A stretch of DNA of 64,000 nt from Escherichia phage vB_EcoM_CUA3, in sequence record PP410321; one strand, written 5' to 3'. How positions within the stretch are numbered: position 1 is the stretch's first letter; each line of letters starts with the position of its first letter. Both the position numbers and the translations under genes were made by a program. Below are positions 1 to 64,000 of this stretch, in pieces. Below the pieces are notes generated by a model. That model had not been told where the DNA came from. It saw nothing but the letters and a program-made list of their open reading frames with translations, and made no database searches.

Positions 1-14
1 AATATTTCCTTAGA

Positions 15-2225
15 TTAAGCCGCTTCCACGGCTTTCATGAATTTAACGATTTGAGCTACGGAAGCCTCGGTAATGGATGTTCCACGACGATACATGTAGT
101 CCGAAACTAAATGGTAATCAGATTCAAACTGTACAGTCATTTTATCATTGTTACTTGAAGCATTATTGGTTAACGTATTGAACGTCGTATTACAGATTTT
201 CTTGATAACAGAAAGTTTGTCATCAGTGATATACCCATGGAAATTCATATAACGGAATATATCATAGAAATTGCTCAAACGAGTATATGCTTCAGACACC
301 GGCTTATCACTGAAATACTTAGTCATGAAACCAAGCTCAGGGAACTTAGCAATGATTTCAAGATAATATCTTGCACGGGTATTGCTACCAATATAATCAT
401 CAATATCTACAGCATCTAATGCTTCGGCATAAGCTTCTAACGTGGTTTCCATCAAGCATTCACATTGGCCTAACTTTTTAATCTTTTTGGCAATCTGAGG
501 GCGAATGATATGGAATTCAGTAGCACCAATCAAATTAGCCATACGACACATGGTAGTGGTGTTGATGTCAAAGATACCATAAGCTTCGTCCATTCCCATG
601 ATATCAGAACGACTACCAAACAGTACGTACCCTGTAATTTCTTCTGCTTCTGCTGCAGTTAAGTATAGGGTCTCTTGTTGCCAACGCCCATCTTTAATGA
701 ACCAACGATAAGCACTTGGTGTTTTAGGACGAGGTTCGGATGAACGAACGGTAACCGGAATCCACGGCTTAGCAATTTTATTCAGTTCAGAGACTTTATA
801 AAAATGAATTGTATCACCTTTAAAAAGGGCTTTAACCTTTTCAAGTTGTTGCATTTGCAACATTGAATTTGGGTCGACGAAAATAAGGTCGGTTCCGTAT
901 TTAGGAATATTGTGCTCTTTAACAATCTTCTTGGCCGAAGCACTGTTGTCCATTGCCAGAGCCCAAAGTCCTCGAACTAATGGCACACGACCCTTTTCAT
1001 CATCATAAACAACATGGATTTCTTTCTTATTAATGCCTAATAAACCACTAAGTCCTGCTACCGAAGAAGTATTACCACTCGGCTTAATTCGTTTCAAACG
1101 TGGGTCTGAAACGATTTCGTAAACCACACCTAAATTAATAAGGTCGTTTTGAAGTGTATAACGCTGGTATAATTTCTCATATGTCAATTTTTCTGTAGTA
1201 AACAGGCTAGTTCCACCTTTTTTGGTAAGATAGTCTCGAGCACTGTAACCAAGGTTAGAAAGGTCACGATAAACATGGCGTGGATTATCAGATTCCACCC
1301 ATTCCTGTGTATCATTTTTAAAGACCACTGCATCCAGTGCTTCGATACGGGTTGCAATATTTTCCATCGTACGTTTATCAAGAGACAACACTTCACGAGA
1401 CGGAGCAATATCCAGTGAACCCATAGGGAACTTAATATAAACTACATCATGGCGAGTACGCATCCATGTGCCTTTATTATAAGCAGAATCCAATGGATAA
1501 ACAATACCACCGTAAACAGCATAAAGTCCTGAACGTTCAAANCTGNNNTAACCGGTATCGGTTACCGGGTAGTAGTCTTCGAATTCAGGGAAATAATCAA
1601 CTTCAACCCCATCGACATCGCCAAGGCCAATGAAAGGACGCATGATATAACGAACTTCAGTTTCAAACTTACGGAAATCTTCTTCATCTACAGGAACCGT
1701 GATTTCGATACCTGTTTTATCACCTGGCTGCATAGGTTCGACGAAAGTAGGTTTAATCTGCGGGCCGTCGCCATCCATATAAGCTACATAACCACGAACT
1801 TCACCGTTATGCCACGAGGTAATATTAAACGTTTCGGTATAACTGAACGGAGATTTTGAACCAAGGCCAAAGCCGCCGATGAAATCGTTAGAAGCCGTTT
1901 TGGATGATGCGAAATAAGAGTTATATAACCCTGTTTCGTTTTCATCACCTCGAATTTGGAAATCACTCATGCCTGGCCCGAAATCACGGCATACGAAACG
2001 AGGGTCCAGTTTACCAGGAACCTGTACTTTCCAACGTTCTTTATTACCATTCAGAATATGAGCATCAATCATGTTGGTAATTAGTTCACGAACTACAGCA
2101 CGTACTTTATTACTATAAAGGTCTGATGAAAGAATTTTAAAGACCTTAGGAGAAGCCTGGATAGTAAATCCTGTAGACTTAGAGCCGTTACCAATGATTT
2201 GTTCTTTTTCGGTTTCAATAATCAT
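15..2225 (-). CDS. rIIA: rIIA protein (membrane-associated, GHKL ATPase-like N-terminal region)
   Basis: 736-aa ORF with ATG start; N-terminus resembles T4 rIIA as recalled; followed by rIIA.1 and topoisomerase gene in T4 order. Confidence 0.85.
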
Positions 2226-2232
2226 ATTTTTC

Positions 2233-2436
2233 TCAATTCAGGTTACGTTTAAAAATATCTGCCACTTCAAGGAGCTCTTCCTTAGTAGCGATGTCGTTGA
2301 GTATTTTATACCGTATTTCCTTAAAGCGTTCTTTAAAATCTTCAGCTGCATTGATATCAAAAAATCTCTGGATTAGCCGGAATTCTTTGTGGACCGCTTT
2401 ATCGAACAAATCAATGTTGACTTTAAAGTTTGTCAT
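2233..2436 (-). CDS. small protein in rIIA.1 position
   Basis: 67-aa ORF immediately upstream of rIIA, ATG start; position and size match T4 rIIA.1. Confidence 0.45.
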
Positions 2437-2746
2437 TTTTAACTACCTCATGTTGAACATATTCTCTGGTAGAACCCAGTTCGGCCAGAATTCTTCTCAT
2501 AGAACCCATTGTACTTTTGTGCTCTCTGTGGCGATACATTATCTCTAAAACCTTTTCCTGGACAACAGGAGAGAGCGCCTGGTTATCTTTAATCTTTAAG
2601 GCAATAGATTTTACAGCCTTAAGATATTCTAGTCCCTTACCGCTTGTAATCACTACTCCTTCATCTTTACAGTTACGAATAGCAGTTTCCATAAAAGATA
2701 AAGCCAAGTTGTCAGTGTTCACTATACTGTTATCTTGCATAATCAT
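2423..2746 (-). CDS. hypothetical protein
   Basis: 107-aa ORF, ATG start with GAGGTGA SD; overlaps rIIA.1 start by 14 nt. Confidence 0.4.
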   Translation of the reverse strand: MIMQDNSIVNTDNLALSFMETAIRNCKDEGVVITSGKGLEYLKAVKSIALKIKDNQALSPVVQEKVLEIMYRHREHKSTMGSMRRILAELGSTREYVQHEVVKNDKL

Positions 2747-2788
2747 ATTCTCACCTCTNAGATAATCCTATCATAGTTTTGTTATGTT

Positions 2789-2818
2789 GTAAACCCCGAA
2801 AAGGGCCCGTAGGCCCTT
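2789..2818 (-). terminator. rho-independent terminator (minus strand)
   Basis: 7-bp GC-rich stem AAGGGCC/GGCCCTT with 4-nt loop, then U-rich TTTCGGGGTTT on the minus-sense RNA. Confidence 0.5.
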
Positions 2819-3024
2819 AATTANNNNNNNNNNNNNNNNNNNNNNNNNNNNNNNNNNNNNNNNNNNNNNNNNNNNNNNNNNNNNNNNNNNNNNNNNNNNN
2901 NNNNNNNNNNNNNNNNNNNNNNNNNNNNNNNCCAGAGATATCCAAATTCACCGGTGGCTAGCGTTATCCAGTACTTTCTCATAAAGTCTCCTNNTNTANG
3001 GCACTCATGTACCATACATATTTA

Positions 3025-4842
3025 TTACGACATCCAGGCCTTACGGAGTTGAGGGTCATTTCCAAGGAGCATTTCGAACTGTTCTTTCCAATCTTCCGGC
3101 AGTTGAACTACATCAAATTTAGGGTCTTGAATCATTCGACGGTATTCAGCCTTCTCAAGAGAACCTAGTCCTTTGATATAACGAATAGAATGTTTTGGTA
3201 GAGAGTCCTTAGCTTTGGTATAACTAGGAACATCATAGAACCATTCTTGTTCTTTACCAACCTGGGCAATAATCACCGGAGTTTTACAGAATCGTACTCG
3301 GCCTTGTTCGAACAATTCAGGCCATTGACTAAAGAAGGCCAGCAATGATGGATAAATCGAACCAGTACCATCCACATCGGCATCGGTCATGATAGCAATA
3401 TTACGATAGTTAGTTTTCTCTGCAGGTTCGCCAATAACCAGTCCAGTGATTGCACAGATATCAAACAATTCTTTGTTCTTCATGATATCTGTTGCTGACA
3501 TTCCCCAGGTATTCATAACCTTACCACGTAGTGGATAACCGCCTTGAAGATCTTTATTACGGACTTCAATGAAAGGACCCATAGCAGAATCGCCTTCGGT
3601 TAAGAACAAAGTCGTATCAGCATCTTTGCCGTATAAGTTAGCTTTAATATGCTTATGGACCTTGGCTTTAGAAGCTTTCTTAGCGGCTTTAGTTTCAGCT
3701 GCCTTTTCAGCTGCTAATTTACGGGCTAAAGCAGCTTCGACGATAGGCATAATAAGCCCTTCGTCTTTAAGAATANNNNNNNNNATTTTCTTTGCATCAA
3801 TTTGAATATGATTACGAATTTCACCGAATGGTGACGTCAAACGCTCTTTAGTCTGGGAATCAAAACGCATATTACTCATATCACGAATGAACATTACCAT
3901 CGTAAGGCATTCTTTAACACGAGCCTTGGTTACTTCAATTCCACGATATTTCTTTTTAATACCAGGCAGAAGGTGCTCACAAATATCATCGAATACACAT
4001 TCAACGTGGTGGCCACCATTCTTGGTGTGGATATTGTTTACATAAGTCAGTTGACGGAAACCATCCGGAGATGTAGTAAATGCCATTGAGACATTATCGG
4101 TTTCTTGAATTACTACATCTTTACCAAATTGATTAGCATACTTTTTAAAGTTACCATCTACTTTTTTACCATTAAAAGTAAATTGGATACTAGGATAAAT
4201 TACAGCTAGGGTTTTAAGACGATCTAAAGTAATATCCAGATAAATTTGGGTCAAACTATTTTCTTCGAAATGGTTAAAGTCTGGAGTGAATATAACCGAA
4301 GTGCCTTTATCTTTGGATTTCTTAGTAGTCCAACCTTTGTTTTCCATTCCGTTAGAACAGTTAACAGTAATCTCATTCTCGCCATCAGAGGTGATGCCTG
4401 TGAACAAAACAGAGAAGATATTAGTTAAACTACTACCGACACCATTCATGCCGCCTGTCTTACGCTCTGCGTCATCTCCAAAGTTACCACCGGCCTTCGG
4501 AATAGTCCATGCAGCTACGGGACCCGGAATTTGTTCACCGTTTTGGTCAGTAACCATTGCTTGTGGAATACCACGACCATTATCAGAAACTGAAACCTGA
4601 TTATTCTTAATTCGGACATCAATTTTGTTTGCGAATTTAAAATTAGTACGAATAGCTTCATCGACAGAGTTATCAATGATTTCGTCAATTAATTTAACTA
4701 GTCCAGGAACATAGTTAACCTGTGTAAAATTACCGAACAGGAATCGACCATGGGCTTCATTAGCACTAGAGCCAATATACATCCCACTACGTTTTTTGAT
4801 ATGTTCAATGTCGGACAGTACTTTAATTTCATTCTTAATCAT
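3025..4842 (-). CDS. 39: DNA topoisomerase II large subunit (GyrB-like ATPase), contiguous 39+60 form
   Basis: 605-aa ORF; GHKL ATPase and TOPRIM-like motifs; ATG with GAGGAAA SD; single ORF covers what T4 splits into genes 39 and 60. Confidence 0.9.
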   Translation of the reverse strand: MIKNEIKVLSDIEHIKKRSGMYIGSSANEAHGRFLFGNFTQVNYVPGLVKLIDEIIDNSVDEAIRTNFKFANKIDVRIKNNQVSVSDNGRGIPQAMVTDQNGEQIPGPVAAWTIPKAGGNFGDDAERKTGGMNGVGSSLTNIFSVLFTGITSDGENEITVNCSNGMENKGWTTKKSKDKGTSVIFTPDFNHFEENSLTQIYLDITLDRLKTLAVIYPSIQFTFNGKKVDGNFKKYANQFGKDVVIQETDNVSMAFTTSPDGFRQLTYVNNIHTKNGGHHVECVFDDICEHLLPGIKKKYRGIEVTKARVKECLTMVMFIRDMSNMRFDSQTKERLTSPFGEIRNHIQIDAKKXXXXILKDEGLIMPIVEAALARKLAAEKAAETKAAKKASKAKVHKHIKANLYGKDADTTLFLTEGDSAMGPFIEVRNKDLQGGYPLRGKVMNTWGMSATDIMKNKELFDICAITGLVIGEPAEKTNYRNIAIMTDADVDGTGSIYPSLLAFFSQWPELFEQGRVRFCKTPVIIAQVGKEQEWFYDVPSYTKAKDSLPKHSIRYIKGLGSLEKAEYRRMIQDPKFDVVQLPEDWKEQFEMLLGNDPQLRKAWMS

Positions 4843-4866
4843 GTTATTTCCTCATGTAGTAGGAGA

Positions 4867-4890
4867 ATATTATCCCATTTCACTTAAAGC
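4867..4890 (-). promoter_or_regulatory. middle-type (MotA-box-like) promoter upstream of topoisomerase gene
   Basis: minus-sense GCTTTA, 12 nt, TAATAT; matches T4 middle promoter architecture (MotA box about 12 bp upstream of -10). Confidence 0.4.
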
Positions 4891-4910
4891 ATAAAAGGGC
4901 CGAAGCCCTT
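4881..4910 (-). terminator. rho-independent terminator (minus strand)
   Basis: stem AAGGGC/GCCCTT with loop UUCG on minus-sense RNA, then TTTTATGCTTT. Confidence 0.6.
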
Positions 4911-5169
4911 AATCAAATCGAATGGTCGACTTTTTAAAGAATAATCCAGAACAAACCGTTCCTTCAACCCTTTTACCTGTCGGCCCTACAGCAATAAAGC
5001 CTGTGCGTTGGAAATCATCTTCAGAACAACCGAATAGGTTGTATCCTGTGATTTGGATTTGTTCGTAGCCATTTGCATCCAATACACGGGTAGCATTATC
5101 AGCATCAGTACAACCAACCAACGAAACTGCTAGTACAAGAGCTGCAATAGAACGATTAACATATTTCAT
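4909..5169 (-). CDS. putative lipoprotein
   Basis: 86-aa ORF; N-terminal signal peptide with lipobox-like LVGC. Confidence 0.5.
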   Translation of the reverse strand: MKYVNRSIAALVLAVSLVGCTDADNATRVLDANGYEQIQITGYNLFGCSEDDFQRTGFIAVGPTGKRVEGTVCSGLFFKKSTIRFD

Positions 5170-5175
5170 AATTTC

Positions 5176-5352
5176 TCACTTAGTTAGCAGGTCATAGAAC
5201 CCGCCGTTAACATGTTTAGGGGCCGAGACTAACCGAACAGCCAGCCGATGGCAATCAGGACAAACATCGTTATCTCTTTCAGAGATTTTCTTGATTTTTT
5301 CATATTCTTTTGCACAATCATCGGATTGGCATTTGTAATCATAAAGTGGCAT
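5176..5352 (-). CDS. small zinc-ribbon protein (FmdB-like)
   Basis: 58-aa ORF below the 60-aa track cutoff: MPLYDYKCQSDDC...CPDCH, two Cys pairs; AAGGA SD 6 nt upstream of ATG. Confidence 0.45.
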   Translation of the reverse strand: MPLYDYKCQSDDCAKEYEKIKKISERDNDVCPDCHRLAVRLVSAPKHVNGGFYDLLTK

Positions 5353-5438
5353 ATTATTCCTTAAAGTGGGCTTTCAACATCTGGTAAACTGTCCAGGCTT
5401 CAGAATTATTAGAGATAGTGATTTTAGTCAAAGGGAAA

Positions 5439-5936
5439 TCACTCGGTTCGGANNNNNNNNNNNNNNNNNNNNNNNNNNNNNNNNNNNNNNNNNNNNNNNN
5501 NNNNNNNNNNNNNNNNNNNNNNNNNNNNNNNNNNNNNNNNNNNNNNNNNNNNNNNNNNNNNNNNNNNNNNNNNNNNNNNNNNNNNNNNNNNNNNNNNNNN
5601 NNNNNNNNNNNNNNNNNNNNNNNNNNNNNNNNNNNNNNNNNNNNNNNNNNNNNNNNNNNNNNNNNNNNNNNNNNNNNNNNNNNNNNNNNNNNNNNNNNNN
5701 NNNNNNNNNNNNNNNNNNNNNNCATTGTAAGTCTCCTTCCAGAAGTCGGTGCCTTCAGCAGTGATTTCACGGAACACTGCATAGATAGGGTTTTTATCGC
5801 CTTGATTTTCGTATACATAAACCGACGATAAATGAGAAAACGTATCAGAATGTTCCTTTTGAACCACGATTAAATCAGGGTTGAACAGAACATCTTCAAA
5901 TTCTTCACGAGTCGAGTTCACAGTAACTTTAGCCAT
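5439..5936 (-). CDS. hypothetical protein (C-terminal part N-masked)
   Basis: ORF with ATG start and GAGAGGAAAA SD; interior masked by an N run so the 3' end is uncertain. Confidence 0.35.
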
Positions 5937-5954
5937 TTTATTTTCCTCTCATTT

Positions 5955-5998
5955 GTTGATAGGGTAATCTTATCACTACCCTATCTTGTTGTACACTG
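5955..5998 (-). promoter_or_regulatory. early-promoter-like cassette with inverted repeat
   Basis: minus-sense GTGTAC, spacer, TAAGAT, then CCTATCAAC; 9-bp inverted repeat GATAGGGTA/TACCCTATC brackets the -10. Confidence 0.4.
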
Positions 5999-6009
5999 CT
6001 TTTTAAACT

Positions 6010-6621
6010 TTATGAACGATGAATATTAGCATACTCGACAATAAAGCTTTCAGGAACTACTTTAAAGGTTCCAAGGAACACGATGTTATAAAGCTTAACG
6101 CCTTCTTCAACCCACTGGTCTGTGATGTAACCAGACATGCTGGTGGTTTCATAAGTACCGAAAATTTCGTCATAGTATTCAAACGGTTTAGGGGAAACGA
6201 AAAAGACACCTTGACCTAATTTCCATTTGAAATCAACACCTACATGAGATTGGTCAATAGTTTCAACGTCTTGAGCTACTACGCCACGGATATCATTGCT
6301 TTCACATACATACCCATCATGGGATTCGACTTCTTCAACTACAGGNNNNNNNNNNNNNNNNNNNNNNNNNNNNNNNNNNNNNNNNNNNNNNNNNNNNNNN
6401 NNNNNNNNNNNNNNNNNNNNNNNNNNNNNNNNNNNNNNNNNNNNNNNNNNNNNNNNNNNNNNNNNNNNNNNNNNNNNNNNNNNNNNNNNNNNNNNNNNNN
6501 NNNNNNNNNNNNNNNNNNNNNNNNNNNNNNNNNNNNNNNNNNNNNNNNNNNNNNNNNNNNNNNNNNNNNNNNNNNNNNNNNNNNNNNNNNNNNNNNNAGG
6601 TTTATTCTCCATAAGAGCCAT
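6010..6621 (-). CDS. hypothetical protein, paralog of adjacent gene
   Basis: 203-aa ORF (N-masked middle); C-terminus ITDQWVEEGVKLYNIVFLGTFKVVP is paralogous to 6651..7199; start uncertain because a promoter motif overlaps the first ATG. Confidence 0.45.
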   Translation of the reverse strand: MALMENKPXXXXXXXXXXXXXXXXXXXXXXXXXXXXXXXXXXXXXXXXXXXXXXXXXXXXXXXXXXXXXXXXXXXXXXXXXXXXXXXXXXXXPVVEEVESHDGYVCESNDIRGVVAQDVETIDQSHVGVDFKWKLGQGVFFVSPKPFEYYDEIFGTYETTSMSGYITDQWVEEGVKLYNIVFLGTFKVVPESFIVEYANIHRS

Positions 6622-6648
6622 TATAACATGGCTCTCGATAAAGTAAAC
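6620..6648 (-). promoter_or_regulatory. early-type promoter
   Basis: minus-sense GTTTAC, 17 nt, TATAAT; 8-bp inverted repeat AGAGCCAT/ATGGCTCT flanks the -10 hexamer. Confidence 0.5.
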
Positions 6649-6650
6649 TA

Positions 6651-7199
6651 TTAATTCAATACGTTAACCACTGCACTACGAGGTACTACGCTAAAATCAC
6701 CAGCATGAACAACGTTCAGAAGCTCAACACCATCTTCAACCCACTGGTCTGTTACCCATCCACAGATAGGATTATCAAAAGGACGGCGGATAGACACAGC
6801 ACGAGTTAGAAGGTCGGTAGGGCCTTGTTCTTCAACTTCTTGGAACAGGATGAACTCATCTTCATAAACCAGGTTTTTCTCTATTTTGTTATTATCTAAC
6901 CGGCGACCGTGGATGACGTAAGATTTGTCAAACCACTCACTTTTGGCAAATTCTTCAACAATAAATTCGCCTTCGCCAAAAACATCAGTCAGAGTTTTAT
7001 GGCCGGAAATCAAGGCATTAGTTTTAATTTCAGGTTCAACCAGTTTGTAGGTTTTTCCGATTTCGATAGTNNNNGTAGTCATAGTGGTTTCCTTAATTTC
7101 TAATGGTTCAATAGGGGCTACATAAGTGCTTAAAACATCAAAATCAATCAATTTGGCCGCCGGGTTCGGTGTGTATTTGGGATTATAATTAAATTTCAT
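6651..7199 (-). CDS. hypothetical protein, paralog of adjacent gene
   Basis: 182-aa ORF; C-terminus VTDQWVEDGVELLNVVHAGDFSVVP is paralogous to 6010..6621. Confidence 0.5.
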   Translation of the reverse strand: MKFNYNPKYTPNPAAKLIDFDVLSTYVAPIEPLEIKETTMTXXTIEIGKTYKLVEPEIKTNALISGHKTLTDVFGEGEFIVEEFAKSEWFDKSYVIHGRRLDNNKIEKNLVYEDEFILFQEVEEQGPTDLLTRAVSIRRPFDNPICGWVTDQWVEDGVELLNVVHAGDFSVVPRSAVVNVLN

Positions 7200-7201
7200 A
7201 A

Positions 7202-7705
7202 TTATCTCATTTCAATAAAATCTACGAGTTCAGCATGGGACTTGCGGAACATTACTTGGCGGTCACCAATGACTACCTCATCTTCAGGGATTTCGTAAAC
7301 AGCAAGGTAGAATCCTTTAGAAGATAATTCTTCGCGCTCTTCACGAGTGAACCAGCGCATCATATCATACTCGCTGGCAAAAGCAAAATGGTAGAGATTA
7401 ACAAACCAACCGGGNATATNNNNNNNNNNNNNNNNNNNNNNNNNNNNNNNNNNNNNNNNNNNNNNNNNNNNATTAGAATTTTTAACCAACAATTCATCTT
7501 GACTTGGTAGTGGGATGTTTTTATTATTAGTATGATGGTGTCTAAAATTAGGTCTGTCGAAACCCACTTCTAATAACCAACCTTCACTCCATTCATCAAA
7601 TGAGCCTCTATACGGGGTTAATTGGCGACATTGTTGACGAGTGATTGTGATAACATCGCTGTTATCTAAGATACTGAACGATGACTCAACTCGATAAATT
7701 TTCAT
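7202..7705 (-). CDS. hypothetical protein
   Basis: 167-aa ORF; ATG with GAGGAG SD; promoter cassette immediately upstream. Confidence 0.45.
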   Translation of the reverse strand: MKIYRVESSFSILDNSDVITITRQQCRQLTPYRGSFDEWSEGWLLEVGFDRPNFRHHHTNNKNIPLPSQDELLVKNSNXXXXXXXXXXXXXXXXXXXPGWFVNLYHFAFASEYDMMRWFTREEREELSSKGFYLAVYEIPEDEVVIGDRQVMFRKSHAELVDFIEMR

Positions 7706-7732
7706 TTTGTTCTCCTCATGTTGATAGGGTAG

Positions 7733-7761
7733 ATAATATCATGTCATGAGGAGAAGTAAAC
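7733..7761 (-). promoter_or_regulatory. early-type promoter with SD-complementary spacer
   Basis: minus-sense GTTTAC, 17 nt, TATTAT; spacer TCTCCTCATG is the exact reverse complement of 5'UTR CATGAGGAGA containing the SD. Confidence 0.6.
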
Positions 7762-7765
7762 ACTT

Positions 7766-8440
7766 TTATCGATTTTTTATACTTAATGGGTCTGGGTTCT
7801 CAGGAACATCTTCCAGGTTTAAAGCATATCGTTGGGCATATTTCAGCATCAAGATATCCTTAGCACAGTCATGGATAGAGTCATGAGCAACAAAGCCATT
7901 CAAGGTTCCGTTAGGCAGAGGGCACATGCTCAATCCCCGCGTCAGTGAATAGGCTTCAATGGCCGTACGGATATCGCGTTGGTTCCAGAATTTAACCGGT
8001 TCCAACTTAGTTGTATCGATTTCATTCTCAGGAACACCTTCAGAACGATAAGCATCACGAATAAGGTCCACTAAGATTGGAAAGTCAAAGGACATTCCAC
8101 GGCACCACATCTGTGATTTCCATTGGTCCACTTCGTTTTTACGACAGTATTCCAGGAAATTACCAATGCCGATAGAAGTACTTACATCAATTTCGGACGG
8201 AGCCAGGTTTTTACGTGCTTCAGGTCCTTGTTCTTTCCACCACTGCAATGTGCTTTTAGAGAACAGACGTTTATCGCGTTGAGAAGCCAAATCGAATTTA
8301 ATACGAAGGCCACGTTGAGTAAGCTCTTCAAACGATTCTACTACCTCTGGATTAGGGTCATAAGCAATTACGGCGAGGTCGATAACTGCTGCATTTTGGG
8401 TAGTGGCAAAGGTTTCGAAGTCAATAATTATATCTTTCAT
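7766..8440 (-). CDS. dexA: exonuclease A (DEDD-type 3'-5' exonuclease)
   Basis: 224-aa ORF; N-terminal IIDFETF motif; strong similarity to T4 DexA as recalled; T4 position upstream of dda. Confidence 0.8.
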   Translation of the reverse strand: MKDIIIDFETFATTQNAAVIDLAVIAYDPNPEVVESFEELTQRGLRIKFDLASQRDKRLFSKSTLQWWKEQGPEARKNLAPSEIDVSTSIGIGNFLEYCRKNEVDQWKSQMWCRGMSFDFPILVDLIRDAYRSEGVPENEIDTTKLEPVKFWNQRDIRTAIEAYSLTRGLSMCPLPNGTLNGFVAHDSIHDCAKDILMLKYAQRYALNLEDVPENPDPLSIKNR

Positions 8441-8676
8441 TTAACGTACCTCATAAGGTCTCGGATTTGGCCAACAGTATAGTCTTCAATATAAACCGAA
8501 GAGATATTGTCGTCCATCAGTTTTTGCACTGCAATAAAATCACTTTCAATATCTTTAAGAGAATGCAAGACCTTATGAGCCTTGCCAAGGATATTTGTAT
8601 CGTCCTTATTGTCCTTAATAATGTATTCCGTCTCGAATTTCAACTTATAAAATTGGTCTTTAGTTACTTTAATCAT
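8437..8676 (-). CDS. hypothetical protein
   Basis: track ORF 8437..8727 trimmed to the internal ATG (MIKVTKDQ) with strong GAGGAAAA SD; the longer form would overlap the dda C-terminus. Confidence 0.45.
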   Translation of the reverse strand: MIKVTKDQFYKLKFETEYIIKDNKDDTNILGKAHKVLHSLKDIESDFIAVQKLMDDNISSVYIEDYTVGQIRDLMRYVK

Positions 8677-8683
8677 ATTTTCC

Positions 8684-10015
8684 TCAAACGTAGTAGGCAT
8701 CAGTACGAGCACGAGTAATACTAACATAAGCTAGCTGTGAAGCTAAATTCGCATCGGCCATATGCATGCATGGAGTATAGATGAAACTGTTCTGGACAGT
8801 AAGACCCTGTGATTTATGGACGGTGCTCACCGGAAGGGCTCGAACCTTAGTGAACATTCGCTTGGCTTTCCAGAAATCAGCCCACTTAGGTTTCTTACCA
8901 GTTCCGCGCATGGCCTTGTACTCAGTAGCCACCTTAGCCAAGAAATAATGGAACTTCTCAACTGAAGCCTCATCGATAACCTTTAAGTGTTCTACGTAGT
9001 ACTCATCGTCCTCATCAATAGATTCAACCTGGAGGTCCCAGTAATTAATCATTTGTCGAGTGCCTACATCTTTAGCAGACAAGAACAATGAGGTATGATT
9101 CACATCTAGAATACGAACCATTTGACCGTTATTAAAAATGGTTTCAGAGAATTTCTTACCGTCGTATTCGAGCTCCTTCATAAAAGGCTCTTGCATCACG
9201 AGGATTTCACCCTTGATATAAGGCGCATCGGTTTCATAAAGCTTTTTACGAATAATACTATTCAGTTTTTCAACTGATTTATTTGTATAAGCAAACATCC
9301 TGTTCTCAAACAAGGCATCGGCATCTTTTACGATGGAAAAATAATTCATCATAAAATCTTTTAAAGCCGTTTGAGATTTAAAACCATGGACACCATGGCC
9401 TTCGAATATACAATCTCGGAACCATCCACCATTACGGATTTCAGTAGCAACCTCAATGATAGGAGCATTACTACGCATTACTTCAGTAAGGTGCAGCTGT
9501 TTAATTTTAGGATGGGTAAAGAATGGAGACAACTGAGGACTACCATCACTTCCAGGTTCTACTGGCTGTAACTGAGCTCGGTCGCCAATCCCCAGTACAG
9601 TGCACCACGGAGGAACCGAAGCTTCGATAATCTTAAACAACTTACCGTCAATCATTGAGCCTTCGTCGACCACAAGAACATTACATTTACTCAAATCAGG
9701 AGCTTCGCGTTGTTCAAAAATATCCTGGTCTTCGTATGTAGTCGGGTTAATCTTTAAGATTCGGTGAATTGTCGATGCTTCTTGGCCTGCGAGTTTCGAC
9801 AATACCTTCTTGGCCGCGTGTGTAGGTGCGGTCAAAATAACTCCGAGTTCGCCATTCTTGACTAAGTGGTCAAGGATAAATTTAGTAAGGGTCGTTTTAC
9901 CTGTACCCGCAGGACCATTCAATGTAATCCATTCGCCCTTACGTCGTTTAATAGCTTCAATGATTTCTTTAAAGGCCGTCCGTTGCCCAATATTCAAGTC
10001 TTCAAATGTAATCAT
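8684..10015 (-). CDS. dda: Dda DNA helicase (SF1B)
   Basis: 443-aa ORF; Walker A GPAGTGKTT and SF1 motifs; collinear with T4 Dda as recalled. Confidence 0.9.
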   Translation of the reverse strand: MITFEDLNIGQRTAFKEIIEAIKRRKGEWITLNGPAGTGKTTLTKFILDHLVKNGELGVILTAPTHAAKKVLSKLAGQEASTIHRILKINPTTYEDQDIFEQREAPDLSKCNVLVVDEGSMIDGKLFKIIEASVPPWCTVLGIGDRAQLQPVEPGSDGSPQLSPFFTHPKIKQLHLTEVMRSNAPIIEVATEIRNGGWFRDCIFEGHGVHGFKSQTALKDFMMNYFSIVKDADALFENRMFAYTNKSVEKLNSIIRKKLYETDAPYIKGEILVMQEPFMKELEYDGKKFSETIFNNGQMVRILDVNHTSLFLSAKDVGTRQMINYWDLQVESIDEDDEYYVEHLKVIDEASVEKFHYFLAKVATEYKAMRGTGKKPKWADFWKAKRMFTKVRALPVSTVHKSQGLTVQNSFIYTPCMHMADANLASQLAYVSITRARTDAYYV

Positions 10016-10308
10016 GCCAATTTTACTCGCTTAACATATAAAGTGTCTAAAATCAATTTTAATTCTCGGGCCCGCTCTTTGGTAGGAAAAACTGTTTTGG
10101 TTTCCCACTTATCAAACCACCATTTTCTTGGTGTGCACACCGTTTCAAGGCGTCCAAGCCGAAGATATCTTTTTGTTGCTATCTCATAGGCCTCTAAAGC
10201 AGTGTCGGCACCGACCTTTGTCGAATACAAAGTCACTTCACCTGCATCTTCTAATGGGATTTCATACCCGTCCTTATCTTTATGGACCAATACGTATGCA
10301 TAGTACAT
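10012..10308 (-). CDS. hypothetical protein (dda.1 position)
   Basis: 98-aa ORF from the internal ATG with GAGGT SD; the track start is GTG one codon upstream. Confidence 0.45.
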   Translation of the reverse strand: MYYAYVLVHKDKDGYEIPLEDAGEVTLYSTKVGADTALEAYEIATKRYLRLGRLETVCTPRKWWFDKWETKTVFPTKERARELKLILDTLYVKRVKLA

Positions 10309-10312
10309 CACG

Positions 10313-11062
10313 TTAACCTCTAATCAGTGAAAAAATTGAAGCATTCAATGGAAGACCTTTTTTCAATTTCAATTTGTCAATAAAAGAAAGGTGTTCTAAA
10401 CGCTCCAGACCTTGAATGATTTTATCATACATATCGTAACGCATTTCTGCTTCAGATGATTTCATCTTAACACGCCAATCAGGTCCGCCCAATACAGATT
10501 TAAGGCCCTTTTCCATCTGGCCGATAGAGGCATTGGAACCATGGATACGAGCCTTGATAGCAATAACAGAAGGAGATTTATCGGTAGCTCCTGATTTAAT
10601 AAGGGCTTTAAGATGTTTTTCGCGTTTCTTTAGACCTTTTTGGGTATCTTTTATATTTTTAACGATTTTACGAATTTTATAATAATCGTCAGGAGTAACT
10701 TTAAAACTATTTGGCATTTTGGAACCGCCTGAAATACGAACCGCTAAACGGGTCTGAGCACGTTTCAGTTCATCAAGGGATAAATCCGCGCGTAAGCTGT
10801 TATACTTAACTTTAACTGGGATTACATTACCCTCGATATAACCGATATCGTTGTTAAAACGTTCAAACGAAATCTTATCATTAACTGAATTCTCATCAAA
10901 GTGCTCGCCTGAATATGCACACACTTTTTGTTCAAGAAGTCTACGAACGTACTTGCTAGATAGATTAAAGTCCTTACCACGTTTTTTGGCAGAGGCTTTG
11001 GTGTGTTCGCGACGTTTGTAAACCTTTGCNGCAAATTCATCGTTAGTTTTAATAGTAGGCAT
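10313..11062 (-). CDS. hypothetical protein in srd position
   Basis: 249-aa ORF; position and size match T4 srd; a weak degenerate HNH-like segment (CAYSGEHFD...NVIPV) was noted but not accepted. Confidence 0.4.
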   Translation of the reverse strand: MPTIKTNDEFXAKVYKRREHTKASAKKRGKDFNLSSKYVRRLLEQKVCAYSGEHFDENSVNDKISFERFNNDIGYIEGNVIPVKVKYNSLRADLSLDELKRAQTRLAVRISGGSKMPNSFKVTPDDYYKIRKIVKNIKDTQKGLKKREKHLKALIKSGATDKSPSVIAIKARIHGSNASIGQMEKGLKSVLGGPDWRVKMKSSEAEMRYDMYDKIIQGLERLEHLSFIDKLKLKKGLPLNASIFSLIRG

Positions 11063-11101
11063 AATATTTTCTCATCTTACAGACGATTAGTTGATAGGTC
11101 T

Positions 11102-11130
11102 ATAGTATCATGTGGCTCGATAAAGTAAAC
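11102..11130 (-). promoter_or_regulatory. early-type promoter
   Basis: minus-sense GTTTAC, 17 nt, (TGa)TACTAT, then AGACCTATCAAC. Confidence 0.6.
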
Positions 11131-11199
11131 ACTTTTTTGCTTTAAATTTTCGACGGTATAATGAATCAAGGACTTTGCCTTTCAATTAAACCGGGTGGT

Positions 11200-11814
11200 T
11201 CAGTAAGAAAGAACTGAAAGATTCCAAATGGTGTAATTATTCCATTTAGGATTTCTCTCAATAGAGTCTACGCGTAGCGTAGTTCCCGCAGGGAACATCA
11301 TCTCATCTTCATCATTAATTAATTGTAAGTTTGCTACACGGGTAGATTCAGGAAATGCGCCTGGGAACTCTTCAGGGGGCGCAGCACATAACATTTTAAA
11401 GATTTCTTCCTGATAATTGTACACAAATGGTGCATCATTAATACAAAAGATATTAAATGTGCCGTAGAAGTTATAAGATGCAAAATTCCTTGCCACGTTG
11501 AAGTCTTTAGAGAAGCTCATCACGCGGTCGAATTCAATTACCGCACCCACACACATTGTGGACTCTAGATACTTTAGGGTCTTTTTAGATATACCGCGAT
11601 AGAGCTTATCAGGCACTACAGAAGTCAGATTCTTACGAATGATTTTGTTCAAAGTTTCTTGGATAGAATCCGGTTTATTTTCCATACACTGCCAGAGCGT
11701 GCTCTGTTCTAAATCGGAATACACCTCATCAATTTCTATCTGAGTATTCTCACGGAAATCCTCGCATTTGGCATTGTCGATAAATTCTGCTAATTTATGG
11801 CTTGGGTATAACAT
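11200..11814 (-). CDS. modB: ADP-ribosyltransferase (ModB-like, R-S-E class)
   Basis: 204-aa ORF; LYRGIS (Arg), SFS (Ser-x-Ser) and acidic EDE motif in ART order; paralog of the adjacent ORF; T4 order dda-srd-modB-modA. Confidence 0.65.
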   Translation of the reverse strand: MLYPSHKLAEFIDNAKCEDFRENTQIEIDEVYSDLEQSTLWQCMENKPDSIQETLNKIIRKNLTSVVPDKLYRGISKKTLKYLESTMCVGAVIEFDRVMSFSKDFNVARNFASYNFYGTFNIFCINDAPFVYNYQEEIFKMLCAAPPEEFPGAFPESTRVANLQLINDEDEMMFPAGTTLRVDSIERNPKWNNYTIWNLSVLSY

Positions 11815-11868
11815 ATTATTCTCCTCAGTTGACAGAAAGATAGTAACATAAGCATCCTTGCCTGTAAA

Positions 11869-12438
11869 CTAAAAATCCAACATTTTTAAATGAATTGTTT
11901 TGTACTCGATTTCGTATGGGTCCCTTTTGATAGTTTCGATTTCCACAATCTCGAACCGTGATAGACTGGAGACCATAAACTCACATTCAGTTTCAACCAT
12001 ATCATAAAGGTCTATGCGAGTTTCATCTATTTCAAGTTCATCTACGTTCCCTGCAAGAACAAGGTCAATAGCGTGGTTGTAGTAGTCGAAAATGAAGGGC
12101 GCATTCCTGAGACTTAAAATGGTTTTTGTTCCATATTCCCATGCCCCTGCAAACTGACGAGCCTGAGAGTATTGTGTACTAAAAGAAGTAACCCGGCCAG
12201 GAGACCACTGACACCCTACAGAAAGAACTTCAAGTTGCTCAAGTTCTCTGGGGGTAATCCCACGATAAAGCTCTACCGGAACCACTGAAGTAACATGCTT
12301 ACGAACCAGTTTGTCAAGGTCGTAATGGAAGTTAGGGTCTTTTTTGGCGTCCAGACATTTCTCTAACAATGCCTGTTCAGATTTTGAAAATTTGGAATTG
12401 ATTCGGTCTTGATAAAGACATTTTTGTTCGATGTTCAT
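11869..12438 (-). CDS. modA: ADP-ribosyltransferase (ModA-like, R-S-E class)
   Basis: 189-aa ORF; VTSVVPVELYRGIT and SFSTQ motifs; N-terminal half paralogous to 11200..11814. Confidence 0.65.
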   Translation of the reverse strand: MNIEQKCLYQDRINSKFSKSEQALLEKCLDAKKDPNFHYDLDKLVRKHVTSVVPVELYRGITPRELEQLEVLSVGCQWSPGRVTSFSTQYSQARQFAGAWEYGTKTILSLRNAPFIFDYYNHAIDLVLAGNVDELEIDETRIDLYDMVETECEFMVSSLSRFEIVEIETIKRDPYEIEYKTIHLKMLDF

Positions 12439-12462
12439 ATGACCTCCGGTGATTTAGAGGTC

Positions 12463-12490
12463 ATTATAACATGAAGGGAAGGGATGTAAA
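12463..12490 (-). promoter_or_regulatory. promoter with extended -10 upstream of modA-like gene
   Basis: minus-sense TTTACA, 16 nt, TGtTATAAT; downstream inverted repeat GACCTC/GAGGTC covers the GGAGG SD. Confidence 0.5.
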
Positions 12491-12493
12491 ACT

Positions 12494-12682
12494 TTATTTT
12501 ACCCAAGGAGCCCAGGGTGGAGGGTCTAAGTAATAAGAAGCGAGGTCATTAAGAACGTCTTTAGGCAACTTAAAGCCGTGCTTCTGTATAATCATATCAA
12601 GTTCATTGACAAGGTCAATAGGCGGCTCCTGAGTTGTTTCAGGNNNNNNNNNNNNNNNNNCGAACATATCAAATAAGTCCAT
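12494..12682 (-). CDS. hypothetical protein (partly N-masked)
   Basis: 62-aa ORF, codon-coupled to the neighbouring gene. Confidence 0.3.
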   Translation of the reverse strand: MDLFDMFXXXXXXPETTQEPPIDLVNELDMIIQKHGFKLPKDVLNDLASYYLDPPPWAPWVK

Positions 12683-13173
12683 TAGTAACCACCGATAGGA
12701 CCGTAACCGTACATACGAGCCCGTAACTTAGCATCACGAATAGCTTCTTCGGTCGGGGTAAAGCGCAGGCCTATATCAAAGTGTTTCCAAATCTGACATT
12801 CTACTTCTATAAGGTCTTCGACGGTAGAAATCAGATAAGTACGACCTTTAAGACGTTCATTGGACATTCTATCAGTGTCTTTATAGAAAATATCCGTTGT
12901 TCCTTCAGCATACGGGTCCGCCGGATAACGATAGCCTTTGATATGCAAGGCTTGAGCCACACTAAAAGGGCATCCCTCAGCAACATCAACGTTTTGATTA
13001 TGGCGTACTTTCATCATAACATTTTCAGGAAGATTGATATCTTTTAAGCGCGATTCTAACTGGGTGATAGAATTCATGCCATTGTCAACAAGGATAAGAG
13101 CCGCCGTGGCATCATAAGGACGCGTTTGGCCGGATGAATCACGCACATGGAATTCGAGTTCATAGACTTTCAT
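12682..13173 (-). CDS. hypothetical protein
   Basis: 163-aa ORF; ATG with AGAGGAAAA SD. Confidence 0.45.
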
Positions 13174-13327
13174 TATGTTTTCCTCTTTTTAGTTTACCTA
13201 CTAAAGGGCCATCCGGAATTTTATTTTCCTGGATGTATTTCTCGTTTTCTTCCATCATTTTACTACCAATTTTAAGAAGCAAATCCATTGCCTCTTTAGT
13301 ACGTGCTTCAGCTTCTTCAATAGTCAT
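13174..13327 (-). CDS. hypothetical small protein
   Basis: 51-aa ORF below the track cutoff; ATGA overlap with upstream gene stop; GGGGA SD. Confidence 0.3.
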
Positions 13328-13524
13328 GATTTATCCCCATAGATATCACGCATAATCCTAAGGGCCTCGCGTTCTAATTTCTTTTCACGCTCTTCACGGA
13401 TACCTTTAAGAATCCATTCCTCAGATTCATGTTTCATTTCTGCGTTAGCTTGGTCTAACCAACCGTCATCAAGATAATCGCCAGGACGGTCTAGCCAATC
13501 TTTAAGCCATGATAAAGGTTTCAT
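13324..13524 (-). CDS. hypothetical small acidic protein
   Basis: 66-aa ORF with coupled start. Confidence 0.35.
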
Positions 13525-13837
13525 TAATCACACGAGCCTGACGAAGAGTCACAGCTTCCTGAGTNNNNATAAGACGAATCACCGGTCCAAGAACTAACGG
13601 CGGCAGCCACTGCAATAGGAGTGGTATCAATATNNNNNNNNNNNNNNNNNNNNNNNNNNNNNNNNNNNNNNNNNNNNNNNNNNNNNNNNNNNNNNNNNNN
13701 NACATTACCTGCTTTTTCAGGCTGTCGGATAACTTCTTCCATCATACCATCGCCCACATAAACATATTCCTTNNNNNNNNNNNNNNNNNNNNNNNNNNNN
13801 NNNNNNNNNNNNTTGAAAAAATTCTTAAGCCACTGAA

Positions 13838-14047
13838 TCATAGGAAACCTCTTTTAAATTCAACTTTATCAATATCATCAGTCTCGTGACGGATTTCGGC
13901 ATTAAATTCGATAGAGCCGTCTTCATGCATCATAAATGAATGGACAATAACTTCAGTATACCAAGGAGTATAGAAGTACTTTTTCAATACGTGATTAGCG
14001 ATAATTTCATCCAAAGTTTTATTTGGTTTAATCCAACGGTTTAACAT
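13838..14047 (-). CDS. hypothetical protein
   Basis: 69-aa ORF; ATG with GAGGAG SD; promoter cassette upstream. Confidence 0.4.
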   Translation of the reverse strand: MLNRWIKPNKTLDEIIANHVLKKYFYTPWYTEVIVHSFMMHEDGSIEFNAEIRHETDDIDKVEFKRGFL

Positions 14048-14073
14048 AGTGTTCTCCTCTATAAGATACGTCT

Positions 14074-14103
14074 ATCTTAACATGGTCTACTCGTAAAGTA
14101 AAC
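14074..14103 (-). promoter_or_regulatory. early-type promoter
   Basis: minus-sense GTTTAC, 18 nt, TGtTAAGAT; inverted repeat TAAGATA/TATCTTA overlaps the -10. Confidence 0.5.
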
Positions 14104-14104
14104 T

Positions 14105-14137
14105 ACTAAAACGAAAAAAGGAACCCGAAGGTTCCTT
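14105..14137 (-). terminator. rho-independent terminator (minus strand)
   Basis: 8-bp stem AAGGAACC/GGTTCCTT with UUCG loop on minus-sense RNA, then TTTTTCGTTTT. Confidence 0.6.
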
Positions 14138-14724
14138 ATAATTAANCNNNNNNNNNNNNNNNNNNNNNNNNNNNNNNNNNNNNNNNNNNNNNNNNNNNNN
14201 NNNNNNNNNNNNNNNNNNNNNNNNNNNNNNNNNNNNNNNNNNNNNNNNNNNNNNNNNNNNNNNNNNNNNNNNNNNNNNNNNNNNNNNNNNNNNNNNNNNN
14301 NNNNNNNNNNNNNNNNNNNNNNNNNNNNNNNNNNNNNNNNNNNNNNNNNNNNNNNNNNNNNNNNNNNNNNNNNNNNNNNNNNNNNNNNNNNNNNNNNNNN
14401 NNNNNNNNNNNNNNNNNNNNNNNNNNNNNNNNNNNNNNNNNNNNNNNNNNNNNNNNNNNNNNNNNNNNNNNNNNNNNNNNNNNNNNNNNNNNNNNNNNNN
14501 NNNNNNNNNNNNNNNNNNNNNNNNNNNNNNNNNNNNNNNNNNNNNNNNNNNNNNNNNNNNNNNNNNNNNNNNNNNNNNNNNNNNNNNNNNNNNNNNNNNN
14601 NNNNNNNNNNNNNNNNNNNNNNNNNNNNNNNNNNNNNNNNNNNNNNNNNNNNNNNNNNNNNNNNNNNNNNNNNNNNNNNNNNNNNNNNNNNNNNNNNNNN
14701 NNNNNNNNNNNNNNNNNNNNNNNA

Positions 14725-15246
14725 TTAATAACCTCGGTCCTGACGTGCAAAGTTCTCGGCATTTTTCAGGTAATACAGCTTAAAGATTTCTTCAGCAGTC
14801 AGACCAAGACCCTGGAACATATTCAGAACAAAGTGCAGAATATCAATCATTTCGAATTTAATTTCGAGCTGGTCTTCAGGAGACANNNNNNNNNNNNNNN
14901 NNNNNNNNNNNNNNNNNNNNNNNNNNNNNNNNNNNNNNNNNNNNNNNNNTGCATCTTTCTCACCGTTGCTCATACCACCAAGAGATGTCAGAAGTTCACG
15001 GAATTCGTCATCAATATAATCTTTCTGGTTGCGAAGCCAGTCGACAACTTGACCTGCAGTAGCTAATTCATCCGGATTAGCATTAAACTCTGATTTTTCA
15101 GTAGCCAGACGAACCTGTAATGATTTCTGCATATCAAGCATAACCTGCAGAGGGTCTTTATCTTCGTGAATCAGAGCATTAAAATAAGCTTCTTCAGCTT
15201 TATCAGCACCAGCAATCAGTTGAGAACATTCATTAAAATGAGCCAT
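14725..15246 (-). CDS. 56: dCTP pyrophosphatase (dCTPase, MazG-like all-alpha NTP-PPase)
   Basis: about 173 aa from MAHFNE; EIKFEMIDILHF-type helix; position next to primase as in T4; part of the interior N-masked. Confidence 0.75.
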   Translation of the reverse strand: MAHFNECSQLIAGADKAEEAYFNALIHEDKDPLQVMLDMQKSLQVRLATEKSEFNANPDELATAGQVVDWLRNQKDYIDDEFRELLTSLGGMSNGEKDAXXXXXXXXXXXXXXXXXXXXXXSPEDQLEIKFEMIDILHFVLNMFQGLGLTAEEIFKLYYLKNAENFARQDRGY

Positions 15247-15287
15247 TATNTTTTTCCTTNTCAATTCATTNNTTAGTAAGTTAGATA

Positions 15288-15310
15288 ATTATAAACTGTT
15301 AGATTAAAGC
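15288..15310 (-). promoter_or_regulatory. middle-type (MotA-box-like) promoter for gene 56
   Basis: minus-sense GCTTTA, 11 nt, TATAAT, located about 35 nt upstream of the gene 56 ATG. Confidence 0.45.
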
Positions 15311-15340
15311 GAATAAATATTAATTTAACAGGAGGATAAC

Positions 15341-15541
15341 ATGGGTAGTATTTTTTATCAAATCTGGAAATTGGCAGAAAAGAAAGACAAGAAAATGATG
15401 TTAGGTTTTCTTGCGCTAGACGTATTCCTTTGGAATCTTTTAGTAGTCCCTGTAGCCGCTAGCCAAGGGGTAATTTTACCAGCGGTTACAATGGAACATG
15501 TAATGAGCATTATAGGATTCTTTACCGGAATCCCTGCTTAA
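15341..15541 (+). CDS. hypothetical small hydrophobic protein on the plus strand
   Basis: 66-aa ORF with strong AGGAGG SD 5 nt upstream of ATG; hydrophobic; late-promoter-like AATAAATA about 22 nt upstream; sits in the divergent gap between 56 and 61. Confidence 0.35.
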   Translation: MGSIFYQIWKLAEKKDKKMMLGFLALDVFLWNLLVVPVAASQGVILPAVTMEHVMSIIGFFTGIPA

Positions 15542-16566
15542 ATCTTGGAATATTTTGAAAGTCTCATTTTTGCCATTAAACCTTGGGCTATATTAGCTTT
15601 CATATATGCCAATATATCATTTATATCAGCTTTATCTTTCATAACCATATCATTTATATCTTTAGAAGGCCATGGAGCCTTGTCCCAGAATAGAACCCTT
15701 TCGCCGGCATCAACTAGGCGTTGCATACGCTTAATTGTGTCAGGATGACGGGGTTCATTATCCATTACCCACGCTCTTGTTTCTTTACATGGAACTACTG
15801 ATAAGTCTAATGACCCGCCAGTAATTGCTATGGCATTAGGAACAAATAAAGAATCAATAGGCCCTTCCATAACCCATACCAATTGACGTTCGTCAACCGT
15901 ATCCATTCCATATATTTTTGTAGCTTGGTCATGAGCTTTTATTGTAATATATTTTTGTGGAGCATCTTTACGTAAGGCGCGACCCTGGAAACTTTCTATT
16001 TGTTTATCCTTATTGAAAATAGGAATAACCAAACGTGGTTCAGGCATTTCTTTAGAATAGGTTCCTGGATTCACTGAGTTAACCAATGCCGGCCATTCTT
16101 TAGTAAACCATAGTCGATTCCACTTGTTTTCAGGAATGCAACGCAACGTTACATATTTGATAATAGGATGGTCTTTCGGCATTCTATCTAATCGTTCACA
16201 GAAATTAAGCTTTTCGATGACCGGCATCTTAGCTTTAATTTTTTCAGATATCTCCACCTTAGGTGCAGCTTGTCTCCCGAACGATTGCTCTTTATGTTTC
16301 TCAAGAATATATTCCCGATATAAATCAGGCTCATATTCGTATAGATATTTCTTAATTCCTGCTGAATAGTCGCAGTTAAAACAATGCAACATAATGGAAC
16401 CATCATTGGCCGGATAAGCCCAAAAACGAGCTTTGTTCTCATCTTTTTGTGAGTCACCGCACACACGGCAACGACAGTTTAATTTAAAATCACTACCGGT
16501 TACTTGTCTGAATTTAGGTTGGTAATTCAAGGCACGTACAGCAAATTCTTTATCGACATATGACAT
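15538..16566 (-). CDS. 61: DNA primase
   Basis: 342-aa ORF; N-terminal zinc ribbon CRCRVCGDS...CFNC and TOPRIM-like region; length as T4 gp61. Confidence 0.9.
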   Translation of the reverse strand: MSYVDKEFAVRALNYQPKFRQVTGSDFKLNCRCRVCGDSQKDENKARFWAYPANDGSIMLHCFNCDYSAGIKKYLYEYEPDLYREYILEKHKEQSFGRQAAPKVEISEKIKAKMPVIEKLNFCERLDRMPKDHPIIKYVTLRCIPENKWNRLWFTKEWPALVNSVNPGTYSKEMPEPRLVIPIFNKDKQIESFQGRALRKDAPQKYITIKAHDQATKIYGMDTVDERQLVWVMEGPIDSLFVPNAIAITGGSLDLSVVPCKETRAWVMDNEPRHPDTIKRMQRLVDAGERVLFWDKAPWPSKDINDMVMKDKADINDILAYMKANIAQGLMAKMRLSKYSKI

Positions 16567-16604
16567 TATTTTTCCTTGGGCTCTAAATTAATAGAGCCAT
16601 TATA

Positions 16605-16766
16605 TCATTCGTTTTCGGATTTTTCTTTACGCTTTTTAGATGGGATTTGTTCAGGCCCTTTGTTGACGACTGCGCCTGAGGTAGTTCCGGAGGCAATATT
16701 AGATGGATTTCCACCTGCATCACCTGCGACCATATCTTCGTTCATAACTTCTTTAAAAGATTTCAT
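16605..16766 (-). CDS. hypothetical small protein with late-type promoter
   Basis: 53-aa ORF below the track cutoff (MKSFKEVMNED...); exact TATAAATA on the minus strand at 16788-16795, about 22 nt upstream of ATG. Confidence 0.35.
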   Translation of the reverse strand: MKSFKEVMNEDMVAGDAGGNPSNIASGTTSGAVVNKGPEQIPSKKRKEKSENE

Positions 16767-16782
16767 AGGCTCCTGGCCTTAT

Positions 16783-16974
16783 TTATATTACGAAAATAGC
16801 TTTATCACCATTCACATCAGTGACTTCATAAGTATCTTCGTGGTACAGTGGAATAATCCAAGTCACACCATCACCAGCGATAACATGGATAGCTTCTTGG
16901 TCTTTTGATACGATTTCATATTCTTCGAATAATTCGAATACAGAAATCTTAGAGCCCGTACACATTGCAGTCAT
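16783..16974 (-). CDS. hypothetical protein
   Basis: 63-aa ORF in the 61.x interval. Confidence 0.35.
   Translation of the reverse strand: MTAMCTGSKISVFELFEEYEIVSKDQEAIHVIAGDGVTWIIPLYHEDTYEVTDVNGDKAIFVI
16788..16795 (-). promoter_or_regulatory. late-type promoter motif (TATAAATA)
   Basis: exact T4 late consensus on the minus strand upstream of the 53-aa ORF. Confidence 0.4.
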
Positions 16975-16975
16975 A

Positions 16976-17458
16976 TCAACCTCGGTTCATAAAGGCATTA
17001 AAAATCTGGTCGTCGATTGAATAAACCGGAGCTTCCAGAATTTTCAACAGGCTGTTTTTGATATACTTGCTAGGGATATCCATATTAACAGCATCATTCA
17101 ATTCATTGTTCGGGTTGATGTCTTTAAATTCGAACCTTTCAAACTCAACCTTGTCGGGAAAGCCATCAGCGAAAAAATAAACCAATTGGTGTATTGTATT
17201 GCATGAGAATAATTTAGACTTCACTGCAATAAGTTCTTGCCAATGGTTTAATTCTTTGTTAAGAAGTTTATGAGCAAACGTAATTCTATTATCACTATCA
17301 ACAAGAAAATAACCCAGGTATTGGNGGTCGTCGCTCCAAAACATCCTGTATGCCTGGGCATTTGGGTTTTTGCAACGGAGTTTTTTGATAATCAAATTTC
17401 TGTTAATCTTATTCACCTGTAACCTCTTTAACGATATTTTTGTTATCGAAATTAGCAT
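16976..17458 (-). CDS. hypothetical protein (start uncertain)
   Basis: track ORF begins with GTG and overlaps sp; internal ATG starts are possible; contains an N. Confidence 0.35.
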   Translation of the reverse strand: MLISITKISLKRLQVNKINRNLIIKKLRCKNPNAQAYRMFWSDDXQYLGYFLVDSDNRITFAHKLLNKELNHWQELIAVKSKLFSCNTIHQLVYFFADGFPDKVEFERFEFKDINPNNELNDAVNMDIPSKYIKNSLLKILEAPVYSIDDQIFNAFMNRG

Positions 17459-17702
17459 CGCAGTACAGAACATAGTTATACTGCATAACACCACTGGAAG
17501 CCAATTGGTCGGATACTTCTTTAACCATATCAGGACGGTCGCGTTTAGTGATGTTCATGATATCAGCATAAATCTGATGTTCAACTGATTCTTGGTCTGC
17601 AGTCATTGACCATTCACAAAGGTCTTTATCCAATCCGGCTGTAACTGGAGCCGTACCACATGATGCTACTGTAAGGATTGCTGCGATTAATAACTTTTTC
17701 AT
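17409..17702 (-). CDS. sp: Spackle periplasmic protein (superinfection exclusion, lysozyme inhibitor)
   Basis: true start MKKLLIAAILTVASCG (signal peptide, lipobox-like VASC); mature region DKDLCEWSMTADQ...VMQYNYVLYCD matches T4 Sp as recalled. Confidence 0.7.
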   Translation of the reverse strand: MKKLLIAAILTVASCGTAPVTAGLDKDLCEWSMTADQESVEHQIYADIMNITKRDRPDMVKEVSDQLASSGVMQYNYVLYCDANFDNKNIVKEVTGE

Positions 17703-17730
17703 TTTTAACTCCTCATTAGTTGATAGGTCT

Positions 17731-17760
17731 ATAGTATCACTACCATAGACCGATGTAAAC
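17731..17760 (-). promoter_or_regulatory. early-type promoter upstream of sp
   Basis: minus-sense GTTTAC, 18 nt, TACTAT, then AGACCTATCAAC; GGTCTAT/ATAGACC inverted repeat. Confidence 0.6.
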
Positions 17761-17761
17761 A

Positions 17762-18001
17762 CTATTTTAAAGAATCTTCTAAATAAATTTTACGGAATTT
17801 ACGTTTCGTCTGACGAATCTGACGTTTAGTAGGCTTCACAGGAAATTCGAAGAACTCTACGTATTCCTGTTCATAATCATTATGACCCACTGAAAGAACC
17901 AGTTCCCAGCTGCTTACGGTGCGTTGGATAAACATATTATGCTTACCAAAAGATTTATTCCAAAAAGAACTAGGAGTTGGCTTCATTAGTACAATATTCA
18001 T
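17762..18001 (-). CDS. hypothetical protein
   Basis: 79-aa ORF, ATG start. Confidence 0.4.
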   Translation of the reverse strand: MNIVLMKPTPSSFWNKSFGKHNMFIQRTVSSWELVLSVGHNDYEQEYVEFFEFPVKPTKRQIRQTKRKFRKIYLEDSLK

Positions 18002-18142
18002 TTATTCCTCGTCTTCATGTTTATGAGCAATTTCTTCGTATTCGCTGTCGCAATCTAAACAGGTCGCGTTATCCCAAACATCAAATACTGCCTGGTCTTC
18101 ATATACCGAACAACCACATACTACACATTCTACTTCTTCCAT
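18002..18142 (-). CDS. small C4 zinc-ribbon protein
   Basis: 46-aa ORF below the track cutoff: MEEVECVVCGCSVYED...CLDCDSEYEE, two Cys pairs, acidic tail. Confidence 0.35.
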   Translation of the reverse strand: MEEVECVVCGCSVYEDQAVFDVWDNATCLDCDSEYEEIAHKHEDEE

Positions 18143-18346
18143 TTAGATTTCCTCAATGCGGGCATCATATTCAAAAACTTTATTGTCATTAACAAAGGCT
18201 TTCACCAGTGCATTATTCACTTCTGCATACTGCACTGTAACCCATTCAATCATTTTTTGGTCACTAACATCCAGCGCAGTTTCTTTGGTAAACATATTAC
18301 CGTTTTCAAACCAACCAATAAATACTACGATCTCTAATTTAAACAT
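18143..18346 (-). CDS. possible Dmd-like antitoxin (by position and size)
   Basis: 67-aa ORF adjacent to gene 41 as T4 dmd; sequence resemblance is recalled only loosely. Confidence 0.35.
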   Translation of the reverse strand: MFKLEIVVFIGWFENGNMFTKETALDVSDQKMIEWVTVQYAEVNNALVKAFVNDNKVFEYDARIEEI

Positions 18347-18664
18347 TTAGATTTCCTCGCAGAAGGCCCATTCAGCATGATAAACCGTAGCGCCTTTAGT
18401 ATCATTTAAACAAACCACATCCACCGGAGCAATTACACGATAAAGACGAGGTTCTCCTCCCACTGAACGAGCAGCTCGTCCAGCATAAATCTTAGCCAAA
18501 CCGATGTCCTCAGTAAAGAATACACGATTCAGGTTTTTCTTACGACCAGTTTCAGACAGAACTCCTGTTTCCTCAGGAGGACAAAGCATATTACCAATAT
18601 TAGCAACACTACAACTTCCGTGATAATACACTTTATATTCTGCTTTACAGTCGATGGTTTCCAT
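18347..18664 (-). CDS. hypothetical protein with Arr-like ADP-ribosyltransferase signature
   Basis: about 105 aa from METID; YYHGSCSVANIGNML resembles the HGT motif region of rifampin ADP-ribosyltransferase Arr (H-Y-E class) as recalled; GGAGAA SD; no T4 counterpart at this position. Confidence 0.4.
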   Translation of the reverse strand: METIDCKAEYKVYYHGSCSVANIGNMLCPPEETGVLSETGRKKNLNRVFFTEDIGLAKIYAGRAARSVGGEPRLYRVIAPVDVVCLNDTKGATVYHAEWAFCEEI

Positions 18665-18688
18665 TTTATTCTCCAAGTTGATAGGTCT

Positions 18689-18717
18689 ATAATAACATAA
18701 CTAAAGGAGAAGTAAAC
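18689..18717 (-). promoter_or_regulatory. early-type promoter
   Basis: minus-sense GTTTAC, 17 nt, TGtTATTAT, then AGACCTATCAAC. Confidence 0.6.
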
Positions 18718-18718
18718 C

Positions 18719-18748
18719 CTTAAAACAAAAAAGGAGCCGAAGCTCCTT
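18719..18748 (-). terminator. rho-independent terminator after gene 41
   Basis: stem AAGGAGC/GCTCCTT with UUCG loop on minus-sense RNA, then TTTTGTTTT; stem overlaps the gene 41 stop codon. Confidence 0.6.
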
Positions 18749-20186
18749 AAAATTTGATAGATGCTGCTAAATCATCTAAATCGCTTCTATTAACACGCGA
18801 CTGGCGATTGACCTCTGCTTGGCGGTTCATTTCACCTGAGGCCTCACGAACGGTGTTCACTGGACCTGGGTTAGAATCGTCTTCAACTTCATACCAACGC
18901 TGATTTCCTTTCTTAACACCAATCTTAAATTTGTTGTAGTAGCTCTTATCACCATAACGAGATTTAAGCTGCTTAATCATCTGCATACCCATCTGAGCAA
19001 ACTCTTCTGTCTCGACCACACCTAACATGAAGTCTGCAGTATGTGCAATACCAAAGGATTCAGCGATATCAGCCATATCGATTTCGGCGGCAACGTTCGC
19101 ACCACGAGTAGTCTGGGCTGCAGTCCACAACAATAATTTCTTCTCTACTGCAAGACCACGTAATTCTTCGGCAACCATCTTAATCAATCCATAACTGTTT
19201 TCAGAGAAAACTTTCGTACGGGATGAAGCACAGATAGCCAAGTAGTCGACGATAACGACCTGTGGAACAAAGTTTTGTTTGAGCTTGTATTCATTTAATA
19301 ATGCACGGAATGTATCGGCATTAGCACCACCGGTAGGATACTGTTTAATCTTTAAACGACCTAAAGTAGCAGTTGAACGCCACTTATCCATCTTAGCTTT
19401 ATATTCAGGCCATGAGACGTGACCATCATCAATATCATCCAGTGATACATCCAGAAGGTTAGCATCGATACGCTTAGCACATACTTCCTCTGCCATCTCC
19501 ATGGAGATATAAAGAACATCATAACCGGATTGAAGGTAATCAGCAGCCAATGAACACAGTCCAAGAGACTTACCTACGTTTGTTCCTGCCAACAATACGT
19601 TTTCAGTACCAAACTCTGCGCCACCCTTAGTAATCTTGTTCAGAATATTAAGACGGAATGGAACCTTACGTGCTTTATCAGAATAACTTTTAAAACGTTC
19701 TTCATAGTCATCCATCCAGTCATGGCCTAATTCAGAATCGAAACAAATCGATAATGCATCACGCATGATATCTGGAATAGCACCGATACCTGGGAGTTTT
19801 CTATTTTGTTGCTCAACCGGAAGGTCGGCATTAGTTTGAATTTCAATAATTTTTGAAGTGGCATTATACATCGCTGCCTTCTGAACGTATTTCTCTGTCT
19901 CTTTAACCAACCATTCTTGGTCTTCAGGGCCAGCGTTCAGTGAACTTAAAAGCTCTTTAGCTCCTTGGTGTTCGACTTCTGAAAGGGTGCTGTTATCTAA
20001 TGCAATACTCAAAGCATTTTTAGAAGGCACCGCATTATATTCATTGACGTGTTTTTTGATTTCTTTGAAAAGGGTCTTTGCCGGACCCTGGTCAAAATAA
20101 GAATCATTCATATAAGGCCAGACCTTAGTGAAATAATCACTATTGCCTAGCAGTTGAGCCAAAATAGTTTCTACCACTTCCACCAC
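18747..20186 (-). CDS. 41: replicative DNA helicase (DnaB-like)
   Basis: 479-aa ORF; Walker A GTNVGKS; N-terminus MVEVVE aligns with T4 gp41; start codon is GTG. Confidence 0.9.
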   Translation of the reverse strand: MVEVVETILAQLLGNSDYFTKVWPYMNDSYFDQGPAKTLFKEIKKHVNEYNAVPSKNALSIALDNSTLSEVEHQGAKELLSSLNAGPEDQEWLVKETEKYVQKAAMYNATSKIIEIQTNADLPVEQQNRKLPGIGAIPDIMRDALSICFDSELGHDWMDDYEERFKSYSDKARKVPFRLNILNKITKGGAEFGTENVLLAGTNVGKSLGLCSLAADYLQSGYDVLYISMEMAEEVCAKRIDANLLDVSLDDIDDGHVSWPEYKAKMDKWRSTATLGRLKIKQYPTGGANADTFRALLNEYKLKQNFVPQVVIVDYLAICASSRTKVFSENSYGLIKMVAEELRGLAVEKKLLLWTAAQTTRGANVAAEIDMADIAESFGIAHTADFMLGVVETEEFAQMGMQMIKQLKSRYGDKSYYNKFKIGVKKGNQRWYEVEDDSNPGPVNTVREASGEMNRQAEVNRQSRVNRSDLDDLAASIKF

Positions 20187-20500
20187 CTCTTAGATTTAAT
20201 TTTATCCAGTTCTTCTTGTATTTGCATTGTAACACATTTTTCTACATGAAGCGCTAGCTCTTCTTTTCGGTCTTCGGAAGGCGTTCCGAAATCAACCGAC
20301 ACTTTTCCATCTTTCTCAATAACAATATTCATCACATAAACGATGTGAGCAGTGCCATCAGGTAATGTAAGCATAATTTCCTGCTTAACAGTCCCCATTG
20401 ACTTACGGATTATATCTAACGATTTCTCATAATAGCGAGGGTCACTAGGACCCTCTTCAGTATCTTTAACAAAATTATCTAAATCAGATAAATCAGTCAT
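20171..20500 (-). CDS. 40: protein in gene 40 position (head vertex assembly chaperone-like)
   Basis: 109-aa ORF between uvsX and 41 as in T4; called by position and size only. Confidence 0.45.
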   Translation of the reverse strand: MTDLSDLDNFVKDTEEGPSDPRYYEKSLDIIRKSMGTVKQEIMLTLPDGTAHIVYVMNIVIEKDGKVSVDFGTPSEDRKEELALHVEKCVTMQIQEELDKIKSKRWWKW

Positions 20501-21665
20501 NNAAATTCATGTTTTCTAAATCGTTTTCGATATCAGCAGCGCTTTGAGTATCACCACCTAATTTAACTGCAACGTTCTTAGAGACACGAGAGTTGATAAG
20601 GTCATTCACTGCATCATCGACTTCTTTAATAGAATTAATTGCACCAAGCTTATACTTATTCTCGATTGCTTCACGGAACGGAGCGTGTTTAAACAGAGGT
20701 CCCCAGAACTCGACACAATCAGTAGCTTTAGCACGCCATGATTTTTCTTCTTGAACCATTTCACCCGTGGTTTCGTCAAGGAATGCACGATTATACCAGC
20801 CAGCTTTAGGTTTCACGACAAAACCGATATCTGTAGCCATTTCAAGCAGACCACTAAACGGGTCGATACCGCCTTCAAAGTTCACAGTAATTGGGAACGT
20901 TGATTTCTCTTTAACAGTACGAGATTTCTCTGCCTTCAGGGTGAAGTCATAACCAGTGAGCTCAGTACCATCTTTAACCTGACGTTTAGAGATAAAGAAC
21001 ACGGTAGAAGCAGAGTACAGAATACCAGTACCACCACCCATAATCTCTTTAGGATACATTCCACCAATTTCCATAGCCGTATGGTTAATTGCTACACAAG
21101 GAATATCCTTGATAGTCAGATAAGGCGTTACGATACGGAACAGAGATTTAAGAGACTTAGCACGAGTCATATCACCTACAACTTTCTCGTTCAAAGCATC
21201 TTCGGTTTCTTTCTTAGAAGCGGTGTTACCGATGGAGTCGATAAAGATAATAACCTTTTCGCCACGAGTAATTTCTTCTAATTGGTTGGTCATGTCAACC
21301 TTCAGTTGTTCAACTGACTGGATTGGCGTATGAACTACACGTTCCAGGTCAACACCCATTGAACGGAAATAAGATTCTGAAGCACCGAACTCAGAGTCAT
21401 AGAACAAGCAAATTGCGTCTGGATATTTCTTCATATATGCCGCAACCATAGTTAATCCAAACAACGTTTTAAAGTGTTTAGACGGCGCAGCAAAGATTGT
21501 CAAACCTGATTGTAAGCCTGCATTCAACGCACCACCCAATGCAATATTAAGCATAGGAATACGAGTAGGAACTTCGTCACGACCATTAAACAATTTAGAT
21601 TTGGTCAGGTCGGCAGTCATTTTAGAAGTAGAAGCTTTAATCAAACGGGATTTTAAATCGGACAT
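20493..21665 (-). CDS. uvsX: UvsX recombinase (RecA-like)
   Basis: 390-aa ORF; RecA-fold motifs; length and position as T4 UvsX. Confidence 0.9.
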   Translation of the reverse strand: MSDLKSRLIKASTSKMTADLTKSKLFNGRDEVPTRIPMLNIALGGALNAGLQSGLTIFAAPSKHFKTLFGLTMVAAYMKKYPDAICLFYDSEFGASESYFRSMGVDLERVVHTPIQSVEQLKVDMTNQLEEITRGEKVIIFIDSIGNTASKKETEDALNEKVVGDMTRAKSLKSLFRIVTPYLTIKDIPCVAINHTAMEIGGMYPKEIMGGGTGILYSASTVFFISKRQVKDGTELTGYDFTLKAEKSRTVKEKSTFPITVNFEGGIDPFSGLLEMATDIGFVVKPKAGWYNRAFLDETTGEMVQEEKSWRAKATDCVEFWGPLFKHAPFREAIENKYKLGAINSIKEVDDAVNDLINSRVSKNVAVKLGGDTQSAADIENDLENMNXXD

Positions 21666-22761
21666 TATATTTTTCCATAGGCACCATTATATTTTTCTCA
21701 CGTTTTAAGATAGGGTAATTATAACACTTCACAATTACAGCATTANNNNNNNNNNNNNNNNNNNNNNNNNNNNNNNNNNNNNNNNNNNNNNNNNNNNNNN
21801 NNNNNNNNNNNNNNNNNNNNNNNNNNNNNNNNNNNNNNNNNNNNNNNNNNNNNNNNNNNNNNNNNNNNNNNNNNACCACGTCCTCATAACTTGGCATTTC
21901 GTGCTCAGAATGGATATGGGCACCGAAATAAATGAATTCAGCCAGACCCGGATGGAATACTAAACCCGGGTTCTCATGATAAATGATATGTGGTCTTGAT
22001 TTCAGAATCTGATAATATTCAACCTTACTCGGTTTGAATTTAACAATCTCTACATCAGGACGATAGTCTTCACGTTTAAATGAATCGTTAGGGTCAGTGA
22101 TATAAAGACGAGCACCTTCAGCCGCAGCTTGGTCTACAACTCTTTCGAATTGATAACACTTATCCGAAATACGGAATGGATGGAAAATACCATCAATTTT
22201 AATAGGCGCTAGACCTTCAGAGTAACGCTCAATTACTACCGGATTAATTACCTTTTGATCTACAAAAATCTTATCAGAGGATGCACCTCGTGACACCAGG
22301 ACGTCTTTCTGACATTGGTTCAGGACCGTGGTATAAAGTGAACGTTCAACTGAAGCCACATCAATATCAATGAACTCGTCAATATAATAACGAGGAACTT
22401 CAGGGTCCATTGTGATATTAAAGTTGAATTGTACAGTCTGAGCACCATCATAACCTGTGATATCGGTTACCAGTCCTGAGCAATCATAGTATTCGATTAG
22501 CGAATCGACCACAAACTCGTTTTCAGACCAGAAATGTTTACGGGTTTCATAAGCATTTTCTTTATACCAAAGCGGCACAAAATTCAGTTCAGGAAATAAT
22601 TCAATGCATTCTTTGATATCGCTCGAATTTCTAGGATAAGCCAGATAATCACCTGGACGAGCACGATTTAAATGGAGTTGAAAATTACCGTCCTTAAGGA
22701 CGGCATATTCACCTGTTTCGTAACTACGCATACTGAAAATAGGAACGATAAACAGACTCAT
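21637..22761 (-). CDS. hypothetical protein in the beta-glucosyltransferase slot (candidate DNA sugar transferase); 3' end uncertain
   Basis: 374-aa track ORF between gene 42 and uvsX; no resemblance to T4 beta-gt as recalled; C-terminal part is N-masked and the ORF reads through a promoter-like region, so the true stop is probably upstream of 21700. Confidence 0.35.
   Translation of the reverse strand: MSLFIVPIFSMRSYETGEYAVLKDGNFQLHLNRARPGDYLAYPRNSSDIKECIELFPELNFVPLWYKENAYETRKHFWSENEFVVDSLIEYYDCSGLVTDITGYDGAQTVQFNFNITMDPEVPRYYIDEFIDIDVASVERSLYTTVLNQCQKDVLVSRGASSDKIFVDQKVINPVVIERYSEGLAPIKIDGIFHPFRISDKCYQFERVVDQAAAEGARLYITDPNDSFKREDYRPDVEIVKFKPSKVEYYQILKSRPHIIYHENPGLVFHPGLAEFIYFGAHIHSEHEMPSYEDVXXXXXXXXXXXXXXXXXXXXXXXXXXXXXXXXXXXXXXXXXXXXNAVIVKCYNYPILKREKNIMVPMEKYNVRFKIPFD
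21718..21745 (-). promoter_or_regulatory. possible middle promoter upstream of uvsX
   Basis: minus-sense GCTGTA, 12 nt, TGtTATAAT; CCCTATC follows; the -35 side abuts an N run. Confidence 0.3.
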
Positions 22762-23456
22762 TTCAGAAAACCTCGGACGTAGTCAAAATCACGTTCAAAC
22801 ACGTGTGCACTTACCATGGTATGAGAATATGTACCCAAACCAACACCACACTGTTCAGCAATAAAGGCCATCAGTTTACCTTGCAGATAAAAATCCAGCT
22901 GCATAACAACAGCACAGTTCTGTGAACGCATATGAGTGTGTGCATACAAACGACCATCACGAATATAATACGTTACTGAATCAGTGCATGGATATTCTAA
23001 GGATTCATCAGAATCAAGGAGGGCTTGGTCTTGTTCTTGGAGAATCTGGAATACAACTCTTCGGGAGTTAGGCTTTTCTTTAAGCTCTTTAAGTAGGGCT
23101 GGGAGTTGGGCCACAATTCGAGGTCCATAGAAAGTGTTGAAGTTTGCAGGCAATACGTCACTTTTCGGCTTATCAATGAACTTAGCAACATTAGGGTATT
23201 CCTTAAATGCTTCGGCAGCGTCAGTACCGCCAGAAATCATAAATTTCCAAAAGGATTCGGCATATTCGTAACTAATACGATTAATACGTGGGTCGGTGAA
23301 TTTATAGGTGCTTGCATCCAGTACTTCTACCGAAGCAGAACCAATTTCATAGCAACGTCCGATACGAGAATCAACTGCAAACTGTGGAGCTTCCAGGATT
23401 TCTTCGTTCATTTGTTTAAATGCGTTTTCAAAACTAACAGCGGTAATGTGTTTCAT
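22758..23456 (-). CDS. 42: deoxycytidylate 5-hydroxymethyltransferase (thymidylate-synthase fold)
   Basis: 232-aa ORF; catalytic-Cys context EYPCTDSVTYYIRD and MRSQNCAVVMQLDFY align with T4 gp42 FMCTNTVQYLIRD...MRSNDVVFGFRNDY, including the Asp equivalent to T4 Asp179 that marks cytosine rather than uracil specificity. Confidence 0.7.
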   Translation of the reverse strand: MKHITAVSFENAFKQMNEEILEAPQFAVDSRIGRCYEIGSASVEVLDASTYKFTDPRINRISYEYAESFWKFMISGGTDAAEAFKEYPNVAKFIDKPKSDVLPANFNTFYGPRIVAQLPALLKELKEKPNSRRVVFQILQEQDQALLDSDESLEYPCTDSVTYYIRDGRLYAHTHMRSQNCAVVMQLDFYLQGKLMAFIAEQCGVGLGTYSHTMVSAHVFERDFDYVRGFLK

Positions 23457-23989
23457 TTATTCACCTTATTTTCAATATATCCATTCAGACGTTTTAATTC
23501 TACCATATCAACATTAAGCAAATTATTATGGCCGTCGTGGTTTAAGATTTTAAACACGTTTTCAAAACATGTTTCGTATTGCCGGATAGTTAGGTTGAAC
23601 TCATCTTTGGTTAATTTAATAAGGTCGTCTTCAAAGTCTTCATCTAATGGATTACGAGTTAAAATAACCTCGATAACGTTAAATTCAGATTTAAACCCTT
23701 TCCAATCTTCCAGTTCTACATAAGGGTCCATTTCACCACGAAGGAATCCGGAGTAAACAATATTACTAGGGTATCCACGGTCTAAGATATAGACAAAATT
23801 AGGGTCTAAAAACTTATACAAGGTTTCAACCAAAGCCTTGTCATTATCAGTTCCTAATGAAATACATTTACCATTAATCTTTTTAGGAAAATCAATAAGA
23901 CGATATTTCTTATCAGATAAAAGGGTTTCGATTAAAGTAGACTTCCCGGAATTATCCGGGCCGTCTATAACAATGATTTTTGGATTCAT
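23453..23989 (-). CDS. P-loop nucleoside-monophosphate-kinase-like protein
   Basis: 178-aa ORF; Walker A GPDNSGKST; DRGYPSNIVYSG resembles the thymidylate-kinase DRY motif; no T4 gene at this position. Confidence 0.55.
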   Translation of the reverse strand: MNPKIIVIDGPDNSGKSTLIETLLSDKKYRLIDFPKKINGKCISLGTDNDKALVETLYKFLDPNFVYILDRGYPSNIVYSGFLRGEMDPYVELEDWKGFKSEFNVIEVILTRNPLDEDFEDDLIKLTKDEFNLTIRQYETCFENVFKILNHDGHNNLLNVDMVELKRLNGYIENKVNK

Positions 23990-24384
23990 GGATGATAGGC
24001 CTTATAACTATCAAGAGTTCCTTCACGAACCATTTCTTTAAAGTGGTCAGGACGGATTGCTCGGTCATCGATGATAAAAGTATAACTCGGCTTGTGTGTA
24101 AGCAAATTGTGATATTTCAATCCAATTTTTTCAAGGTTCTTAACCAATGCAGGAACTACTTCAACCAAGATTCGACCTGGGCCACATGAAGTCATACCAC
24201 GGGCAGTGAACAATGTAATCTCATGACCTTCATCGTACAGCTTATTAATCATGGACACCATTTCGGTGTCCGGTTTAAAGTTTTCATAATCACGGTCATG
24301 GTTCCAAATCGTGATTGTGTTATCGATGTCAAAGCACAANNNNNNNNNNNNNNNNNNNNNNNNNNNCATTAAATTTTCTTCCAT
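23986..24384 (-). CDS. HAD-superfamily phosphatase
   Basis: 132-aa ORF; HAD motif I LCFDIDNTIT; N-terminus partly N-masked. Confidence 0.55.
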   Translation of the reverse strand: MEENLMXXXXXXXXXLCFDIDNTITIWNHDRDYENFKPDTEMVSMINKLYDEGHEITLFTARGMTSCGPGRILVEVVPALVKNLEKIGLKYHNLLTHKPSYTFIIDDRAIRPDHFKEMVREGTLDSYKAYHP

Positions 24385-26042
24385 TGTTTGTGGAGTTCAG
24401 TAGAACCTGTAGGTTTATATTTTACACCAGTTTCCTGGTCAAGCAAAACCCACTTATCAGGGCAACGAGTAATAATTTGTGCCGTAATAGGGTCACGAAC
24501 TTCATCAACGAATTCACCTGTAATAAGCTTACGCTTACGAGGATGCCGCTTCAGCAGCACACTCAATTGATACAAACCGTTATAATAAGCGCCCAGAGCT
24601 TTCAGAGGATTATTCTTAAAGTAACCTGCCAGTGCCATCCAGATAACAGCAATCCAGAGCTTGTGCTTAAATGTGCACATAGGAATATCGTCTAAAGGCA
24701 TAACCTTTTCAATATCAACGAATACACGAGTTCCGTTACGAGTTAAGCCGCCCCATAGAGGGTCTGAGTTAAATTTGTCATAGCCATCGATAGAATAAAG
24801 CACCTTGGCTTCGTCATAAATCGCAGGGCCTTTAGAACTATTGCCGAAATAACCTCGTGGGTCGATGATTTTAATATCACCTTCGTCCGACAACATAATA
24901 TTGCTATAGTGCGGGTCGCCGTGAATAAGTTGGTATGGTTCTTTATGTTCGGACAGAATTTCTAAGGCATGACGTAGAAGTTTTTCAGGGTCGCCTACCT
25001 TGAAATCGTTAACATGGGTAATGCCCTGTGGAGCAAAGCCTTCAATCAATCCAGCAATAGAAGCATTACGAATCAGGACCTTATCCAATACTTCTTTCTT
25101 AACATCAGAATACCATTGCTCATCAGTCGGATTATCAATAGTTCCACCGAATGAACGTAATGCACTAATGACCTTATAAACCATGAGGACTTTAGTTTCT
25201 TTAGACATGAACCGGTAGGCATCTGCCATGGTACGACCAAAGATACGTTCCATTTTAATGAATTCGCCCGGAGCAAAGTCTACAATGCTCGGAACGAATT
25301 CAGAATCAATAGAATTATACCAATTGATTTCTTTAGATTGGATTTCTTTACCTAATTCGTTGGTTGGTACTTTAATAGCCAGATTCTCAGTGAATTCTAA
25401 TTTATTAAATTCACGGTTAATTTCAGATTCTTCATGAGCCTTGGCCAGTTTCAGTTTATCACCGACATCAACTACAAAGTCTAGTTTACGTTCGGTCAAA
25501 TAGACCATTGAATCCAGGTTATCAGCAAGGTCTTCACCGTAATTGGAACGGTCGAAACCTGTCCAATTAGCCACCTGATACAAACCAACTACGCCGCCAC
25601 CGGTACCAATTTCGCGCAAGTACGGTTCTTCAAATGTAAAACGACAATCGGTTCCATAGGTATAACAGTAGTCGTTACCCCATTCAACTTTATGGCCGAT
25701 AGGAATAATATCACACCAGTTAAACAGGACGTTATGCCCGATAATATCTTCAGCAATGCAATCGATAGCATGAGCTGAACCATTAGCAACATCAACGTTA
25801 CGAATAGTAAACTTAGGCTTATCGCCCGTAATCATGTTAATGGATTTAATATAGCCTTTAACGAGGTCGTTAAATTTGCTATGGATTACCAAAATGATTT
25901 CGTCGGATTGGTTACTGTACAAATCATACAAATGCTTTAATACCGTATGTTGTTTGTAGTTAACCAATACCTTAGGAATTTCGTTAGTAATTGGATACAA
26001 CCGTGAGCCAAGACCTGCGCCTAAAATAACAACCTTTTTCAT
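24369..26042 (-). CDS. bifunctional sugar-1-phosphate nucleotidyltransferase / sugar kinase (APH/choline-kinase fold)
   Basis: N-terminal KVVILGAGLGSRLYPIT...PKVLV is the G-x-G-x-R-L NTP-transferase signature; C-terminal LIHGDPHYSNIM...IKIIDPRG is the APH/ChoK catalytic HGD...N...D motif; start set at the internal ATG (MKKVVIL) with GAGGAA SD. Confidence 0.7.
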   Translation of the reverse strand: MKKVVILGAGLGSRLYPITNEIPKVLVNYKQHTVLKHLYDLYSNQSDEIILVIHSKFNDLVKGYIKSINMITGDKPKFTIRNVDVANGSAHAIDCIAEDIIGHNVLFNWCDIIPIGHKVEWGNDYCYTYGTDCRFTFEEPYLREIGTGGGVVGLYQVANWTGFDRSNYGEDLADNLDSMVYLTERKLDFVVDVGDKLKLAKAHEESEINREFNKLEFTENLAIKVPTNELGKEIQSKEINWYNSIDSEFVPSIVDFAPGEFIKMERIFGRTMADAYRFMSKETKVLMVYKVISALRSFGGTIDNPTDEQWYSDVKKEVLDKVLIRNASIAGLIEGFAPQGITHVNDFKVGDPEKLLRHALEILSEHKEPYQLIHGDPHYSNIMLSDEGDIKIIDPRGYFGNSSKGPAIYDEAKVLYSIDGYDKFNSDPLWGGLTRNGTRVFVDIEKVMPLDDIPMCTFKHKLWIAVIWMALAGYFKNNPLKALGAYYNGLYQLSVLLKRHPRKRKLITGEFVDEVRDPITAQIITRCPDKWVLLDQETGVKYKPTGSTELHKQWKKI

Positions 26043-26102
26043 TATCTGTTCCTCAAGTGAATGTAGGTACATTATACACTATTTTTAATAAATTTCTACT
26101 GC

Positions 26103-26603
26103 TTAAATCTTATCTTTACCGTATTCCATGCACTGTTCTACTGCAGCAGGCACTTTGGTCTTAAGCTTGTTGATTTGTTTCTTATAATCACGAGCCTTAT
26201 CGAAGCTCTCGGTTTCGAGCATTTCGTAATAACGGGCCTCATGGATAGAAACCTGTAAATTGATATGGTTTACACACATCGCATACAGCTTCTGCTTTTT
26301 GTACAAATCATCTTGGCGCTTCATTTCTGCCTGGTGTTTGGCTAGTACCGCTTCACGCTTAGACTCTTGCTCACGTTGGAATTCAATTTCTCGTTGTGCG
26401 TATTTGGCACAGTTATTACCGCACTGATTATTAGCCCGGGTATACACAAGTCCAGAACCTGCACGGAATTTCATTTCACCGTCATATTGTTTCTGCTCAG
26501 CAGCAATACGAGCTTTACCAACTTCATCCGCCGAAACTGCATCACCGTATTGGACTGCGCAACCTGAAAGGAGCATACTCATTGCGATAATTAACTTTTT
26601 CAT
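26103..26603 (-). CDS. putative lipoprotein
   Basis: 166-aa ORF; signal peptide MKKLIIAMSMLLSGC with lipobox. Confidence 0.5.
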   Translation of the reverse strand: MKKLIIAMSMLLSGCAVQYGDAVSADEVGKARIAAEQKQYDGEMKFRAGSGLVYTRANNQCGNNCAKYAQREIEFQREQESKREAVLAKHQAEMKRQDDLYKKQKLYAMCVNHINLQVSIHEARYYEMLETESFDKARDYKKQINKLKTKVPAAVEQCMEYGKDKI

Positions 26604-26610
26604 GATATCC

Positions 26611-26748
26611 TCAATTAAAACAGTTATACTTAATTTGTGCTATAAGAATAATCCATCCCATGATTAATGTTGGAATCATTGGTGGAATAGCCACTGCCCA
26701 ATAAACGGTAAAGGCAGTCATTATAAGAAATAAAATAATTATTTTCAT
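26611..26748 (-). CDS. small hydrophobic peptide (imm.1-like position)
   Basis: 45-aa ORF below the track cutoff, overlapping the imm stop. Confidence 0.3.
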   Translation of the reverse strand: MKIIILFLIMTAFTVYWAVAIPPMIPTLIMGWIILIAQIKYNCFN

Positions 26749-26981
26749 TGTTTAACAATAATGATTTGTGCGTTTGATTTACGTTCAGCGGCGATAGCCC
26801 AGATTAAAGCCACTACCCAACCAATCATTGTCCACCCTAACAAGAGATTAAGGAAGAAGATTCCGACATTACTACGGGTGCCTCGCAGAAGAGCTAAAAT
26901 CCATGGTAAGAAGTAAGCGACGAACATCATAACCAGAGAACCGAATCCTAAAACACCAGCACTAACGATTAAAGCTTCCAT
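26745..26981 (-). CDS. imm: superinfection immunity membrane protein
   Basis: 78-aa ORF with two predicted TM helices; position between 43 and 42 as T4 imm. Confidence 0.6.
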   Translation of the reverse strand: MEALIVSAGVLGFGSLVMMFVAYFLPWILALLRGTRSNVGIFFLNLLLGWTMIGWVVALIWAIAAERKSNAQIIIVKQ

Positions 26982-27011
26982 TGTAATTTCCTCANGTAGT
27001 TGTTAGGATGG

Positions 27012-27041
27012 ATAATACCACGTTCCATGTGGTATGTAAAC
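27012..27041 (-). promoter_or_regulatory. early-type promoter upstream of imm
   Basis: minus-sense GTTTAC, 18 nt, TGgTATTAT; inverted repeat ATACCAC/GTGGTAT overlaps the -10. Confidence 0.55.
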
Positions 27042-27043
27042 AC

Positions 27044-29755
27044 TTAAAAGTCAAACATGTCAAATAATGTTGCTTTTTTCTCGTAGTCGATTTTAGCAGA
27101 CTCGGTAAAACCAGTCAGAGGTTTGATAAAGGTCTTTTGGAACAGTACGTTGTAGTCCATCCAACGGAGAACTTGGTCACGAATCTGAATCGGAAGCTCA
27201 ATACCTGACGGCCATGCCATACAAGCTTCACCGAACGGGTTGCCTTCTTTAAGCGGTAGTACATATACCTTTTCACCATCAACGATACGAGGCATAGTCA
27301 AATCACCTGCAGAAGCACGCATGTAAGCTAAGCAACCTTTGATGTGGTATGGGCATTTGGAACCAGGGAATCCGCCTTCATTATATTTCTCGATGTTGTT
27401 AGCACTGGATACTGCAGCAATGCTTACATAGTCTAATTCGTTAAATTCCTTATTAAACTGTTTGAAATACTCTTGCAAAGAGGCCTCGCCTTCTTGAAGC
27501 ATACGACGGATACATTCTTTCAGTGCTTTCTGAACCGCTTTAGGTGTACTTGATTTCTGGGTTTCGAGACCCATGATTTTCAAGTGTGGTTCGGCATAAC
27601 GGGTACCTTCCATGTCCCAAACGTTCAGTGCATAACGTTTCTTGCCTGTCCAGAATCCACCAAGACCTTTAGAACCAAGTGGAGGACCAGCGATAGCTTC
27701 TCGGTCCATGAACATCAAGTGCTGTTTATTGTTCATGTATTCACACATCTCACGGAAGCCTGCATCAATAGCTGGTTCCATACGTTCACGTGCAAATTTA
27801 TCTAAGAAGTCAACCCAGTGGTTAGTATCACGGAATTTGTCTTCGCCTACTTTATTGATGATTGCATCAGCCTTAACATAAATGGAGTCGGTATCACCAT
27901 AGAGCACGAACTTCTGGTTTTCAGTCTTGCACACGCCATTCAAATATTCGTTAACCTTACGTTCAATCCATTGGAGGGCCATTTGACCAAACAATGTGAT
28001 TGCAGTTGCGTTCCTGAGGTCATAGTAACGGAACCATACGTTACCAAGTGCACCATAAAGGGAGTTGATAAGCAACTTACGGTTAATCTGAGCAGTCATA
28101 CCTGCGACTTCAGTACGTTCGGCTTTGAACAACATTTCTTTTAAAGAAGATGCTGACAATTTTTTAATCTGAGCTTTGATTTCGTCAGAGAAGTCGAAAC
28201 GATAATCGATATCCAGTGGACTATCAACAGACAGATTAGGATTTTCTAATGCTTCTTTAATTAACTCACCATTACGTTGAGCTGCAAGCATATAACCTTT
28301 ATGTTCTTTACGCTGTAAGAACACCTTCGTGATTTCTGTAGGAATAACACCATCACGGTCTTTATAGTACATCATGCCGTTAGGAGAGCAACTGTAGGTG
28401 TCGCTAGGACGCGGAGCAGTTCCGGCAATATATTCATGTATCGGTGCGTTGGCGAATGTCCCTGCGATGGTCTCTGGGCTTATATTCACTTGTCGAATGA
28501 TACTCGGGTACAGAGATGTAAGGTCGAAACTCATTACATATTTGTATGCATTAGGAATAGGTTCCTTAACGAAAGCACCTGGATAAGGTTGAACAGCATG
28601 CGATTTGGCCTGAGGAATAACTTTACCCTGTTCTTTAAGGCTATTAAAGATAATAGCATCCCAAGTCTTAATTGGACTGAACACCGACTGAATTTGCATT
28701 TTGGCATAGTAACCCATGTCCAAACTCAGAAGAATGAACTGGCGCTTCATATCAATCTGCACAACACGATATACGTCGATAATGTTATAGGAAATATATC
28801 GTTGGTGGTCCGTCTCACGTAACTTGGAGATAGGGCCATCATATTTCAACTTACCTACTTTCAATTCATATTCAGAAACATAATCCAGAGAATAAGAAGG
28901 CTGGTTGGTAAAGCTGAATTTTTTATAAAGGTCGATATAATCCAGAACAGAGATACCGAACAATGTAATAATTTCACGAACACCGTACATATTCTCGATA
29001 ACTTTAACACGAGTCTTACGATGCGGGCTTAATCGCTTAGCAGTGTTCTCACCAAACAGATTTTTCAGACGGTTATAAACGTATGGTACGTCAAATGATT
29101 CAACGTTCCATCCAGTCAAAATCACAGGAGTTTTCTGTTGCCAGAAATTCAGATACTCAAGCATCATTTCTTCTTCAGAATTAAACGGAAGATAAACGAT
29201 TTTGTCAATGATTTCTTGTGGAACTTCGTCACCACCTTCGTCTTGGAGTTTCTCAGCGATTTTAATCGACCACTCTTCGACCGTACCATAAGGTGAAACT
29301 AAAAGGTCAAATACATAGAATTTATCATCAATCGAGTCGTAGTGAGTAATGGCATCGATAGGATGTTTAGCCTGGGCAGGTTCAGGGAATCCATCAGGAG
29401 ATGTTACCTCGATGTCGAAGTTAGCAATACGAATCTTGGAAGAATCATACTTGATTTCTTTACGATAGGTATCAGACAAATAGGCTAATTTGTAGTCGTC
29501 CATACCAAGGGCTTCGAGACCCATATCGTCCATGCGCTTCATCCACTGAGAAGCATCGCGCATTGAATCAAATTCTTTCTTAACACAGCCCTTACCGTAG
29601 ATGTCAATATATTTTACGGCTTGCTCTGGGTTAGCATGCATAAACATTGTAGGCTTGTATGGAACTTCACGACTACGTTCGTTACCATTTTTATCGATGT
29701 AACGTTCGAGAATATTATCACCGATTTGTTCGACTGTCAAATAGAATTCTTGCAT
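27044..29755 (-). CDS. 43: DNA polymerase (family B, 3'-5' exonuclease proofreading)
   Basis: 903 aa from the ATG at 29755 (MQEFYLTVEQIG); Exo I FDIEV and Pol motif YGDTDS; very similar to RB69-type gp43 as recalled; the track ORF begins at an upstream TTG. Confidence 0.95.
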   Translation of the reverse strand: MQEFYLTVEQIGDNILERYIDKNGNERSREVPYKPTMFMHANPEQAVKYIDIYGKGCVKKEFDSMRDASQWMKRMDDMGLEALGMDDYKLAYLSDTYRKEIKYDSSKIRIANFDIEVTSPDGFPEPAQAKHPIDAITHYDSIDDKFYVFDLLVSPYGTVEEWSIKIAEKLQDEGGDEVPQEIIDKIVYLPFNSEEEMMLEYLNFWQQKTPVILTGWNVESFDVPYVYNRLKNLFGENTAKRLSPHRKTRVKVIENMYGVREIITLFGISVLDYIDLYKKFSFTNQPSYSLDYVSEYELKVGKLKYDGPISKLRETDHQRYISYNIIDVYRVVQIDMKRQFILLSLDMGYYAKMQIQSVFSPIKTWDAIIFNSLKEQGKVIPQAKSHAVQPYPGAFVKEPIPNAYKYVMSFDLTSLYPSIIRQVNISPETIAGTFANAPIHEYIAGTAPRPSDTYSCSPNGMMYYKDRDGVIPTEITKVFLQRKEHKGYMLAAQRNGELIKEALENPNLSVDSPLDIDYRFDFSDEIKAQIKKLSASSLKEMLFKAERTEVAGMTAQINRKLLINSLYGALGNVWFRYYDLRNATAITLFGQMALQWIERKVNEYLNGVCKTENQKFVLYGDTDSIYVKADAIINKVGEDKFRDTNHWVDFLDKFARERMEPAIDAGFREMCEYMNNKQHLMFMDREAIAGPPLGSKGLGGFWTGKKRYALNVWDMEGTRYAEPHLKIMGLETQKSSTPKAVQKALKECIRRMLQEGEASLQEYFKQFNKEFNELDYVSIAAVSSANNIEKYNEGGFPGSKCPYHIKGCLAYMRASAGDLTMPRIVDGEKVYVLPLKEGNPFGEACMAWPSGIELPIQIRDQVLRWMDYNVLFQKTFIKPLTGFTESAKIDYEKKATLFDMFDF

Positions 29756-29810
29756 TTCATTTCCTTTATAGACGAGTGATTGTCTTTTGTTTGTTGGTGA
29801 ATCATTATAC

Positions 29811-29834
29811 TCCAAAAAGGGACCGAAGTCCCTT
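29811..29834 (-). terminator. rho-independent terminator upstream of gene 43
   Basis: stem AAGGGAC/GTCCCTT with UUCG loop on minus-sense RNA, then TTTTTGG. Confidence 0.5.
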
Positions 29835-30054
29835 TGCTTAAATTTCCATNNNNNNNNNNNNNNNNNNNNNNNNNNNNNNNNNNNNNNNNNNNNNNNNNNN
29901 NNNNNNNNNNNNNNNNNNNNNNNNNNNNNNNNNNNNNNNNNNNNNNNNNNNNNNNNNNNNNNNNNNNNNNNNNNNNNNNNNNNNNNNNNNNNNNNNNNNN
30001 NNNNNNNNNNNNNNNNNNNNNNNNNNNNNNNNNNNNNNNNNNNNNNNNNTCATA

Positions 30055-30417
30055 TTAATTACCAATGGTATACTTAGACAATAGTTCCCAGTCATTTTTC
30101 TGTTTAAAGGAAATGACACGGAAGTTATTGGTGATTTCGAACAATTCGGAATCGTCTACAATATCAATAAGTCCCCAATCCTTAAGAAGCTGGGCTATGG
30201 AATCACGGCGTTGGTAGTCTTCACCATCGATATCTACCTGGCGACCGTCCATACGCAACATCTCTTTAAAGTGGACAATATAATACCGTCCTTGCTTTTG
30301 CAAAATGTGACAGGATTGATATAATTTCTTTTCTTTATTATTAGCGATACCCATACGAGTCAGGGTCTCTTTCACTTTTAGGAAGTCTTCAGGTTGCTTC
30401 AGAGTAATTTCAATCAT
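30055..30417 (-). CDS. regA: RegA translational repressor
   Basis: 120-aa ORF; MIEITLKQPEDFLKVKETLTRMGIANN... collinear with T4 RegA. Confidence 0.9.
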   Translation of the reverse strand: MIEITLKQPEDFLKVKETLTRMGIANNKEKKLYQSCHILQKQGRYYIVHFKEMLRMDGRQVDIDGEDYQRRDSIAQLLKDWGLIDIVDDSELFEITNNFRVISFKQKNDWELLSKYTIGN

Positions 30418-30423
30418 TTTAAT

Positions 30424-30996
30424 TTACCATTCCAATGCTTTCTTTTTCAATTCTTTTTGTTCTTTCACATTTTTGGTTACGGATTTCAAGAACTCGTCCG
30501 TAACCAACCCTTTCATCTTCTTAAGCATTGCCGGAAGATGGCCTTTAATTTTATAAGTCTCGAGATAACGATAAGCGTCATCATTATTAATTGAATGGTA
30601 TTTCATCAATAAACGAGTAATAAAAACTACACTAACTTCATCATCATGGGCCTTAGCCCATTTACCAAATCTCTTACCCTTAGGAACAGCATGTAAAAGA
30701 TAATTGAAGTGGCTTTGGTCGTCAAGTTTAAGACAGTTAACCATTGCCGCTTGCATAATGCAATCTACATGTTGGCTCAAACTATTATCTAGCCAGAATT
30801 GATTATAGTTTTCCGATTGCGCTAAGTTACGTTGTTTCTTACCATACGTGATGTCGTTCATAATGGCGAACAATTCATTTTCAGCCTTTTCTTTAAATGA
30901 ATCGGCTAAGGCTTGAATAGCAGCGTCGTTACGTTGTTTCCAAGCAACTTCATGTTCATTCAGTTCAACGTCATCATCAAAAAGACTTATAGCCAT
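30424..30996 (-). CDS. 62: clamp loader small subunit
   Basis: 190-aa ORF; similarity to T4 gp62 (FNYLLHAVPKGKRFGKWAK). Confidence 0.85.
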   Translation of the reverse strand: MAISLFDDDVELNEHEVAWKQRNDAAIQALADSFKEKAENELFAIMNDITYGKKQRNLAQSENYNQFWLDNSLSQHVDCIMQAAMVNCLKLDDQSHFNYLLHAVPKGKRFGKWAKAHDDEVSVVFITRLLMKYHSINNDDAYRYLETYKIKGHLPAMLKKMKGLVTDEFLKSVTKNVKEQKELKKKALEW

Positions 30997-31946
30997 TGGA
31001 GCTCCAGAGCAAGTTGGATAAACAGATAAGTCAAGTGAATTTCTGGGTTAGCAGCAATACCATGGTATTGGTTATTTTCACCGACGATTTCATACATTCT
31101 AACAATGCTTGGCCCAGGCAATTTACCGTAGAGTTCGTTAGCCAATGTCATAATAAAGTTGGCATAATCATTGACATGACGTGGAGCTAATGCACGGAGT
31201 TCTTTAAAGTTTTTATCTTTCAGTGCAGCCACTACTTCATCAATAGGCGAATTGGTATTCATTACAATACTCAAAATGCCTGTATCGATTTTACCACTTG
31301 AGGAATAACGGTCTAGTTGGTTAACTGTTTTACGGAAGTCAGGGAAGTTTTGTTTAACTAATGCAGCAATAACTTTAAGGTCTTCGACTTCGATATTTTC
31401 GTTTTTACAAATTGCTACTGCACGATGAATCATTTCTTTCATCATGGCTGTTTGGTCAGCTGGAGTGGCTTCACCAAATTTAATTACACGACAACGAGAT
31501 TGAAGTGGACCGATGATACCATCAATATTGTTTGCTGTAATAATTACAGAACAGTTTGAGGAATAGGCCTCTAAGAATGAACGAAGGTGGCGTTGAGCTT
31601 CGGCAACACCAGCACGGTCGAATTCGTCAATAACAATTACCTTACGTTTACCTTCGATAGATTTAGAAGATGCAAAACGAGTAAGTTCGTTACGAACGAA
31701 ATCAATACGACAGTCGGAACCGTTAACAAACAACATGTCTGAATTTGTATCAGCACACAATGCTTTAGCCACGGTAGTTTTACCTGTGCCTGGTGAAGCA
31801 GAGACTAGGATAATGTTAGGGATTAGGCCCTTATTAACAATGGCTTGGAGAGTTTCTTTATCATGGGCAGGCAGAATACATTCAGATAAAGTACCTGGAC
31901 GATATTTCTGTTCCCACATGAATTCATTATTATTTACTGTAAGCAT
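30987..31946 (-). CDS. 44: clamp loader ATPase subunit (AAA+)
   Basis: 319-aa ORF; Walker A GTGKTT, Walker B VIVIDEFD. Confidence 0.9.
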   Translation of the reverse strand: MLTVNNNEFMWEQKYRPGTLSECILPAHDKETLQAIVNKGLIPNIILVSASPGTGKTTVAKALCADTNSDMLFVNGSDCRIDFVRNELTRFASSKSIEGKRKVIVIDEFDRAGVAEAQRHLRSFLEAYSSNCSVIITANNIDGIIGPLQSRCRVIKFGEATPADQTAMMKEMIHRAVAICKNENIEVEDLKVIAALVKQNFPDFRKTVNQLDRYSSSGKIDTGILSIVMNTNSPIDEVVAALKDKNFKELRALAPRHVNDYANFIMTLANELYGKLPGPSIVRMYEIVGENNQYHGIAANPEIHLTYLFIQLALELQWL

Positions 31947-32007
31947 ATTAATTTCCTCAGGTTTGTTTTTACATTATACTCCAAGGGAGGAATTTCCTCC
32001 CTATGCT

Positions 32008-32706
32008 TTAGAACGAGTGGCTTGAGCCTGCTTCCATAGCTAATACATAAGAAGCTTGTGTACCTTCAAACTTAGCTGCAAATCGAGCATCTTGACCTTC
32101 ACCGCGTGCCCATAACAACACATGATAATCGGCTGGCATCATTTTCATATTGGTTTTGTTAATGATGAACTTAAAGTCAGGACCATCATGGTCGGCTACT
32201 ACCAAAGAATACAGTGGACGAGTTAATTCTTTATCGTCGACTTGTTTATAACCGTTGATAACAATTTTACCATCGTCTACAGTGATTGCAAATGTATCAA
32301 TACTCAGACCAGAGGACACACGCATCAACTGTTGATAATCTTCGGCTTTCAGGTCGAAAATAACTTCAGCCACAGGGAACGGAATAGCTTTACTTGGGAA
32401 TGCGATTGTGCTTGGGTCAGCAATAGGCCACTTAATTGTTGAACGTTGGTCTTTAATAATTAATGTGGTTTGGTCTTCACTTACCGAAACTTCAGCACTT
32501 TCTGATACCAAAGACAGAATACTTAAGAAGCCATTCAAATCATAGATTGCCGCTTCGATATCGAATGTATCACTTACAGTAGCTTCACCATAACTTGCAC
32601 CGGTAACAGATCGGGTCAGAATGGTGTTACCTGGTTTAAGCATAATGCCTGGGTTAATACCGGAGAAGTTTTTAAGAATGTTCAGGGTTTCTTTAGAGAA
32701 TTTCAT
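32008..32706 (-). CDS. 45: sliding clamp (processivity factor)
   Basis: 232-aa ORF collinear with T4 gp45 (MKFSKETLNILKNF...FEGTQASYVLAMEAGSSHSF). Confidence 0.9.
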   Translation of the reverse strand: MKFSKETLNILKNFSGINPGIMLKPGNTILTRSVTGASYGEATVSDTFDIEAAIYDLNGFLSILSLVSESAEVSVSEDQTTLIIKDQRSTIKWPIADPSTIAFPSKAIPFPVAEVIFDLKAEDYQQLMRVSSGLSIDTFAITVDDGKIVINGYKQVDDKELTRPLYSLVVADHDGPDFKFIINKTNMKMMPADYHVLLWARGEGQDARFAAKFEGTQASYVLAMEAGSSHSF

Positions 32707-32731
32707 AATGTTTCCTTATCAAGTCAAATTA

Positions 32732-33193
32732 TTAAGCAATAACGATCATTTGTTTACGAATGGATTCAGGCAGAGATTCAATATACTCTGGAATCTGGGA
32801 AGCAACAATAGCACCGGCTTCAAGCAACTGCTCATCAGGGTCGACGCAATAATCATCTTCTAAACGTTCAGAACCGTCGCGGTCGATAACAAGTTTAGCA
32901 CCTGCAGCCAGTGAATCATTATAATGGCGACGCATGATTTCTACCCACTTATCAGATACGTCGTTATCAATAATACCGTAGAGCATGAACTTAGTTTCTT
33001 GTGGAAGAGACTGCAATCGACGTGCGGAGTTGGTATCAATATTCAGTACCCATGATTTACGGATACGGTTCTGATTATGTGGGTTGGAATCAGTACGGAT
33101 GGTTTTAACTTGGATATCTTTAACGGTAACGCCATTAGAAGTAGCAAACATAATATTTTCTCTCATTTGGTTGGTAAATGTATTATAAATCAA
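32732..33193 (-). CDS. hypothetical protein in rpbA position
   Basis: 153-aa ORF downstream of gene 45, where T4 has rpbA. Confidence 0.4.
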   Translation of the reverse strand: MIYNTFTNQMRENIMFATSNGVTVKDIQVKTIRTDSNPHNQNRIRKSWVLNIDTNSARRLQSLPQETKFMLYGIIDNDVSDKWVEIMRRHYNDSLAAGAKLVIDRDGSERLEDDYCVDPDEQLLEAGAIVASQIPEYIESLPESIRKQMIVIA

Positions 33194-33207
33194 TATTTTA
33201 AAGCAAT

Positions 33208-33399
33208 TTAATCAAAGTACTCGTAGACAAACCATGCTGGATTTCTATTTGACATGATTTTATCATATTCTGACTTAAAAGCATTTTGGAGATATTCTTC
33301 AGTAACAAGATGTTCATCCCCAGAGAAGTTGTTAACTAAAACATATCTCTTTATTTCCGGAACGGCCAACAAATGCTGGCCCGTTATAAAATTACTCAT
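33208..33399 (-). CDS. hypothetical small protein
   Basis: 63-aa ORF coupled to gene 46. Confidence 0.35.
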   Translation of the reverse strand: MSNFITGQHLLAVPEIKRYVLVNNFSGDEHLVTEEYLQNAFKSEYDKIMSNRNPAWFVYEYFD

Positions 33400-35081
33400 T
33401 CCATCACCGTGAATCGTCCAACTTTCTTCATTTGAAGATGTTGGCCGTAAGCTTGTGGGTCATGGTCTCGGTGAGAGATAATGAACACGTTCGTATCCTC
33501 AAGGCTATTCAAGATGGTTGCAATGCTCTTAACGCCTTCAGCGTCAGTTGCACTGTCAAATACCTCATCAAGAATCAGTGTGGATATATTAACACCCGAT
33601 ACCTTAGAAGCAATATCACGCCATGTAAAAAGAAGTGCGATATCAATACGTGCTTTCTCACCCTGTGAAAATGAAGCATAACTAAAGTCTTCACGTCCAC
33701 GTGATTTAATCGTCTCATTGAATTCTTCGTCTAGGGTAAAGACGTAGTCCGCTTCCATAATCTTCAAATAAGAATTAATCTGCTTATTAAAGATAGGAAT
33801 GTATTTCTTAATAATGGAACCTTTAATACCAGTATCCTTTAACATTTCTGTCAGAATTCCACGATGATATTTTTCCATTACCAAGGACGATTTGGTAGAG
33901 ACGATTTTATCAAGCTCTGCTTGAAGCGCAGCAATCTCTTCAGCATTACTTACGAACTCAGCTGCTGCCTGGTCAATTAATACCTTAACCTTTTTGGCTT
34001 TCTCGACAGCAGTAATAGCTTGCTGCTTATGAGTAGCTATCTGAGATTTAATAGCCAATGCTTTATTGCGTTGTTCGGTTACTTGGTCTTTAATGAGCTT
34101 GAGTTCTTGGTATTGCTCATTAATCTTATCCAAAGATTTTTGAAGCTCAAAGTTTTTATCCTTAATTTTAGTAAGGATGTTTCCATGCTCTTCTAACCCT
34201 TGCATACACGTAGGGCAGTGGCCACCTGTTTCGTATAACTTAACTACCTTTGTAAAGGTTGCCATATCATTTTTGATTGCAAATCCTTTATTACTCAGGT
34301 CACTCATGGAGTTGCTAGGGTCATCATCTACAATAACATTGAGTAATTCATCAGTCAGGGATTCTATGCTCGCCTTCGCAGTCCTGGCTTCTTTAACGAG
34401 CTCATCGTACATTAATTGCAGACGGGCAGCGTTCTCGCCGGATAATTTACGTTGACGTTCTTCGTTGTCATTATAAATTTTAATTTGTTGGGTAATAGAA
34501 TCCTGTTTAACGTCTATCACCTGGATTTGGCTATTAGTCTCACGAATCAAAGATTTGTTCAACTTATCCATATCCGCTAATACGGAAACCTCTAAAAGGT
34601 CTTCCACCAGCTTTCNNNNNNNNNNNNNNNNNNNNCCCATGAAAGGGGTGTACCCTGCCGTGCCAAGAACGACAATCTGTTTGAAGCTGGCGTAGGACAT
34701 TCCGATAAGCTGTTCAAATTCCGCTTGGAAGTCTTTACTGCTGGCAGATTCATCAAGACGTTCACCGCCACAGGAGATTTCGAAAACATTAGGTTTTTGC
34801 CCACGTTTGATATAGTATTCTTTGCCATCATATTCCATCCACAGTTCGACCAAAAGGTCTTTCTTATTACTTGAGTTAATTAATTGCCCTTTCTTAACAT
34901 CGCGAAAAGGCTTACCAAATAGAGCAAATGTAACGGCTTCAAGGAATGTTGATTTACCTGCACCATTCTTACCTGTGACTAAGGTCTTTTGGACCTTATC
35001 AAGTTGGATTGTGATGGGCTGTTGGCCTACCGACATAATATTTTTATACGTTACTTTCTTTAACTTAAAAGTCTTCATCAT
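33396..35081 (-). CDS. 46: recombination endonuclease subunit (Rad50/SbcC-like ATPase)
   Basis: Walker A GKNGAGKST, coiled-coil middle, C-terminal signature/D-loop; collinear with T4 gp46; start trimmed to MMKTFKL. Confidence 0.9.
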   Translation of the reverse strand: MMKTFKLKKVTYKNIMSVGQQPITIQLDKVQKTLVTGKNGAGKSTFLEAVTFALFGKPFRDVKKGQLINSSNKKDLLVELWMEYDGKEYYIKRGQKPNVFEISCGGERLDESASSKDFQAEFEQLIGMSYASFKQIVVLGTAGYTPFMXXXXXXXXKLVEDLLEVSVLADMDKLNKSLIRETNSQIQVIDVKQDSITQQIKIYNDNEERQRKLSGENAARLQLMYDELVKEARTAKASIESLTDELLNVIVDDDPSNSMSDLSNKGFAIKNDMATFTKVVKLYETGGHCPTCMQGLEEHGNILTKIKDKNFELQKSLDKINEQYQELKLIKDQVTEQRNKALAIKSQIATHKQQAITAVEKAKKVKVLIDQAAAEFVSNAEEIAALQAELDKIVSTKSSLVMEKYHRGILTEMLKDTGIKGSIIKKYIPIFNKQINSYLKIMEADYVFTLDEEFNETIKSRGREDFSYASFSQGEKARIDIALLFTWRDIASKVSGVNISTLILDEVFDSATDAEGVKSIATILNSLEDTNVFIISHRDHDPQAYGQHLQMKKVGRFTVME

Positions 35082-35328
35082 TATAAGCATCCTTGATGCA
35101 TGATTCAGCCATATGAATTAATGTTTCTGGAGTATCATCTACCATTACATTAAAGCTAAATTCCACAGCCCAATCAGTAGCAACATAGACTTTAATAAGC
35201 TCGTTGGTGTCACGAGTGCTCACAGCTTCAAACCAGAACTTAATTGTATTAGGTTGGCCGTCGTCATCAATAACTATACAGTCGTGTTCCAGTTCAAGTC
35301 CTGATTTTTTGAATTCATCTAAAGTCAT
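35065..35328 (-). CDS. hypothetical protein
   Basis: 87-aa ORF between 47 and 46. Confidence 0.4.
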   Translation of the reverse strand: MTLDEFKKSGLELEHDCIVIDDDGQPNTIKFWFEAVSTRDTNELIKVYVATDWAVEFSFNVMVDDTPETLIHMAESCIKDAYNDEDF

Positions 35329-36347
35329 CGTGTAACCTCATTATAAAGTTGCGCAGCCATAGTCTTAAGGGCTTTAACATCGTCTTCAGTGTGGCCATCA
35401 GGAAGGGCATCGATATAATCATACATCATATCCAAGAGGGATTTAACTTCATCTTCCTCTTCAGAATCATCGATATCAACACTATTATCTACCTTAGACA
35501 CAATACGTAAAGAGTGAACAACCTTTTCAAGCTCTGATTCGAACTTAGTAAGACCGTCATCAATTTTATCGACTATAACACGAACTGCGATATTTGTAAA
35601 ATCTTTGTAATCGATAGTCGCGTTAGGATAATGAATCTTACGATGCCAACAGGTTTCATTAATGATGAAATCCATTTTATGAGTTTCGGTATCGAAAATC
35701 CAGAAACCACGAGGGTCGTTCTCATCACCTGCAGTAAGGGTCCATGGAGTACCAATGTACTTAACGTTTGCTGCATCAGAAATAGTGTGGAAGTGGCCTG
35801 ACCAAACTTGCTTATACTTTTTAAGGAAATCAGGTTCTAAACCATGGGATTTCATTCCTTTATAGAAATAGAAACCATTTAATTCCCAGTGGCCGATACA
35901 GAAATCTGCTGTAGTATTTTTGATATGGTCCATGATATCGGTCGTGTTTTCTTCACACATCCATGGAATCAAATCAATTTCGGTGCCATCAAAGTTAACC
36001 GTAGTAGGTTTTTCAATAACCTTGATATGGTCATATTTACCCAGAACTTCAGAAGCAGCGTTAGGAGTCAAGGTATTTTTGTAGTGCATATCATGATTAC
36101 CAACAACGGTATACATGGTAATGCCATTAGCTTTAAGCAAATCAGAGATTTCGCGAGCGAATTCCATACACTTATGGGTAATTGCTTTACGAACATCAAA
36201 AATATCACCGTATTGAATCCATACAGTAATACCGTTTGCTTTAGAATAATTAATAGCGTCTTGGATACCTTGACGTTGGATATTCTGTACCCATACATCA
36301 TCGGCCTTAACTCCAAGGTGCCAGTCACCTGTGTTTAATATTTTCAT
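35325..36347 (-). CDS. 47: recombination endonuclease subunit (Mre11/SbcD-like phosphoesterase)
   Basis: 340-aa ORF; metallophosphatase motifs DWHLG, GNHD, GHWE. Confidence 0.9.
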   Translation of the reverse strand: MKILNTGDWHLGVKADDVWVQNIQRQGIQDAINYSKANGITVWIQYGDIFDVRKAITHKCMEFAREISDLLKANGITMYTVVGNHDMHYKNTLTPNAASEVLGKYDHIKVIEKPTTVNFDGTEIDLIPWMCEENTTDIMDHIKNTTADFCIGHWELNGFYFYKGMKSHGLEPDFLKKYKQVWSGHFHTISDAANVKYIGTPWTLTAGDENDPRGFWIFDTETHKMDFIINETCWHRKIHYPNATIDYKDFTNIAVRVIVDKIDDGLTKFESELEKVVHSLRIVSKVDNSVDIDDSEEEDEVKSLLDMMYDYIDALPDGHTEDDVKALKTMAAQLYNEVTR

Positions 36348-36525
36348 AANNNNNNNNNNNNNNNNNNNNNNNNNNNNNNNNNNNNNNNNNNNNNNNNNNN
36401 NNNNNNNNNNNNNNNNNNNNNNNNNNNNNNNNNNNNNNNNNNNNNNNNNNNNNNNNNNNNNNNNNNNNNNNNNNNNNNNNNNNNNNNNNNNNNNNNNNNN
36501 NNNNNNNNNNNNNNNNNNNNNNNNN

Positions 36526-36552
36526 AAAGCNAAAAAGGAGCCTAAGCTCCTT
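36526..36552 (-). terminator. rho-independent terminator
   Basis: stem AGGAGC/GCTCCT with CUAA-type loop, then T-tract on the minus-sense RNA. Confidence 0.45.
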
Positions 36553-36750
36553 TACCAATTAATATGCCATACAGAGGTTCGCGATTAGACGTGAACTTGA
36601 TTTTCTTATAAGTAATGGTACCTTCATTTTCCGCTTTAATACGAGCAGCTTCAAATTTAAGTATCATCTCATTTTTGTCAGATTTAATCTTATCAAAATC
36701 CATCGAATTCGTCATTCATAAAACCTCTTAAACTTTTTCGTATTCATCAT

Positions 36751-37005
36751 TCATAAGCTTAAAAATCCGGGTGTTCGTCTTNCGTTANNCANNNNNNNNN
36801 NNNANCATCGTTTCCACCATTTCTTAAGTTGATGAGAATCCACCCAAACCTTGGCTACAGGCTCAATCCGAAAAATTTCATCGGAATATTGCCCAACCAT
36901 TTTATATTCGGTTTCGGTCTGCTTAATACAGATATTACCGTATGAGCGAAGTCTAAAGGCGGCTCCAATAAGAAGCCGTTTAAAGGGTTTATTTACCAGA
37001 GCCAT
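36751..37005 (-). CDS. hypothetical protein (N-terminus masked)
   Basis: 84-aa track ORF with Ns near the start. Confidence 0.3.
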   Translation of the reverse strand: MALVNKPFKRLLIGAAFRLRSYGNICIKQTETEYKMVGQYSDEIFRIEPVAKVWVDSHQLKKWWKRXXXXXXXNXRRTPGFLSL

Positions 37006-37300
37006 TGACGATTTCCCAAATTTGTTTGCGGGTGGATTCCCACATCAATTGAACAAGTTCATCAGTAACAGGTTGACGGTAAATACCACGTAATTTAATT
37101 AAAGCGTACTTATATGCTTCAAAGTTGTTTTCAAGTACAGCGCCTTGGGCATGNNNNNNNNNNNNNNNNATTTCACGAGCATTCTTCTTAAGAATCTTAG
37201 CCGCTTGCGAATTAGCTTCTTTAATATTATGCTCTTCTAAACGTTGCTGGGCTTCTTCAATTTGCTCATCAGTCAATTGAGAAATGTCATGGCTTTGCAT
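36989..37300 (-). CDS. hypothetical protein
   Basis: 103-aa ORF; ATG with AAGGA SD. Confidence 0.4.
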   Translation of the reverse strand: MQSHDISQLTDEQIEEAQQRLEEHNIKEANSQAAKILKKNAREXXXXXXHAQGAVLENNFEAYKYALIKLRGIYRQPVTDELVQLMWESTRKQIWEIVNGSGK

Positions 37301-37499
37301 ATTAATCCTTNNNNNNNNNNNNNNNNNNNNNNNNNNNNNNNNNNNNNNNNNNNNNNNNNNNNNNNNNNNNNNNNNNNNNNNNNNNNNNNNNNNNNNNNNN
37401 NNNNNNNNNNNNNNNNNNNNNNNNNNNNNNNNNNNNNNNNNNNNNNNNNNNNNNNNNNNNNNNNNNNNNNNNNNNNNNNNNNNNNNNNNNNNNNNNNNN

Positions 37500-38070
37500 N
37501 NNNNNNNNNNNNNNNNNNNTGAGTTCCATATAAAAAATCCAGTTCACCGACTTTAGGTTCGGCACTCTTATCAGACCCTGGTGCTTTAGTTAAAGAGGTT
37601 TCATACTGTGTCATTTTGTCGTAGATATCTTGGATAAAGGTTTCATCTGCAATACCTACCATGTCGTCATCATTACTGTCGTAGACATTATGGACGAAGT
37701 AGCTATATTTCTTTGCCATTTCTTTACGTTCTTTCTTGATACGCTGAACAAAGGCATTAAAACAAGCCATAGTGATATATGCATGTGGGTTGTCGTATTT
37801 TGTTTCGTCGAAGTTGTGAAGGCCTTTAATAGAAGCTTCGATTCCATCAGCAATCATTTCTTGCTTCCAGGATTGGGTATACCCGGAGAAGTTGAAACGC
37901 TTAGAAAGGCCTTCAGCAATGAGCATAATAGCCAAGCCGATAACATCGTTCTGACGAACTATTTTATTAGGGTCGGTATTTTCTCTGAGTTCCGTTTTCC
38001 ACTGGGTAATGGCTTTCAGAAGCTCCTTATTATTTACATAGTTATTTTTAGTCAGTTTAATTTCGGTCAT
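37500..38070 (-). CDS. 55: late-transcription sigma factor
   Basis: N-terminal 183 aa collinear with T4 gp55 ([17 protein letters not shown]); C-terminus falls in an N run, so the end is approximate; the track ORF runs on artificially to 37273. Confidence 0.8.
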
Positions 38071-38396
38071 TGTTACCTCAGATAACTCAAAACATAGGTC
38101 TATTATATCATAGTATTTGGAGACCCGTTTAAAGCATCAACGGAGTAAGCAATAAGCCTGAAATACTGTTTCAAGAATTTTTTTGAACTCNNNNNNNNNN
38201 NNNNNNNNNNNNNNNNNNNNNNNNNNNNNNNNNNNNNNNNNNNNNNNNNNNNNNNNNNNNNNNNNNNNNTGGTTGTATTTGGAAATATGAGACTTCCACA
38301 CTTCAGAAGTCTCTCCACAAATAAACTCAACATTCATATAACTATCTATTAAGAAAAATCCTAAGCCTTCATAAGCTAATGTTATGGATACTGGCG

Positions 38397-38663
38397 TCAT
38401 TGTAGGAATCTGGCTCCTTCTAGTGCATCATCAAGATTATCAAACTCGTCAACGTAATCAATACCGCCGACCTCATCTTTAGCGTATAGCCAGTACTGTT
38501 TAAATTCATATTCGATAATAAAGTGGTCACCCTCAATCTGGAGAACCGCATCACTATTAAATTGAACTGCATAACCAGTAAAGCGAACATCATTCAGGAG
38601 TTCTTCTTTCATAGCAATCATTTCCAAGTTTTTATCGTAATTAGAGAGTTTTATTTTAATCAT
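38397..38663 (-). CDS. hypothetical protein
   Basis: 88-aa ORF. Confidence 0.4.
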   Translation of the reverse strand: MIKIKLSNYDKNLEMIAMKEELLNDVRFTGYAVQFNSDAVLQIEGDHFIIEYEFKQYWLYAKDEVGGIDYVDEFDNLDDALEGARFLQ

Positions 38664-38989
38664 TTCGCAGCCTTAACAATTTTAAGGTCAACGAATTTTT
38701 TCTTACGTTGATTCTTCATACGACGGATGGTTTTGTCTGTGATTTCACCTGGGTGCCAAGCTTTAGATTCGACACCAAAAGCGGCAACATCAAACTCATC
38801 AAGGATATATTGGACCAGGATTTCACGAATACCATTCTTACCGATTTTCTGGTCTTTAGAATGCATAATTGGTAACAGTTCAGCAACCCATTGGTCAAGA
38901 ACCTGAGGAGTTACAAAGCCAGTTTTCATCAGTTCGTTTACTTTATCGAAAGCGAAAGAGTTCAGTACGTTTTTAATAGCTTGTGACAT
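38660..38989 (-). CDS. hypothetical protein sharing its start module with 45642..46484
   Basis: true start MSQAIKNV with GAGGAAA SD; the first 5 codons and about 25 nt of 5'UTR are near-identical to the gene at 46484. Confidence 0.45.
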   Translation of the reverse strand: MSQAIKNVLNSFAFDKVNELMKTGFVTPQVLDQWVAELLPIMHSKDQKIGKNGIREILVQYILDEFDVAAFGVESKAWHPGEITDKTIRRMKNQRKKKFVDLKIVKAAK

Positions 38990-39029
38990 AATAATTTCCT
39001 CAGTTNNNNAATTTATAATCCGTAGGACC

Positions 39030-39059
39030 ATTATACTCCGGTCCCAAGAGTTTGTAAAC
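39030..39059 (-). promoter_or_regulatory. early-type promoter
   Basis: minus-sense GTTTAC, 18 nt, TATAAT; inverted repeat GGACC/GGTCC flanks the -10. Confidence 0.55.
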
Positions 39060-39259
39060 TATTTTTGTGCTAATGCACCTTTCCAACCTTCGTACATCGC
39101 CGCAGCCGATATTAATATTGCTCCTGCGCATTTTGAATATTTGTTATTCCAAAACCAGTTTAGAAAAACTTCGTCATCAATACCTTGGGCTATCATATTT
39201 TCAAAGAATTGACGACGGGCTTCAGCAACACGTTGTGATAATTTAGATTCAGGATTCAT
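39059..39259 (-). CDS. hypothetical protein
   Basis: 66-aa ORF, ATG start. Confidence 0.4.
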   Translation of the reverse strand: MNPESKLSQRVAEARRQFFENMIAQGIDDEVFLNWFWNNKYSKCAGAILISAAAMYEGWKGALAQK

Positions 39260-39391
39260 TTAAATTTTCCAGTTACCGTTTTCATCAATAAATTTAATCC
39301 AGTCATTTACTGACCACTTAGTCGTATCGCCTTTTGGAGCAACATTTAAAGTGTATAATCCTTGTTTAAAAAGCATACGTTTGATATTCAT
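39260..39391 (-). CDS. hypothetical small protein
   Basis: track ORF trimmed to the ATG (MNIKRMLFKQG) with GAGGAAAA SD. Confidence 0.3.
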   Translation of the reverse strand: MNIKRMLFKQGLYTLNVAPKGDTTKWSVNDWIKFIDENGNWKI

Positions 39392-39694
39392 ATTTTCCTC
39401 AGCTATAGTAATAACAGGTATTAGCTTTACGTTTGGCTGTTCGATGTGAAGTATTGTAATCCGGTTCGTCATCCATGTAAACATCTTTTTTCAGCTTTCT
39501 CACTTCNNNNNNNNNNNNNNNNNNNNNNNNNNNNNNNNNNNNNNNNNNNNNNNNNNNCATACGTTTCCATTTGTCTGAACGGAAGATATTTTCNNNNNNN
39601 NNNNNNNNNNNNNNNNNNNNNNNNNNNNNNNNNNNNNNNNNNNNNNNNNNNNNNNNNNNNNNNAATTCTTTACGACGGATAGTTTTACCCATAG

Positions 39695-39949
39695 TTACCT
39701 CAGCAGTTTGTATCCAATAAGATTTTTAATGTACTGGACATCTTTGACATCCAAATCCAACTTAATATCTTTCAGGCGTTCAGCCAGAGTAAGAAATGTT
39801 ACGCGTTTCCAATTCTTAACAGGACAGCAATACGTCTTAGGACCGTTGGCGATTTCAATATTTTTATCTGTGACGGTGAGAAAAACCAGACGCTCATCAT
39901 CAAGATTAAGGGTGATGACACTTTTGGTTGAATGTAGTTTCAGGCTCAT
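39695..39949 (-). CDS. hypothetical protein
   Basis: 84-aa ORF; AAGGAAA SD. Confidence 0.4.
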   Translation of the reverse strand: MSLKLHSTKSVITLNLDDERLVFLTVTDKNIEIANGPKTYCCPVKNWKRVTFLTLAERLKDIKLDLDVKDVQYIKNLIGYKLLR

Positions 39950-40122
39950 AATTCAATTTCCTTGGCTATCGAACAAAATATGGCGCGGTCACAAATCATT
40001 TTAATATTAAGTTCAATTATGGTATACCACACGTCCAGGCTAGATATTTCAGTTACTAGAACAGCTTTGCCGTTGATTGAATAATACTGGTCGGCTTTAA
40101 TTTCTTTATCTTGGATAGTCAT
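39946..40122 (-). CDS. hypothetical small protein
   Basis: 58-aa ORF below the track cutoff; GAGGAG SD; ATGA coupling to the downstream gene; promoter cassette upstream. Confidence 0.4.
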   Translation of the reverse strand: MTIQDKEIKADQYYSINGKAVLVTEISSLDVWYTIIELNIKMICDRAIFCSIAKEIEL

Positions 40123-40151
40123 AATGTTCTCCTCATGTGTTGATAGGATAG

Positions 40152-40180
40152 ACTATACCACGTGAGGAGAGGAAGTAAAC
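40152..40180 (-). promoter_or_regulatory. early-type promoter with SD-complementary spacer
   Basis: minus-sense GTTTAC, 17 nt, TGgTATAGT; spacer TCTCCTCACGTG pairs with 5'UTR CACATGAGGAGA (11 of 12). Confidence 0.6.
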
Positions 40181-40181
40181 A

Positions 40182-40499
40182 CTAATCTTCAATTAAATCT
40201 CGGTCATAACCAAGTTCAATCAAAAGTGCTTTAAAAGCAGGAATATTTTCTATTTTCTTATTATCAACAAAGATGACAGGATAGCGTATCGCTAAGCTCT
40301 TGAAGCCGGCCCGTTTGGCCAATGATACTATAAGAAGCTTGTCATATACTGCGCCTGACGGCGTCTGATTAATCACAGGATAGAAAGTATGTGGGATAGA
40401 AAGGGAATTTAGGAGCGATAGAACAGCAATGCACCCTGGACAGCGCATGACTGTCTCAGGGATACCGTAAATCTCAATTTTAGTTAACTTTTGGTCCAC
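40182..40499 (-). CDS. glutaredoxin/thioredoxin-like protein (CPGC active site)
   Basis: 105-aa ORF; KIEIYG...RCPGC redox motif; GTG start with AAGGAG SD. Confidence 0.5.
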   Translation of the reverse strand: MDQKLTKIEIYGIPETVMRCPGCIAVLSLLNSLSIPHTFYPVINQTPSGAVYDKLLIVSLAKRAGFKSLAIRYPVIFVDNKKIENIPAFKALLIELGYDRDLIED

Positions 40500-40776
40500 A
40501 GGAAATAACTCCTTGGTAGTCCCAAGTTTTTAGAACTTCGTCCTCATTAGTTCCATATGGAACGTAAATCTGGATAAGGAACCCGGTATCATCAAAAGAG
40601 AAGTAGACAGTAGGTTTAATACCATGAATCTCTGACAGAGCGTAGATGTCCTTGAGGTCGTCTTCCTTATCGACAAAGAATTCCGGGTTCAGGTCGCAGT
40701 CATGGAAGTACCAATCATCACCGAACTTGTCCCATGCGGTCCAATTCAAAGCTACATACTCTTCAAAACGTTTCAT
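40480..40776 (-). CDS. hypothetical protein
   Basis: 98-aa ORF; ATG with GAAGGTGA SD. Confidence 0.4.
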   Translation of the reverse strand: MKRFEEYVALNWTAWDKFGDDWYFHDCDLNPEFFVDKEDDLKDIYALSEIHGIKPTVYFSFDDTGFLIQIYVPYGTNEDEVLKTWDYQGVISCGPKVN

Positions 40777-40988
40777 TCTTTCACCTTCAGCATTTTTGCG
40801 ATAACACTATGAACAGACTGGATTCGTTTGTCGAACTCAGACCCTTCAAGACCCTTTTCAGTACTCAATGCGCCAATAATCATGAACAGCAATCCAAACG
40901 GAATAGCCAGGATTAAAAGGCATACGATAAACAGAACTAATGTAATATTGGCCAGGATATCAGAAACAGCATTACGAAATTTATTCAT
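40773..40988 (-). CDS. hypothetical membrane protein
   Basis: about 71 aa from MNKFRN; one to two predicted TM helices. Confidence 0.35.
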   Translation of the reverse strand: MNKFRNAVSDILANITLVLFIVCLLILAIPFGLLFMIIGALSTEKGLEGSEFDKRIQSVHSVIAKMLKVKE

Positions 40989-41094
40989 TAAAGAACCCAC
41001 ATGTTAGTTACAACAAATAACCATTGAGCTGGATACTCAACACCCATNNNNNNNNNNNNNNNNNNNNNNNNNNNNNNNNAGCCATAAAAATTAA

Positions 41095-41568
41095 TCATTT
41101 AAGCGATTTCCTCAGTTGTTTTTTAAATGAATCCACCATTTGTTTCTTAGTGGCAGATTCATTATAAGTCATTCCATGTGAAAGCATTTCAGCAATCATT
41201 TCTTCCTTACCCAACCTGCTGAACTCTTTGGTTTTATCAGGAACGAAATTAGGATGAATATTGTTTTCAGTATAATCGGTTTTCAGATAGACCAGCAAAT
41301 TCTCTAACCATTCGAGGTAGTCAACGTTTTGACCTTTCAAACCGGAACGGTTGAACTTATGCTTCATTTGTCCTTCTGCAGCATTGCACAGATTACATAG
41401 TAAACCACGAACCTTACCTGCTTTTGGCCCGTTCAATTCATGGTCGTGGTCAAGGTGGTTACTTTGAACATCAGGGTTTAATTCGCGCTTACAAATCAAA
41501 CACTTACCATGTTGTGCATCATAAAGTTTTTGTTTTTCTTCTTTGTATAATTTGCCACTCAGCAACAT
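41095..41568 (-). CDS. 49: endonuclease VII (Holliday junction resolvase)
   Basis: 157-aa ORF collinear with T4 endo VII (zinc-binding CLICKRELNP...HLDHDHELNGPKAGKVRGLLCNLCN). Confidence 0.9.
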   Translation of the reverse strand: MLLSGKLYKEEKQKLYDAQHGKCLICKRELNPDVQSNHLDHDHELNGPKAGKVRGLLCNLCNAAEGQMKHKFNRSGLKGQNVDYLEWLENLLVYLKTDYTENNIHPNFVPDKTKEFSRLGKEEMIAEMLSHGMTYNESATKKQMVDSFKKQLRKSLK

Positions 41569-41573
41569 AATAA

Positions 41574-41604
41574 ACCCTTACCATTATTAGATAAGGGTAT
41601 TTAT
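41574..41604 (-). promoter_or_regulatory. RBS-sequestering hairpin with late-promoter-like motif upstream of gene 49
   Basis: minus-sense TAATAAATA followed by ACCCTTA-(11 nt)-TAAGGGT then TTATT-ATG; the 3' arm contains the AAGGG SD. Confidence 0.4.
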
Positions 41605-42377
41605 TANNNNNNNNNNNNNNNATAGAACGAACGGTGCAACCGTTTAAATTGACGAATCATCTTTTTGGTAGGACGGGTATACAACCCTATACAAGTGGCC
41701 ATAAACTGGTCAGTAGGACTTCCTTTGATAAGAAGTTTCCAGACCTTGTCACCGTTAAACTTTTCGGTATANNNNNNNNNNNNNNNNNNNNNNNNNNNNN
41801 NNNNNNNNNNNNNNNNNNNNNNNNNNNNNNNNNNNNNNNNNNNNNNNNNNNNNNNNNNNNNNNNNNNNNNNNNNNNNNNNNNNNNNNNNNNNNNNNNNNN
41901 NNNNNNNNNNNNNNNNNNNNNNNNNNNNNNNNNNNNNNNNNNNNNNNNNNNNNNNNNNNNNNNNNNNNNNNNNNNNNNNNNNNNNNNNNNNNNNNNNNNN
42001 NNNNNNNNNNNNNNNNNNNNNNNNNNNNNNNNNNNNNNNNNNNNNNNNNNNNNNNNNNNNNNNNNNNNNNNNNNNNNNNNNNNTTCATCAGAACGCCTTA
42101 TCAGCAAAGCGAAGTTGAGCTTCAAGCCAATGGATATAATCAGCTGCAGCNNNNNNNNNNNNNNNNNNNNNNNNNNNNNNNNNNNNNNNNNNNNNNNNNT
42201 CGTAAAGTGAATGTTCAATCAGACGGCCTTTATGTCGGCCAACTTCAATTTTGGTACTCATATCCAAACTCCATATCGATTAAATCATTGTTTGAAGGTT
42301 CATTATACTCTATTTCGGAATCGTTGTAAACCGGTTCCTCTGGCTCGGTAGTTTCCCACCGAGCGACATACCATGGC

Positions 42378-42686
42378 TTAACGGTCACACCACCAACTAC
42401 TTACTTCAAAATCAGGCTCGCCGTTTTCCCAATACCAAGGGCCAACTGGATGCCAATCGCCATGTTCATCTTCTTCAAATTCTTCAGATTCAAGCCCAAC
42501 GTATTGCCATTGGACTTCATAAGCGGTGCCACCGATTACAACAGTGTTCTCGCCATATGGATGGGCTACAGCAAAGTCTATACCTTCTGCTTTGGCTAAC
42601 CAAACCATATATTCGTATAGCTTATATTCCAGGTCATCTTCGGTGCCATCACCTAGAAAAATGGTTTGTTCGTTTAATTCAATCAT
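42378..42686 (-). CDS. hypothetical acidic protein
   Basis: 102-aa ORF; ATGA coupling with the nrdC stop. Confidence 0.4.
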   Translation of the reverse strand: MIELNEQTIFLGDGTEDDLEYKLYEYMVWLAKAEGIDFAVAHPYGENTVVIGGTAYEVQWQYVGLESEEFEEDEHGDWHPVGPWYWENGEPDFEVSSWWCDR

Positions 42687-42946
42687 TTGAAATACGCTCG
42701 CAGTTGGTCAAACCCACCGATAGAAGTTCCGTCCGGAGCAAATACCTGAGGCATGGTCAAACCTACTTGAGATTCACGACCAAGAGCAGCCAGGAGTTCA
42801 GCAATCTTCTCATCATCAAATACGCCTTTTTCCGGCATCACGTTAATGAATTCGTAAGGTTGTTTCTTAACATCAAGCAGACGTTTGGCATTATCACAGA
42901 AAACACAACGGTGAATATTTGAATCGTAACCATAAACTTTAAACAT
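42683..42946 (-). CDS. nrdC: thioredoxin/glutaredoxin
   Basis: 87-aa ORF collinear with T4 NrdC (MFKVYGYDSNIHRCVFCDNAK...). Confidence 0.85.
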   Translation of the reverse strand: MFKVYGYDSNIHRCVFCDNAKRLLDVKKQPYEFINVMPEKGVFDDEKIAELLAALGRESQVGLTMPQVFAPDGTSIGGFDQLRAYFK

Positions 42947-43388
42947 TTTAAATTCCTAATACTTGTTTGAATGCCTCAGAACGGTCAAGTTCTGTTCCAT
43001 ATTTTTCCATGTGCTCATATTTTAAATCATACACATCAGATAGTATATTATTATACGAGCGAGTTAAAGCAGATTTCAATACCGAATAACTGTCCGGGAA
43101 TTTACCGTGCTCTTTATAATAAGCTAGAGTAAGTTCGCGGACTGCCTTATCGGCAGCCTCTACATATTCTTTACGCTTTGCCATTTTCAACTCTATCAAA
43201 TTTATGTTTACAATGGCGACATTTNNNNNNNNNNNNNNNNNNNNNNNNNNNNNNNNNNNNNNNNNNNNNNNNNNNNNNNNNNNNNNNNNNNNNNNNNNNN
43301 NNNNNNNNNNNNNNNNNNNNNNNNNNNNNNNNNNNNNNNNNNNNNNNNNNNNNNNNNNNNNNNNCAATATCTTCAGCTAAACGTTGTT

Positions 43389-44399
43389 TCATTTCAACAG
43401 CTCCAGAGCTTGTTCAAGACGGTCTAAACGATTGGTAGACTCTTCCCAAAGTTTCTTGGCGGCAGTATATTGACCGGTAAGTTTTTTGTTAATAGCAAGG
43501 GCATCTTTATACGCTTTTTCCAAAGCAACTATTTCTGGCAACTTAGATTTAGTAATTGGCGTAGGAGCCATGATAGGGCTATTCAAGTCATTAATCAAGT
43601 CTTCTAATGTAGCAGGCTCTTTATCAATGTTCACAATTTCCTCACATTTTTCTTGGTAAATTTCGGCATCAGTTTTTGGAACACGGCATTTGATTTCACG
43701 GACTGTTACTAAGACCTCATATCCTTTCCAGCCTAAGTGGTGTTTAACTTCTTGGGTCTCATATTTCTCTACTGTATCCATCAGAGCTAAAGCTTGTTCG
43801 ATAGTATTCAAGGTATCATAAGCAATATCTTGATACTTTACAACTTCCGCGTCATCTTTAGGTTTCCTATTAGGTGACCAAATAACAGAAATAATTGCTT
43901 TTCCTTTATAACTATTTGTTTTAATCATGCAATTCGCCATAGGGTGAATAGTACGGGAACCACCGGAAACTATGGTTTTAGAGGCCGCTTTGAGAATTAA
44001 TGCAGAGTTAGCCTTGAATTCGGTAACCCAACGTTGTGGAAATAAACTACTAGGGTCCATACCTTTAATTTTGATATAACTTTTTATGGTATCACCAAAC
44101 CATTTGTAGCTAACAGCATGGCTAGAACCCGGATATTTCTCTTTACCGAACTCAGAAAGGATGTCCTTATTGACCAGTCGCGAAAGCAGTCGAGAACCTT
44201 TAAATGTATTTACGATATCAGGAATAAACAAGCGACCCGCGATCTTTTCGATTTCGGCTTTGAAACAGCGCGATAATGCATCATCAATTTGGTCGACCCA
44301 TTTATTGATATTAGAAACTATTACCACATATGGGGTTAATGGAGGGGTGTTGGCAGTGATATACGTAGTAAAGGCATTGATGTATTCAGTACGAGTCAT
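43389..44399 (-). CDS. hypothetical protein
   Basis: track ORF trimmed to the ATG (MTRTEY) with GAGGAG SD downstream of a promoter cassette; about 336 aa. Confidence 0.45.
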   Translation of the reverse strand: MTRTEYINAFTTYITANTPPLTPYVVIVSNINKWVDQIDDALSRCFKAEIEKIAGRLFIPDIVNTFKGSRLLSRLVNKDILSEFGKEKYPGSSHAVSYKWFGDTIKSYIKIKGMDPSSLFPQRWVTEFKANSALILKAASKTIVSGGSRTIHPMANCMIKTNSYKGKAIISVIWSPNRKPKDDAEVVKYQDIAYDTLNTIEQALALMDTVEKYETQEVKHHLGWKGYEVLVTVREIKCRVPKTDAEIYQEKCEEIVNIDKEPATLEDLINDLNSPIMAPTPITKSKLPEIVALEKAYKDALAINKKLTGQYTAAKKLWEESTNRLDRLEQALELLK

Positions 44400-44427
44400 G
44401 ATATTCTCCTCANNAGTTGATAGAAAG

Positions 44428-44457
44428 ATTATACTCCATCCATCCTTGGATGTAAAC
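44428..44457 (-). promoter_or_regulatory. early-type promoter
   Basis: minus-sense GTTTAC, 18 nt, TATAAT, then CTTTCTATCAAC. Confidence 0.55.
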
Positions 44458-44458
44458 A

Positions 44459-45364
44459 TTATTTTAGAGCTAATACTGCGGCGCGGAGCTTGTCACGCTG
44501 GAGTTCCATGTTCTTGATGCGAATCAATACGTCTTGAATACTCTTTTTCTCATCTTCGATCTGACCGTTTAAACGGTGGATTGATTCCTGGAGGTGGTCC
44601 TCATGATACTTCTCGATAGGTTTCATCGTAGGGTTAGTAACCACCATAGAATTATCAGGTGTAATTTTCCAATGATACGGTTTGGAATTGAATGGACTAG
44701 GCACCGCGGTGGTTTTGAATTTGTCATAGGCTGCATATTGGCCTACGCTATCACATGATACCGCAGAGGTAGAGATAGAGATACGTCGTTCCATTTGTGG
44801 GTCCTTTTGTTGGGATTGATAAGGGGCATAAGACAAAAGATATTCGCGAGTTAGTTTAACTCTGATATAAACTGCATCAGCTCGCCCAGAACAATCAGCA
44901 TATTCATCGGTTGTAACTTTATATGATTCTACTGCCTTAATACGAGTCATTGCTTCCCTGAATAAGGTTTCGAATGCTTCACGAAGGGCCTTATTGCCTT
45001 TTGAGGTGGGACGGAAACGAACTTGGATACCGTCAGGCAGAATATTAATGACTAGGTTACGAGCCGTAAAATTAATATTCTTGATATTAACAGGAACAGT
45101 AGCAATGCGTCCTGCAGTAGCCAAGAGGTCTTTGATATTAGCTCGCAATGTTGCACCAAACAGTTGGGCTGGGCTACGGCAATAGTCATTCAAAGAGCTG
45201 ATGTAAGTTCCTTTACGGCCTACACCATAAGTATAATTACCATTACAAATATGGCCAAAGTCTGCCAGCCGATCGATAGCGATACGACGTGTGGTATCAA
45301 AATCATATCGGGAATATTCTTTACGTGTTTTAATGTTCATATTAAAGTCCAAATAATTTTTCAT
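44459..45364 (-). CDS. hypothetical protein (start uncertain)
   Basis: about 300-aa ORF; track start is TTG; candidate ATG starts at 45364 or 45340. Confidence 0.4.
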   Translation of the reverse strand: MKNYLDFNMNIKTRKEYSRYDFDTTRRIAIDRLADFGHICNGNYTYGVGRKGTYISSLNDYCRSPAQLFGATLRANIKDLLATAGRIATVPVNIKNINFTARNLVINILPDGIQVRFRPTSKGNKALREAFETLFREAMTRIKAVESYKVTTDEYADCSGRADAVYIRVKLTREYLLSYAPYQSQQKDPQMERRISISTSAVSCDSVGQYAAYDKFKTTAVPSPFNSKPYHWKITPDNSMVVTNPTMKPIEKYHEDHLQESIHRLNGQIEDEKKSIQDVLIRIKNMELQRDKLRAAVLALK

Positions 45365-45557
45365 AGAATTTAGCAATAGGCCANNNNAAACANATCATAA
45401 NNNNNNCNAAGCAAAACAGAGGCCATACTAGTGTAATGAATACTGCATCATAGCTTGATTCAATTTCGATTGGATTCCAATCACCTGATTTATGAATGAT
45501 AAAGGTCGTCACGAATCCTAGCACAAAGTAAAGGAGAATAAAACCTACAATTTCCAT
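45342..45557 (-). CDS. hypothetical membrane protein
   Basis: 71-aa ORF with N-terminal TM helix. Confidence 0.4.
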   Translation of the reverse strand: MEIVGFILLYFVLGFVTTFIIHKSGDWNPIEIESSYDAVFITLVWPLFCXXXXMXCXXWPIAKFYEKLFGL

Positions 45558-45641
45558 ATTAACCTATAATGTTTGAGAAAATTAGCCACAGAACACCCGT
45601 GGCCACGATTACATATCCAAGAACGGCGAGCCATTCCATAA

Positions 45642-46484
45642 TTAATCCTTAAGAAGATTTAGGATATCGATATATTTTTGACGTTCAGCCTTAGCTTTAG
45701 CATTCAGACCAGAGAGTCGGAAAATCTCATCATCTTGTTGTTGGATTGTAACATTCAAGCAAGTAAGCAAATTGCTAAAATACTCGATTTGAGATTGATG
45801 CTTCTCATTGCTGCGCACTGGTACAGGTTCCGGTTTAGGAGCTTCTGAATGCTCTTNNNNNNNNNNNNNNNNNNNNNNNNNNNNNNNNNNNNNNNNNNNN
45901 NNNNNNNNNNNNNNNNNNNNNNNNNNNNNNNNNNNNNGTTCTAGTTCAGACAAAGCCAATCGAAGATGGAATTTCCAGTTGTCATATTGACAACCACTAA
46001 AAGTTGAAGTAAGATACTCGTTTTCGTTACCTGGTTGGTTGACAATATTAAAGATAATCCAATCGCCTGAACCATTAGTCTTAAATGGCATTTGCTTATC
46101 TTGACCTTTTGCAAGGCGAGCACCCAGTGCTAGTAAACGACGTTGGTTAGTACGAAGGTCTTTAACAACTTCATCAAATGACATCGCCGGGATTAAACGA
46201 CCGTAGAGGTCATAGCCTTTGTTATAATTTCTAAGAATAATTCTGGCGTTAGCACGAGTCAACATACCTGTCCTGTGAAGAGATTTCATGACTCGGTCTT
46301 CTAACGTAAACAAACCTTTAGTCTTGTCAAAGATTTTAGTGAATTCATCTNNNACAGTACAAACTTCAAACTTTTCCCACATCATNNNNNNNACCTTTTC
46401 AACCACTTCTTTATNNNTCGGAATACGACCAAATTTAATAACTTTTTTAACTTCAGAACGAATTTGATTAATTGCTTGTGACAT
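45642..46484 (-). CDS. hypothetical protein sharing its start module with 38660..38989
   Basis: 280-aa ORF starting MSQAINQ; upstream ACTGAGGAAATTATTATGTCACAAGC is shared with the gene at 38989. Confidence 0.45.
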   Translation of the reverse strand: MSQAINQIRSEVKKVIKFGRIPXXKEVVEKXXXMMWEKFEVCTXXDEFTKIFDKTKGLFTLEDRVMKSLHRTGMLTRANARIILRNYNKGYDLYGRLIPAMSFDEVVKDLRTNQRRLLALGARLAKGQDKQMPFKTNGSGDWIIFNIVNQPGNENEYLTSTFSGCQYDNWKFHLRLALSELEXXXXXXXXXXXXXXXXXXXXXXXXXXXXEHSEAPKPEPVPVRSNEKHQSQIEYFSNLLTCLNVTIQQQDDEIFRLSGLNAKAKAERQKYIDILNLLKD

Positions 46485-46521
46485 AATAATTTCCTCAGTA
46501 AGTAATTAAGAACCTAGAACC

Positions 46522-46546
46522 ATTATACCATCCTTGGTATAAAGCG
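46522..46546 (-). promoter_or_regulatory. middle-type (MotA-box-like) promoter
   Basis: minus-sense GCTTTA, 12 nt, TATAAT. Confidence 0.45.
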
Positions 46547-46547
46547 T

Positions 46548-47072
46548 TTATGCGAGAACCGTCTTTAAACGCTCTTCAAATTTCTGAAGCAGAGCTTGGC
46601 GTTCAGCTCGTTGTGATTTGTACTGCTCGATACGACCTGAAGTGAGGGCGTACTGTTCGTTTACTGATTCCCGCATAAATTCAGGAATCTCTTTACAAGC
46701 TTTGATTTCGTCAAACTTATCAATAACCGCTTGTTCCTCGGCAATCAGATTATCGAAATAAGCGATATCCGATTTAACGTTTGCCAGGTCAGATTCAGTA
46801 GGCATTAAACGTTTGTTACGTTCAGCTTGATAAGCCTGGTTGGTTTCACGACTCCAGTGGAGAGTACGTTTTTTGTTAGTGTTTTTATAGAGCTCTACAA
46901 TACCAACTGAATCGATGATAGCAATCCAGTTCCAACGGCTTTTGTAAATCTCTCCTCCAGATACGGTAATCTCATTACCACAAGCAACGTCGTTAAAGAA
47001 CTTGCTTTGTTTTTCAGATTTGAAATTACCGTTGTTAAAATTAATCAGTGAAAAAATATCTTTAGCGTTCAT
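46548..47072 (-). CDS. hypothetical protein
   Basis: 174-aa ORF; promoter cassette upstream. Confidence 0.45.
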   Translation of the reverse strand: MNAKDIFSLINFNNGNFKSEKQSKFFNDVACGNEITVSGGEIYKSRWNWIAIIDSVGIVELYKNTNKKRTLHWSRETNQAYQAERNKRLMPTESDLANVKSDIAYFDNLIAEEQAVIDKFDEIKACKEIPEFMRESVNEQYALTSGRIEQYKSQRAERQALLQKFEERLKTVLA

Positions 47073-47098
47073 GATAACCTCCAGTAGTTGATAGGTCT

Positions 47099-47127
47099 AT
47101 AGTATCATTTCTACTGGAGATGTAAAC
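47099..47127 (-). promoter_or_regulatory. early-type promoter with SD-complementary spacer
   Basis: minus-sense GTTTAC, 17 nt, TGaTACTAT; spacer CTCCAGTAG pairs with 5'UTR CTACTGGAG. Confidence 0.6.
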
Positions 47128-47471
47128 TACTNNNNNNNNNNNNNNNNNNNNNNNNNNNNNNNNNNNNNNNNNNNNNNNNNNNNNNNTTTCCGTTGGTGTT
47201 TAATACGAATAAGGTATTCATTCCTGATGGCGCAGAGTTCATCTCTGAAGTCGCCTGCCAACTTAACCTGCTTACGGTCTAGATTTATTAAGGCCTGGGT
47301 CTTCGCGGCCAAGGCCAGTCTCTTGTAGTCTCCTTCTTCACAATCGGTTTTATAAACCTTCTCAGCGAATTGGTACTTAAATTCATTATCATAGTCTTCG
47401 ATAGACTGTTTCATGGCATTAGAGTATTTCAACTCTGCTTTTATAAGGTCGTAACTAAATTGTTCGAACAT
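47127..47471 (-). CDS. hypothetical protein (C-terminus masked)
   Basis: 114-aa ORF, ATG start. Confidence 0.4.
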   Translation of the reverse strand: MFEQFSYDLIKAELKYSNAMKQSIEDYDNEFKYQFAEKVYKTDCEEGDYKRLALAAKTQALINLDRKQVKLAGDFRDELCAIRNEYLIRIKHQRKXXXXXXXXXXXXXXXXXXX

Positions 47472-47481
47472 AATTTCACCT

Positions 47482-48462
47482 TTATTTCAGAAGTGTAACT
47501 TCAGCGATTTCGCTCCAGTCATTTTTATCGGTGGCAATGAAGTCCGCCAGATAAAGAGCTGTACGTAATGATACGTTACGAAGGCGAGATACATTAGCCT
47601 TCATCCATGCTAAAGCTTGATAAGTCTCGGCATCGTTCAGACCACGGTTTTGCATCATATCAGTGGACAAGATAACGTCTTCAACACGAACCATAATCTC
47701 TTCGTTTGAGTGAACACCCAAGTCGAGATAAACGGAACGAGATACTAAAGCCTGGAGGTGTGGAGCAAGTTTAGTACCACGTTCTAATTCACGGTCAATA
47801 TCAACGTTGGTGATGAACACGATGGTGCCTTCGTATTCGAATTCTTTATCGATGTTTTTATCATCGAGATAAGAACTTGAAGTGCTCCAACATACCTTAC
47901 GTTTCTCGCCTGTATCCAATGCCGCTTTCAGAAGGTTCAGGATATCCATGTCAGAGAATACATCAACATCATCGATAAGAAGAACACTATTAGGGCCGCG
48001 GTTATTCCAAAGCTGCTCGTAAAGACCGATTCCACTAATCTTTCCGTTGATTGATTTATATTCGATAGTTTCATTTTCGTGGGCATTCTGTAATGCTTTA
48101 TCCAAAGAGTATGTTTTACCAATACCGGCGGCACCAGAGATGATAAGGGAACGAATTTTACCATCGATGATTCCGTTAGTCATCATGTTCATTACTTTAA
48201 AACGTTTGTTGATGCGGTGTTTCATTTCTTCGGCGGATTCGGTAATCGCTACAGGAGCTTCAGCACCTTCCATTTCGATGTCACATTTAAACACCCATAC
48301 ACCACGTTCAACACCATCAATCTGTACAAATACCTTACCATCACCGAGATGAGCTTCAGATTCATGAATTTTATTAGGAAACCAGGTTTTACCTGAACTC
48401 ATGAACGTACCAGAGATTTCATTACCGCGATAGATGCCTTTGTTGATTTTGATAGTTAACAT
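47482..48462 (-). CDS. P-loop NTPase (AAA-like ATPase)
   Basis: Walker A ISGAAGIGKTYSL, Walker B VLLIDDVD; start trimmed to ATG (MLTIKINKG) with GAAGGAGAA SD. Confidence 0.55.
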   Translation of the reverse strand: MLTIKINKGIYRGNEISGTFMSSGKTWFPNKIHESEAHLGDGKVFVQIDGVERGVWVFKCDIEMEGAEAPVAITESAEEMKHRINKRFKVMNMMTNGIIDGKIRSLIISGAAGIGKTYSLDKALQNAHENETIEYKSINGKISGIGLYEQLWNNRGPNSVLLIDDVDVFSDMDILNLLKAALDTGEKRKVCWSTSSSYLDDKNIDKEFEYEGTIVFITNVDIDRELERGTKLAPHLQALVSRSVYLDLGVHSNEEIMVRVEDVILSTDMMQNRGLNDAETYQALAWMKANVSRLRNVSLRTALYLADFIATDKNDWSEIAEVTLLK

Positions 48463-48477
48463 TTTATTCTCCTTCAC

Positions 48478-48508
48478 TCAGTAGATTTGATAGGTCCATA
48501 ATAACATG
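48478..48508 (-). promoter_or_regulatory. promoter cassette fragment (-10 and CCTATCAA box; -35 masked)
   Basis: minus-sense TGtTATTAT GGACCTATCAAATC; upstream half lies in an N run. Confidence 0.35.
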
Positions 48509-48799
48509 NNNNNNNNNNNNNNNNNNNNNNNNNNNNNNNNNNNNNNNNNNNNNNNNNNNNNNNNNNNNNNNNNNNNNNNNNNNNNNNNNNNNNNNNNNNN
48601 NNNNNNNNNNNNNNNNNNNNNNNNNNNNNNNNNNNNNNNNNNNNNNNNNNNNNNNNNNNNNNNNNNNNNNNNNNNNNNNNNNNNNNNNNNNNNNNNNNNN
48701 NNNNNNNNNNNNNNNNNNNNNNNNNNNNNNNNNNNNNNNNNNNNNNNNNNNNNNNNNNNNNNNNNNNNNNNNNNNNNNNNNNNNNNNNNNNNNNNNNNN

Positions 48800-48817
48800 T
48801 GATAGGTCTATAATAAC
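48800..48817 (-). repeat. promoter cassette fragment flanked by N runs
   Basis: GTTATTATAGACCTATCA on the minus strand, identical to the cassette core; implies an intergenic region and a masked small gene between 48509 and 48799. Confidence 0.35.
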
Positions 48818-48921
48818 NNNNNNNNNNNNNNNNNNNNNNACTTTTTTGCACTAAACCCAAAAAAGGNNNNNNNNNNNNNNNNNNNNNNNNNNNNNNNNNN
48901 NNNNNNNNNNNNNNNNNNNNN

Positions 48922-49892
48922 TCGACGAACTTGTCCCAGAACTTCATGTCCACCTTCGCAGGCATACCATTCTTAGCTGCCCAGATGGCATTGGTTTCGA
49001 CTTCATCAACTATAGCTTCGAGCTCAGCCTGTACATCTTTAAAAGCATGTAGCCCTTGTTTGATTTCAAGGATAAATGGTGCTGTTCGTAAAGGATATTG
49101 AAGGTCACCAGTTTGATAGATTTCCTTCAACTGGTATCCAGCCCGATAAGCATGGCTCAGAGCTTTCCAGTCAATACCTTCATTGGCTTCTGCCTTACGA
49201 GCGCGCTCGCCATATTCAGCATCAAGTTTATTCAGGGATTGCTTGAGCTCTGTAATTGATAACGTTGTTTGGTACTTACGTCCGAGAACAGTATAGAACG
49301 TTTGTGGACCTGTTTTCTCATGGTTATGGAATACCCATTCACAGAACTCGTTTTCAGGGAGTCTGTGTTTGATATCTTCTACCTTAGTACGACGNNNNNN
49401 NNNNNNNNNNNCTTCTTGATAGTCGACCCACTGTTCAGGAATCTGGTTAACGATTGCCAGTACACCACGCAGTGCAGCCAATCGAGAACCTTTAACACCA
49501 TATTTGGAAGCTTGCTTACGGACATACCCTAAATAGGCTTTCATGTTAGTTGTATAGAACCGAGAACGGTTGTCTTGGATAAACTTCCACACATCCGGTA
49601 AATCAGATTTGACTACCAGTTCAGGAGGGGTATGAATCATGTCTAGAGCAACAGTTTCACCTTCAGCGGCCAGTTTAAAGAAATATTTCAGACTATAAAG
49701 CTCATGGTCAATATCGTCTTTTGTATTTTTGGATGCAGTGTTATTCGTGTTCAGGTTGGTATGGTTCATTGCCGTACCCAACAGAATATCACGCGGATGA
49801 GGAACAAAGATTTCTTTAAAATCGACATCAGATTCTGGAGTACTTGTTCCATAAAGATGGCTACCGAAGTAGCCTTTCATAACTGTTCTCAT
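48922..49892 (-). CDS. Pol-beta-superfamily nucleotidyltransferase-like protein (3' end masked)
   Basis: N-terminal YFGSHLYGTSTPESDVDFKEIFVP matches the GS-x9-13-D-x-D minimal nucleotidyltransferase signature; the 472-aa track ORF is artificially extended through N runs and promoter fragments. Confidence 0.45.
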
Positions 49893-50351
49893 TTCTTAGC
49901 CTCAAAATGGATTACCGGACACATCTTAGATTTACGAGCTTTAATATATTGNNNNNNNNNNNNNNNNNNNNNNNNNNNNNNNNNNNNNNNNNNNNNNNNN
50001 NNNNNNNNNNNNNNNNNNNNNNNNNNNNNNNNNNNNNNNNNNNNNNNNNNNNNNNNNNNNNNNNNNNNNNNNNNNNNNNNNNNNNNNNNNNNNNNNNNNN
50101 NNNNNNNNNNNNNNNNNNNNNNNNNNNNNNNNNNAACAGGAGTACTCAATACAAAGAACTGCTCCAATATACCGGCACCTGCAACAGTTAAGCCGAAAAT
50201 AGTACTACCTGCAANNNNNNNNNNNNNNNNNNNNNCCCAAACCATTTTCCAGAAGTATGCNNNNNNNNNNNNNNNNNNNNNNNNNNNGNCATAAAAGCGG
50301 TCATGTAATTTAACATGCCAAGAGTTTTCATTGATAATCATAATATTTNCC

Positions 50352-50912
50352 TTAAGGGTTCATAGTTGGGATAACAGAGTTCAGATAAGATACTAAAACT
50401 TTTAGCTCGTCCTTCGTAAATACAACTTCATTTTCACCGTCGTGTCTTTGGACCAAGGATAGCAAATCACGGCCCTGGTGTTGATACACGGTTAGTTCGG
50501 TATCATAATCCATTTCTTCTTCATCACCTTCAAAGGTTTCACTAGAACGAATTACGGCATCTTGACCAGGGACTTTCCATTCAACTTCCGGCTTGCATTC
50601 TTCCTGGAACAGTTTAAAAATACATTTAAAGAAATTACTAGAATCGCTAATGCTCAGACATTCNNNNNNNNNNNNNNNNNNNNNNNNNNNNNNNNNNNNN
50701 NNNNNNNNNNNNNNNNNNNNNNNNNNNNNNNNNNNNNNNNNNNNNNNNNNNNNNNNNNNNNNNNNNTGTTTGTCCAAAACCTTTAAATCATAAAGCGGCT
50801 TGATATCTTGGATAGTCAGTACGATTTTATCGTCTTCTTGTGAAAGCACAATTGCATTATCAACTACTTCAGCAGTCAGGTCACCAAACAGCCCAGATGT
50901 TTCAATAATCAT
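50352..50912 (-). CDS. hypothetical acidic protein
   Basis: 186-aa ORF, partly N-masked. Confidence 0.4.
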   Translation of the reverse strand: MIIETSGLFGDLTAEVVDNAIVLSQEDDKIVLTIQDIKPLYDLKVLDKXXXXXXXXXXXXXXXXXXXXXXXXXXXXXXXXXXXECLSISDSSNFFKCIFKLFQEECKPEVEWKVPGQDAVIRSSETFEGDEEEMDYDTELTVYQHQGRDLLSLVQRHDGENEVVFTKDELKVLVSYLNSVIPTMNP

Positions 50913-50922
50913 TTTCCGTTCC

Positions 50923-51120
50923 TCACCGGTTATGTTTTAAAATACTATAAAGCTCTTCGACTTGGCTTGCATTCAGACAAATCATATCATTTTCTTGTTG
51001 GAGCGTGATTCCGCCTTTTTCTTCCCAATCTTTAACAAAGATGTCATCGTCAGACTCTTCGACATCTGCCAAAAGGACAATAATACCATCTTCAGAACAA
51101 CCGTTTGGATCGTATAACAT
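50923..51120 (-). CDS. hypothetical small acidic protein
   Basis: track ORF trimmed to the ATG (MLYDPNG) with GAGGAAA SD; the track start is TTG. Confidence 0.35.
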   Translation of the reverse strand: MLYDPNGCSEDGIIVLLADVEESDDDIFVKDWEEKGGITLQQENDMICLNASQVEELYSILKHNR

Positions 51121-51211
51121 TACAGTTTCCTCGCTAACCATGAAAAGAATAAACCTATTAAAACTGGACCAATAAGCATTGTAAGCCAAGCCCAAGGTTC
51201 AAGATAGTAAA

Positions 51212-51469
51212 TCATCTCATGCTCCTATGCCAGCAGTTACGTGGCTCACGTTTAAAAATTTCATCATGCATTGACTGACAACCTATACAGTATATCACAC
51301 CTTTGATAGCTTGACGTCGTGCTTCAGGAATCTCTTCATCACAATCAAAACAATATTTAGCCGATTCACGTTCAACTGCTACTTGCTTACGGGCGTGTAC
51401 TATAGCGGCCTGAACGACCGCTTCCATTTCTAGCTGTTCAGCTCCGTCCTTAGCAAATCCAACGGCCAT
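51212..51469 (-). CDS. DksA/TraR-type C4 zinc-finger protein
   Basis: 85-aa ORF; CFDCDEEIPEARRQAIKGVIYCIGC. Confidence 0.5.
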   Translation of the reverse strand: MAVGFAKDGAEQLEMEAVVQAAIVHARKQVAVERESAKYCFDCDEEIPEARRQAIKGVIYCIGCQSMHDEIFKREPRNCWHRSMR

Positions 51470-51920
51470 TATGCTTTCAACTCATTAAGATACTCAACCA
51501 AGGCTGCTTTAGAGTTAGCCAAATCCCGTTTACACTGCTCTATTCCGGAATACGAATAGCCTTCGCAATATTCAACAGCTAGGTCATTGGATGCGTTTTC
51601 AATGTGCTGGGCGAGTTTGATAATTTTCTCAATCTGTTCAGTAGTTAACATAANNNNNNNNNNNNNNNNNNNNNNNNNNNNNNNNNNNNNNNNNNNNNNN
51701 NNNNNNNNNNNNNNNNNNNNNNNNNNNNNNNNNNNNNNNNNNNNNNNNNNNNNNNNNNNNNNNNNNNNNNNNNNNNNNNNNNNNNNNNNNNNNNNNNNNN
51801 NNNNNNNNNNNNNNNNNNNNNNNNNNNNNNNNNNNNNNNNNNNNNNNNNNNNNNNNNNNNNNNNNNNNNNNNNNNNNNNNNNNNNNNNNNNNACTNTTCT
51901 CCTCATTAGTTGATAGGTCT

Positions 51921-51949
51921 ATAGTATCACGTTCCTAGAGGATGTAAAC
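51921..51949 (-). promoter_or_regulatory. early-type promoter
   Basis: minus-sense GTTTAC, 17 nt, TGaTACTAT, then AGACCTATCAACTAATGAGGAG. Confidence 0.6.
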
Positions 51950-51987
51950 ACCAAAACGAAAAAAGGTCCCACCGAAGTGAGACCTTT
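51950..51987 (-). terminator. rho-independent terminator
   Basis: 9-bp stem with one mismatch and UUCG loop, then TTTTTTCGTTTT on the minus-sense RNA; directly upstream of a promoter cassette. Confidence 0.55.
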
Positions 51988-51989
51988 GA

Positions 51990-52373
51990 TTATTCTAACG
52001 TTAACAAATACTTAGTTTGGTAAAAGACACCAGTGATGTCGTCCAAAGTCGATTGGATGGCCTTAGGAAGATTTTTGTAGATTTTATCAGACGCTTTAAT
52101 AAGTTCATCAAGAAAATCTATGGGGTCTTTAGGCAGTTCTGAAGCGGATGGGAGTGATGCTTTATATTCTTTGCCACTAAATCCTAGATACTGCTCACTG
52201 AACTGGTCTAGTGGTCCTTGAACTTCTGTATAATAGAAGTCATATGCTTTGTGTCTTGCATAGCTTTTGGTTTCCAAATGGGCTGACTTAAAATAGGCTA
52301 AAGAAACCAACAGCCAACCAATATAAGAATCCACTTCAGTCCCTCGACTAAGTACGAAATCATTGAATTTCAT
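51990..52373 (-). CDS. hypothetical protein
   Basis: 127-aa ORF, ATG start. Confidence 0.4.
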   Translation of the reverse strand: MKFNDFVLSRGTEVDSYIGWLLVSLAYFKSAHLETKSYARHKAYDFYYTEVQGPLDQFSEQYLGFSGKEYKASLPSASELPKDPIDFLDELIKASDKIYKNLPKAIQSTLDDITGVFYQTKYLLTLE

Positions 52374-52653
52374 TATCTACCTTCATTAGTTTCGCGTATC
52401 GTTCTCCGATAGCCCGACCTTCAATCGAGCAAGACTCTATTGTATTGCAATTTGAAATTTTCCAAGAAGCAGTTACATAAGCCCAGTAGTCTTCGGAGGC
52501 CTTTACACTAGGTTTACTCATTTGCGCATAAACTGGCATCGCACTACTAGCAAAGGCATCCATCAATTTAGGATCGGTTTTGTTTGCTAGTGAAGATGTC
52601 GGGCTTAAACATCCAATCATAAGGATACAAGCCACTGTACGGAAAATACCCAT
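52360..52653 (-). CDS. putative secreted protein/lipoprotein
   Basis: 97-aa ORF; signal peptide MGIFRTVACILMIGC. Confidence 0.4.
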   Translation of the reverse strand: MGIFRTVACILMIGCLSPTSSLANKTDPKLMDAFASSAMPVYAQMSKPSVKASEDYWAYVTASWKISNCNTIESCSIEGRAIGERYAKLMKVDNEIQ

Positions 52654-52746
52654 ACAAAAGTCCTTTGTTATTTTATACGAATTTGCCTTTCGGCCTTAAC
52701 CGATAGCGATTACCAAAAGCTAAAGCTCTACGGTTAGTATTACTAT

Positions 52747-53025
52747 TTATAGCTTTTTAAGCTTACGACAATACGAATAGAACACGTCGTTAAAATTATA
52801 TTCAACCCAATTCCTCTGTATAGGCGAGGTAATGGAAAGCATATAATGGGCTTTAATTAAATCCATTCCATTTTTATTAGGACATTCTTTATTATTAGCA
52901 TTATACGTCGCTGCTACAACTTCTATCTCTCTTTTGTAAGCCGCATCATCCATGATGGGCGAAAGAACAATATAAGAGATGGCCACAGCGAACGCTAGAA
53001 TTAAAATCTTTGAATTTAGGTCCAT
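52747..53025 (-). CDS. hypothetical membrane/secreted protein
   Basis: 92-aa ORF with N-terminal hydrophobic segment. Confidence 0.4.
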   Translation of the reverse strand: MDLNSKILILAFAVAISYIVLSPIMDDAAYKREIEVVAATYNANNKECPNKNGMDLIKAHYMLSITSPIQRNWVEYNFNDVFYSYCRKLKKL

Positions 53026-53032
53026 AGTACCC

Positions 53033-53605
53033 TCAACTCGTTATTTCTATCCAGTGCTTCCTGCACAATGACACGTAAGAATCGTTGCCACCTATAGAAA
53101 CTTGGGCTCCGTCCTTAATTGCGACACCATCTTGGACCCTAGCAGTCATAGTAGCTTTACGGCCGCAATGGCACACACCTTTGTACTCAACGAGTTTATC
53201 TGCCGTAGCGAGTAATTCAGCAGAACCAGGAAACAGTTTACCCTGAAAATCAGTTCTTAGCCCATAGCACATAACTGGAACATTATAATTGTCTACTATC
53301 TTTGCCAGTTGTTTTATCTGTGCAGGTTCTAAGAACTGTGCTTCATCCACAAATACACAGTGGATATCTTTTTGGGATTCAGCCCAACGATAGAACTCGT
53401 ATAGGTCCATATCCGGAGTCACTGCATTAGCCTCTTGACTAATCCCTATACGAGACGAAATGGTATGGCTTGATTCTCTATTGTCTATCGCAGGCTTTAA
53501 AAGGAGCACGCCCATACCACGTTCTTTGTAGTTATGGGCCGCTGTTAGCAATGAAGCGGTCTTACCTGAGTTCATTGCCGCATAATGAAAATAAAGTTGA
53601 GCCAT
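53033..53605 (-). CDS. tk: thymidine kinase
   Basis: 190-aa ORF; P-loop YAAMNSGKT, Walker B VFVDEAQF and C-terminal zinc ribbon CxxC...CxxH typical of type II TK. Confidence 0.85.
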   Translation of the reverse strand: MAQLYFHYAAMNSGKTASLLTAAHNYKERGMGVLLLKPAIDNRESSHTISSRIGISQEANAVTPDMDLYEFYRWAESQKDIHCVFVDEAQFLEPAQIKQLAKIVDNYNVPVMCYGLRTDFQGKLFPGSAELLATADKLVEYKGVCHCGRKATMTARVQDGVAIKDGAQVSIGGNDSYVSLCRKHWIEITS

Positions 53606-53614
53606 ATTACCTTC

Positions 53615-53800
53615 TTAAAGACTATTTACATAAGCAATTAATTCGTTTTCTTTCTCATCAAATCGATTAGCAAATTCTTCCAGATGGTCGGCATCTATCG
53701 GGCCATATTCATCGTAAAAAGCGTTTGCTTCGGCATGTTCATCCAAAAGCTCGTGGATAAGCTCAAACAATTTGTCTTTCTGTTCTTTACTCAAACTCAT
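53615..53800 (-). CDS. hypothetical small acidic protein
   Basis: 61-aa ORF. Confidence 0.35.
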   Translation of the reverse strand: MSLSKEQKDKLFELIHELLDEHAEANAFYDEYGPIDADHLEEFANRFDEKENELIAYVNSL

Positions 53801-54651
53801 TTAGGTTCACCATATCGCACAAATTTAGGATGTTCGCACCCACCAGAATAAAGGCCTTCGCCTTTATGGTTAATGCACCCTTTATTGGAACAGTACCACC
53901 AGTAATCATATTCGCAATTCATTTCATCATTGCATAAAGCTGCGATTACCGGCCATTCACATTTTTCACATTTAGCCGTTTTAAGAATTCTAGCTTGGCT
54001 CATAACCANNNNNNNNNNNNNNNNNNNNNNNNNNNNNNNNNNNNNNNNNNNNNNNNNNNNNNNNNNNNNNNNNNNNNNNNNNNNNNNNNNNNNNNNNNNN
54101 NNNNNNNNNNNNNNNNNNNNNNNNNNNNNNNNNNNNNNNNNNNNNNNNNNNNNNNNNNNNNNNNNNNNNNNNNNNNNNNNNNNNNNNNNNNNNNNNNNNN
54201 NNNNNNNNNNNNNNNNNNNNNNNNNNNNNNNNNNNNNNNNNNNNNNNNNNNNNNNNAATTTAGAAACCTTGTCCCAATCACCGCCAGCAATACCACAACC
54301 TATGCGCGGAATATAAATTCTTGGTTTAAACAAAAGGGTTTCTGCTTGTAGATTTAATTCTATCATACAGTTTACTAAAGCACCGTAATCAAGATTAGGG
54401 CCTGGTTCGTATTGGGTGTATAAATTATAGCANNNNNNNNNNNNNNNNNNNNNNNNNNNNNNNNNNNNNNNNNNNNNNNNNNNNNNNNNNNNNNNNNNNN
54501 NNNNNNNNNNNNNNNNNNNNNNNNNNNNNNNNNNNGCTAATTGACCCGCTACACCTGAACCCATAGTGTGAAAACAATTACACCCATGTGCAATAATATT
54601 ACCTTGGAGAAACAGGGCGACGATATCGCCCTTAATATAATTAATAATCAT
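53797..54651 (-). CDS. macro-domain protein with Cys-rich C-terminal region (two N-masked segments)
   Basis: N-terminal IKGDIVALFLQGNIIAHGCNCFHTMGSGVAGQL resembles the macro-domain ADP-ribose-binding core; C-terminus has 9 Cys (CEKCEW...CNDEMNC...CSNKGC...CEH); continuity across the Ns is unverified. Confidence 0.45.
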   Translation of the reverse strand: MIINYIKGDIVALFLQGNIIAHGCNCFHTMGSGVAGQLXXXXXXXXXXXXXXXXXXXXXXXXXXXXXXXXXXXCYNLYTQYEPGPNLDYGALVNCMIELNLQAETLLFKPRIYIPRIGCGIAGGDWDKVSKXXXXXXXXXXXXXXXXXXXXXXXXXXXXXXXXXXXXXXXXXXXXXXXXXXXXXXXXXXXXXXXXXXXXXXXXXXXXXXXXXXXXVMSQARILKTAKCEKCEWPVIAALCNDEMNCEYDYWWYCSNKGCINHKGEGLYSGGCEHPKFVRYGEPK

Positions 54652-55004
54652 TTAGAGTTTAGCCCTCGATTGTAAGAGTCAACGAGTCTGTCTACCATAG
54701 ACGCGCACATTTCTTTGTACTTTTTATCAGACGGAACACATTCAGTAACGTTTAGACGTTGCTCGTATCTTTTAGAAAGAGTTTTCTCTTTCATTCGGCG
54801 ATGCTCGACGTCGTTCTGCCCATCTTTAAAAGCAGCTGTTATTTTTGAACTGAATTCAATAACACATTCAGTATTACTCGGATGACAATAATCTTTTGCT
54901 GTACGGGTGGCATACTCGACAATTGAATTATTTGTATCATCAACCTGTGACGCTAATACTCCCGGAGCAATCAACATAAGCGCTATAGTCATCTGTTTAA
55001 TCAT
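54648..55004 (-). CDS. putative secreted protein
   Basis: 118-aa ORF; signal peptide MIKQMTIALMLIAPGVLA. Confidence 0.4.
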   Translation of the reverse strand: MIKQMTIALMLIAPGVLASQVDDTNNSIVEYATRTAKDYCHPSNTECVIEFSSKITAAFKDGQNDVEHRRMKEKTLSKRYEQRLNVTECVPSDKKYKEMCASMVDRLVDSYNRGLNSK

Positions 55005-55544
55005 TTAATATACCGCCTCAAACATCTTTTTAGATTTTAGGTAATTGGCCTTTTCTAGAACTTCAGAAGCATATTTACTACCTGCTTTGACATTCCAGCC
55101 CGCATTATAAGAAGCAATCGCTTTTCTCAGGTCACCTTTGTGAACATCAATCCAATAAGACAGTTCAATGTAGGCCCAAGAGGCACTGTTCTGTCGTTTT
55201 TGGACCATACGAATTATTTCTTTGTCTGACATCTTCCAACCTACCTGTTGAACACGACTTCTTAACGTAGGCAAGTAATTTTGGAACATGCCATAAGCAT
55301 GGTGCTTATCTTTATTTAAACCCTGATTAATTCCGGCAGATGATTCCTGCCATAACAATCCGGCCATTATATATCCTAATCCTTTTTGATTAGGGTTTTC
55401 TTTGAACTTTCCCGACTTTTGGTATTGTTCACCGAAAGCATACGCATAATGTAAATTATCGAGTTGTTCATTACTGAAAGTAGGCTCTACGCTATGGGCA
55501 GACATACTAACTGTCAATAGTAAAGTGGCTAATACTTTTTTCAT
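55005..55544 (-). CDS. secreted lytic transglycosylase (SLT domain)
   Basis: 179-aa ORF; signal peptide; WQESSAG (catalytic Glu-Ser), AYGMFQ and YNAGWN in SLT-domain order. Confidence 0.55.
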   Translation of the reverse strand: MKKVLATLLLTVSMSAHSVEPTFSNEQLDNLHYAYAFGEQYQKSGKFKENPNQKGLGYIMAGLLWQESSAGINQGLNKDKHHAYGMFQNYLPTLRSRVQQVGWKMSDKEIIRMVQKRQNSASWAYIELSYWIDVHKGDLRKAIASYNAGWNVKAGSKYASEVLEKANYLKSKKMFEAVY

Positions 55545-55556
55545 GAGACCTCATTA

Positions 55557-56015
55557 TTAAAGATAGATTACTTTCGTGCTGGTTTTACCTTCTAAACGTT
55601 TAGAGTTAACAAATGCCATACGGCATTTTAATGAATATCCTTTATCAGGATGTTTACGGTCTACGGTCATACCCAACCATAAGGTTTTATCGGTAATCTC
55701 GAGACGCAGTGGTCGATACACTTTACCTGGGACAATTTCAGATTCTACATCAGGAAGAGGCTCCTGGATTAAAAATTCATGGATTTCTTTAACATGATTG
55801 TGGAGCTTCTTGAACAAAGAGAAAACATATTTTTCGTCAATTTCACGTTGGATAGCACGGTCCAACAGGTGATTAGAGTACTTAATAAAGAAAGCTGGGA
55901 CACCGCTCTTGACGGCGGCTTTTTTGATGGACGCGTTAAGTTCACGAAATTCGGTTTCGAACTGTCGACGTAATTTGTTGCGGCGGATGAATACTTCTGA
56001 ATTAATTTCTGACAT
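55557..56015 (-). CDS. regB: RegB sequence-specific endoribonuclease
   Basis: 152-aa ORF collinear with T4 RegB (EVFIRRNKLRR...HLLDRAIQREIDE). Confidence 0.8.
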   Translation of the reverse strand: MSEINSEVFIRRNKLRRQFETEFRELNASIKKAAVKSGVPAFFIKYSNHLLDRAIQREIDEKYVFSLFKKLHNHVKEIHEFLIQEPLPDVESEIVPGKVYRPLRLEITDKTLWLGMTVDRKHPDKGYSLKCRMAFVNSKRLEGKTSTKVIYL

Positions 56016-56043
56016 TTTGTAATCTCCTGTAGTTGATAGGTCT

Positions 56044-56072
56044 ATAGTACCACGCCTACAGGAGATGTAAAC
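56044..56072 (-). promoter_or_regulatory. early-type promoter with SD-complementary spacer (regB)
   Basis: minus-sense GTTTAC, 17 nt, TGgTACTAT; spacer ATCTCCTGTAGG pairs with 5'UTR CTACAGGAGAT. Confidence 0.6.
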
Positions 56073-56077
56073 TGCTT

Positions 56078-56356
56078 TTAGTATTTCTCTTCAGGTTGGA
56101 AAACACCACGACAAGCCCACATAGAAGCTTCTTTCAANNNNNNNNNNNNNNNNNNNNNNNNNNNNNNNNNNNNNNNNNNNNNNNNNNNNNNNNNNNNNNN
56201 NNNNNNNNNNNNNNNNNNNNNNNNNNNNNNNNNNNNNNNNNCNTCTTCAAGCGCTTTAAAGATTAATCCCAATCGAACTTCAGCATCTTTGATGGCATTC
56301 ACTTTACCGATTTTATCGTCGGTATGTGGCTTGTAACCTTTGATATCTTCAATCAT
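56078..56356 (-). CDS. hypothetical protein (partly masked)
   Basis: 92-aa ORF. Confidence 0.3.
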   Translation of the reverse strand: MIEDIKGYKPHTDDKIGKVNAIKDAEVRLGLIFKALEXXXXXXXXXXXXXXXXXXXXXXXXXXXXXXXXXXXXLKEASMWACRGVFQPEEKY

Positions 56357-56571
56357 TTCACTTCCTCGCCAGTTGCGATATCATATTCTACCAAACGAAG
56401 GCCTTCANNTCCANCNCTNACCGAGATATACGTAGTCGGGTAAACCATTTCTTTACCATTCCACTGACCACCATCCCAGACTTCCAGAAAGTCTTGTTCN
56501 NNNNNNNNNNNNNNNNNNNNNNNNNNNNNNNNNNNNNCTGCATCAGAGCCTTCAATTGTCAATTTAGACAT
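56353..56571 (-). CDS. hypothetical protein (partly masked)
   Basis: 72-aa ORF. Confidence 0.3.
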   Translation of the reverse strand: MSKLTIEGSDAXXXXXXXXXXXXXEQDFLEVWDGGQWNGKEMVYPTTYISXXXGXEGLRLVEYDIATGEEVK

Positions 56572-56860
56572 ATTTTTTCCAGTCAGAAATCATACGAATC
56601 TCTTGGTCATAAGTCAAGAGACTACGAGTAATAATACCCTTACAAGGCCCTGAGATGAACTCGAGAGTGAAGTAAGGAACCAATTTCATTAATCGGATGC
56701 TTGGGGCATGGCATCTAAAACGAGAGCCCTTAAAGGGCCCTGTCATGAATACATATTCCAATGGATAGAAATAAGCATATTCGAAATTTGTAGTAAGGTC
56801 CTCTCTTCGAACCTTACGTGAGAAATAACAGAACTCAAAAAGCTCTTCATCAGTCATCAT
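56564..56860 (-). CDS. hypothetical protein
   Basis: 98-aa ORF. Confidence 0.35.
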   Translation of the reverse strand: MMTDEELFEFCYFSRKVRREDLTTNFEYAYFYPLEYVFMTGPFKGSRFRCHAPSIRLMKLVPYFTLEFISGPCKGIITRSLLTYDQEIRMISDWKKYV

Positions 56861-57384
56861 TGCATTCCTATCACAAAGAACAGCGGCAGAGGTTTAGAAC
56901 CCTGGCACATAAATTTATTAATCATTACCTGGTAAGCTTCATAAAACTTATCCATCGCCGGAAGGCGCATTGGCTCTTCGATAATAATCAATAATCGAGT
57001 AACAGATAGTCCACGATACTTATGGAAATTGTCTTCATCNAANANTGNNCGTACAGTATCATACACAACAAACCCAGGACCTTCTACTTGAAGGTGTGGT
57101 TGGGCCTTAGAAACCCTTTTTATTATATTACAGATTTCTCGTGAGCGATGTGAAGAACTTGACATAACAATTACATCATTACCCTTGGAAACCCAATCAG
57201 CTGCGAACTGGGCAAGGGCGCTTGTTTTACCTGTTTGCCTTCCCCCGTCAAGTCGAAGAGTACCAAACTCTTGCATTCTTGAAGCGGGTTCGTACCAGGT
57301 GTATTGGTCTGAATCTAAGCGTTCAATGGCGCGTTCAGCGAAGGCGTGCATTAAGGTTAGATAAATGGGAGTTAAAAATTTCAT
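56857..57384 (-). CDS. hypothetical P-loop protein
   Basis: 175-aa ORF; Walker-A-like GGRQTGKTSA. Confidence 0.4.
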   Translation of the reverse strand: MKFLTPIYLTLMHAFAERAIERLDSDQYTWYEPASRMQEFGTLRLDGGRQTGKTSALAQFAADWVSKGNDVIVMSSSSHRSREICNIIKRVSKAQPHLQVEGPGFVVYDTVXXXXDEDNFHKYRGLSVTRLLIIIEEPMRLPAMDKFYEAYQVMINKFMCQGSKPLPLFFVIGMQ

Positions 57385-57475
57385 AATTGTCTCTTAGTTG
57401 AGGGGCCGTTCCTTGGCACATAATTCATCCCTTTCTCNGNATTTNNACCCATTACCGCACTTGGGCTCGACCTTA

Positions 57476-57844
57476 TTACAGGTTGGNNNNNNNNNNNNNN
57501 NNNNNNNNNNNNNNNNNNNNNNNNNNNNNNNNNNNNNNNNNNNNNNNNNNNNNNNNNNNNNNNNNNNNNNNNNNNNNNNNNNNNNNNNNNNNNNNNNNNN
57601 NNNNNNNNNNNNNNNNNNNNNNNNNNNNNNNNNNNNNNNNNNNNNNNNNNNNNNNNNNNNNNNNNNNNNNNNNNNNNNNNNNNNNNNNNNNNNNNNNNNN
57701 NNNNNNNNNNNNNNNNNNNNNNNNNNNNNNNNNNNNNNNNNNNNNNNNNNNNNNNNNNNNNNNNNNNNNNNNNNNNNNNNNNNNNNNNNNNNNNNNNNNN
57801 NNNNNNNNNNNNGATTCTGTAATAAATTGTTGATAAGTTTTCAT
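57476..57844 (-). CDS. internal-protein-like gene (capsid-targeting N-terminus; body N-masked)
   Basis: starts MKTYQQFITE, matching the T4 internal-protein capsid targeting sequence (MKTYQEFIAE) as recalled; lies next to denV as ipII/ipIII do in T4. Confidence 0.45.
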   Translation of the reverse strand: MKTYQQFITEXXXXXXXXXXXXXXXXXXXXXXXXXXXXXXXXXXXXXXXXXXXXXXXXXXXXXXXXXXXXXXXXXXXXXXXXXXXXXXXXXXXXXXXXXXXXXXXXXXXXXXXXXXXXXXNL

Positions 57845-57886
57845 ATTATTCCTTAAGTTGATAGAAGTATTCTATCACGGATTTAA

Positions 57887-58303
57887 TTAAGCGTAAATAG
57901 CCTTACCATAATGTTTGTACCAGGTAGGGCGTTGTGCAATTTTTTCATCCAAACGGGCTTGTGAAATAGCGATAGAAGCTTCGTGAGGAACATAATCACC
58001 ACGGAATTCCTGAGGAATGTCGCTAATATCCTGGACCGTAGTATCCTTGATATTAAAACCACGTTTTAAACATTCGGCTATAAGCTCAATTTGGCGTTTA
58101 CGTAAGAACTCTAGCTTATCGTAAAAGAACGTAACATGACCTGTGCCAAGGATAAAAGTAGGACTGATTTTGAAATCACGAACACGTTTACCATTAGCCA
58201 CATGCTTACGAACTGCACCGAAAACACGGGGTAATTCACGATATTCGGCCATAAGATGTTGGTCAGCCAATTCAGATACTAAGGTAAGGTTGATACGAGT
58301 CAT
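57887..58303 (-). CDS. denV: endonuclease V (pyrimidine-dimer DNA glycosylase/AP lyase)
   Basis: 138-aa ORF, near-collinear with T4 DenV ([26 protein letters not shown]...). Confidence 0.9.
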
Positions 58304-58305
58304 TT

Positions 58306-58758
58306 TTAATCTCCTGTAGTTGATAGGTTTATAGTATCATGCCTACAGGAGATGTAAACNNNNNNNNNNNNNNNNNNNNNNNNNNNNNNNNNNNNNNNNN
58401 NNNNNNNNNNNNNNNNNNNNNNNNNNNNNNNNNNNNNNNNNNNNNNNNNNNNNNNNNNNNNNNNNNNNNNNNNNNNNNNNNNNNNNNNNNNNNNNNNNNN
58501 NNNNNNNNNNNNNNNNNNNNNNNNNNNNNNNNNNNNNNNNNNNNNNNNNNNNNNNNNNNNNNNNNNNNNNNNNNNNNNNNNNNNNNNNNNNNNNNNNNNN
58601 NNNNNNNNNNNNNNNNNNNNNNNNNNNNNNNNNNNNNNNNNNNNNNNNNNNNNNNNNNNNNNNNNNNNNNNNNNNNNNNNNNNNNNNNNNNNNNNNNNNN
58701 NNNNNNNNNNNNNNNNNNNNNNNNNNNNNNNNNNNNNAAATTCATTGTAAGTTTTCAT
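58306..58758 (-). CDS. internal-protein-like gene (capsid-targeting N-terminus; body N-masked)
   Basis: starts MKTYNEF; the rest is masked; position between denV and lysozyme as T4 ipII/ipIII. Confidence 0.45.
58331..58359 (-). promoter_or_regulatory. early-type promoter with SD-complementary spacer (denV)
   Basis: minus-sense GTTTAC, 17 nt, TGaTACTAT; spacer ATCTCCTGTAGG pairs with 5'UTR CTACAGGAGAT. Confidence 0.6.
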
Positions 58759-59480
58759 NNNNNNNNNNNNNNNNNNNNNNNNNNNNNNNNNNNNNNNNNN
58801 NNNNNNNNNNNNNNNNNNNNNNNNNNNNNNNNNNNNNNNNNNNNNNNNNNNNNNNNNNNNNNNNNNNNNNNNNNNNNNNNNNNNNNNNNNNNNNNNNNNN
58901 NNNNNNNNNNNNNNNNNNNNNNNNNNNNNNNNNNNNNNNNNNNNNNNNNNNNNNNNNNNNNNNNNNNNNNNNNNNNNNNNNNNNNNNNNNNNNNNNNNNN
59001 NNNNNNNNNNNNNNNNNNNNNNNNNNNNNNNNNNNNNNNNNNNNNNNNNNNNNNNNNNNNNNNNNNNNNNNNNNNNNNNNNNNNNNNNNNNNNNNNNNNN
59101 NNNNNNNNNNNNNNNNNNNNNNNNNNNNNNNNNNNNNNNNNNNNNNNNNNNNNNNNNNNNNNNNNNNNNNNNNNNNNNNNNNNNNNNNNNNNNNNNNNNN
59201 NNNNNNNNNNNNNNNNNNNNNNNNNNNNNNNNNNNNNNNNNNNNNNNNNNNNNNNNNNNNNNNNNNNNNNNNNNNNNNNNNNNNNNNNNNNNNNNNNNNN
59301 NNNNNNNNNNNNNNNNNNNNNNNNNNNNNNNNNNNNNNNNNNNNNNNNNNNNNNNNNNNNNNNNNNNNNNNNNNNNNNNNNNNNNNNNNNNNNNNNNNNN
59401 NNNNNNNNNNNNNNNNNNNNNNNNNNNNNNNNNNNNNNNNNNNNNNNNNNNNNNNNNNNNNNAGGAGATGTAAACNNNTT

Positions 59481-59969
59481 TTATCTATAAGCGGCCCAAG
59501 TGCCGGTTTTAAAGGTAGAGATAACTCGCTTAGCTCGGTTAGGGGTTTGCTTGTACCAACGAGACTGGGCCAGGTTAACTGCTGCATCGTCCCAACGTTT
59601 TTGCTGAAGCATACGCAGAGAGTTAGTGAACCCTGCTACACCCGCTTCACCCATTTGGAAGACCATATTAATCAATGCACAACGACGAACTTCGTCCAGC
59701 ACATCATAAACAGGTTTCAATTTAGGATTACGCAATATAGCTCTACGAGCATTTTCCACTGAACGATTAAAGAGTTGTTCAGCCTCAGCCATAGTAATAC
59801 GACCATTGCAAACTCGACCCATAAGTTTGTCAAGTTCAGCACGAGCAACATCTTTAGATGGGTTCTTGGTAACTAACTGACCGATACCAATAGTCCAATA
59901 ACCTTCAGTATCTTTATAAAGATTTAAATCAAGACCTTCGTCTTGACGTAACATATCAAAAATATCCAT
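59481..59969 (-). CDS. e: lysozyme (endolysin, T4 e family)
   Basis: 162-aa ORF collinear with T4 lysozyme ([13 protein letters not shown]...[13 protein letters not shown], catalytic Glu11/Asp20 context). Confidence 0.9.
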
Positions 59970-60000
59970 AATTACCTCCTGAGTATAGGAGGTATTTATA

Positions 60001-60450
60001 TTAGAATAACGAACTTAAAACCTTATACATCGATGGACCCATGACATATTCCCATTGCGAACGTTTAATCAAGGCAAAAGCATCGAATTCAGGAATAGTA
60101 CGACCATCAGGGAACGTATGGTAAGCTGTACATTTGCAATCCTTGAACTGCTCGTGTTCCACAGGCACAGTGTATAAGAACAGATGTAGATTCTTATTGC
60201 TTGAGTATTTGAACTCACCTAGGTCTTTCAGGAACGCAGGATCGTATGCAGTGAATCCAATCTCTTCTTCAGTTTCACGCATAGCGGCTTGAATAGGCTC
60301 TTCACCCGGTTCGACATGACCTTTAGGGATGTCCCATTTATGACGCATATTCTCTGGATTACGAGAGCCTGTTACACGACCCATAACCAATTCTTTATCG
60401 GCAGTCATGAACAAAATACCAGCAGATAATTCTTTAACTTTCTTACTCAT
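60001..60450 (-). CDS. nudE: Nudix hydrolase
   Basis: Nudix box [22 protein letters not shown]; start trimmed to MSKKVKEL; position after e as in T4. Confidence 0.7.
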
Positions 60451-60679
60451 CGTCTCGTTTCCATGATTGGTTAAAAATATCTTGCATAATAATTTGAAGT
60501 CTATTTTCTGATGATGGACTTTCACTATCAGACACTTGAAGCATATAGTCACCAATAGGACAGAACATATCCATATCGCTTTCTAAGTCTTCTTTAATTT
60601 TCTCTTCTGATGTTCCGGTATCATAGGAATACAGATAAGAATCACACGACTCAGATTTAATATAAATTGCAATACTCAT
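60443..60679 (-). CDS. hypothetical acidic protein
   Basis: 78-aa ORF. Confidence 0.35.
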   Translation of the reverse strand: MSIAIYIKSESCDSYLYSYDTGTSEEKIKEDLESDMDMFCPIGDYMLQVSDSESPSSENRLQIIMQDIFNQSWKRDDE

Positions 60680-61263
60680 TTACGGCATTCCTCAATAAAA
60701 GAGTTTAATGTATTTTTCTTGGTTATATCGTCATACACCTTTTTAACTTTAGAAATACGAAAAGGTACTTCGATAACAGAGGTCCATAAAAATGATGCAA
60801 TAAGACCTAAGATAGCCGCAGACATCGCTGAAGCGAATACAGTAACAGGCAGCTCATTATCTGTTGTCAGGAAAAACCCTAGGAGCGGGAAAAATAATAT
60901 ACCCATCCAAACATAGAACCTAGAACTCACCAATTTGTCGTATTCATCACTCCATGCACGAAAGCCATATTTTTTGCTATAACAAATCAATGGGTCCGGG
61001 GTCTGTTCTTTATTAGGTTCTGCTTGCCAACCATTTACGATATAACCCATTTTATATTCCTCAATTAAAAGCTGTTTCATTTCAGCGGTACAACCCGACC
61101 AATCTATTGTACTGGCTGAAATTCCTTCATCACCATCATCAATATTTCGCCAGGACTTTTTAATAACCATATTCTCACCACTTGGGATAATAATTCCAGC
61201 ATTTTCTGACCGACGGATGAAGTTTACATCAACACCCATACAACCCGGTTCGTAAAGGGCCAT
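60676..61263 (-). CDS. hypothetical membrane protein
   Basis: 195-aa ORF with two predicted TM helices in the C-terminal half. Confidence 0.4.
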   Translation of the reverse strand: MALYEPGCMGVDVNFIRRSENAGIIIPSGENMVIKKSWRNIDDGDEGISASTIDWSGCTAEMKQLLIEEYKMGYIVNGWQAEPNKEQTPDPLICYSKKYGFRAWSDEYDKLVSSRFYVWMGILFFPLLGFFLTTDNELPVTVFASAMSAAILGLIASFLWTSVIEVPFRISKVKKVYDDITKKNTLNSFIEECRK

Positions 61264-61949
61264 TACCAGCCCTCCATAGGAAATTCCAGATATACTTGAG
61301 CATTAACGCGGATTTCATTAGTAATCTTTTTAACACGGTCTGTATTACGAGACACACGACCAAACCAACGCCAACCATTACTTACTGCACGGGAACCTGT
61401 ATGCCATGTCTGCCAATCGAACTGGAGCAACGTGCGGTCAGGAGCATCCCACTTGGTTAATTCATTAGACTCAATTTTTTCCAGAACTTCTTTATGCCAC
61501 TGGCGATAGATAAGTTCGCCTTCAGGAATCTGACTGAACTGTGCAGTTCCGGTTGCAAAATGAGTAGGACACACATCAGCGTTAACAAGACCAAGAATAT
61601 GTTCAGAATGGTATCGAGGATTATCATAATCAGGTTGCCCTGCGGTAATAAAGTGTTGACCTACCGGAATATCCGGGCGTGGTACATCATCATGGTGGAA
61701 GCCTGGAATTGCAGGGTACCAACCGGGCATTAACATGTGTACACGGGAATCAAATACAANNNNNNNNNNNNNNNNNNNNNNNNNNNNNNNNNNNNNNNNN
61801 NNNNNNNNNNNNNNNNNNNNNNNNNNNNNNNNNNNNNNNNNNNNNNNNNNNNNNNNNNNNNNNNNNNNNNNNNNNNNNNNNNNNNNNNNNNNNNNNNNNN
61901 NNNNNNNNNNNNNNNNAGCTTTAGAATTAAAAGTTTTTGGACCGTTCAT
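61263..61949 (-). CDS. hypothetical protein (N-terminal part masked)
   Basis: 228-aa track ORF. Confidence 0.35.
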   Translation of the reverse strand: MNGPKTFNSKAXXXXXXXXXXXXXXXXXXXXXXXXXXXXXXXXXXXXXXXXXXXXXXXXXXXXXVFDSRVHMLMPGWYPAIPGFHHDDVPRPDIPVGQHFITAGQPDYDNPRYHSEHILGLVNADVCPTHFATGTAQFSQIPEGELIYRQWHKEVLEKIESNELTKWDAPDRTLLQFDWQTWHTGSRAVSNGWRWFGRVSRNTDRVKKITNEIRVNAQVYLEFPMEGW

Positions 61950-61963
61950 AATATTTTCCTCAC

Positions 61964-62188
61964 TTACTTTTTGTTGAAAAAGTACATTTTACCTTTAGGG
62001 GATAAGGATACACGAAGTGCGTTACCAATACCAACTGAACATTTAACCAGGTCAGCAGATTTCAATTCACCAAATGCTTGACGAAGGTCACCGTCACGAG
62101 TGTTAACCATCAGGCATTTAGCACCAGCTGCACGAACTTCGTTTAACATGTTGATTGCTTGGTTAGAAAGTTTCATTTTATTCTCCAT
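61964..62188 (-). CDS. hypothetical protein
   Basis: track ORF trimmed to MENKMKLS, downstream of the promoter cassette that the longer ORF would span. Confidence 0.4.
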   Translation of the reverse strand: MENKMKLSNQAINMLNEVRAAGAKCLMVNTRDGDLRQAFGELKSADLVKCSVGIGNALRVSLSPKGKMYFFNKK

Positions 62189-62213
62189 TTCACTCTGTTG
62201 TTTTGATAGGTCT

Positions 62214-62242
62214 ATAGTATCACACCTATAGACCTTGTACAC
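62214..62242 (-). promoter_or_regulatory. early-type promoter variant
   Basis: minus-sense GTGTAC, 17 nt, TGaTACTAT; perfect 9-bp inverted repeat GGTCTATAG/CTATAGACC around the -10. Confidence 0.5.
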
Positions 62243-62254
62243 TGTTTTATGCAA

Positions 62255-63214
62255 TTATTTTTCGAAAGGGCGAATTAAATGATGGTTATCTTGGAACCGC
62301 TTGATGTAGTCTTCNNNACCTAACGTCTTATACATATTCACTACAGCTTGGTAGTTTTCCCAGGCATACTCACGGAACCACCCGGAAGTAATTGAGGTGC
62401 ACACTTTCTCAAGAGCNNNNNNNNNNNNNNNNNATGGTGAAATATTAAAGTCATTAGGAACCTGCGAACGTTCTAGTGCCAACACACAGGTTTCTTCATA
62501 TACACCAGCTAGTTTAATAGCTTCAGGCAAAGCTTCAAACTTCTCACGAGAGGTCATGACTTCAGAACCATCTTTCATATAAAAGGTATATGCAGGGCGG
62601 CCTGCCAATGCCACGGCTTCATGAATAGAGTCATGGTCCAGCGTATAAATGGTATCGTTAAAGAATGACGATTTATTAACATCCAATTTAGGATGAGAAT
62701 AGCTCAACGTTTCTTTCTGACGTTGCAGCATGATTTCTTGGAGCTCTTCGTTCAAGGTTACACCTTTATTACGAAGGTATTTGATGTGAGACATCGTCTT
62801 CAGAAAGAACGGGTTGTTCTTCAAATAACGATGGCTCATTTTGATGGCCAGACAGATATCAGGAGTAGCCCAATAGAAACCTGTAAGACGGTCTTTCTTA
62901 ATATGGTTTTCAGCATATTTCAAGAGACGATAGCTTGAAGTGAAATCCTCATCTTGAAGTTCGCCAGTAATTTCACGGACATTAGTCAGAGCACGAACGA
63001 TATAAGCTTCAAAATAGGTTTCTTTACCATTGTGCATGCATTTAAAGGCCTGGACATCAGGGTTGTCTACATGTACATGGGCGCCGAACATCCGAGCTTT
63101 AAATTGATTCCATGACCCCTGGTCGGCAATAAAATCCCAATCAGAATTTTCGATATATTTACTTTCAATCAAACCAGCGTGGTGCAGTGCACGAGAACCA
63201 ATAACTAGCATCAT
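62255..63214 (-). CDS. hypothetical protein
   Basis: 319-aa ORF; ATG with GAGGAAAA SD. Confidence 0.45.
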   Translation of the reverse strand: MMLVIGSRALHHAGLIESKYIENSDWDFIADQGSWNQFKARMFGAHVHVDNPDVQAFKCMHNGKETYFEAYIVRALTNVREITGELQDEDFTSSYRLLKYAENHIKKDRLTGFYWATPDICLAIKMSHRYLKNNPFFLKTMSHIKYLRNKGVTLNEELQEIMLQRQKETLSYSHPKLDVNKSSFFNDTIYTLDHDSIHEAVALAGRPAYTFYMKDGSEVMTSREKFEALPEAIKLAGVYEETCVLALERSQVPNDFNISPXXXXXXALEKVCTSITSGWFREYAWENYQAVVNMYKTLGXEDYIKRFQDNHHLIRPFEK

Positions 63215-63241
63215 AATATTTTCCTCATTAATAAAGACGAG

Positions 63242-63394
63242 TTACTTCATATTTACCCAGTTCAGATTTTTTGCTTCAATACGCGTTGCGGCTAGATTAG
63301 CAGCCTCTAGTGAAGAAAATTGGACCACTTGGGAAGTATTCTGCCTTACGCCACCTTGTGGGTGAGTAACAAAAACAATAAGAACATTATACAT
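63242..63394 (-). CDS. hypothetical small protein
   Basis: 50-aa ORF below the track cutoff with GAGGAAAA SD. Confidence 0.3.
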   Translation of the reverse strand: MYNVLIVFVTHPQGGVRQNTSQVVQFSSLEAANLAATRIEAKNLNWVNMK

Positions 63395-63415
63395 AATATT
63401 TTCCTCAGAGTAAAC

Positions 63416-63664
63416 TTAAATTTCAGCAACGTAATCGTTATGCAATTCCCACATATCATCAGAATTATTCTTAATGATAGGAATTATCTCATTAGAGATT
63501 TCTTCTGCATAAGGGTCATTGATACAGTGAGCATCTTCAAAACGAACACCGTAATCAGACTTCTTATAGGCAAAGCCATAAATCTTTTTAAACTTGGCAC
63601 GACTAATGCGCACCGGCTCATCAGACTTATCAGACTTATCAGACAGTGGAGAGTAATACCACAT
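63416..63664 (-). CDS. hypothetical protein
   Basis: 82-aa ORF; GAGGAG SD; promoter-like motif upstream. Confidence 0.4.
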   Translation of the reverse strand: MWYYSPLSDKSDKSDEPVRISRAKFKKIYGFAYKKSDYGVRFEDAHCINDPYAEEISNEIIPIIKNNSDDMWELHNDYVAEI

Positions 63665-63692
63665 AATGTTCTCCTCATGTTTGTGTAAGGTA

Positions 63693-63722
63693 ATAGTAAC
63701 ACAAGTTTTTAGAGTTGTACAT
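63693..63722 (-). promoter_or_regulatory. early-type promoter variant
   Basis: minus-sense TGTACA, about 18 nt, TGtgTTACTAT. Confidence 0.4.
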
Positions 63723-63984
63723 CACTTCTGCAATATTCTAAAAATAATTTATCGCTGTCTACTGTATCCCAACGCCGCCAAGATGGATTCCAGACCAAAG
63801 CGTTGTCACCACAATCATTGAGCTTAAAATGGTCATAGTACATAGCTATGTGTCTAGTCTCGTCACCAGAGAACCCTAGTATAGGCTCGCCATGGGTATG
63901 ATACATATGATGGTGCATTGAGAGGTCGCATTTATAAAACATCTCACGTTTACCACGAACGAACAAGAAAGCTTGCCCGTTCAT
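63709..63984 (-). CDS. hypothetical protein
   Basis: 91-aa track ORF near the window edge. Confidence 0.3.
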   Translation of the reverse strand: MNGQAFLFVRGKREMFYKCDLSMHHHMYHTHGEPILGFSGDETRHIAMYYDHFKLNDCGDNALVWNPSWRRWDTVDSDKLFLEYCRSDVQL

Positions 63985-64000
63985 ATAGAATTCTTTATCT

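Follow-up and report, generated by a model that had tools for sequence, protein, structure and literature searches.

Two unrelated genes of Escherichia phage vB_EcoM_CUA3 (sequence record PP410321), 55.2 and nrdC.6, carry a near-identical translation start, a patch of about 26-32 nt running from the Shine-Dalgarno sequence (SD) to codon 5/6, even though each gene has a promoter of its own ancestry. A recombinational origin is the best reading of this patch, because its near-identity goes beyond constraint and chance. More specifically, and with a probability that we put at roughly 0.55, the patch may be a short ectopic recombination or conversion tract at the 3' end of cassettes of the promoter-early and promoter-middle stem-loop types (PeSL and PmSL); we infer the event, its mechanism and its timing from comparative data rather than from direct observation. 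The shared element is the translation-initiation region, and it forms the 3' end of two regulatory cassettes that otherwise differ, a stem-loop with an early promoter before 55.2 and a stem-loop with a MotA-type promoter before nrdC.6. The first-pass annotation had proposed a recombination junction at which a promoter-UTR-start-codon module was grafted onto different coding bodies; recombination remains the best reading for the start-codon-bearing patch, and the promoter-UTR graft does not hold.

A shared translation start in two unrelated genes

The window, which is the whole stretch of 64,000 nucleotides analyzed here, derives from a T4-like coliphage of the JS10/JS98 type; it belongs to Dhakavirus, is collinear with phage JS10, and its coordinates are those of JS10. 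Both open reading frames exist at the coordinates first annotated, and both are on the minus strand. The one at 38660..38989 encodes 109 aa (Pfam DUF7570, phrog_1475) and corresponds to JS10 gene 55.2, and the one at 45642..46484 encodes 280 aa (phrog_2257, without a Pfam match) and corresponds to JS10 nrdC.6. The T4 homologue of 55.2 is a topoisomerase I inhibitor (PMC4396842), and the region around 55.2 is made up of the small ORFs 55.1-55.8.

The patch consists of the SD GAGG, an 8-nt A/T spacer, the ATG, codons 2-5, and the first 2 nt of codon 6. Copy A, at the start of 55.2, occupies 38973..39004 and copy B, at the start of nrdC.6, 46468..46499, both on the minus strand; the two have the same orientation, with copy B 7,495 bp upstream. 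The 26 nt or so originally seen to span the SD and first codons are confirmed as an exact 26-mer (38979-39004 and 46474-46499), the second-longest exact repeat of the window, and the match extends to 31 of 32 nt, with one mismatch. Identity reaches 14-17 nt into the coding sequence, giving both proteins the same pentapeptide MSQAI, as the translations bear out. We find ACTGAGGAAATTATTATGTCACAAGC exactly twice in the window, at these two starts, and at no other site in the window even when up to three mismatches are allowed; none is expected by chance (100 shuffles). The function of the patch is simply translation initiation for each gene, from that gene's own promoter.

Past this start, the two genes diverge, as the first-pass annotation had claimed. 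BLASTP returns no alignment between the two proteins, hhalign of their family alignments gives a probability of 0.9% with the N-termini not aligned, and the DNA downstream of +17 shows no similarity (P 0.20). Paralogy, which had been named beforehand as the refuting condition, was looked for by BLASTP, profile-profile comparison, and Pfam/PHROG assignment, and was not found. Descent from one ancestral gene with a conserved N-terminal coding segment would fit the identical residues 1-5, the similar residues 6-8 (K/N, N/Q, V/I), and the similar starts in T4-like relatives. Nevertheless, the proteins belong to different Pfam/PHROG families and differ in length, and we consider common descent extremely improbable. 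Paralogy is rejected at the sensitivity that these protein, profile, and DNA comparisons offer.

Promoters, hairpins, and leaders

The early-type promoter of 55.2 (39030..39059, minus strand) consists of GTTTAC(A), a 17-nt spacer, and TATAAT; in the form TTTACA-17-TATAAT it matches the T-even early consensus TTTACW...N17...TAYWAT at 11 of 12 positions. The first G of GTTTAC is the final base of the 55.3 stop codon TAG (39059-39061). An 8-bp hairpin, UGGGACCR / UGGUCCUA (39023..39046, minus strand), encloses the promoter -10; other genera have a hairpin at the same place, with different stem sequences. The hairpin/-10 and the GGATAATAAAATTTTAA leader recur in other genera, and the start signal (GAGG, 8 nt, ATG) forms the 3' extremity of the cassette.

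The promoter of nrdC.6 (46522..46546, minus strand) is of the Mot type, or middle class, with CGCTTTA, 12 nt, and TATAAT. Its Mot box is one mismatch from TGCTTTA and, by the spacing rule for Mot boxes (TGCTT core), lies at the proper distance from the -10-like box; motA and asiA are both found in JS10. A 9-bp hairpin, AGCGTTTA...TAAACGCT (46543..46573, minus strand), takes in the nrdC.8 stop codon (46548-46550) and reaches into the Mot box, and a second hairpin of 7 bp overlaps the -10. The upstream hairpin and the Mot-type promoter are nearly identical at the orthologous loci of Gaprivervirus and Mosigvirus. The difference in -35 class noted at first pass, early-type GTTTAC at 55.2 and MotA-box-like GCTTTA at nrdC.6, is thus present as described.

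A single mobile cassette of promoter, 5' UTR, and start codon, grafted onto two coding bodies at these junctions, would account for the PeSL/PmSL-like build of both loci, each with an upstream stop codon, a stem-loop, a promoter, an SD, and an ATG. It would also fit a gapped local alignment of the two loci that spans -10 to about +30 (score 77, compared to 19 in shuffles) and whose -10-to-leader part alone reaches P 0.004 against mononucleotide shuffles. However, the promoter classes differ (sigma-70/early as against Mot box), and just upstream of the -10 the two promoters agree at only 3 of 10 bases. Although TATAATGGTCCTA and TATAATGGTTCTA are both present upstream of the two genes, so that the shared -10 region exists at both loci, the TATAATGGTyCTA likeness is a genome-wide promoter motif, not a module specific to this pair: in the window, this -10-flank motif (TATAATGG..CTA) has 15 sites at up to two mismatches where 4.5 would be expected, and 13 of the 15 lie on the transcribed strand. 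In the stretch from the -10 to the SD, similarity between the two leaders is not significant (P 0.08), and the other gene's leader is no closer than that of a gene's own orthologues (P 0.14-0.23). Promoters, hairpins, and upstream leaders are common to each gene's own orthologues and not across the two genes; the promoters have separate ancestry, each inherited with its own gene. The proposed promoter-UTR-start module is consequently highly improbable, since the comparison of orthologues largely refutes it.

PeSL-type cassettes abound in the window; one of them, at 47071-47127, stands immediately upstream of nrdC.8. An early-promoter cassette family is present in 8-10 copies in the window, and the cassette of 55.2 does not belong closely to it; what it shares with nrdC.6 is only the SD-to-codon-5 part, and with arn.4 the leader 18-mer.

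Start-site statistics and orthologues

When the annotated JS10 starts are compared pairwise from -18 to +18 (34,716 pairs), 55.2 and nrdC.6 are the most similar, with 31 of 36 identical positions (mean 13.6, sd 3.0). The runners-up score 29, 28, 27, and 27, and the pair exceeds even that of the internal-protein (IP) leaders, which ranks second (29/36, MKTY...). We modeled constraint alone by permuting columns among the 35 genes whose GAGG is in the same place, which retains position-specific composition and SD register. The best pair then averages 25.8, and at least 31 is reached in 0 of 5000 trials.

Independent convergence on an optimal ribosome-binding site and similar first codons, with no DNA transfer, has several observations on its side. 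Sites of the type GAGGAAA(A/T)TA(A/T)TATG are common (8 at up to two mismatches in the window), another type, TGAGGAAAATATTATG, recurs three to four times, and the 18-mer ACTGAGGAAATTATTATG, leader and ATG included, also heads a third unrelated JS10 gene, arn.4. Identity of the leader alone could therefore come from constraint, given the consensus-like site and its occurrence at arn.4. Likewise, pentapeptide sharing alone is not rare, since four gene pairs among the annotated JS10 starts have their first five residues in common. What this explanation leaves aside is the combination: an identical 15-nt leader with 13 of 14 identical coding bases, synonymous positions included, is the extreme of all pairs. 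A rough empirical estimate for the conjunction, from 9 identical-leader pairs and 4/34,716 pentapeptide pairs, is about 1e-3. Simple extrapolation of the empirical tail (62, 32, 12, 6, 2, 1, and 1 pairs at identities 23-29) allows about 0.1-0.2 pairs at 31 or more, a tail which may itself hold related starts. Taking both sides together, we regard convergence as an unlikely explanation, though one to be taken seriously. The leader half of the patch is near the phage's consensus for a strong ribosome site.

Many T4-like genera conserve MSQAIKNVLNSF as the N-terminus of 55.2. It opens all the orthologues in the Marfa-, Winkler-, Moon-, Muldoon-, and other T4-like lineages, with varying synonymous codons and leaders of the form ACTGAGGAAA(A/T)T..T. 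With both RNA leader and peptide conserved, the patch is ancestral in 55.2. For nrdC.6, the start MSQAIN is found only in Dhaka- and Gaprivervirus; Tequatrovirus relatives have MSV(A/V)INN and Mosigvirus has MSITSDA(I/V)K, the latter gene already carrying CTGAGGAAAT. The Tequatrovirus-like nrdC.6 reads ATG TCA GTA GCA ATT AAT, one codon from the Dhakavirus state; the coding half needs little change.

The alignment of related phages called for by the first-pass annotation gives an identity between the two genes of 31/36 in Dhakavirus, 21 in Gaprivervirus, 18 in Mosigvirus, and 16 in T4-like phages (-18..+18), which favors the patch, while the gene-specific promoters speak against the module. 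Gaprivervirus nrdC.6 scores 26-28/36 against ancestral-type 55.2 starts. The derived spacer ATTATT is common to both Dhakavirus genes, and the Dhakavirus-specific step comprises three leader positions only. Judging from these comparisons, the coding likeness (MS.AIN and MSQAIK), which would also suit convergence, appears older than the Tequatrovirus/Dhakavirus split, and exact identity including the 15-nt leader is Dhakavirus-specific. The locus is not simply a recent junction, because the 55.2 start is ancestral in many genera and MS.AIN is already present in Tequatrovirus nrdC.6. Dhakaviruses share the 5' block of nrdC.6 at 100% identity, and the gene body falls to 70-80% from about +51, a drop that indicates probable recombination around the cassette.

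We hypothesize that the patch sequence was originally that of 55.2, and that nrdC.6 acquired, or was re-matched to, it when a short tract recombined ectopically, by gene conversion or templated repair. The exchange might have been seeded by microhomology already in place, with CTGAGGAAA to the left and ATTAA to the right.

Comparison with known systems

The start region may also be an operator for RegA or another start-binding factor, with selection keeping the copies identical instead of, or besides, recombination. RegA operators, as described in a review (PMC3014915), are A+U-rich and unstructured, include the AUG, and have a 5' A-tract; the patch has the same features, and its GAAAUUAUUAUGUCA fits the T4 RegA SELEX consensus AAAAUUGUUAUGUAA given there at 12 of 15 positions. 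By this score, 55.2 and nrdC.6 rank at the top of 122 SD-bearing window starts and joint top of the 264 annotated JS10 starts, and regA is encoded in the window (30055-30417). Over-expressed gp55.2 is toxic (PMC4396842), which makes tight translational control plausible. Nevertheless, the two matches are one sequence counted twice, and RegA sites are degenerate, the known targets, genes 44 and 45, scoring lower here (9/15). Moreover, codons 2-5 are not needed for a RegA site, which leaves the coding identity unexplained, and the available text of the review names neither 55.2 nor nrdC.6 as a target. Selection by RegA thus seems rather improbable to us. Somewhat more speculatively still, the patch could be a portable cassette for translation control, in which a ribosome site resembling a RegA operator is joined to the AUG and a fixed five-codon ramp, and which short-tract conversion copies among early and middle genes that are not related (55.2, nrdC.6, and partly arn.4). 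If true, this would put genes under one post-transcriptional regulator whatever their promoter class, and would do for translation what the PeSL cassettes do for promoters.

The leaders of T-even IP genes (Repoila et al. 1994, as cited in PMC2839356) offer another parallel. There too, a regulatory sequence and first codons are common to otherwise dissimilar genes and serve as a recombination anchor. The IP leader encodes a functional capsid-targeting and cleavage peptide, some 10 residues long, with a prohead-protease site, (L/I)-x-E, at its end. By contrast, the patch gives only five residues without evident peptide function, MSQAI contains no (L/I)xE site, and 55.2 and nrdC.6 diverge from residue 6, which sets the patch apart from an IP-type leader. 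In addition, the IP leader links tandem genes with a related role, whereas 55.2 and nrdC.6 are functionally unrelated and 7.5 kb apart.

As for the short-tract exchange favored here, Schultz and Drake (Genetics, 2008) reportedly described ectopic short-tract conversion, or templated mutagenesis, between imperfect repeats in phage T4. The likeness lies in clustered multi-base changes matching an imperfect repeat and in recombination-dependent replication; the T4 repeats, however, are intragenic or a few hundred bases apart, compared to the 7.5 kb between the patch copies.

The closest parallels are the stem-loop cassettes of T4-type phages. For PeSLs (Arbiol et al. 2010, PMC2839356; Comeau et al. 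2014, PMC4122927), the former study placed crossovers in the interval from the -10 to the ATG. The region upstream of 55.2 resembles them in being intergenic, beginning at the upstream stop codon, lying in a hyperplastic region of small ORFs, and having an early sigma-70-like promoter whose -10 is overlapped by a stem-loop, with the SD and the start codon last. However, PeSLs by definition end at the start codon, whereas the shared identity runs 14-17 nt into coding sequence, is limited to SD-to-codon-5, excludes promoter and stem-loop, and involves a Mot-type partner cassette. Mini-circles or indels at the cassette would mark PeSL recombination; what is seen here is indirect mosaicism around the cassette of nrdC.6. 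PmSL variants were described for vibriophage nt-1 (Comeau et al. 2014, PMC4122927), and nrdC.6 has the same elements, a stem-loop, then the Mot box CGCTTTA and, after 12 nt, TATAAT, followed by SD and ATG. Unlike these, the nrdC.6 version occurs in a coliphage genus and is strongly conserved in three genera, as a stable gene-specific promoter that is not visibly mobile. The patch is a further example of the T4-type regulatory cassettes already described.

The patch shared by 55.2 and nrdC.6

For the 8.9-kb stretch around the two loci, the matching genomes are Dhakaviruses (JS10, JS98, IME08 and others; 90-93%, masked bases counted), and window coordinates are those of the JS10 annotation, in which the genes are 55.2 (38660..38989, minus strand, 109 aa) and nrdC.6 (45642..46484, minus strand, 280 aa), both within the early/middle-transcribed hyperplastic region from gene 55 to nrdC.11. 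Masked runs of N in the window (39006-39009, 45858-45937 and many more, one abutting the 55.2 copy of the patch) were bridged by reading the JS10 sequence, from which the window differs at scattered bases, e.g. G for A at 39039 in the 55.2 hairpin. Relative to JS10, the window is thus either a near relation or an edited version, not the sequence as deposited.

The first-pass annotation had claimed a match of about 26 nt from the Shine-Dalgarno (SD) sequence to the first codons, and we confirm that ACTGAGGAAATTATTATGTCACAAGC occurs exactly at 38979-39004 and 46474-46499 (minus strand), with no further site in the window at up to three mismatches, where shuffles expect none. The match reaches 32 nt with one mismatch (GCT/GCA) and takes in the SD GAGG, the ATG and the 8-nt A/T spacer between them, along with codons 2-5 (S Q A I) and two bases of codon 6. 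Only one exact repeat in the window is longer than this patch; that one and most of the rest come from a family of early-promoter cassettes or from further ribosome-site modules.

The proteins encoded downstream are unrelated, as had been claimed. Paralogy, which the annotation had itself named as the observation that could overturn its claim, is rejected at the level of sequence and profile comparison: BLASTP of 55.2 against nrdC.6 gives no alignment, profiles of the two families (9 members for 55.2, 5 for nrdC.6) align with a probability of 0.9% and with the N-termini unpaired, and the families are separate (Pfam DUF7570 and phrog_1475 for 55.2; phrog_2257, without a Pfam match, for nrdC.6). 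DNA similarity between the two genes past +17 is not significant (P 0.20), and neither is homology there through a 4-nt indel (CGTWCTGAA). Annotators should be warned that identical gene starts in T4-type phages do not imply paralogy.

A third gene, arn.4, is kept only as a carrier of the leader. The identical 18-mer ACTGAGGAAATTATTATG lies at JS10 164575-164592 (minus strand), outside the window and just after the motA stop codon, and arn.4 shares with 55.2 this 18-nt leader plus ATG, the string ACAAGCT shifted by 1 nt, and the 11-mer GTTAATGAACT. Its protein is unrelated to those of 55.2 and nrdC.6, and the readings of arn.4 as a complete third copy or as a paralogue of 55.2 were both rejected (coding-only alignment P 0.06, hhalign probability 0.3%). 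A degenerate scan of IMG/VR for a third gene family with the module returned only 55.2 orthologues, nrdC.6 of Dhakavirus and Gaprivervirus, and one unrelated 141-aa ORF, which is about the estimated rate of chance matches.

The early-promoter cassettes, which resemble the promoter-early stem-loop (PeSL) cassettes of T4-type phages, are the source of most long exact repeats in the window. They number 8-10 copies (GTTTAC...GATACTATAGACCTATCAACTA...GGAG), including 11074-11130, 17703-17759, 18661-18717, 47071-47127 (directly upstream of nrdC.8), 51893-51949, 56016-56072, 58303-58359, and 62186-62242, all on the minus strand. Of the three cassettes folded, two (47071-47127 and 56016-56072; z about -3.4) form an 11-bp inverted repeat that holds the -10 in its loop and the SD in its 3' arm; the hairpin of the third (17690-17762) does not include the SD. 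Read-through transcripts would hide the SD in such a hairpin, and internally started ones would expose it. Among the ribosome-site modules, ACATGAGGAGAACATTATG (19 nt; 40120-40138 and 63662-63680) heads 55.6 and the gene at 63664, which are unrelated, and TGAGGAAAATATTATG(A) (16-17 nt; 61946-61962, 63211-63227, and 63392-63407) heads three unrelated genes; none of these reaches into coding sequence. A 59-nt direct repeat of 75% identity with a 20-nt exact core (6080-6138 and 6709-6767) lies inside the adjacent motB and motB.1, which suggests that they are diverged paralogues.

Promoters and leaders of the two genes

Both promoter elements named in the annotation were found, TTTACA-17-TATAAT before 55.2 and CGCTTTA-12-TATAAT before nrdC.6. 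TATAATGGTyCTA, which the annotation had listed as shared, is not specific to this pair, since similar strings follow the -10 at many promoters genome-wide: 15 sites have at most two mismatches, against 4.5 expected, 13 of them on the transcribed strand, and the early-promoter family reads TA(C/T)TATAGACCTA. Directly upstream of the -10, 55.2 and nrdC.6 match at 3/10 positions. Between -10 and SD, the similarity of their leaders is not significant (P 0.08), and neither leader resembles that of the other gene more closely than those of its own orthologues; an extension of the patch upstream through the leader to the -10 was rejected as not significant.

The orthologous loci of Gapriver-, Mosig-, Tequatro-, Marfa-, Winkler-, Moon-, and Muldoonvirus led us to reject a shared promoter. 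The nrdC.6 hairpin AGCGTTTA...TAAACGCT, which spans the nrdC.8 stop, and the Mot-type promoter are near-identical in Gaprivervirus (VR20/25/26) and Mosigvirus PhAPEC2, even though the nrdC.6 proteins are only 71% and 36% identical, respectively. The 55.2 hairpin (39023-39046) keeps its position in nearly every T4-like genus sampled with wholly different stems (GGGACC/GGTCC, GGGAGC/GCTCTC, GGGGTCAT/ATGACCC, GAGGAC/GTCCTC, ATAGAGAT/ATCTCTAT), an apparent covariation. The promoter in its loop is of the early type in some genera and of the Mot type (TTTGCTATA...) in others, the leader GGATAATAAAATTTTAA follows it in several genera, and the T4-like RB14 has at this locus a plain terminator-like hairpin (AAGGGC/GCCCTT) without a promoter. 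Each gene thus carries its own cassette. From the orthologue comparison and the unshared leader, the common unit is therefore about 26-32 nt; of the promoter-UTR-start module first described, the patch from SD to codon 5 holds, and the promoter and leader do not belong to it.

Chance, constraint and the direction of a proposed transfer

Neither half of the patch is remarkable alone. Eight window sites lie within two mismatches of GAGGAAATTATTATG, so such ribosome sites are common, and four JS10 gene pairs have identical first five residues. We aligned the 264 annotated JS10 starts at the start codon (-18..+18), which gives 34,716 pairs with a mean identity of 13.6/36 (sd 3.0). The 55.2/nrdC.6 pair ranks first at 31/36; next, at 29/36, come ipIII and its neighbour (58360-58758 and 58800-59396, minus strand; both MKTY...), a known internal-protein leader arrangement, followed by pairs at 28, 27, and 27. 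Pairwise z-scores overstate significance, the distribution having a heavy tail, and were replaced by this genome-wide ranking and a register-matched permutation null, in which alignment columns were shuffled among the 35 genes with GAGG in the same register, keeping position-specific composition. The best pair then averages 25.8, and 31 was reached in 0/5000 trials, a conservative result because the pair itself contributes to the null. The JS10 ranking agrees with a previous estimate from the window alone, in which starts were called crudely (5150 pairs, maximum 71%). We therefore regard the two starts as non-independent.

The match could also have arisen without transfer, if constraint plus chance made the two genes converge on similar starts. 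The leader 18-mer also heads the unrelated arn.4, and the leader half may just be a ribosome site that the phage favours; a single codon separates the coding half from the Tequatrovirus-like nrdC.6 state, and the observed pair identities have a heavy tail. Because of these three points, we put the probability of a short ectopic conversion that placed a 55.2-type start onto nrdC.6 at about 0.55. Convergence nevertheless seems unlikely, given a pair that tops all 34,716 and was never equalled in the register-matched null.

The direction of such a conversion is indicated by orthologues. In Marfavirus, Winklervirus, Moonvirus, Muldoonvirus, and many IMG/VR T4-like contigs, 55.2 always starts MSQAIKNVLNSF, with varying synonymous codons (TCA/TCT/TCC/TCG, CAA/CAG, GCT/GCA, ATT/ATC) and leaders such as ACTGAGGAAATTAAT and ACTGAGGAAAATACT, and the starts in T4-likes (MTIQIKN), Mosigvirus (MSTKIKN), and Gaprivervirus (MTASITN) are derived variants. 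This start is therefore ancestral to 55.2 and under protein-level selection there. We had considered nrdC.6 as the donor on the basis of Gaprivervirus, T4, and Mosigvirus alone; the more distant 55.2 orthologues reversed this polarity. An MSQAIN start of nrdC.6 is confined to Dhaka- and Gaprivervirus; Tequatrovirus relatives have MSVVINN or MSVAINN, and Mosigvirus has MSITSDA(I/V)K, so that the MS.AIN/MSQAIK resemblance is older than the split of these genera.

At +4..+24, T4-type nrdC.6 and 55.2-type starts match at 12-13/21 positions, against a null mean of 6.2. When the two starts of one genome are compared, identity falls from 31/36 for Dhakavirus through 21 for Gaprivervirus and 18 for Mosigvirus to 16 for T4-likes. 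Gaprivervirus nrdC.6 nonetheless agrees with 55.2 starts of the ancestral type at 26-28/36 positions. The spacer is ATTATT in both Dhakavirus genes and AATACT, AATAAT, or ATAGTT in relatives of either, and Dhakavirus nrdC.6 reads ACT at the place of ATT in Gaprivervirus. In the simplest account, nrdC.6 received a 55.2-type start on one or more occasions, and the Dhakavirus lineage renewed the match or completed it. For this second step the evidence is thin, three lineage-specific leader positions.

The shared start may also be a candidate RegA operator, which we offer as a lead only. The review PMC3014915 gives the T4 RegA SELEX consensus as AAAAUUGUUAUGUAA and names A+U richness, lack of structure, overlap with the AUG, and a 5' A-tract as features of RegA operators. 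The shared GAAAUUAUUAUGUCA matches this consensus at 12/15 positions, which places both genes first of 122 SD-bearing window starts and joint first of 264 JS10 starts; the classical targets, genes 44 and 45, score lower (9/15). The window encodes regA at 30055-30417 (minus strand). Translational restraint of 55.2 is plausible because T4 gp55.2, a topoisomerase I inhibitor, is toxic if over-produced (PMC4396842), but an operator leaves the identity of codons 2-5 unexplained. A RegB site was rejected, the SD of the patch being GAGG whereas RegB cleaves GGAG (PMC3014915).

Relation to known cassettes

PeSL cassettes and their promoter-middle (Mot) counterparts, PmSL, combine the stop codon of the upstream gene with a promoter of early or Mot type, a stem-loop that overlaps this promoter, an SD, and ATG, with crossovers mapped between -10 and ATG (PMC2839356, PMC4122927). 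The 55.2 locus has the structure of a PeSL and the nrdC.6 locus that of a PmSL. The nrdC.6 5' block (-250..+50) is 100% identical among Dhakaviruses and the body 70-80% from about +51 (window ~46434), a sharp mosaic boundary; comparison with Gaprivervirus shows islands of conservation at the promoter/hairpin (-99..-55) and at +6..+35, with a diverged leader between. This contrast of block and body is the pattern expected if the cassette served as a recombination anchor. A short conversion tract flanked by pre-existing microhomology (CTGAGGAAA left, ATTAA right) would account for the patch, with strand invasion or template switching as the presumed route. The patch match is real and mechanistically plausible, and its genome has no more extreme example.

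The pair is without description in the two PeSL papers (PMC2839356, PMC4122927) or the 55.2 paper PMC4396842. If conversion is true, T4-type cassette exchange reaches past the start codon and rewrites the first codons of an unrelated gene, which would be a small-scale route to changes in N-terminus and translational control, and a natural test case for patches moving RegA control between genes. Otherwise, the finding agrees with established PeSL/PmSL-mediated plasticity and leaves that picture unchanged. In contrast to the described PeSLs, identity here extends only from the SD to codon 5 and crosses the start codon. The nearest precedent for shared sequence crossing a start codon is the leaders of internal-protein genes, but those encode a functional targeting peptide.

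Follow-up and report, generated by a model that had tools for sequence, protein, structure and literature searches.

The region between vs and tk in the window, by which we mean the whole 64,000-nucleotide stretch of Escherichia phage vB_EcoM_CUA3 DNA analyzed here (PP410321), carries a series of small genes and two runs of N (Table 1). An earlier note had read the greater part of it, 53797..54651(-), as a single gene encoding a macro domain fused to a Cys-rich C-terminal zinc module, with the caveat that two N runs interrupt the frame and make the fusion uncertain. This frame of 284 codons has no visible stop, it reads MIINYIKGDIVALFLQGNIIAHGCNCFHTMGSGVAGQL at the N-terminus, and the final 68 residues are Cys-rich. 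When compared with phage JS10 (NC_012741), the window was collinear with zero indels, with 5.15% substitutions over 50 kb and 115/3250 mismatches locally, and it contained 93 N runs. The window sequence is a reference-guided consensus in JS10 coordinates, in which stretches without reads mapping to JS10 were left as N. The ORF listing renders N as X, so stops beneath N are invisible in it, and the JS10 tk.4 stop, at 54184-54186, falls under the longer N run. The 284-aa ORF is not real but an artefact of the Ns that cover the tk.4 stop; both N runs are there as described and the caveat was correct, and of the original observation the motifs stand while the single ORF does not. That the two visible parts share a frame is uninformative, because the length of the N run between them comes from JS10. 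At the shorter run a 12-nt indel and numerous substitutions separate JS10 from dhaeg-type sequences, because of which reads of the dhaeg/fDHCT2 type would fail to map on JS10. It follows that ORFs spanning any N run in the window are unreliable, and that N-run lengths are silent on the true sequence.

Table 1. Genes and masked runs in the vs-tk region, in window coordinates
Feature	Coordinates	Strand	Length	Remarks
vs (valyl-tRNA synthetase modifier)	54648..55004	-		Upstream neighbour; vs stop overlaps tk.4 ATG (ATGA)
tk.4 (adfM-type macro domain, predicted)	54184..54651	-		JS10 annotation; stop and C-terminus masked in window
N run	54433..54535		103 nt	Over the Tk.4 variable loop, ~residues 39-73
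N run	54009..54256		248 nt	Hides tk.4 3' end and stop and the whole tk.3 position; length is that of JS10
tk.3 (DUF7202)	54000..54212	-	70 aa	JS10 position; frame differs from tk.4; masked in window
Cys/His-rich zinc gene	53797..54003	-	68 aa	Own ATG 54003-54001, stop 53797-53799
tk.2 (DUF7438)	53615..53800	-		Downstream neighbour; tk.2 ATG overlaps zinc gene stop (ATGA)

The JS10 annotation places three genes in this span, namely tk.4, tk.3 and an unnamed gene, 53797..54009, which is the zinc gene with its start set 6 nt further upstream, at a position masked in the window. The genes are likewise separate in dhaeg, CLB_P2, dhabil, fDHCT2, Bp7, P896 and T4, where each tk.4 has its own stop, and in all eight relatives examined this stop follows ...VVDYE(S/P).... 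In CLB_P2 and dhabil tk.3 is absent and tk.4 and the zinc gene share 23 nt, in different frames, while the zinc gene is absent from Bp7, fDHCT2, and T4. Among the relatives, tk.3 and the zinc gene are thus present or absent independently of each other, and tk.4 and the zinc gene have been gained or lost independently. The tk.3 protein of JS10/dhaeg matches Pfam PF23832 (DUF7202) with an E value of 2.5e-37. In every relative that carries it, tk.3 is 94-95% identical to that of JS10, and bases of the window were still called at 80% identity; since a tk.3 of such identity should have been called as the 80% regions were, we infer that in the sequenced phage tk.3 is probably absent or replaced.

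In the window tk.4 is readable only at 54536-54651 (codons 1-38) and 54257-54432 (58 codons, which include the NLYTQ motif and the PRIGCGIAGG loop); about 40% of it is masked, and its intactness in this phage is an assumption. The readable pieces are 96.6% and 98.9% identical at the DNA level to tk.4 of fDHCT2 (159 aa), and 93-99% identical when fDHCT2 and dhaeg are taken together. The N-terminal part had been said to resemble a macro domain, and full-length relatives bear this out, as Tk.4 of dhaeg and JS10 scored 33.7 and 32.8 bits against Pfam PF01661 (Macro), above the gathering threshold of 22. The window residues themselves, with ~40% of the query masked, reached 13.7 bits as a fragment, or 18.4 bits when the masked codons were written as X, and fell below the cut-off because of the masking. 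An AlphaFold2 (AF2) model, made on the 159-aa protein P0001, which agrees with the window at 92 of 96 readable residues, showed a three-layer alpha/beta/alpha macro fold (pLDDT 94.5, pTM 0.89). With Foldseek the model matched TARG1, BT1257, Poa1p, DarG, SCO6735, and viral macrodomains at a probability of 1.00, and for TARG1 the E value was 1e-9 and the TM score 0.72-0.82. N25, G31/G33, and G122/G124/G127/G128, which are invariant or nearly so in the family, are all readable in the window. Judged from sequence and model, the tk.4 product is a predicted single-domain macrodomain of ~155-159 aa. Genes of the Tk.4 type occur in ~2,770 phage records, some of them from phages of Vibrio, Pseudomonas, and Acinetobacter that lie outside the T4-like group, and databases and GenBank label the family 'phosphatase / A1pp motif', which is a motif-based label.

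The T4 orthologue gives this macrodomain a biological context. In a HIDEN-SEQ transposon screen against DarTG2, tk.4 was the sole hit in T4, and a clean T4 tk.4 knockout became DarTG2-sensitive; the protein was likened to M. tuberculosis DarG and named AdfM, for anti-DarT factor Macrodomain (bioRxiv 10.1101/2025.11.20.689424, 2025 preprint). Tk.4 of dhaeg, taken as a proxy for that of the window, is 57% identical to T4 Tk.4 over 155 aa, ungapped (E 5e-69), and the genomic position matches that in T4, where tk.4 lies between vs and tk.3. Both are single-domain proteins of 155-159 aa, encoded between vs and tk.3/tk.2, with invariant H-G-C-N-C, NLYTQ, and PRIG-G motifs. They differ in genus (Dhakavirus as against Tequatrovirus) and in the variable loop, residues 39-77; moreover, T4 has no zinc gene adjoining tk.4, and the DarTG2 phenotype pertains to T4 only. 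By sequence and position, tk.4 of the window is orthologous to T4 tk.4. By analogy to the T4 orthologue and to SCO6735, Tk.4 would bind the ADP-ribose that the host toxin DarT2 puts on thymidines of single-stranded phage DNA (in TNTC motifs) and would hydrolyse the ADP-ribose-thymidine bond, allowing replication to continue. An additional effect is conceivable, in which Tk.4 may directly bind and inhibit DarT2 as reported for SCO6735. An anti-DarT2 DNA hydrolase is the most likely role of Tk.4, the support from T4 being genetic and from a preprint, and the earlier suggestion that the protein might counter a host ADP-ribosylating defence agrees with it. The macrodomain has been annotated for years in the reference genome and the counter-defence phenotype of its T4 orthologue is already reported, so nothing new is established on these points.

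The active site of Tk.4 separates it from DarG. Q84, invariant in 118/118 family members, aligned to K84 of TARG1 and K80 of DarG, both with MAFFT and in two profile alignments, and in SCO6735 it is Gln85 that occupies the position of the TARG1/DarG lysines (PMC9411070); the equivalence of Tk.4 Q84 and SCO6735 Q85 rests on both aligning to these lysines. H22, N25, Q84, G122, and G124 of Tk.4 all fall within the readable parts of the window. SCO6735, an ALC1-like macrodomain of Streptomyces coelicolor, hydrolyses ADP-ribose linked to thymidine (dT-ADPr) in DNA; it can rescue E. coli from DarT, and DarT is further inhibited through an interaction with it. Its Q85A mutant is inactive and its N27S mutant nearly inactive (PMC9411070). 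Tk.4 shares with SCO6735 (PDB 5e3b) the Gln at the K80/K84 position, the Asn (N27/N25), the His (H24/H22), and the PRIGCGLAGG loop, the glycine loop PRIGCG(I/L)AGG of Tk.4 aligning to SCO6735 G126/G128, and the two proteins matched at E 1e-7 by sequence alone and 1e-15 with a profile, as well as in fold. Chemistry of the SCO6735 type, and not of the DarG type, is by this analogy most likely in Tk.4; Q84, held by N25, would position the distal ribose for water-mediated cleavage. The reading of Q in place of K as the mark of an inactive reader was rejected, since SCO6735 is highly active with the same Gln. On the other hand, SCO6735 Val25, which its authors regard as family-specific (Val or Ile), corresponds to an invariant Gly23 beside His22 in Tk.4, the mobile loop of SCO6735, which carries Lys89/Lys94, is longer, and its gene is a DNA-damage-inducible bacterial one rather than a phage counter-defence gene. 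Tk.4 is not an orthologue of SCO6735; Val25 is proposed to act via its backbone, and the chemistry may therefore tolerate the replacement. BT1257 of B. thetaiotaomicron (PDB 2afc/2fg1), the best PDB sequence match of Tk.4 (E 2e-10 alone, 1e-19 with a profile), carries a Gln at the position of Q84 and an identical PRIGCGLAGG loop, but is a bacterial, structural-genomics protein.

With DarG (PDB 5m3i, 5m31) and PhiKZ gp104, Tk.4 shares the fold class and the presumed substrate, DarT2-modified thymidine in single-stranded DNA. However, DarG and gp104 have a catalytic Lys (FPTK motif) where Tk.4 has Gln, and DarG has a C-terminal DarT-binding domain whereas Tk.4 is a bare macrodomain. NCBIfam NF048014 (DarG) scored 27.3 bits on Tk.4 against a cut-off of 250, over profile positions 1-142 of 338, and the PADLOC DarG model scored 27.5 bits; DarG membership was rejected, as the score lies far under the cut-off and both the catalytic Lys (K80) and the C-terminal domain are missing. 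The 'AdfM' for which in vitro DNA de-ADP-ribosylation was described is PhiKZ gp104, a DarG-type (Lys) macrodomain (PMC13309987). Its identity to DarG is 35%, whereas its similarity to Tk.4 is marginal (BLAST E 0.005-0.03), and the Tk.4/AdfM family and the PhiKZ 'AdfM' are different lineages sharing one name. The presence of Gln rather than Lys at the catalytic position is of modest added value, and it predicts Q84A and N25A as mutants with which the mechanism can be tested.

Other functions were weighed against DNA hydrolysis. It is improbable that Tk.4 is mainly a small-molecule enzyme like Poa1p, i.e. an ADP-ribose-1''-phosphate phosphatase or O-acetyl-ADP-ribose deacetylase cleaning NAD-derived metabolites. 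Poa1p is among its top matches (E 5e-10 by sequence, TM 0.74-0.77 by fold), the (A/I)H(G/S)CNC motif is common to both, and H22 of Tk.4 lies at the position of the Poa1p His that was crystallised as H23A, according to PDB entry titles; the family label also reads 'phosphatase', but this derives from a motif and not from an assay. Against such a function, the only known phenotype of the T4 orthologue is a specific loss of DarTG2 resistance, and the same set of Gln, Asn, and His is found in SCO6735, which hydrolyses dT-ADPr in DNA. Tk.4 might instead counter DarT2 as a stoichiometric inhibitor or a reader, in which case binding to the toxin or to its product, and not catalysis, would be the main activity; the genetic nature of the T4 evidence, together with the finding that SCO6735 Q85A, although catalytically dead, remains an efficient inhibitor of DarT and a stronger one than dead DarG or TARG1 (PMC9411070), is consistent with it. 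We nevertheless regard binding as an unlikely main mode of action, as the invariance of the active-site set (H22, N25, Q84, and the Gly loops) in 118 diverse homologues argues for conserved catalysis, and in SCO6735 Q85 is required for dT-ADPr cleavage in vitro and E. coli is rescued from DarT.

The earlier note had also offered a regulatory role in phage-directed ADP-ribosylation; Tk.4 would then reverse the marks that the phage's own Alt/ModA/ModB place on host proteins or RNA. The window does carry modA and modB, as was pointed out (11200-12438 in JS10 coordinates). Alt, ModA, and ModB modify arginine, and arginine-linked ADP-ribose is a substrate of ARH-type hydrolases; to our knowledge it is not a substrate of macrodomains of the ALC1/TARG1 class. 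Furthermore, Tk.4-type genes reach phages beyond the T4-like group, in a survey that covered Tk.4. We find this role unsupported and very unlikely.

The zinc gene encodes a protein that matched Pfam PF23895 (Phage_zn_bind), a family without a solved structure, over profile positions 1-69 of 69 (98.6 bits, cut-off 27, E 2.1e-28). It also corresponds to phrog_2306; the family is carried by 748 phage records and the length among relatives is 68-70 aa. The Cys-rich character of this part was thus rightly noticed, but in place of the nine Cys reported, 7 Cys and 2 His were counted from the translation. Across the family the only invariant ligand positions are C12, C15, C38, C43, and H46; the window protein has the CxxC ... 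DYWWYCSNKxCxNH pattern, with these five residues and Y37, D33, and N40 all present, and the T-even branch has in addition C24, C30, C56, and H58, which are unconserved elsewhere in the family. The AF2 model (pLDDT 87.7) gave no significant fold match, and no match was obtained with the sequence against the PDB. The gene encodes a stand-alone small protein which, from these patterns, probably has a single conserved Zn site (CxxC...CxxxxCxxH).

No specific link of the zinc gene to the macrodomain was found. A macro-zinc fusion was absent among the best 120 Tk.4 homologues (95-199 aa), and none of 124 zinc-module cluster representatives, drawn from 1.84 billion proteins, nor of 96 further relatives from a profile search, had a macro domain, a result that a Pfam search of the ten longest representatives repeated. 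The extra domains on zinc-module relatives were only a weak HTH_31, a weak Lar_restr_allev, and PF02697, and no macro gene lay near the zinc gene in three unrelated phage/prophage contigs. A single frame joining the two modules was found neither in the eight related phages nor in any database homologue, and the fused architecture is not supported. That the masked stretch in the sequenced phage is itself a rearrangement truly fusing the two has hardly any chance of being right, for although the parts share a frame in JS10 coordinates and the unread sequence under the 248-nt run is probably unlike JS10, the frame sharing is meaningless, tk.4 ends at its own stop in eight of eight relatives, the overlap in phages without tk.3 is out of frame, the homologue searches gave zero fusions, and the window zinc gene retains its own ATG in the TGGTTATGA context of the preceding gene's stop.

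Taken together, it is highly probable that the span consists of tightly packed, small and separate Dhakavirus early genes, in which tk.4 is an AdfM orthologue likely hydrolysing DarT2-made ADP-ribose and the zinc gene is independent of it; the order would then be vs, tk.4, (tk.3), zinc gene, tk.2, and tk, each being translated separately. More tentatively, and with less than even confidence, it is possible that phages have recruited two macrodomain lineages of differing mechanism against DarT2, the DarG-like Lys-type of gp104 and the SCO6735/BT1257-like Gln-type of Tk.4, and that the tk-vs stretch is a hypervariable counter-defence islet in which the PF23895 protein and tk.3/DUF7202 may be independent anti-defence factors.

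The 284-aa ORF listed on the minus strand of this region has N at 351 of its 855 bases; N is rendered as X by ORF translation and stop codons beneath the Ns are invisible. By megablast the region was placed in the Dhakavirus group of T4-like phages (JS98, JS10, dhaeg, CLB_P2), and the ORF coordinates of the window were found to be those in the RefSeq record of the reference phage JS10 (NC_012741). Compared base by base with JS10, window 52500-56100 showed 115 mismatches in 3250 positions and no indels, while window 1-50000 against JS10 1-50000 showed 5.15% mismatches, no indel, and 3627 Ns, with the register still perfect at 49 kb. Indels relative to JS10 are present in the same region of dhaeg, CLB_P2, and Bp7. 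The window holds 93 N runs, and mismatches are denser up to 100 nt from an N (6-7.5%) than far away from Ns (3.5%). Since a natural genome at 5% divergence would carry indels, we interpret the window as a consensus guided by the JS10 reference and written in its coordinates, and its N runs as places where reads failed to map. The run lengths would then be those of JS10 and not of the sample, so the shared frame of the two ends of the ORF carries no information. Other ORFs of the window that span an N run may also be several genes merged.

Features of the apparent ORF and its surroundings, in window (JS10) coordinates
Feature	Position	Length	Remark
Apparent ORF	53797..54651 (-)	284 aa, 855 nt	
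Smaller N run	54433-54535	103 nt	variable loop of Tk.4
Larger N run	54009-54256	248 nt	
Readable piece 1		38 residues	N-terminal, MIINYIKG...GVAGQL
Readable piece 2		58 residues	internal, CYNLYTQYEPG...PRIGCGIAGGDWDKVSK
Readable piece 3		68 residues	C-terminal, own ATG first, MSQARILKTAKCEKCEW...GEPK
tk.4 (JS10)	54184..54651	155 aa	
tk.4 stop (JS10)	54184-54186		within larger N run
tk.3 (JS10)	54000..54212	70 aa	another frame; DUF7202
Cys-rich gene (JS10)	53797..54009	70 aa	unnamed
Cys-rich gene, 3' half	53770-53940		most JS10-divergent stretch still called
vs-tk stretch	53615-54651		variable cassette region of T4-like phages
vs	54648-55004		directly upstream of tk.4
vs.1 homologue	55005-55544		557-1096 in the dhaeg locus (L001)

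The arrangement of JS10, in which tk.4, tk.3, and the Cys-rich gene are separate, was also seen in dhaeg and P896. In CLB_P2 and dhabil tk.3 is missing and tk.4 and the Cys-rich gene share 23 nt, read in different frames, while Bp7, fDHCT2 (where tk.3 is unannotated), and T4 carry tk.4 and tk.3 without the Cys-rich gene. In every one of these eight phages tk.4 has its own stop after ...VVDYE(S/P)..., and as tk.3 and the Cys-rich gene come and go separately, they behave as independent cassettes. Furthermore, the best 120 Tk.4 homologues were 95-199 aa long with PF01661 or no domain, and when the Cys-rich protein was searched exhaustively with HMMER, 124 cluster representatives came up, nearly all of 61-165 aa, the ten longest of which lacked a macro domain. 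A profile search with it yielded 96 relatives, with PF23895 in all and Macro in none, and no macro gene lay near the Cys-rich gene on three unrelated phage or prophage contigs. The fusion of the two modules was thus rejected. Of what the earlier note pointed out, the macro and Cys-rich motifs are borne out and the single ORF is not.

The identity of tk.3 to JS10 is 94-95% in all carriers, and elsewhere the consensus has base calls even where identity to JS10 is just 80%. The complete lack of calls over the tk.3 position therefore suggests that in the sequenced phage tk.3 is probably absent, as in CLB_P2 and dhabil, or that a different insert lies there. Within the smaller N run JS10 and dhaeg-type alleles differ by a 12-nt indel, and fDHCT2 has the nearest match to the readable pieces of tk.4 (96.6% and 98.9% DNA identity). 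Across the eight phages compared, the vs-tk stretch carries tk.3, the zinc gene, and tk.1 in differing combinations. The neighbouring vs is the T4 gene most strongly depleted in minimal versus rich medium (HIDEN-SEQ preprint, bioRxiv 10.1101/2025.11.20.689424). The vs.1 homologue, a hypothetical protein in JS10, is labelled 'endoribonuclease RegB' in the dhaeg record, a label apparently copied from the adjoining regB.

With Pfam Macro the visible residues of the window alone scored 13.7 and 18.4 bits, below the cut-off of 22, whereas the full-length dhaeg and JS10 proteins passed it with 33.7 and 32.8 bits. By tblastn the Tk.4 family occurs in 2,773 phage records; its PHROGs family, phrog_335, is labelled "phosphatase". 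For a relative of 159 aa that agrees with the window at 92 of the 96 readable residues, AlphaFold2 gave a confident model (pLDDT 94.5, pTM 0.89). Its best solved neighbours were TARG1, BT1257, Poa1p, Taq and Mtb DarG, and SCO6735 (TM about 0.7-0.8), and the predicted fold is of the ALC1/TARG1-like class. When TARG1 and DarG sequences, checked against their PDB chains, were aligned with Tk.4 proteins by MAFFT and in two profile alignments, the catalytic lysine (TARG1 K84, DarG K80) corresponded to a glutamine, Q84, which is invariant in 118 of 118 family members, as are H22, N25, C26, N80, Y82, P119, and W130. All key residues fall within readable parts of the window. We considered whether glutamine marks an inactive protein and rejected this, since SCO6735, an active enzyme, carries its Gln85 in the identical place. 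It removes thymidine-linked ADP-ribose from DNA, turning over faster than DarG or TARG1, and also rescues E. coli from DarT; its Q85A and Q85E mutants are dead and N27S nearly so, yet Q85A can still inhibit DarT through interaction (PMC9411070). The Tk.4 loop PRIGCG(I/L)AGG aligns with SCO6735 G126/G128. The family-specific Val25 of SCO6735 is Gly in Tk.4, which makes Tk.4 a Gln-type protein but no SCO6735 orthologue. Against DarG models Tk.4 scored 27 bits (equivalog cut-off 250).

In T4, tk.4 was the single gene depleted when a transposon library infected DarTG2-expressing E. coli, and a clean knockout was DarTG2-sensitive; the protein was named AdfM, and its removal of ADP-ribose from DNA was described only as likely (bioRxiv 10.1101/2025.11.20.689424, November 2025). 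The dhaeg and T4 Tk.4 proteins share 57% identity over 155 aa with no gaps and their genes occupy the same genomic place, so their orthology is well supported. The earlier interpretation thus holds in part: the protein is a macrodomain and probably counters a host ADP-ribosylating defence, one of the roles proposed for it; for the suggested link to ModA/ModB we found nothing in support. The JS10 reference already carries an annotation for tk.4, and a function has been described for the T4 orthologue. PhiKZ gp104, independently called AdfM, removes DarT2-placed ADP-ribose in vitro (2026 Cell Reports, PMC13309987). Translated from the methods of that paper, gp104 was 35% identical to Mtb DarG, carried the FPTK lysine motif, and showed marginal similarity to Tk.4 (BLAST E 0.005-0.03). 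The two AdfMs thus represent separate lineages of macrodomain. For T4 Tk.4, a Gln-type protein, the evidence is genetic only, while gp104 is DarG-like and Lys-type, and the in-vitro biochemistry belongs to gp104.

Over its full length the Cys-rich protein matched the "Phage zinc binding domain" of Pfam, PF23895 (E 2.1e-28); it belongs to phrog_2306, and its gene occurs in 748 phage records. We counted 7 Cys and 2 His in place of the nine cysteines claimed earlier. Only C12, C15, C38, C43, and H46 are invariant in PF23895 relatives (CxxC ... DYWWYCSNKxCxNH), C24, C30, C56, and H58 being confined to the T-even branch; no PDB sequence match was found. The 3' half of the gene in the window has 80% JS10 identity per 100 nt and encodes I44, L51, Y52, and G55 where the relatives compared have S, F, H, and Y/D; either a divergent allele or an artefact of mapping could explain this. 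In a few longer relatives (P0237, P0170, P0305) the Phage_zn_bind module is joined to another domain, which is PF02697, a weakly matching HTH_31, or a Lar restriction-alleviation domain scoring 25.8 bits against a cut-off of 28.6; these hint at a regulatory or anti-restriction context. In a Brevibacillus borstelensis prophage the Phage_zn_bind gene is flanked by a Mu-F-like head morphogenesis gene on one side and the scaffold gene on the other, which places it among late genes, whereas in T-even phages its context is that of early genes.

Follow-up and report, generated by a model that had tools for sequence, protein, structure and literature searches.

Masked internal-protein gene cassettes on both sides of denV in a probable Dhakavirus close to phage JS10

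The window, a 64,000-nucleotide stretch of the genome of Escherichia phage vB_EcoM_CUA3 (PP410321), contains a minus-strand locus in which readable genes alternate with runs of N. The intact lysozyme gene e (59481..59969, 162 aa) forms the upstream border of this locus, and an intact denV gene (57887..58303, 138 aa), which encodes endonuclease V, a pyrimidine-dimer glycosylase, lies within it. Two short coding starts beginning with MKTY flank denV, as described in the initial annotation, and both are on the minus strand. The start of gene 1, behind denV, is readable at 57813..57844 and contains a complete 10-residue capsid targeting sequence (CTS), MKTYQQFITE, with an I-x-E processing site, followed by the TC of codon 11 (Ser); its letters, from 57844 to 57813, are ATG AAA ACT TAT CAA CAA TTT ATT ACA GAA TC. 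The start of gene 2, between e and denV, is readable at 58738..58758 and contains MKTYNEF, the first seven codons of a CTS (ATG AAA ACT TAC AAT GAA TTT, from 58758 to 58738). The 42-nt spacer between denV and gene 1 (57845..57886, minus strand) carries the ribosome-binding site AAGGAA and is nearly identical in every relative bearing a cassette after denV. The N runs occupy 326 nt after the gene 1 start (57487..57812), 378 nt after the gene 2 start (58360..58737), and 704 nt between gene 2 and the lysozyme gene (58759..59462), where additional masked sequence had been correctly reported.

The sequence features support the assignment of both MKTY starts to internal-protein (Ip) genes, in agreement with the identity originally proposed. 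The targeting residues Tyr4 and Phe7 are present in both starts, and the processing residues Ile8 and Glu10 are also present in gene 1 (the mapping of these residues is summarised in PMC9026906). The site of the prohead protease gp21, (I/L)-x-E at residues 8–10, for which a check had been suggested, reads I-T-E in gene 1; in gene 2 these residues are masked, and those of its JS10 counterpart read I-A-E. At CTS position 6, gene 1 has Gln, whereas Glu is found in 68 of the 69 CTS ORFs of relatives. Given that only 7–11 codons are readable, the starts might be chance ORF starts, unconnected to head-internal proteins. However, the degenerate pattern ATGAARACNTAYMANSARTTY matches only twice in the 64 kb, both times at these CTS starts, and not once in 100 shuffles; both starts lie in syntenic Ip slots behind ribosome-binding sites, and there is base-for-base agreement with annotated JS10 Ip genes, so that a chance origin is extremely improbable. 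The gene 2 21-mer is identical at 21 of 21 positions to the start of JS10 EpJS10_0112. In relatives, MKTYNEF, even as this exact 21-mer, opens numerous bodies that are unrelated to each other, both here and at a second locus, and is therefore no guide to the body of gene 2. Exact 40-mers and 32-mers spanning the gene 1 CTS had no match in IMG/VR, JGI metagenomes, or GTDB genomes.

The region can be assigned with good confidence to the e–denV–vs.8 Ip locus of a T4-like Dhakavirus near JS10, with slots for cassettes on either side of denV. The window is collinear, position for position, with Escherichia phage JS10 (NC_012741, Dhakavirus), with 5.2% mismatches and no indels over the 54,278 positions compared. 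The substitutions are mostly synonymous, mainly at third codon positions, with a transition/transversion ratio of 2.4; denV differs from its JS10 counterpart by 28 nucleotides but no amino acids, and lysozyme by two amino acids. The JS10 flanks of the Ip locus are approximately 93–95% identical to the window, with shared coordinates, gene order, strand, and spacers, and the placement of Ip genes between e and denV agrees with the order e–ipIII–ipII–denV in T4 and with about a dozen Dhakavirus genomes. The closest GenBank phage over the flank has 94.4% identity, and a protein search found no exact record of the NudE and e.2 proteins of the window. The exact lysozyme protein also occurs in phage LHE83 (Pfam Phage_lysozyme) and in one Logan contig, and the DNA there is 92–94% identical. 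The possibility that the window is a simple majority consensus of known genomes was ruled out: approximately 1% of the denV and e sites are private in comparison with about 20 relatives, and many sites in these two genes carry minority alleles.

The window is a projection onto reference coordinates, and ORFs read across its N runs are spurious. The ORF ends at 57476 and 58306 in the initial annotation are artefacts of N translated as X, and N accounts for 326 of the 369 nt (88%) of the first ORF and for 378 of the 453 nt (83%) of the second, the last 54 nt of which (58306–58359) belong to the promoter/stem–loop leader of denV. The N runs cover positions at which JS10 encodes CTS proteins of 99, 132, and 198 aa. 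The 326-nt run corresponds to codons 12–99 of EpJS10_0110 ('internal head protein', 99 aa, stop at 57545 in window coordinates), its stop, and 58 nt of the 3′ spacer. The 378-nt run corresponds to codons 8–132 and the stop of EpJS10_0112 (ip132; hypothetical, a CTS protein of 132 aa, stop at 58360 in window coordinates), and ends exactly at the last base of the stop. The 704-nt run corresponds to the ipIII–ip132 spacer, the whole of ipIII (58800–59396, 198 aa, CTS MKTYKEFITE, an Ip3 orthologue), and 66 nt of the e–ipIII spacer. This run thus represents a third CTS gene position, that of JS10 ipIII, which had been missed and whose CTS is also masked.

The 56-nt leader of denV (58304..58359, minus strand) contains a promoter-like GTTTAC-N17-TACTAT motif and a stem–loop in which CTCCTGTAG pairs with CTACAGGAG, with the denV ribosome-binding site inside the 3′ arm. 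The RNA fold of the leader (−19.3 kcal/mol, z = −4.6) was equalled in stability by none of 200 shuffles, and the leader is retained in T4 and all relatives and repeated at 56020–56072, upstream of regB. The 13-mer GTTTACATCTCCT (59463..59475, minus strand), which consists of the −35-like hexamer and the 5′ stem arm of a T4-type early promoter/stem–loop element, starts 5 nt past the e stop; the 704-nt mask leaves no other readable island at its upstream edge. The 13-mer occurs six times (with up to one mismatch) in the window, where 0.06 copies would be expected, and every copy is on the minus strand. In relatives, the element is located directly after cassette stop codons, and nearly every cassette has GTTTAC behind its stop. 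It combines sigma-70-like −35/−10 hexamers with a stable stem–loop, is repeated, and lies at indel boundaries, the combination that defines a promoter-early stem-loop (PeSL). The JS10 locus showed no enrichment of sigma-70-type promoters (8 found vs 6.1 expected in shuffles), and the early-promoter role of the promoter-like GTTTAC element is therefore putative, drawn by analogy from the early promoters of T4 and from PeSLs. A generic terminator scan of the JS10 locus also gave no enrichment over shuffles.

About a dozen Dhakavirus genomes share the same cassette architecture with T4, and Dhakaviruses carry from 0 to 5 cassettes around denV. In the T4-like contigs of IMG/VR, 69 CTS ORFs in 31 denV loci fell into 17 unrelated body families, which bears out the earlier description of these loci as hypervariable, and [LIV]xE occupies CTS positions 8–10 in 66 of the 69. 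At least one cassette was present in the e–denV interval of 9 of the 13 relatives looked at; in Bp7, dhabil, and Ec2-ASingh, e is followed by the GTTTAC element and then by denV, with no cassette between them. An uninterrupted small ORF (about 85–200 aa) lies behind the CTS in JS10 and all relatives, and the mature forms of the relatives' cassettes are 8–21 kDa, with pI values mostly of 8–9.7. JS10 ip132 ends at its C-terminus in ...NWMKTYK*, a CTS remnant. The relatives' cassettes all fall within catalogued PHROG families, annotated as 'internal head/virion protein' or of unknown function; a Pfam search of them returned nothing above threshold, and the cassette families at the denV locus had no BLASTP match to T4 IPI. 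Their PDB sequence matches (repeat protein, M.HhaI, flagellin) were weak and partial, and were judged to be chance.

Each cassette comprises a ribosome-binding site, a conserved 10-codon CTS of the form MKTYxEF(I/L)xE, a body of about 75–190 residues that is unrelated between cassettes and usually basic, a stop, and the GTTTAC element within a few bases of that stop. The conserved 5′ CTS and the conserved 3′ promoter element may act as homology patches, and recombination at these patches would swap, add, or delete whole cassettes. The limits of cassette homology, which are the end of the CTS and the GTTTAC promoter/stem–loop, support exchange at these two patches.

Indirect signs suggest that the N runs are JS10 positions for which no source base was placed, and that the bodies would be replaced or missing relative to JS10; the cassette bodies of the window are probably not those of JS10. 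The mask edges coincide with the ends of the readable CTSs (after codons 11 and 7) and with the GTTTACATCTCCT element, and both edges of the 326-nt mask show WG01/Ec2-type alleles. At one edge, Gln6 and Ser11 of gene 1 agree with a 119-aa protein of WG01/PSD9, whereas the 99-aa protein of JS10 has Glu6 and Ala11. At the other, in the spacer upstream of vs.8 (57385..57486, minus strand, from alignment with relatives), the cassette-proximal part (57431–57486) carries alleles of the WG01/Ec2-ASingh/dhabil type, unlike those of JS10, with a mismatch at 57484. Judging from 11 and 7 residues plus the flank alleles, on which all inferences about the reading-frame continuity, size, and family of the source genes rest, the source most likely carries a WG01/PSD9-type 119-aa cassette instead of the JS10 gene in the slot after denV, possibly with an 85-aa cassette behind it. 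In the e–denV interval, we infer at least one MKTYNEF-headed cassette with a body that is not JS10-like, and an ipIII like that of JS10 is probably missing from its JS10 position.

The masks could also be purely technical, produced by low coverage, ambiguous calls, or deliberate masking, with the 99-aa, 132-aa, and ipIII genes as in JS10. The window retains JS10 coordinates exactly, the MKTYNEF 21-mer is identical to that of JS10, and the mismatch rate beside the masks is only mildly raised (5.4–7.6% vs 5.2% overall), all of which are compatible with a technical origin. This explanation is nevertheless unlikely, considering that the edges of the 326-nt mask are not of the JS10 type and fit the context of the 119-aa cassette (the 'TC' of Ser11, Gln6, and the WG01-type 3′ flank), and that the masks begin and end precisely at cassette boundaries. 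Repeat multi-mapping was ruled out as the cause of the masks at the Ip locus, since each masked JS10 segment occurs only once in the 60 kb of JS10 examined. Furthermore, ipIII and ip132 are >90% conserved among Dhakaviruses and should therefore have been callable, like the equally diverged denV and e. The 21-nt MKTYNEF island, being 100% JS10-like, would also fit a gene resembling that of JS10 but masked on other grounds.

Another alternative concerns the e–denV interval alone, which may have collapsed as in Bp7, dhabil, and Ec2-ASingh, leaving no functional Ip gene and the MKTYNEF 21-mer as a remnant or a product of alignment placement. Identical GTTTACATCTCCT 13-mers lie at both outer mask edges, as they would around a direct-repeat deletion, the direct succession of e, this element, and denV is realised in those three phages, and CTS remnants do exist, as at the end of JS10 ip132. 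On the other hand, a perfect, in-frame, ATG-led CTS start of 21 nt must have come from some part of the source sequence between the two 13-mers, most of the relatives (9/13) have a cassette there, and gene 1 would be unaffected in any case. We therefore consider a collapsed interval improbable, and favour replacement of the JS10 bodies by other cassettes on both sides of denV.

The proposal that these loci encode injected anti-restriction cargo is correct by analogy with T4, where it is already established for the Ip proteins and well backed by the literature. T4 Ip1, Ip2, and Ip3 are inhibitors of GmrSD type IV enzymes, each acting on a different variant, and the same inhibitor role was proposed for all genes of both Ip loci (PMC12373910); T4 IPI* blocks GmrS/GmrD (PMC3012670). 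Extrapolating from the work on T4, the protein would be anchored in the scaffolding core of the prohead through Tyr4 and Phe7 of the CTS and cleaved after Glu10 by the prohead protease gp21, and the mature protein would remain in the head in hundreds of copies, to be injected with the DNA. In the host, it would bind and block one variant of a modification-dependent (type IV, GmrSD-like) enzyme. For Dhakavirus Ip proteins, no virion, cleavage, or restriction data were found in the searchable literature. The phage lineage probably makes arabinosylated cytosines, with arabinosyl-5-hydroxy- or hydroxymethyl-cytosine predicted by the gene cluster at 21868–26042, and the arabinosylated DNA of RB69 is also restricted by GmrSD enzymes (PMC6024577). 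That at least one masked cassette encodes a database-new Ip body, which would inhibit a type IV (GmrSD-like) enzyme attacking arabinosylated cytosines, is a decidedly long shot. A rough Good-Turing style guess gives approximately 5–9% per cassette for a new family, with two or three unread cassettes; singletons made up 6 of the 69 cassettes in the IMG/VR survey and 1 of about 20 in the nine Dhakavirus genomes surveyed first.

Injected anti-restriction proteins are concentrated at Ip loci, and any further family of bodies may bring to light another pairing of an inhibitor with a GmrSD enzyme (PMC12373910). The masked T4-type cassettes at e–denV–vs.8 represent an already known, highly swappable kind of gene and, because the window has no readable cargo, the finding itself has little value. 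The comparison, however, documents the range of cassette numbers around denV in Dhakaviruses, including a slot that is missing from T4.

Among the known systems, JS10 is the nearest, with EpJS10_0110, EpJS10_0112, and ipIII around denV; its MKTYNEF start is identical to that of gene 2 in the window, whereas gene 1 differs at residues 6 and 11 and has a 3′ flank of a different type. The ipIII–ipII locus of T4 has the same flanking genes, e and denV, the same strand, CTS, and I-x-E site, and the GTTTAC promoter/stem–loop after the stops. Dhakavirus relatives share true orthologues of both proteins with T4 (91% identity between the relatives' ipII and T4 Ip2, and 86% between the mature portion of JS10 ipIII and T4 Ip3), and in T4 these are injected inhibitors of the GmrSD variants ECOR21/BrxU (Ip2) and ECOR17 (Ip3) (PMC12373910). 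Dhakaviruses have an extra slot between denV and vs.8, the contents of which vary from phage to phage; T4 has no Ip gene there, and the gene at 57844 therefore fills this extra slot and not the position of ipI. T4 IPI* (Ip1) has the delivery principle in common, namely an N-terminal propeptide, processing by gp21, and injection, but ipI lies at another locus, beside 57B, and its propeptide has 19 residues (MKTFKEF...ITE). PeSL cassettes, through which modules are shuffled in T4-type genomes (Arbiol et al. 2010, PMC2839356), likewise consist of short intergenic sigma-70-like hexamers with a stem–loop between a stop and the next ATG, and like them the GTTTAC element is repeated in plastic regions and placed at indel boundaries. 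The PeSLs of RB49 and phi1 have GGGG...CCCC stems, whereas the stem in the window is CTCCTGTAG/CTACAGGAG; unlike PeSL cassettes, those of the window type have a further patch of homology at their other end, in the sequence that encodes the CTS.

The readable genes at the e–denV locus, where every gene from 57476 to 59969 lies on the minus strand, are lysozyme e (59481–59969) and denV (57887–58303); besides these, what can be read is the short beginnings of two genes and some spacers, the remainder being N in three runs (326, 378 and 704 nt). The starts, MKTYQQFITE(S) (gene 1, 57844→57813) and MKTYNEF (gene 2, 58758→58738), were the only two matches in the 64 kb to a degenerate DNA pattern for MKTY[QNK..][EQ]F, which gave none in 100 shuffles. 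The starts of the capsid targeting sequence (CTS) type described in the initial annotation are therefore real, as are denV, e and the masked stretches around them, all read directly in the window, whereas the ORF ends it quoted (57476 and 58306) are artefacts of N translated as X: these ORFs are 88% and 83% N, and the tail of the second is the leader of denV.

The flanks align with Escherichia phage JS10, a Dhakavirus (Tevenvirinae), and the coordinates are the same in both. Base by base, 5.2% of sites differ, with no indels (54,278 non-N positions) and a transition/transversion ratio of 2.4; the differences are mostly synonymous and concentrated at third codon positions, and denV carries 28 nucleotide changes but no amino acid change. 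The nearest GenBank phage is approximately 94–95% identical to the window, and around 1% of sites in denV and e are private to it in comparison with about 20 relatives. Given this collinearity, the mostly synonymous differences, the private sites and the lack of a closer GenBank phage, the window is, on sequence evidence, a natural, unsampled Dhakavirus-like sequence projected base for base onto JS10 coordinates. Across the whole window (1–64000), 93 N runs total 6250 nt. They have sharp edges, overlie single-copy JS10 DNA and mostly fall on small accessory genes, and isolated single N's fall at sites of clustered substitutions or short indels in relatives. We read N as "no source base placeable", that is, sequence apparently replaced or missing relative to JS10; the N runs would mark structural differences of the source phage from JS10, and any ORF read through them is unreliable. 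One unbroken run (14148–14723) spans both tandem JS10 soc paralogues and their spacer, and soc copy number or type in the source phage probably differs from that in JS10. Just upstream of the internal protein (Ip) locus, a mask (56138–56241) covers the middle third of vs.4 (56078–56356, minus), which we read as divergent from JS10; the vs.4 orthologue in phage LHE83 carries the Pfam domain Acb2_Tad1_hairpin (anti-CBASS/Thoeris sponge family).

At the masked positions, JS10 is annotated with EpJS10_0110, an "internal head protein" of 99 aa (57545–57844; MKTYQEFITEA...), EpJS10_0112, a hypothetical protein of 132 aa (58360–58758; MKTYNEFIAEA...), and ipIII, of 198 aa (58800–59396; MKTYKEFITEA...). 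The mature part of JS10 ipIII is 86% identical to T4 Ip3, and a 100-aa protein of some relatives is 91% identical to T4 Ip2. These CTS genes, together with the JS10 order e-ipIII-X-denV, which is that of T4 (e-ipIII-ipII-denV), support the earlier assignment to internal-protein genes. In T4, denV and vs.8 are adjacent and ipI is located elsewhere, so the gene at 57844 fills an additional slot.

In terms of the cargo of the source phage, gene 1 has Q6 and, at position 11, TC, the first two bases of a Ser codon, as in the 119-aa protein of WG01 and PSD9 (MKTYQQFITEST...), whereas JS10 has E6 and A11; the last readable bases on the far side of the same mask are of the WG01/Ec2-ASingh/dhabil type. 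Because of these two mask edges, we lean towards a 119-aa PHROG-3966 cassette (CTS, body, stop codon and GTTTAC element) after denV, perhaps followed by an 85-aa one as in WG01 and PSD9. The e–denV interval of the source contains at least the 21-nt MKTYNEF start, flanked by two copies of a 13-mer, the first 13 nt of the denV leader. JS10-like ipIII and the 132-aa gene were probably replaced, since both are >90% conserved within the genus and should have been placed like denV and e. The MKTYNEF start is common to many different body families, so the body of gene 2 cannot be named from it. The one novel reading, an unsampled body family hidden by the N's, is rather improbable.

Among relatives (ip plus a number denoting a CTS protein of that aa length), the locus is e/denV, with no cassettes, in Bp7 (record 3514–4507) and dhabil, e/denV/ip119 in Ec2-ASingh, e/ip89/denV/ip99 in UP19, e/ip132/denV/ip99 in IME281, e/ipIII/denV/ip119/ip85 in PSD9, e/ipIII/ip132/denV/ip99 in JS10, e/ipIII/ipII/denV/ip99 in fDHCT2 and LHE83, and e/ip132/ipIII/denV/ip119/ip85 in WG01; AnYang has five cassettes. 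In MN04, a phage placed in the Dhakavirus JS98 species, the order is e/ipIII/ip99/vs.8 and denV is missing (record 2978–3934). Since MN04 lacks denV and Bp7 and dhabil lack Ip cassettes, neither denV nor the Ip genes would be essential, and both would be lost as cassettes turn over. An IMG/VR survey, in which 79 loci with DenV were fetched and CTS-headed ORFs within 3.5 kb were counted, yielded 69 such ORFs in 31 loci, forming 17 body families with undetectable mutual similarity. This diversity, together with the range from zero to five cassettes among Dhakaviruses, bears out the proposed hypervariability. The CTS is near-invariant over ten residues (M1 K2 T3 Y4 x5 E6 F7 (I/L)8 x9 E10), with [LIV]xE in 66 of the 69 ORFs, and (G)TTTAC... 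starts 0–5 nt past the stop codon in nearly all cassettes. Position 6 (57827–57829, minus) is Gln in gene 1 (MKTYQQF) versus Glu in 68 of the 69, a variant otherwise seen only in the 119-aa protein of WG01 and PSD9. The mature proteins are 8–21 kDa and mostly basic, as are T4 Ip1–3. A PHROG already exists for each Dhakavirus cassette family (2667, 15461, 5341, 3966, 7857 and 8765), and Pfam and PDB sequence searches gave no functional lead for the relatives' families. A second Dhakavirus Ip locus, outside the window, was found in IME281 and JS98 and in three further phage genomes of IMG/VR (L012 8145, L017 3440, L013 700, L014 627, L015 548); its CTS proteins of 205 or 154–157 aa (MKTYNEFL...) are preceded by a terminator hairpin and by TATAAATA, a canonical T4 late promoter.

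The T4 CTS targets proteins to the scaffolding core, for which residues 4 and 7 are needed; gp21 cleavage requires residues 8 and 10, and approximately 300 copies of each Ip are kept in the head and ejected with the DNA (PMC9026906). IPI* blocks GmrS/GmrD (PMC3012670); each of Ip1, Ip2 and Ip3 inhibits a single GmrSD variant and gives no cross-protection, and GmrSD-variant inhibition has been proposed for all genes of both Ip loci (PMC12373910). By analogy with T4, the CTS of the window's Ip proteins would dock into the scaffolding core and be cleaved by gp21, and the proteins would be retained in the head and ejected with the DNA, each blocking a GmrSD variant after injection. Between uvsX and gene 43, the window carries an RB69-type cytosine arabinosylation cluster (21868–26042, minus), including a ThyA-like (thymidylate-synthase-like) enzyme (22758–23456, minus) and a nucleotidyltransferase–APH-kinase fusion (24369–26042, minus), with neighbours annotated in JS10 as a kinase and a sugar-phosphate isomerase. 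JS10 stretches 1–50000 and 54000–64000 have no annotated alpha- or beta-glucosyltransferase, and the phage DNA is probably arabinosylated, not glucosylated. Arabinosylation-pathway lineages include Dhakaviruses (PMC13326640), and the substrates of GmrSD enzymes also include arabinosylated RB69 DNA (PMC6024577). The initial idea that a hypervariable locus supplies anti-restriction cargo for injection is thus correct according to the T4 Ip literature (PMC3012670, PMC12373910), and it is already part of textbook and published knowledge. That interpretation is supported in part: its Ip genes and hypervariability are upheld by the relatives and IMG/VR, and novel cargo is a conjecture. The e–denV–vs.8 feature belongs to a known Ip family in an annotated genus, and the window, whose bodies are N, adds no new readable cargo sequence.

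Upstream of denV, 56 nt (58304–58359, minus) contain GTTTAC-N17-TACTAT and a stem–loop, with the denV ribosome-binding site inside its 3' arm (leader fold −19.3 kcal/mol, z = −4.6). A generic sigma-70 scan of the locus showed no enrichment, so promoter function of the GTTTAC element is putative. The first 13 nt of this leader, GTTTACATCTCCT, occur six times in the window (≤1 mismatch) versus 0.06 expected, always on the coding strand just past a stop codon. Between e and denV, nothing can be read at the outer mask edges except two exact copies (58347–58359 and 59463–59475), and the inner edges lie directly after CTS codons 7 and 11; source–JS10 homology therefore ends exactly at the two conserved patches bracketing every cassette, as recombination-mediated cassette exchange would predict. 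The JS10 132-aa gene ends ...NWMKTYK*, with the CTS start fused in frame (JS10 58360–58377, masked in the window). This end, the first five CTS codons, is common to the 132-aa CTS proteins of JS10, IME281, WG01 and SHP1 and is apparently a scar of recombination within the CTS. The approximately 53-nt denV leader (58304–58359, minus) recurs almost identically upstream of regB (56020–56072, minus), and related 13-mers lie past stop codons at 7749, 18705 and 47115; together these suggest a dispersed regulatory element similar to a promoter-early stem-loop (PeSL). The boundary pattern at the cassettes resembles the PeSL shuffling described for RB49 and phi1 (PMC2839356).
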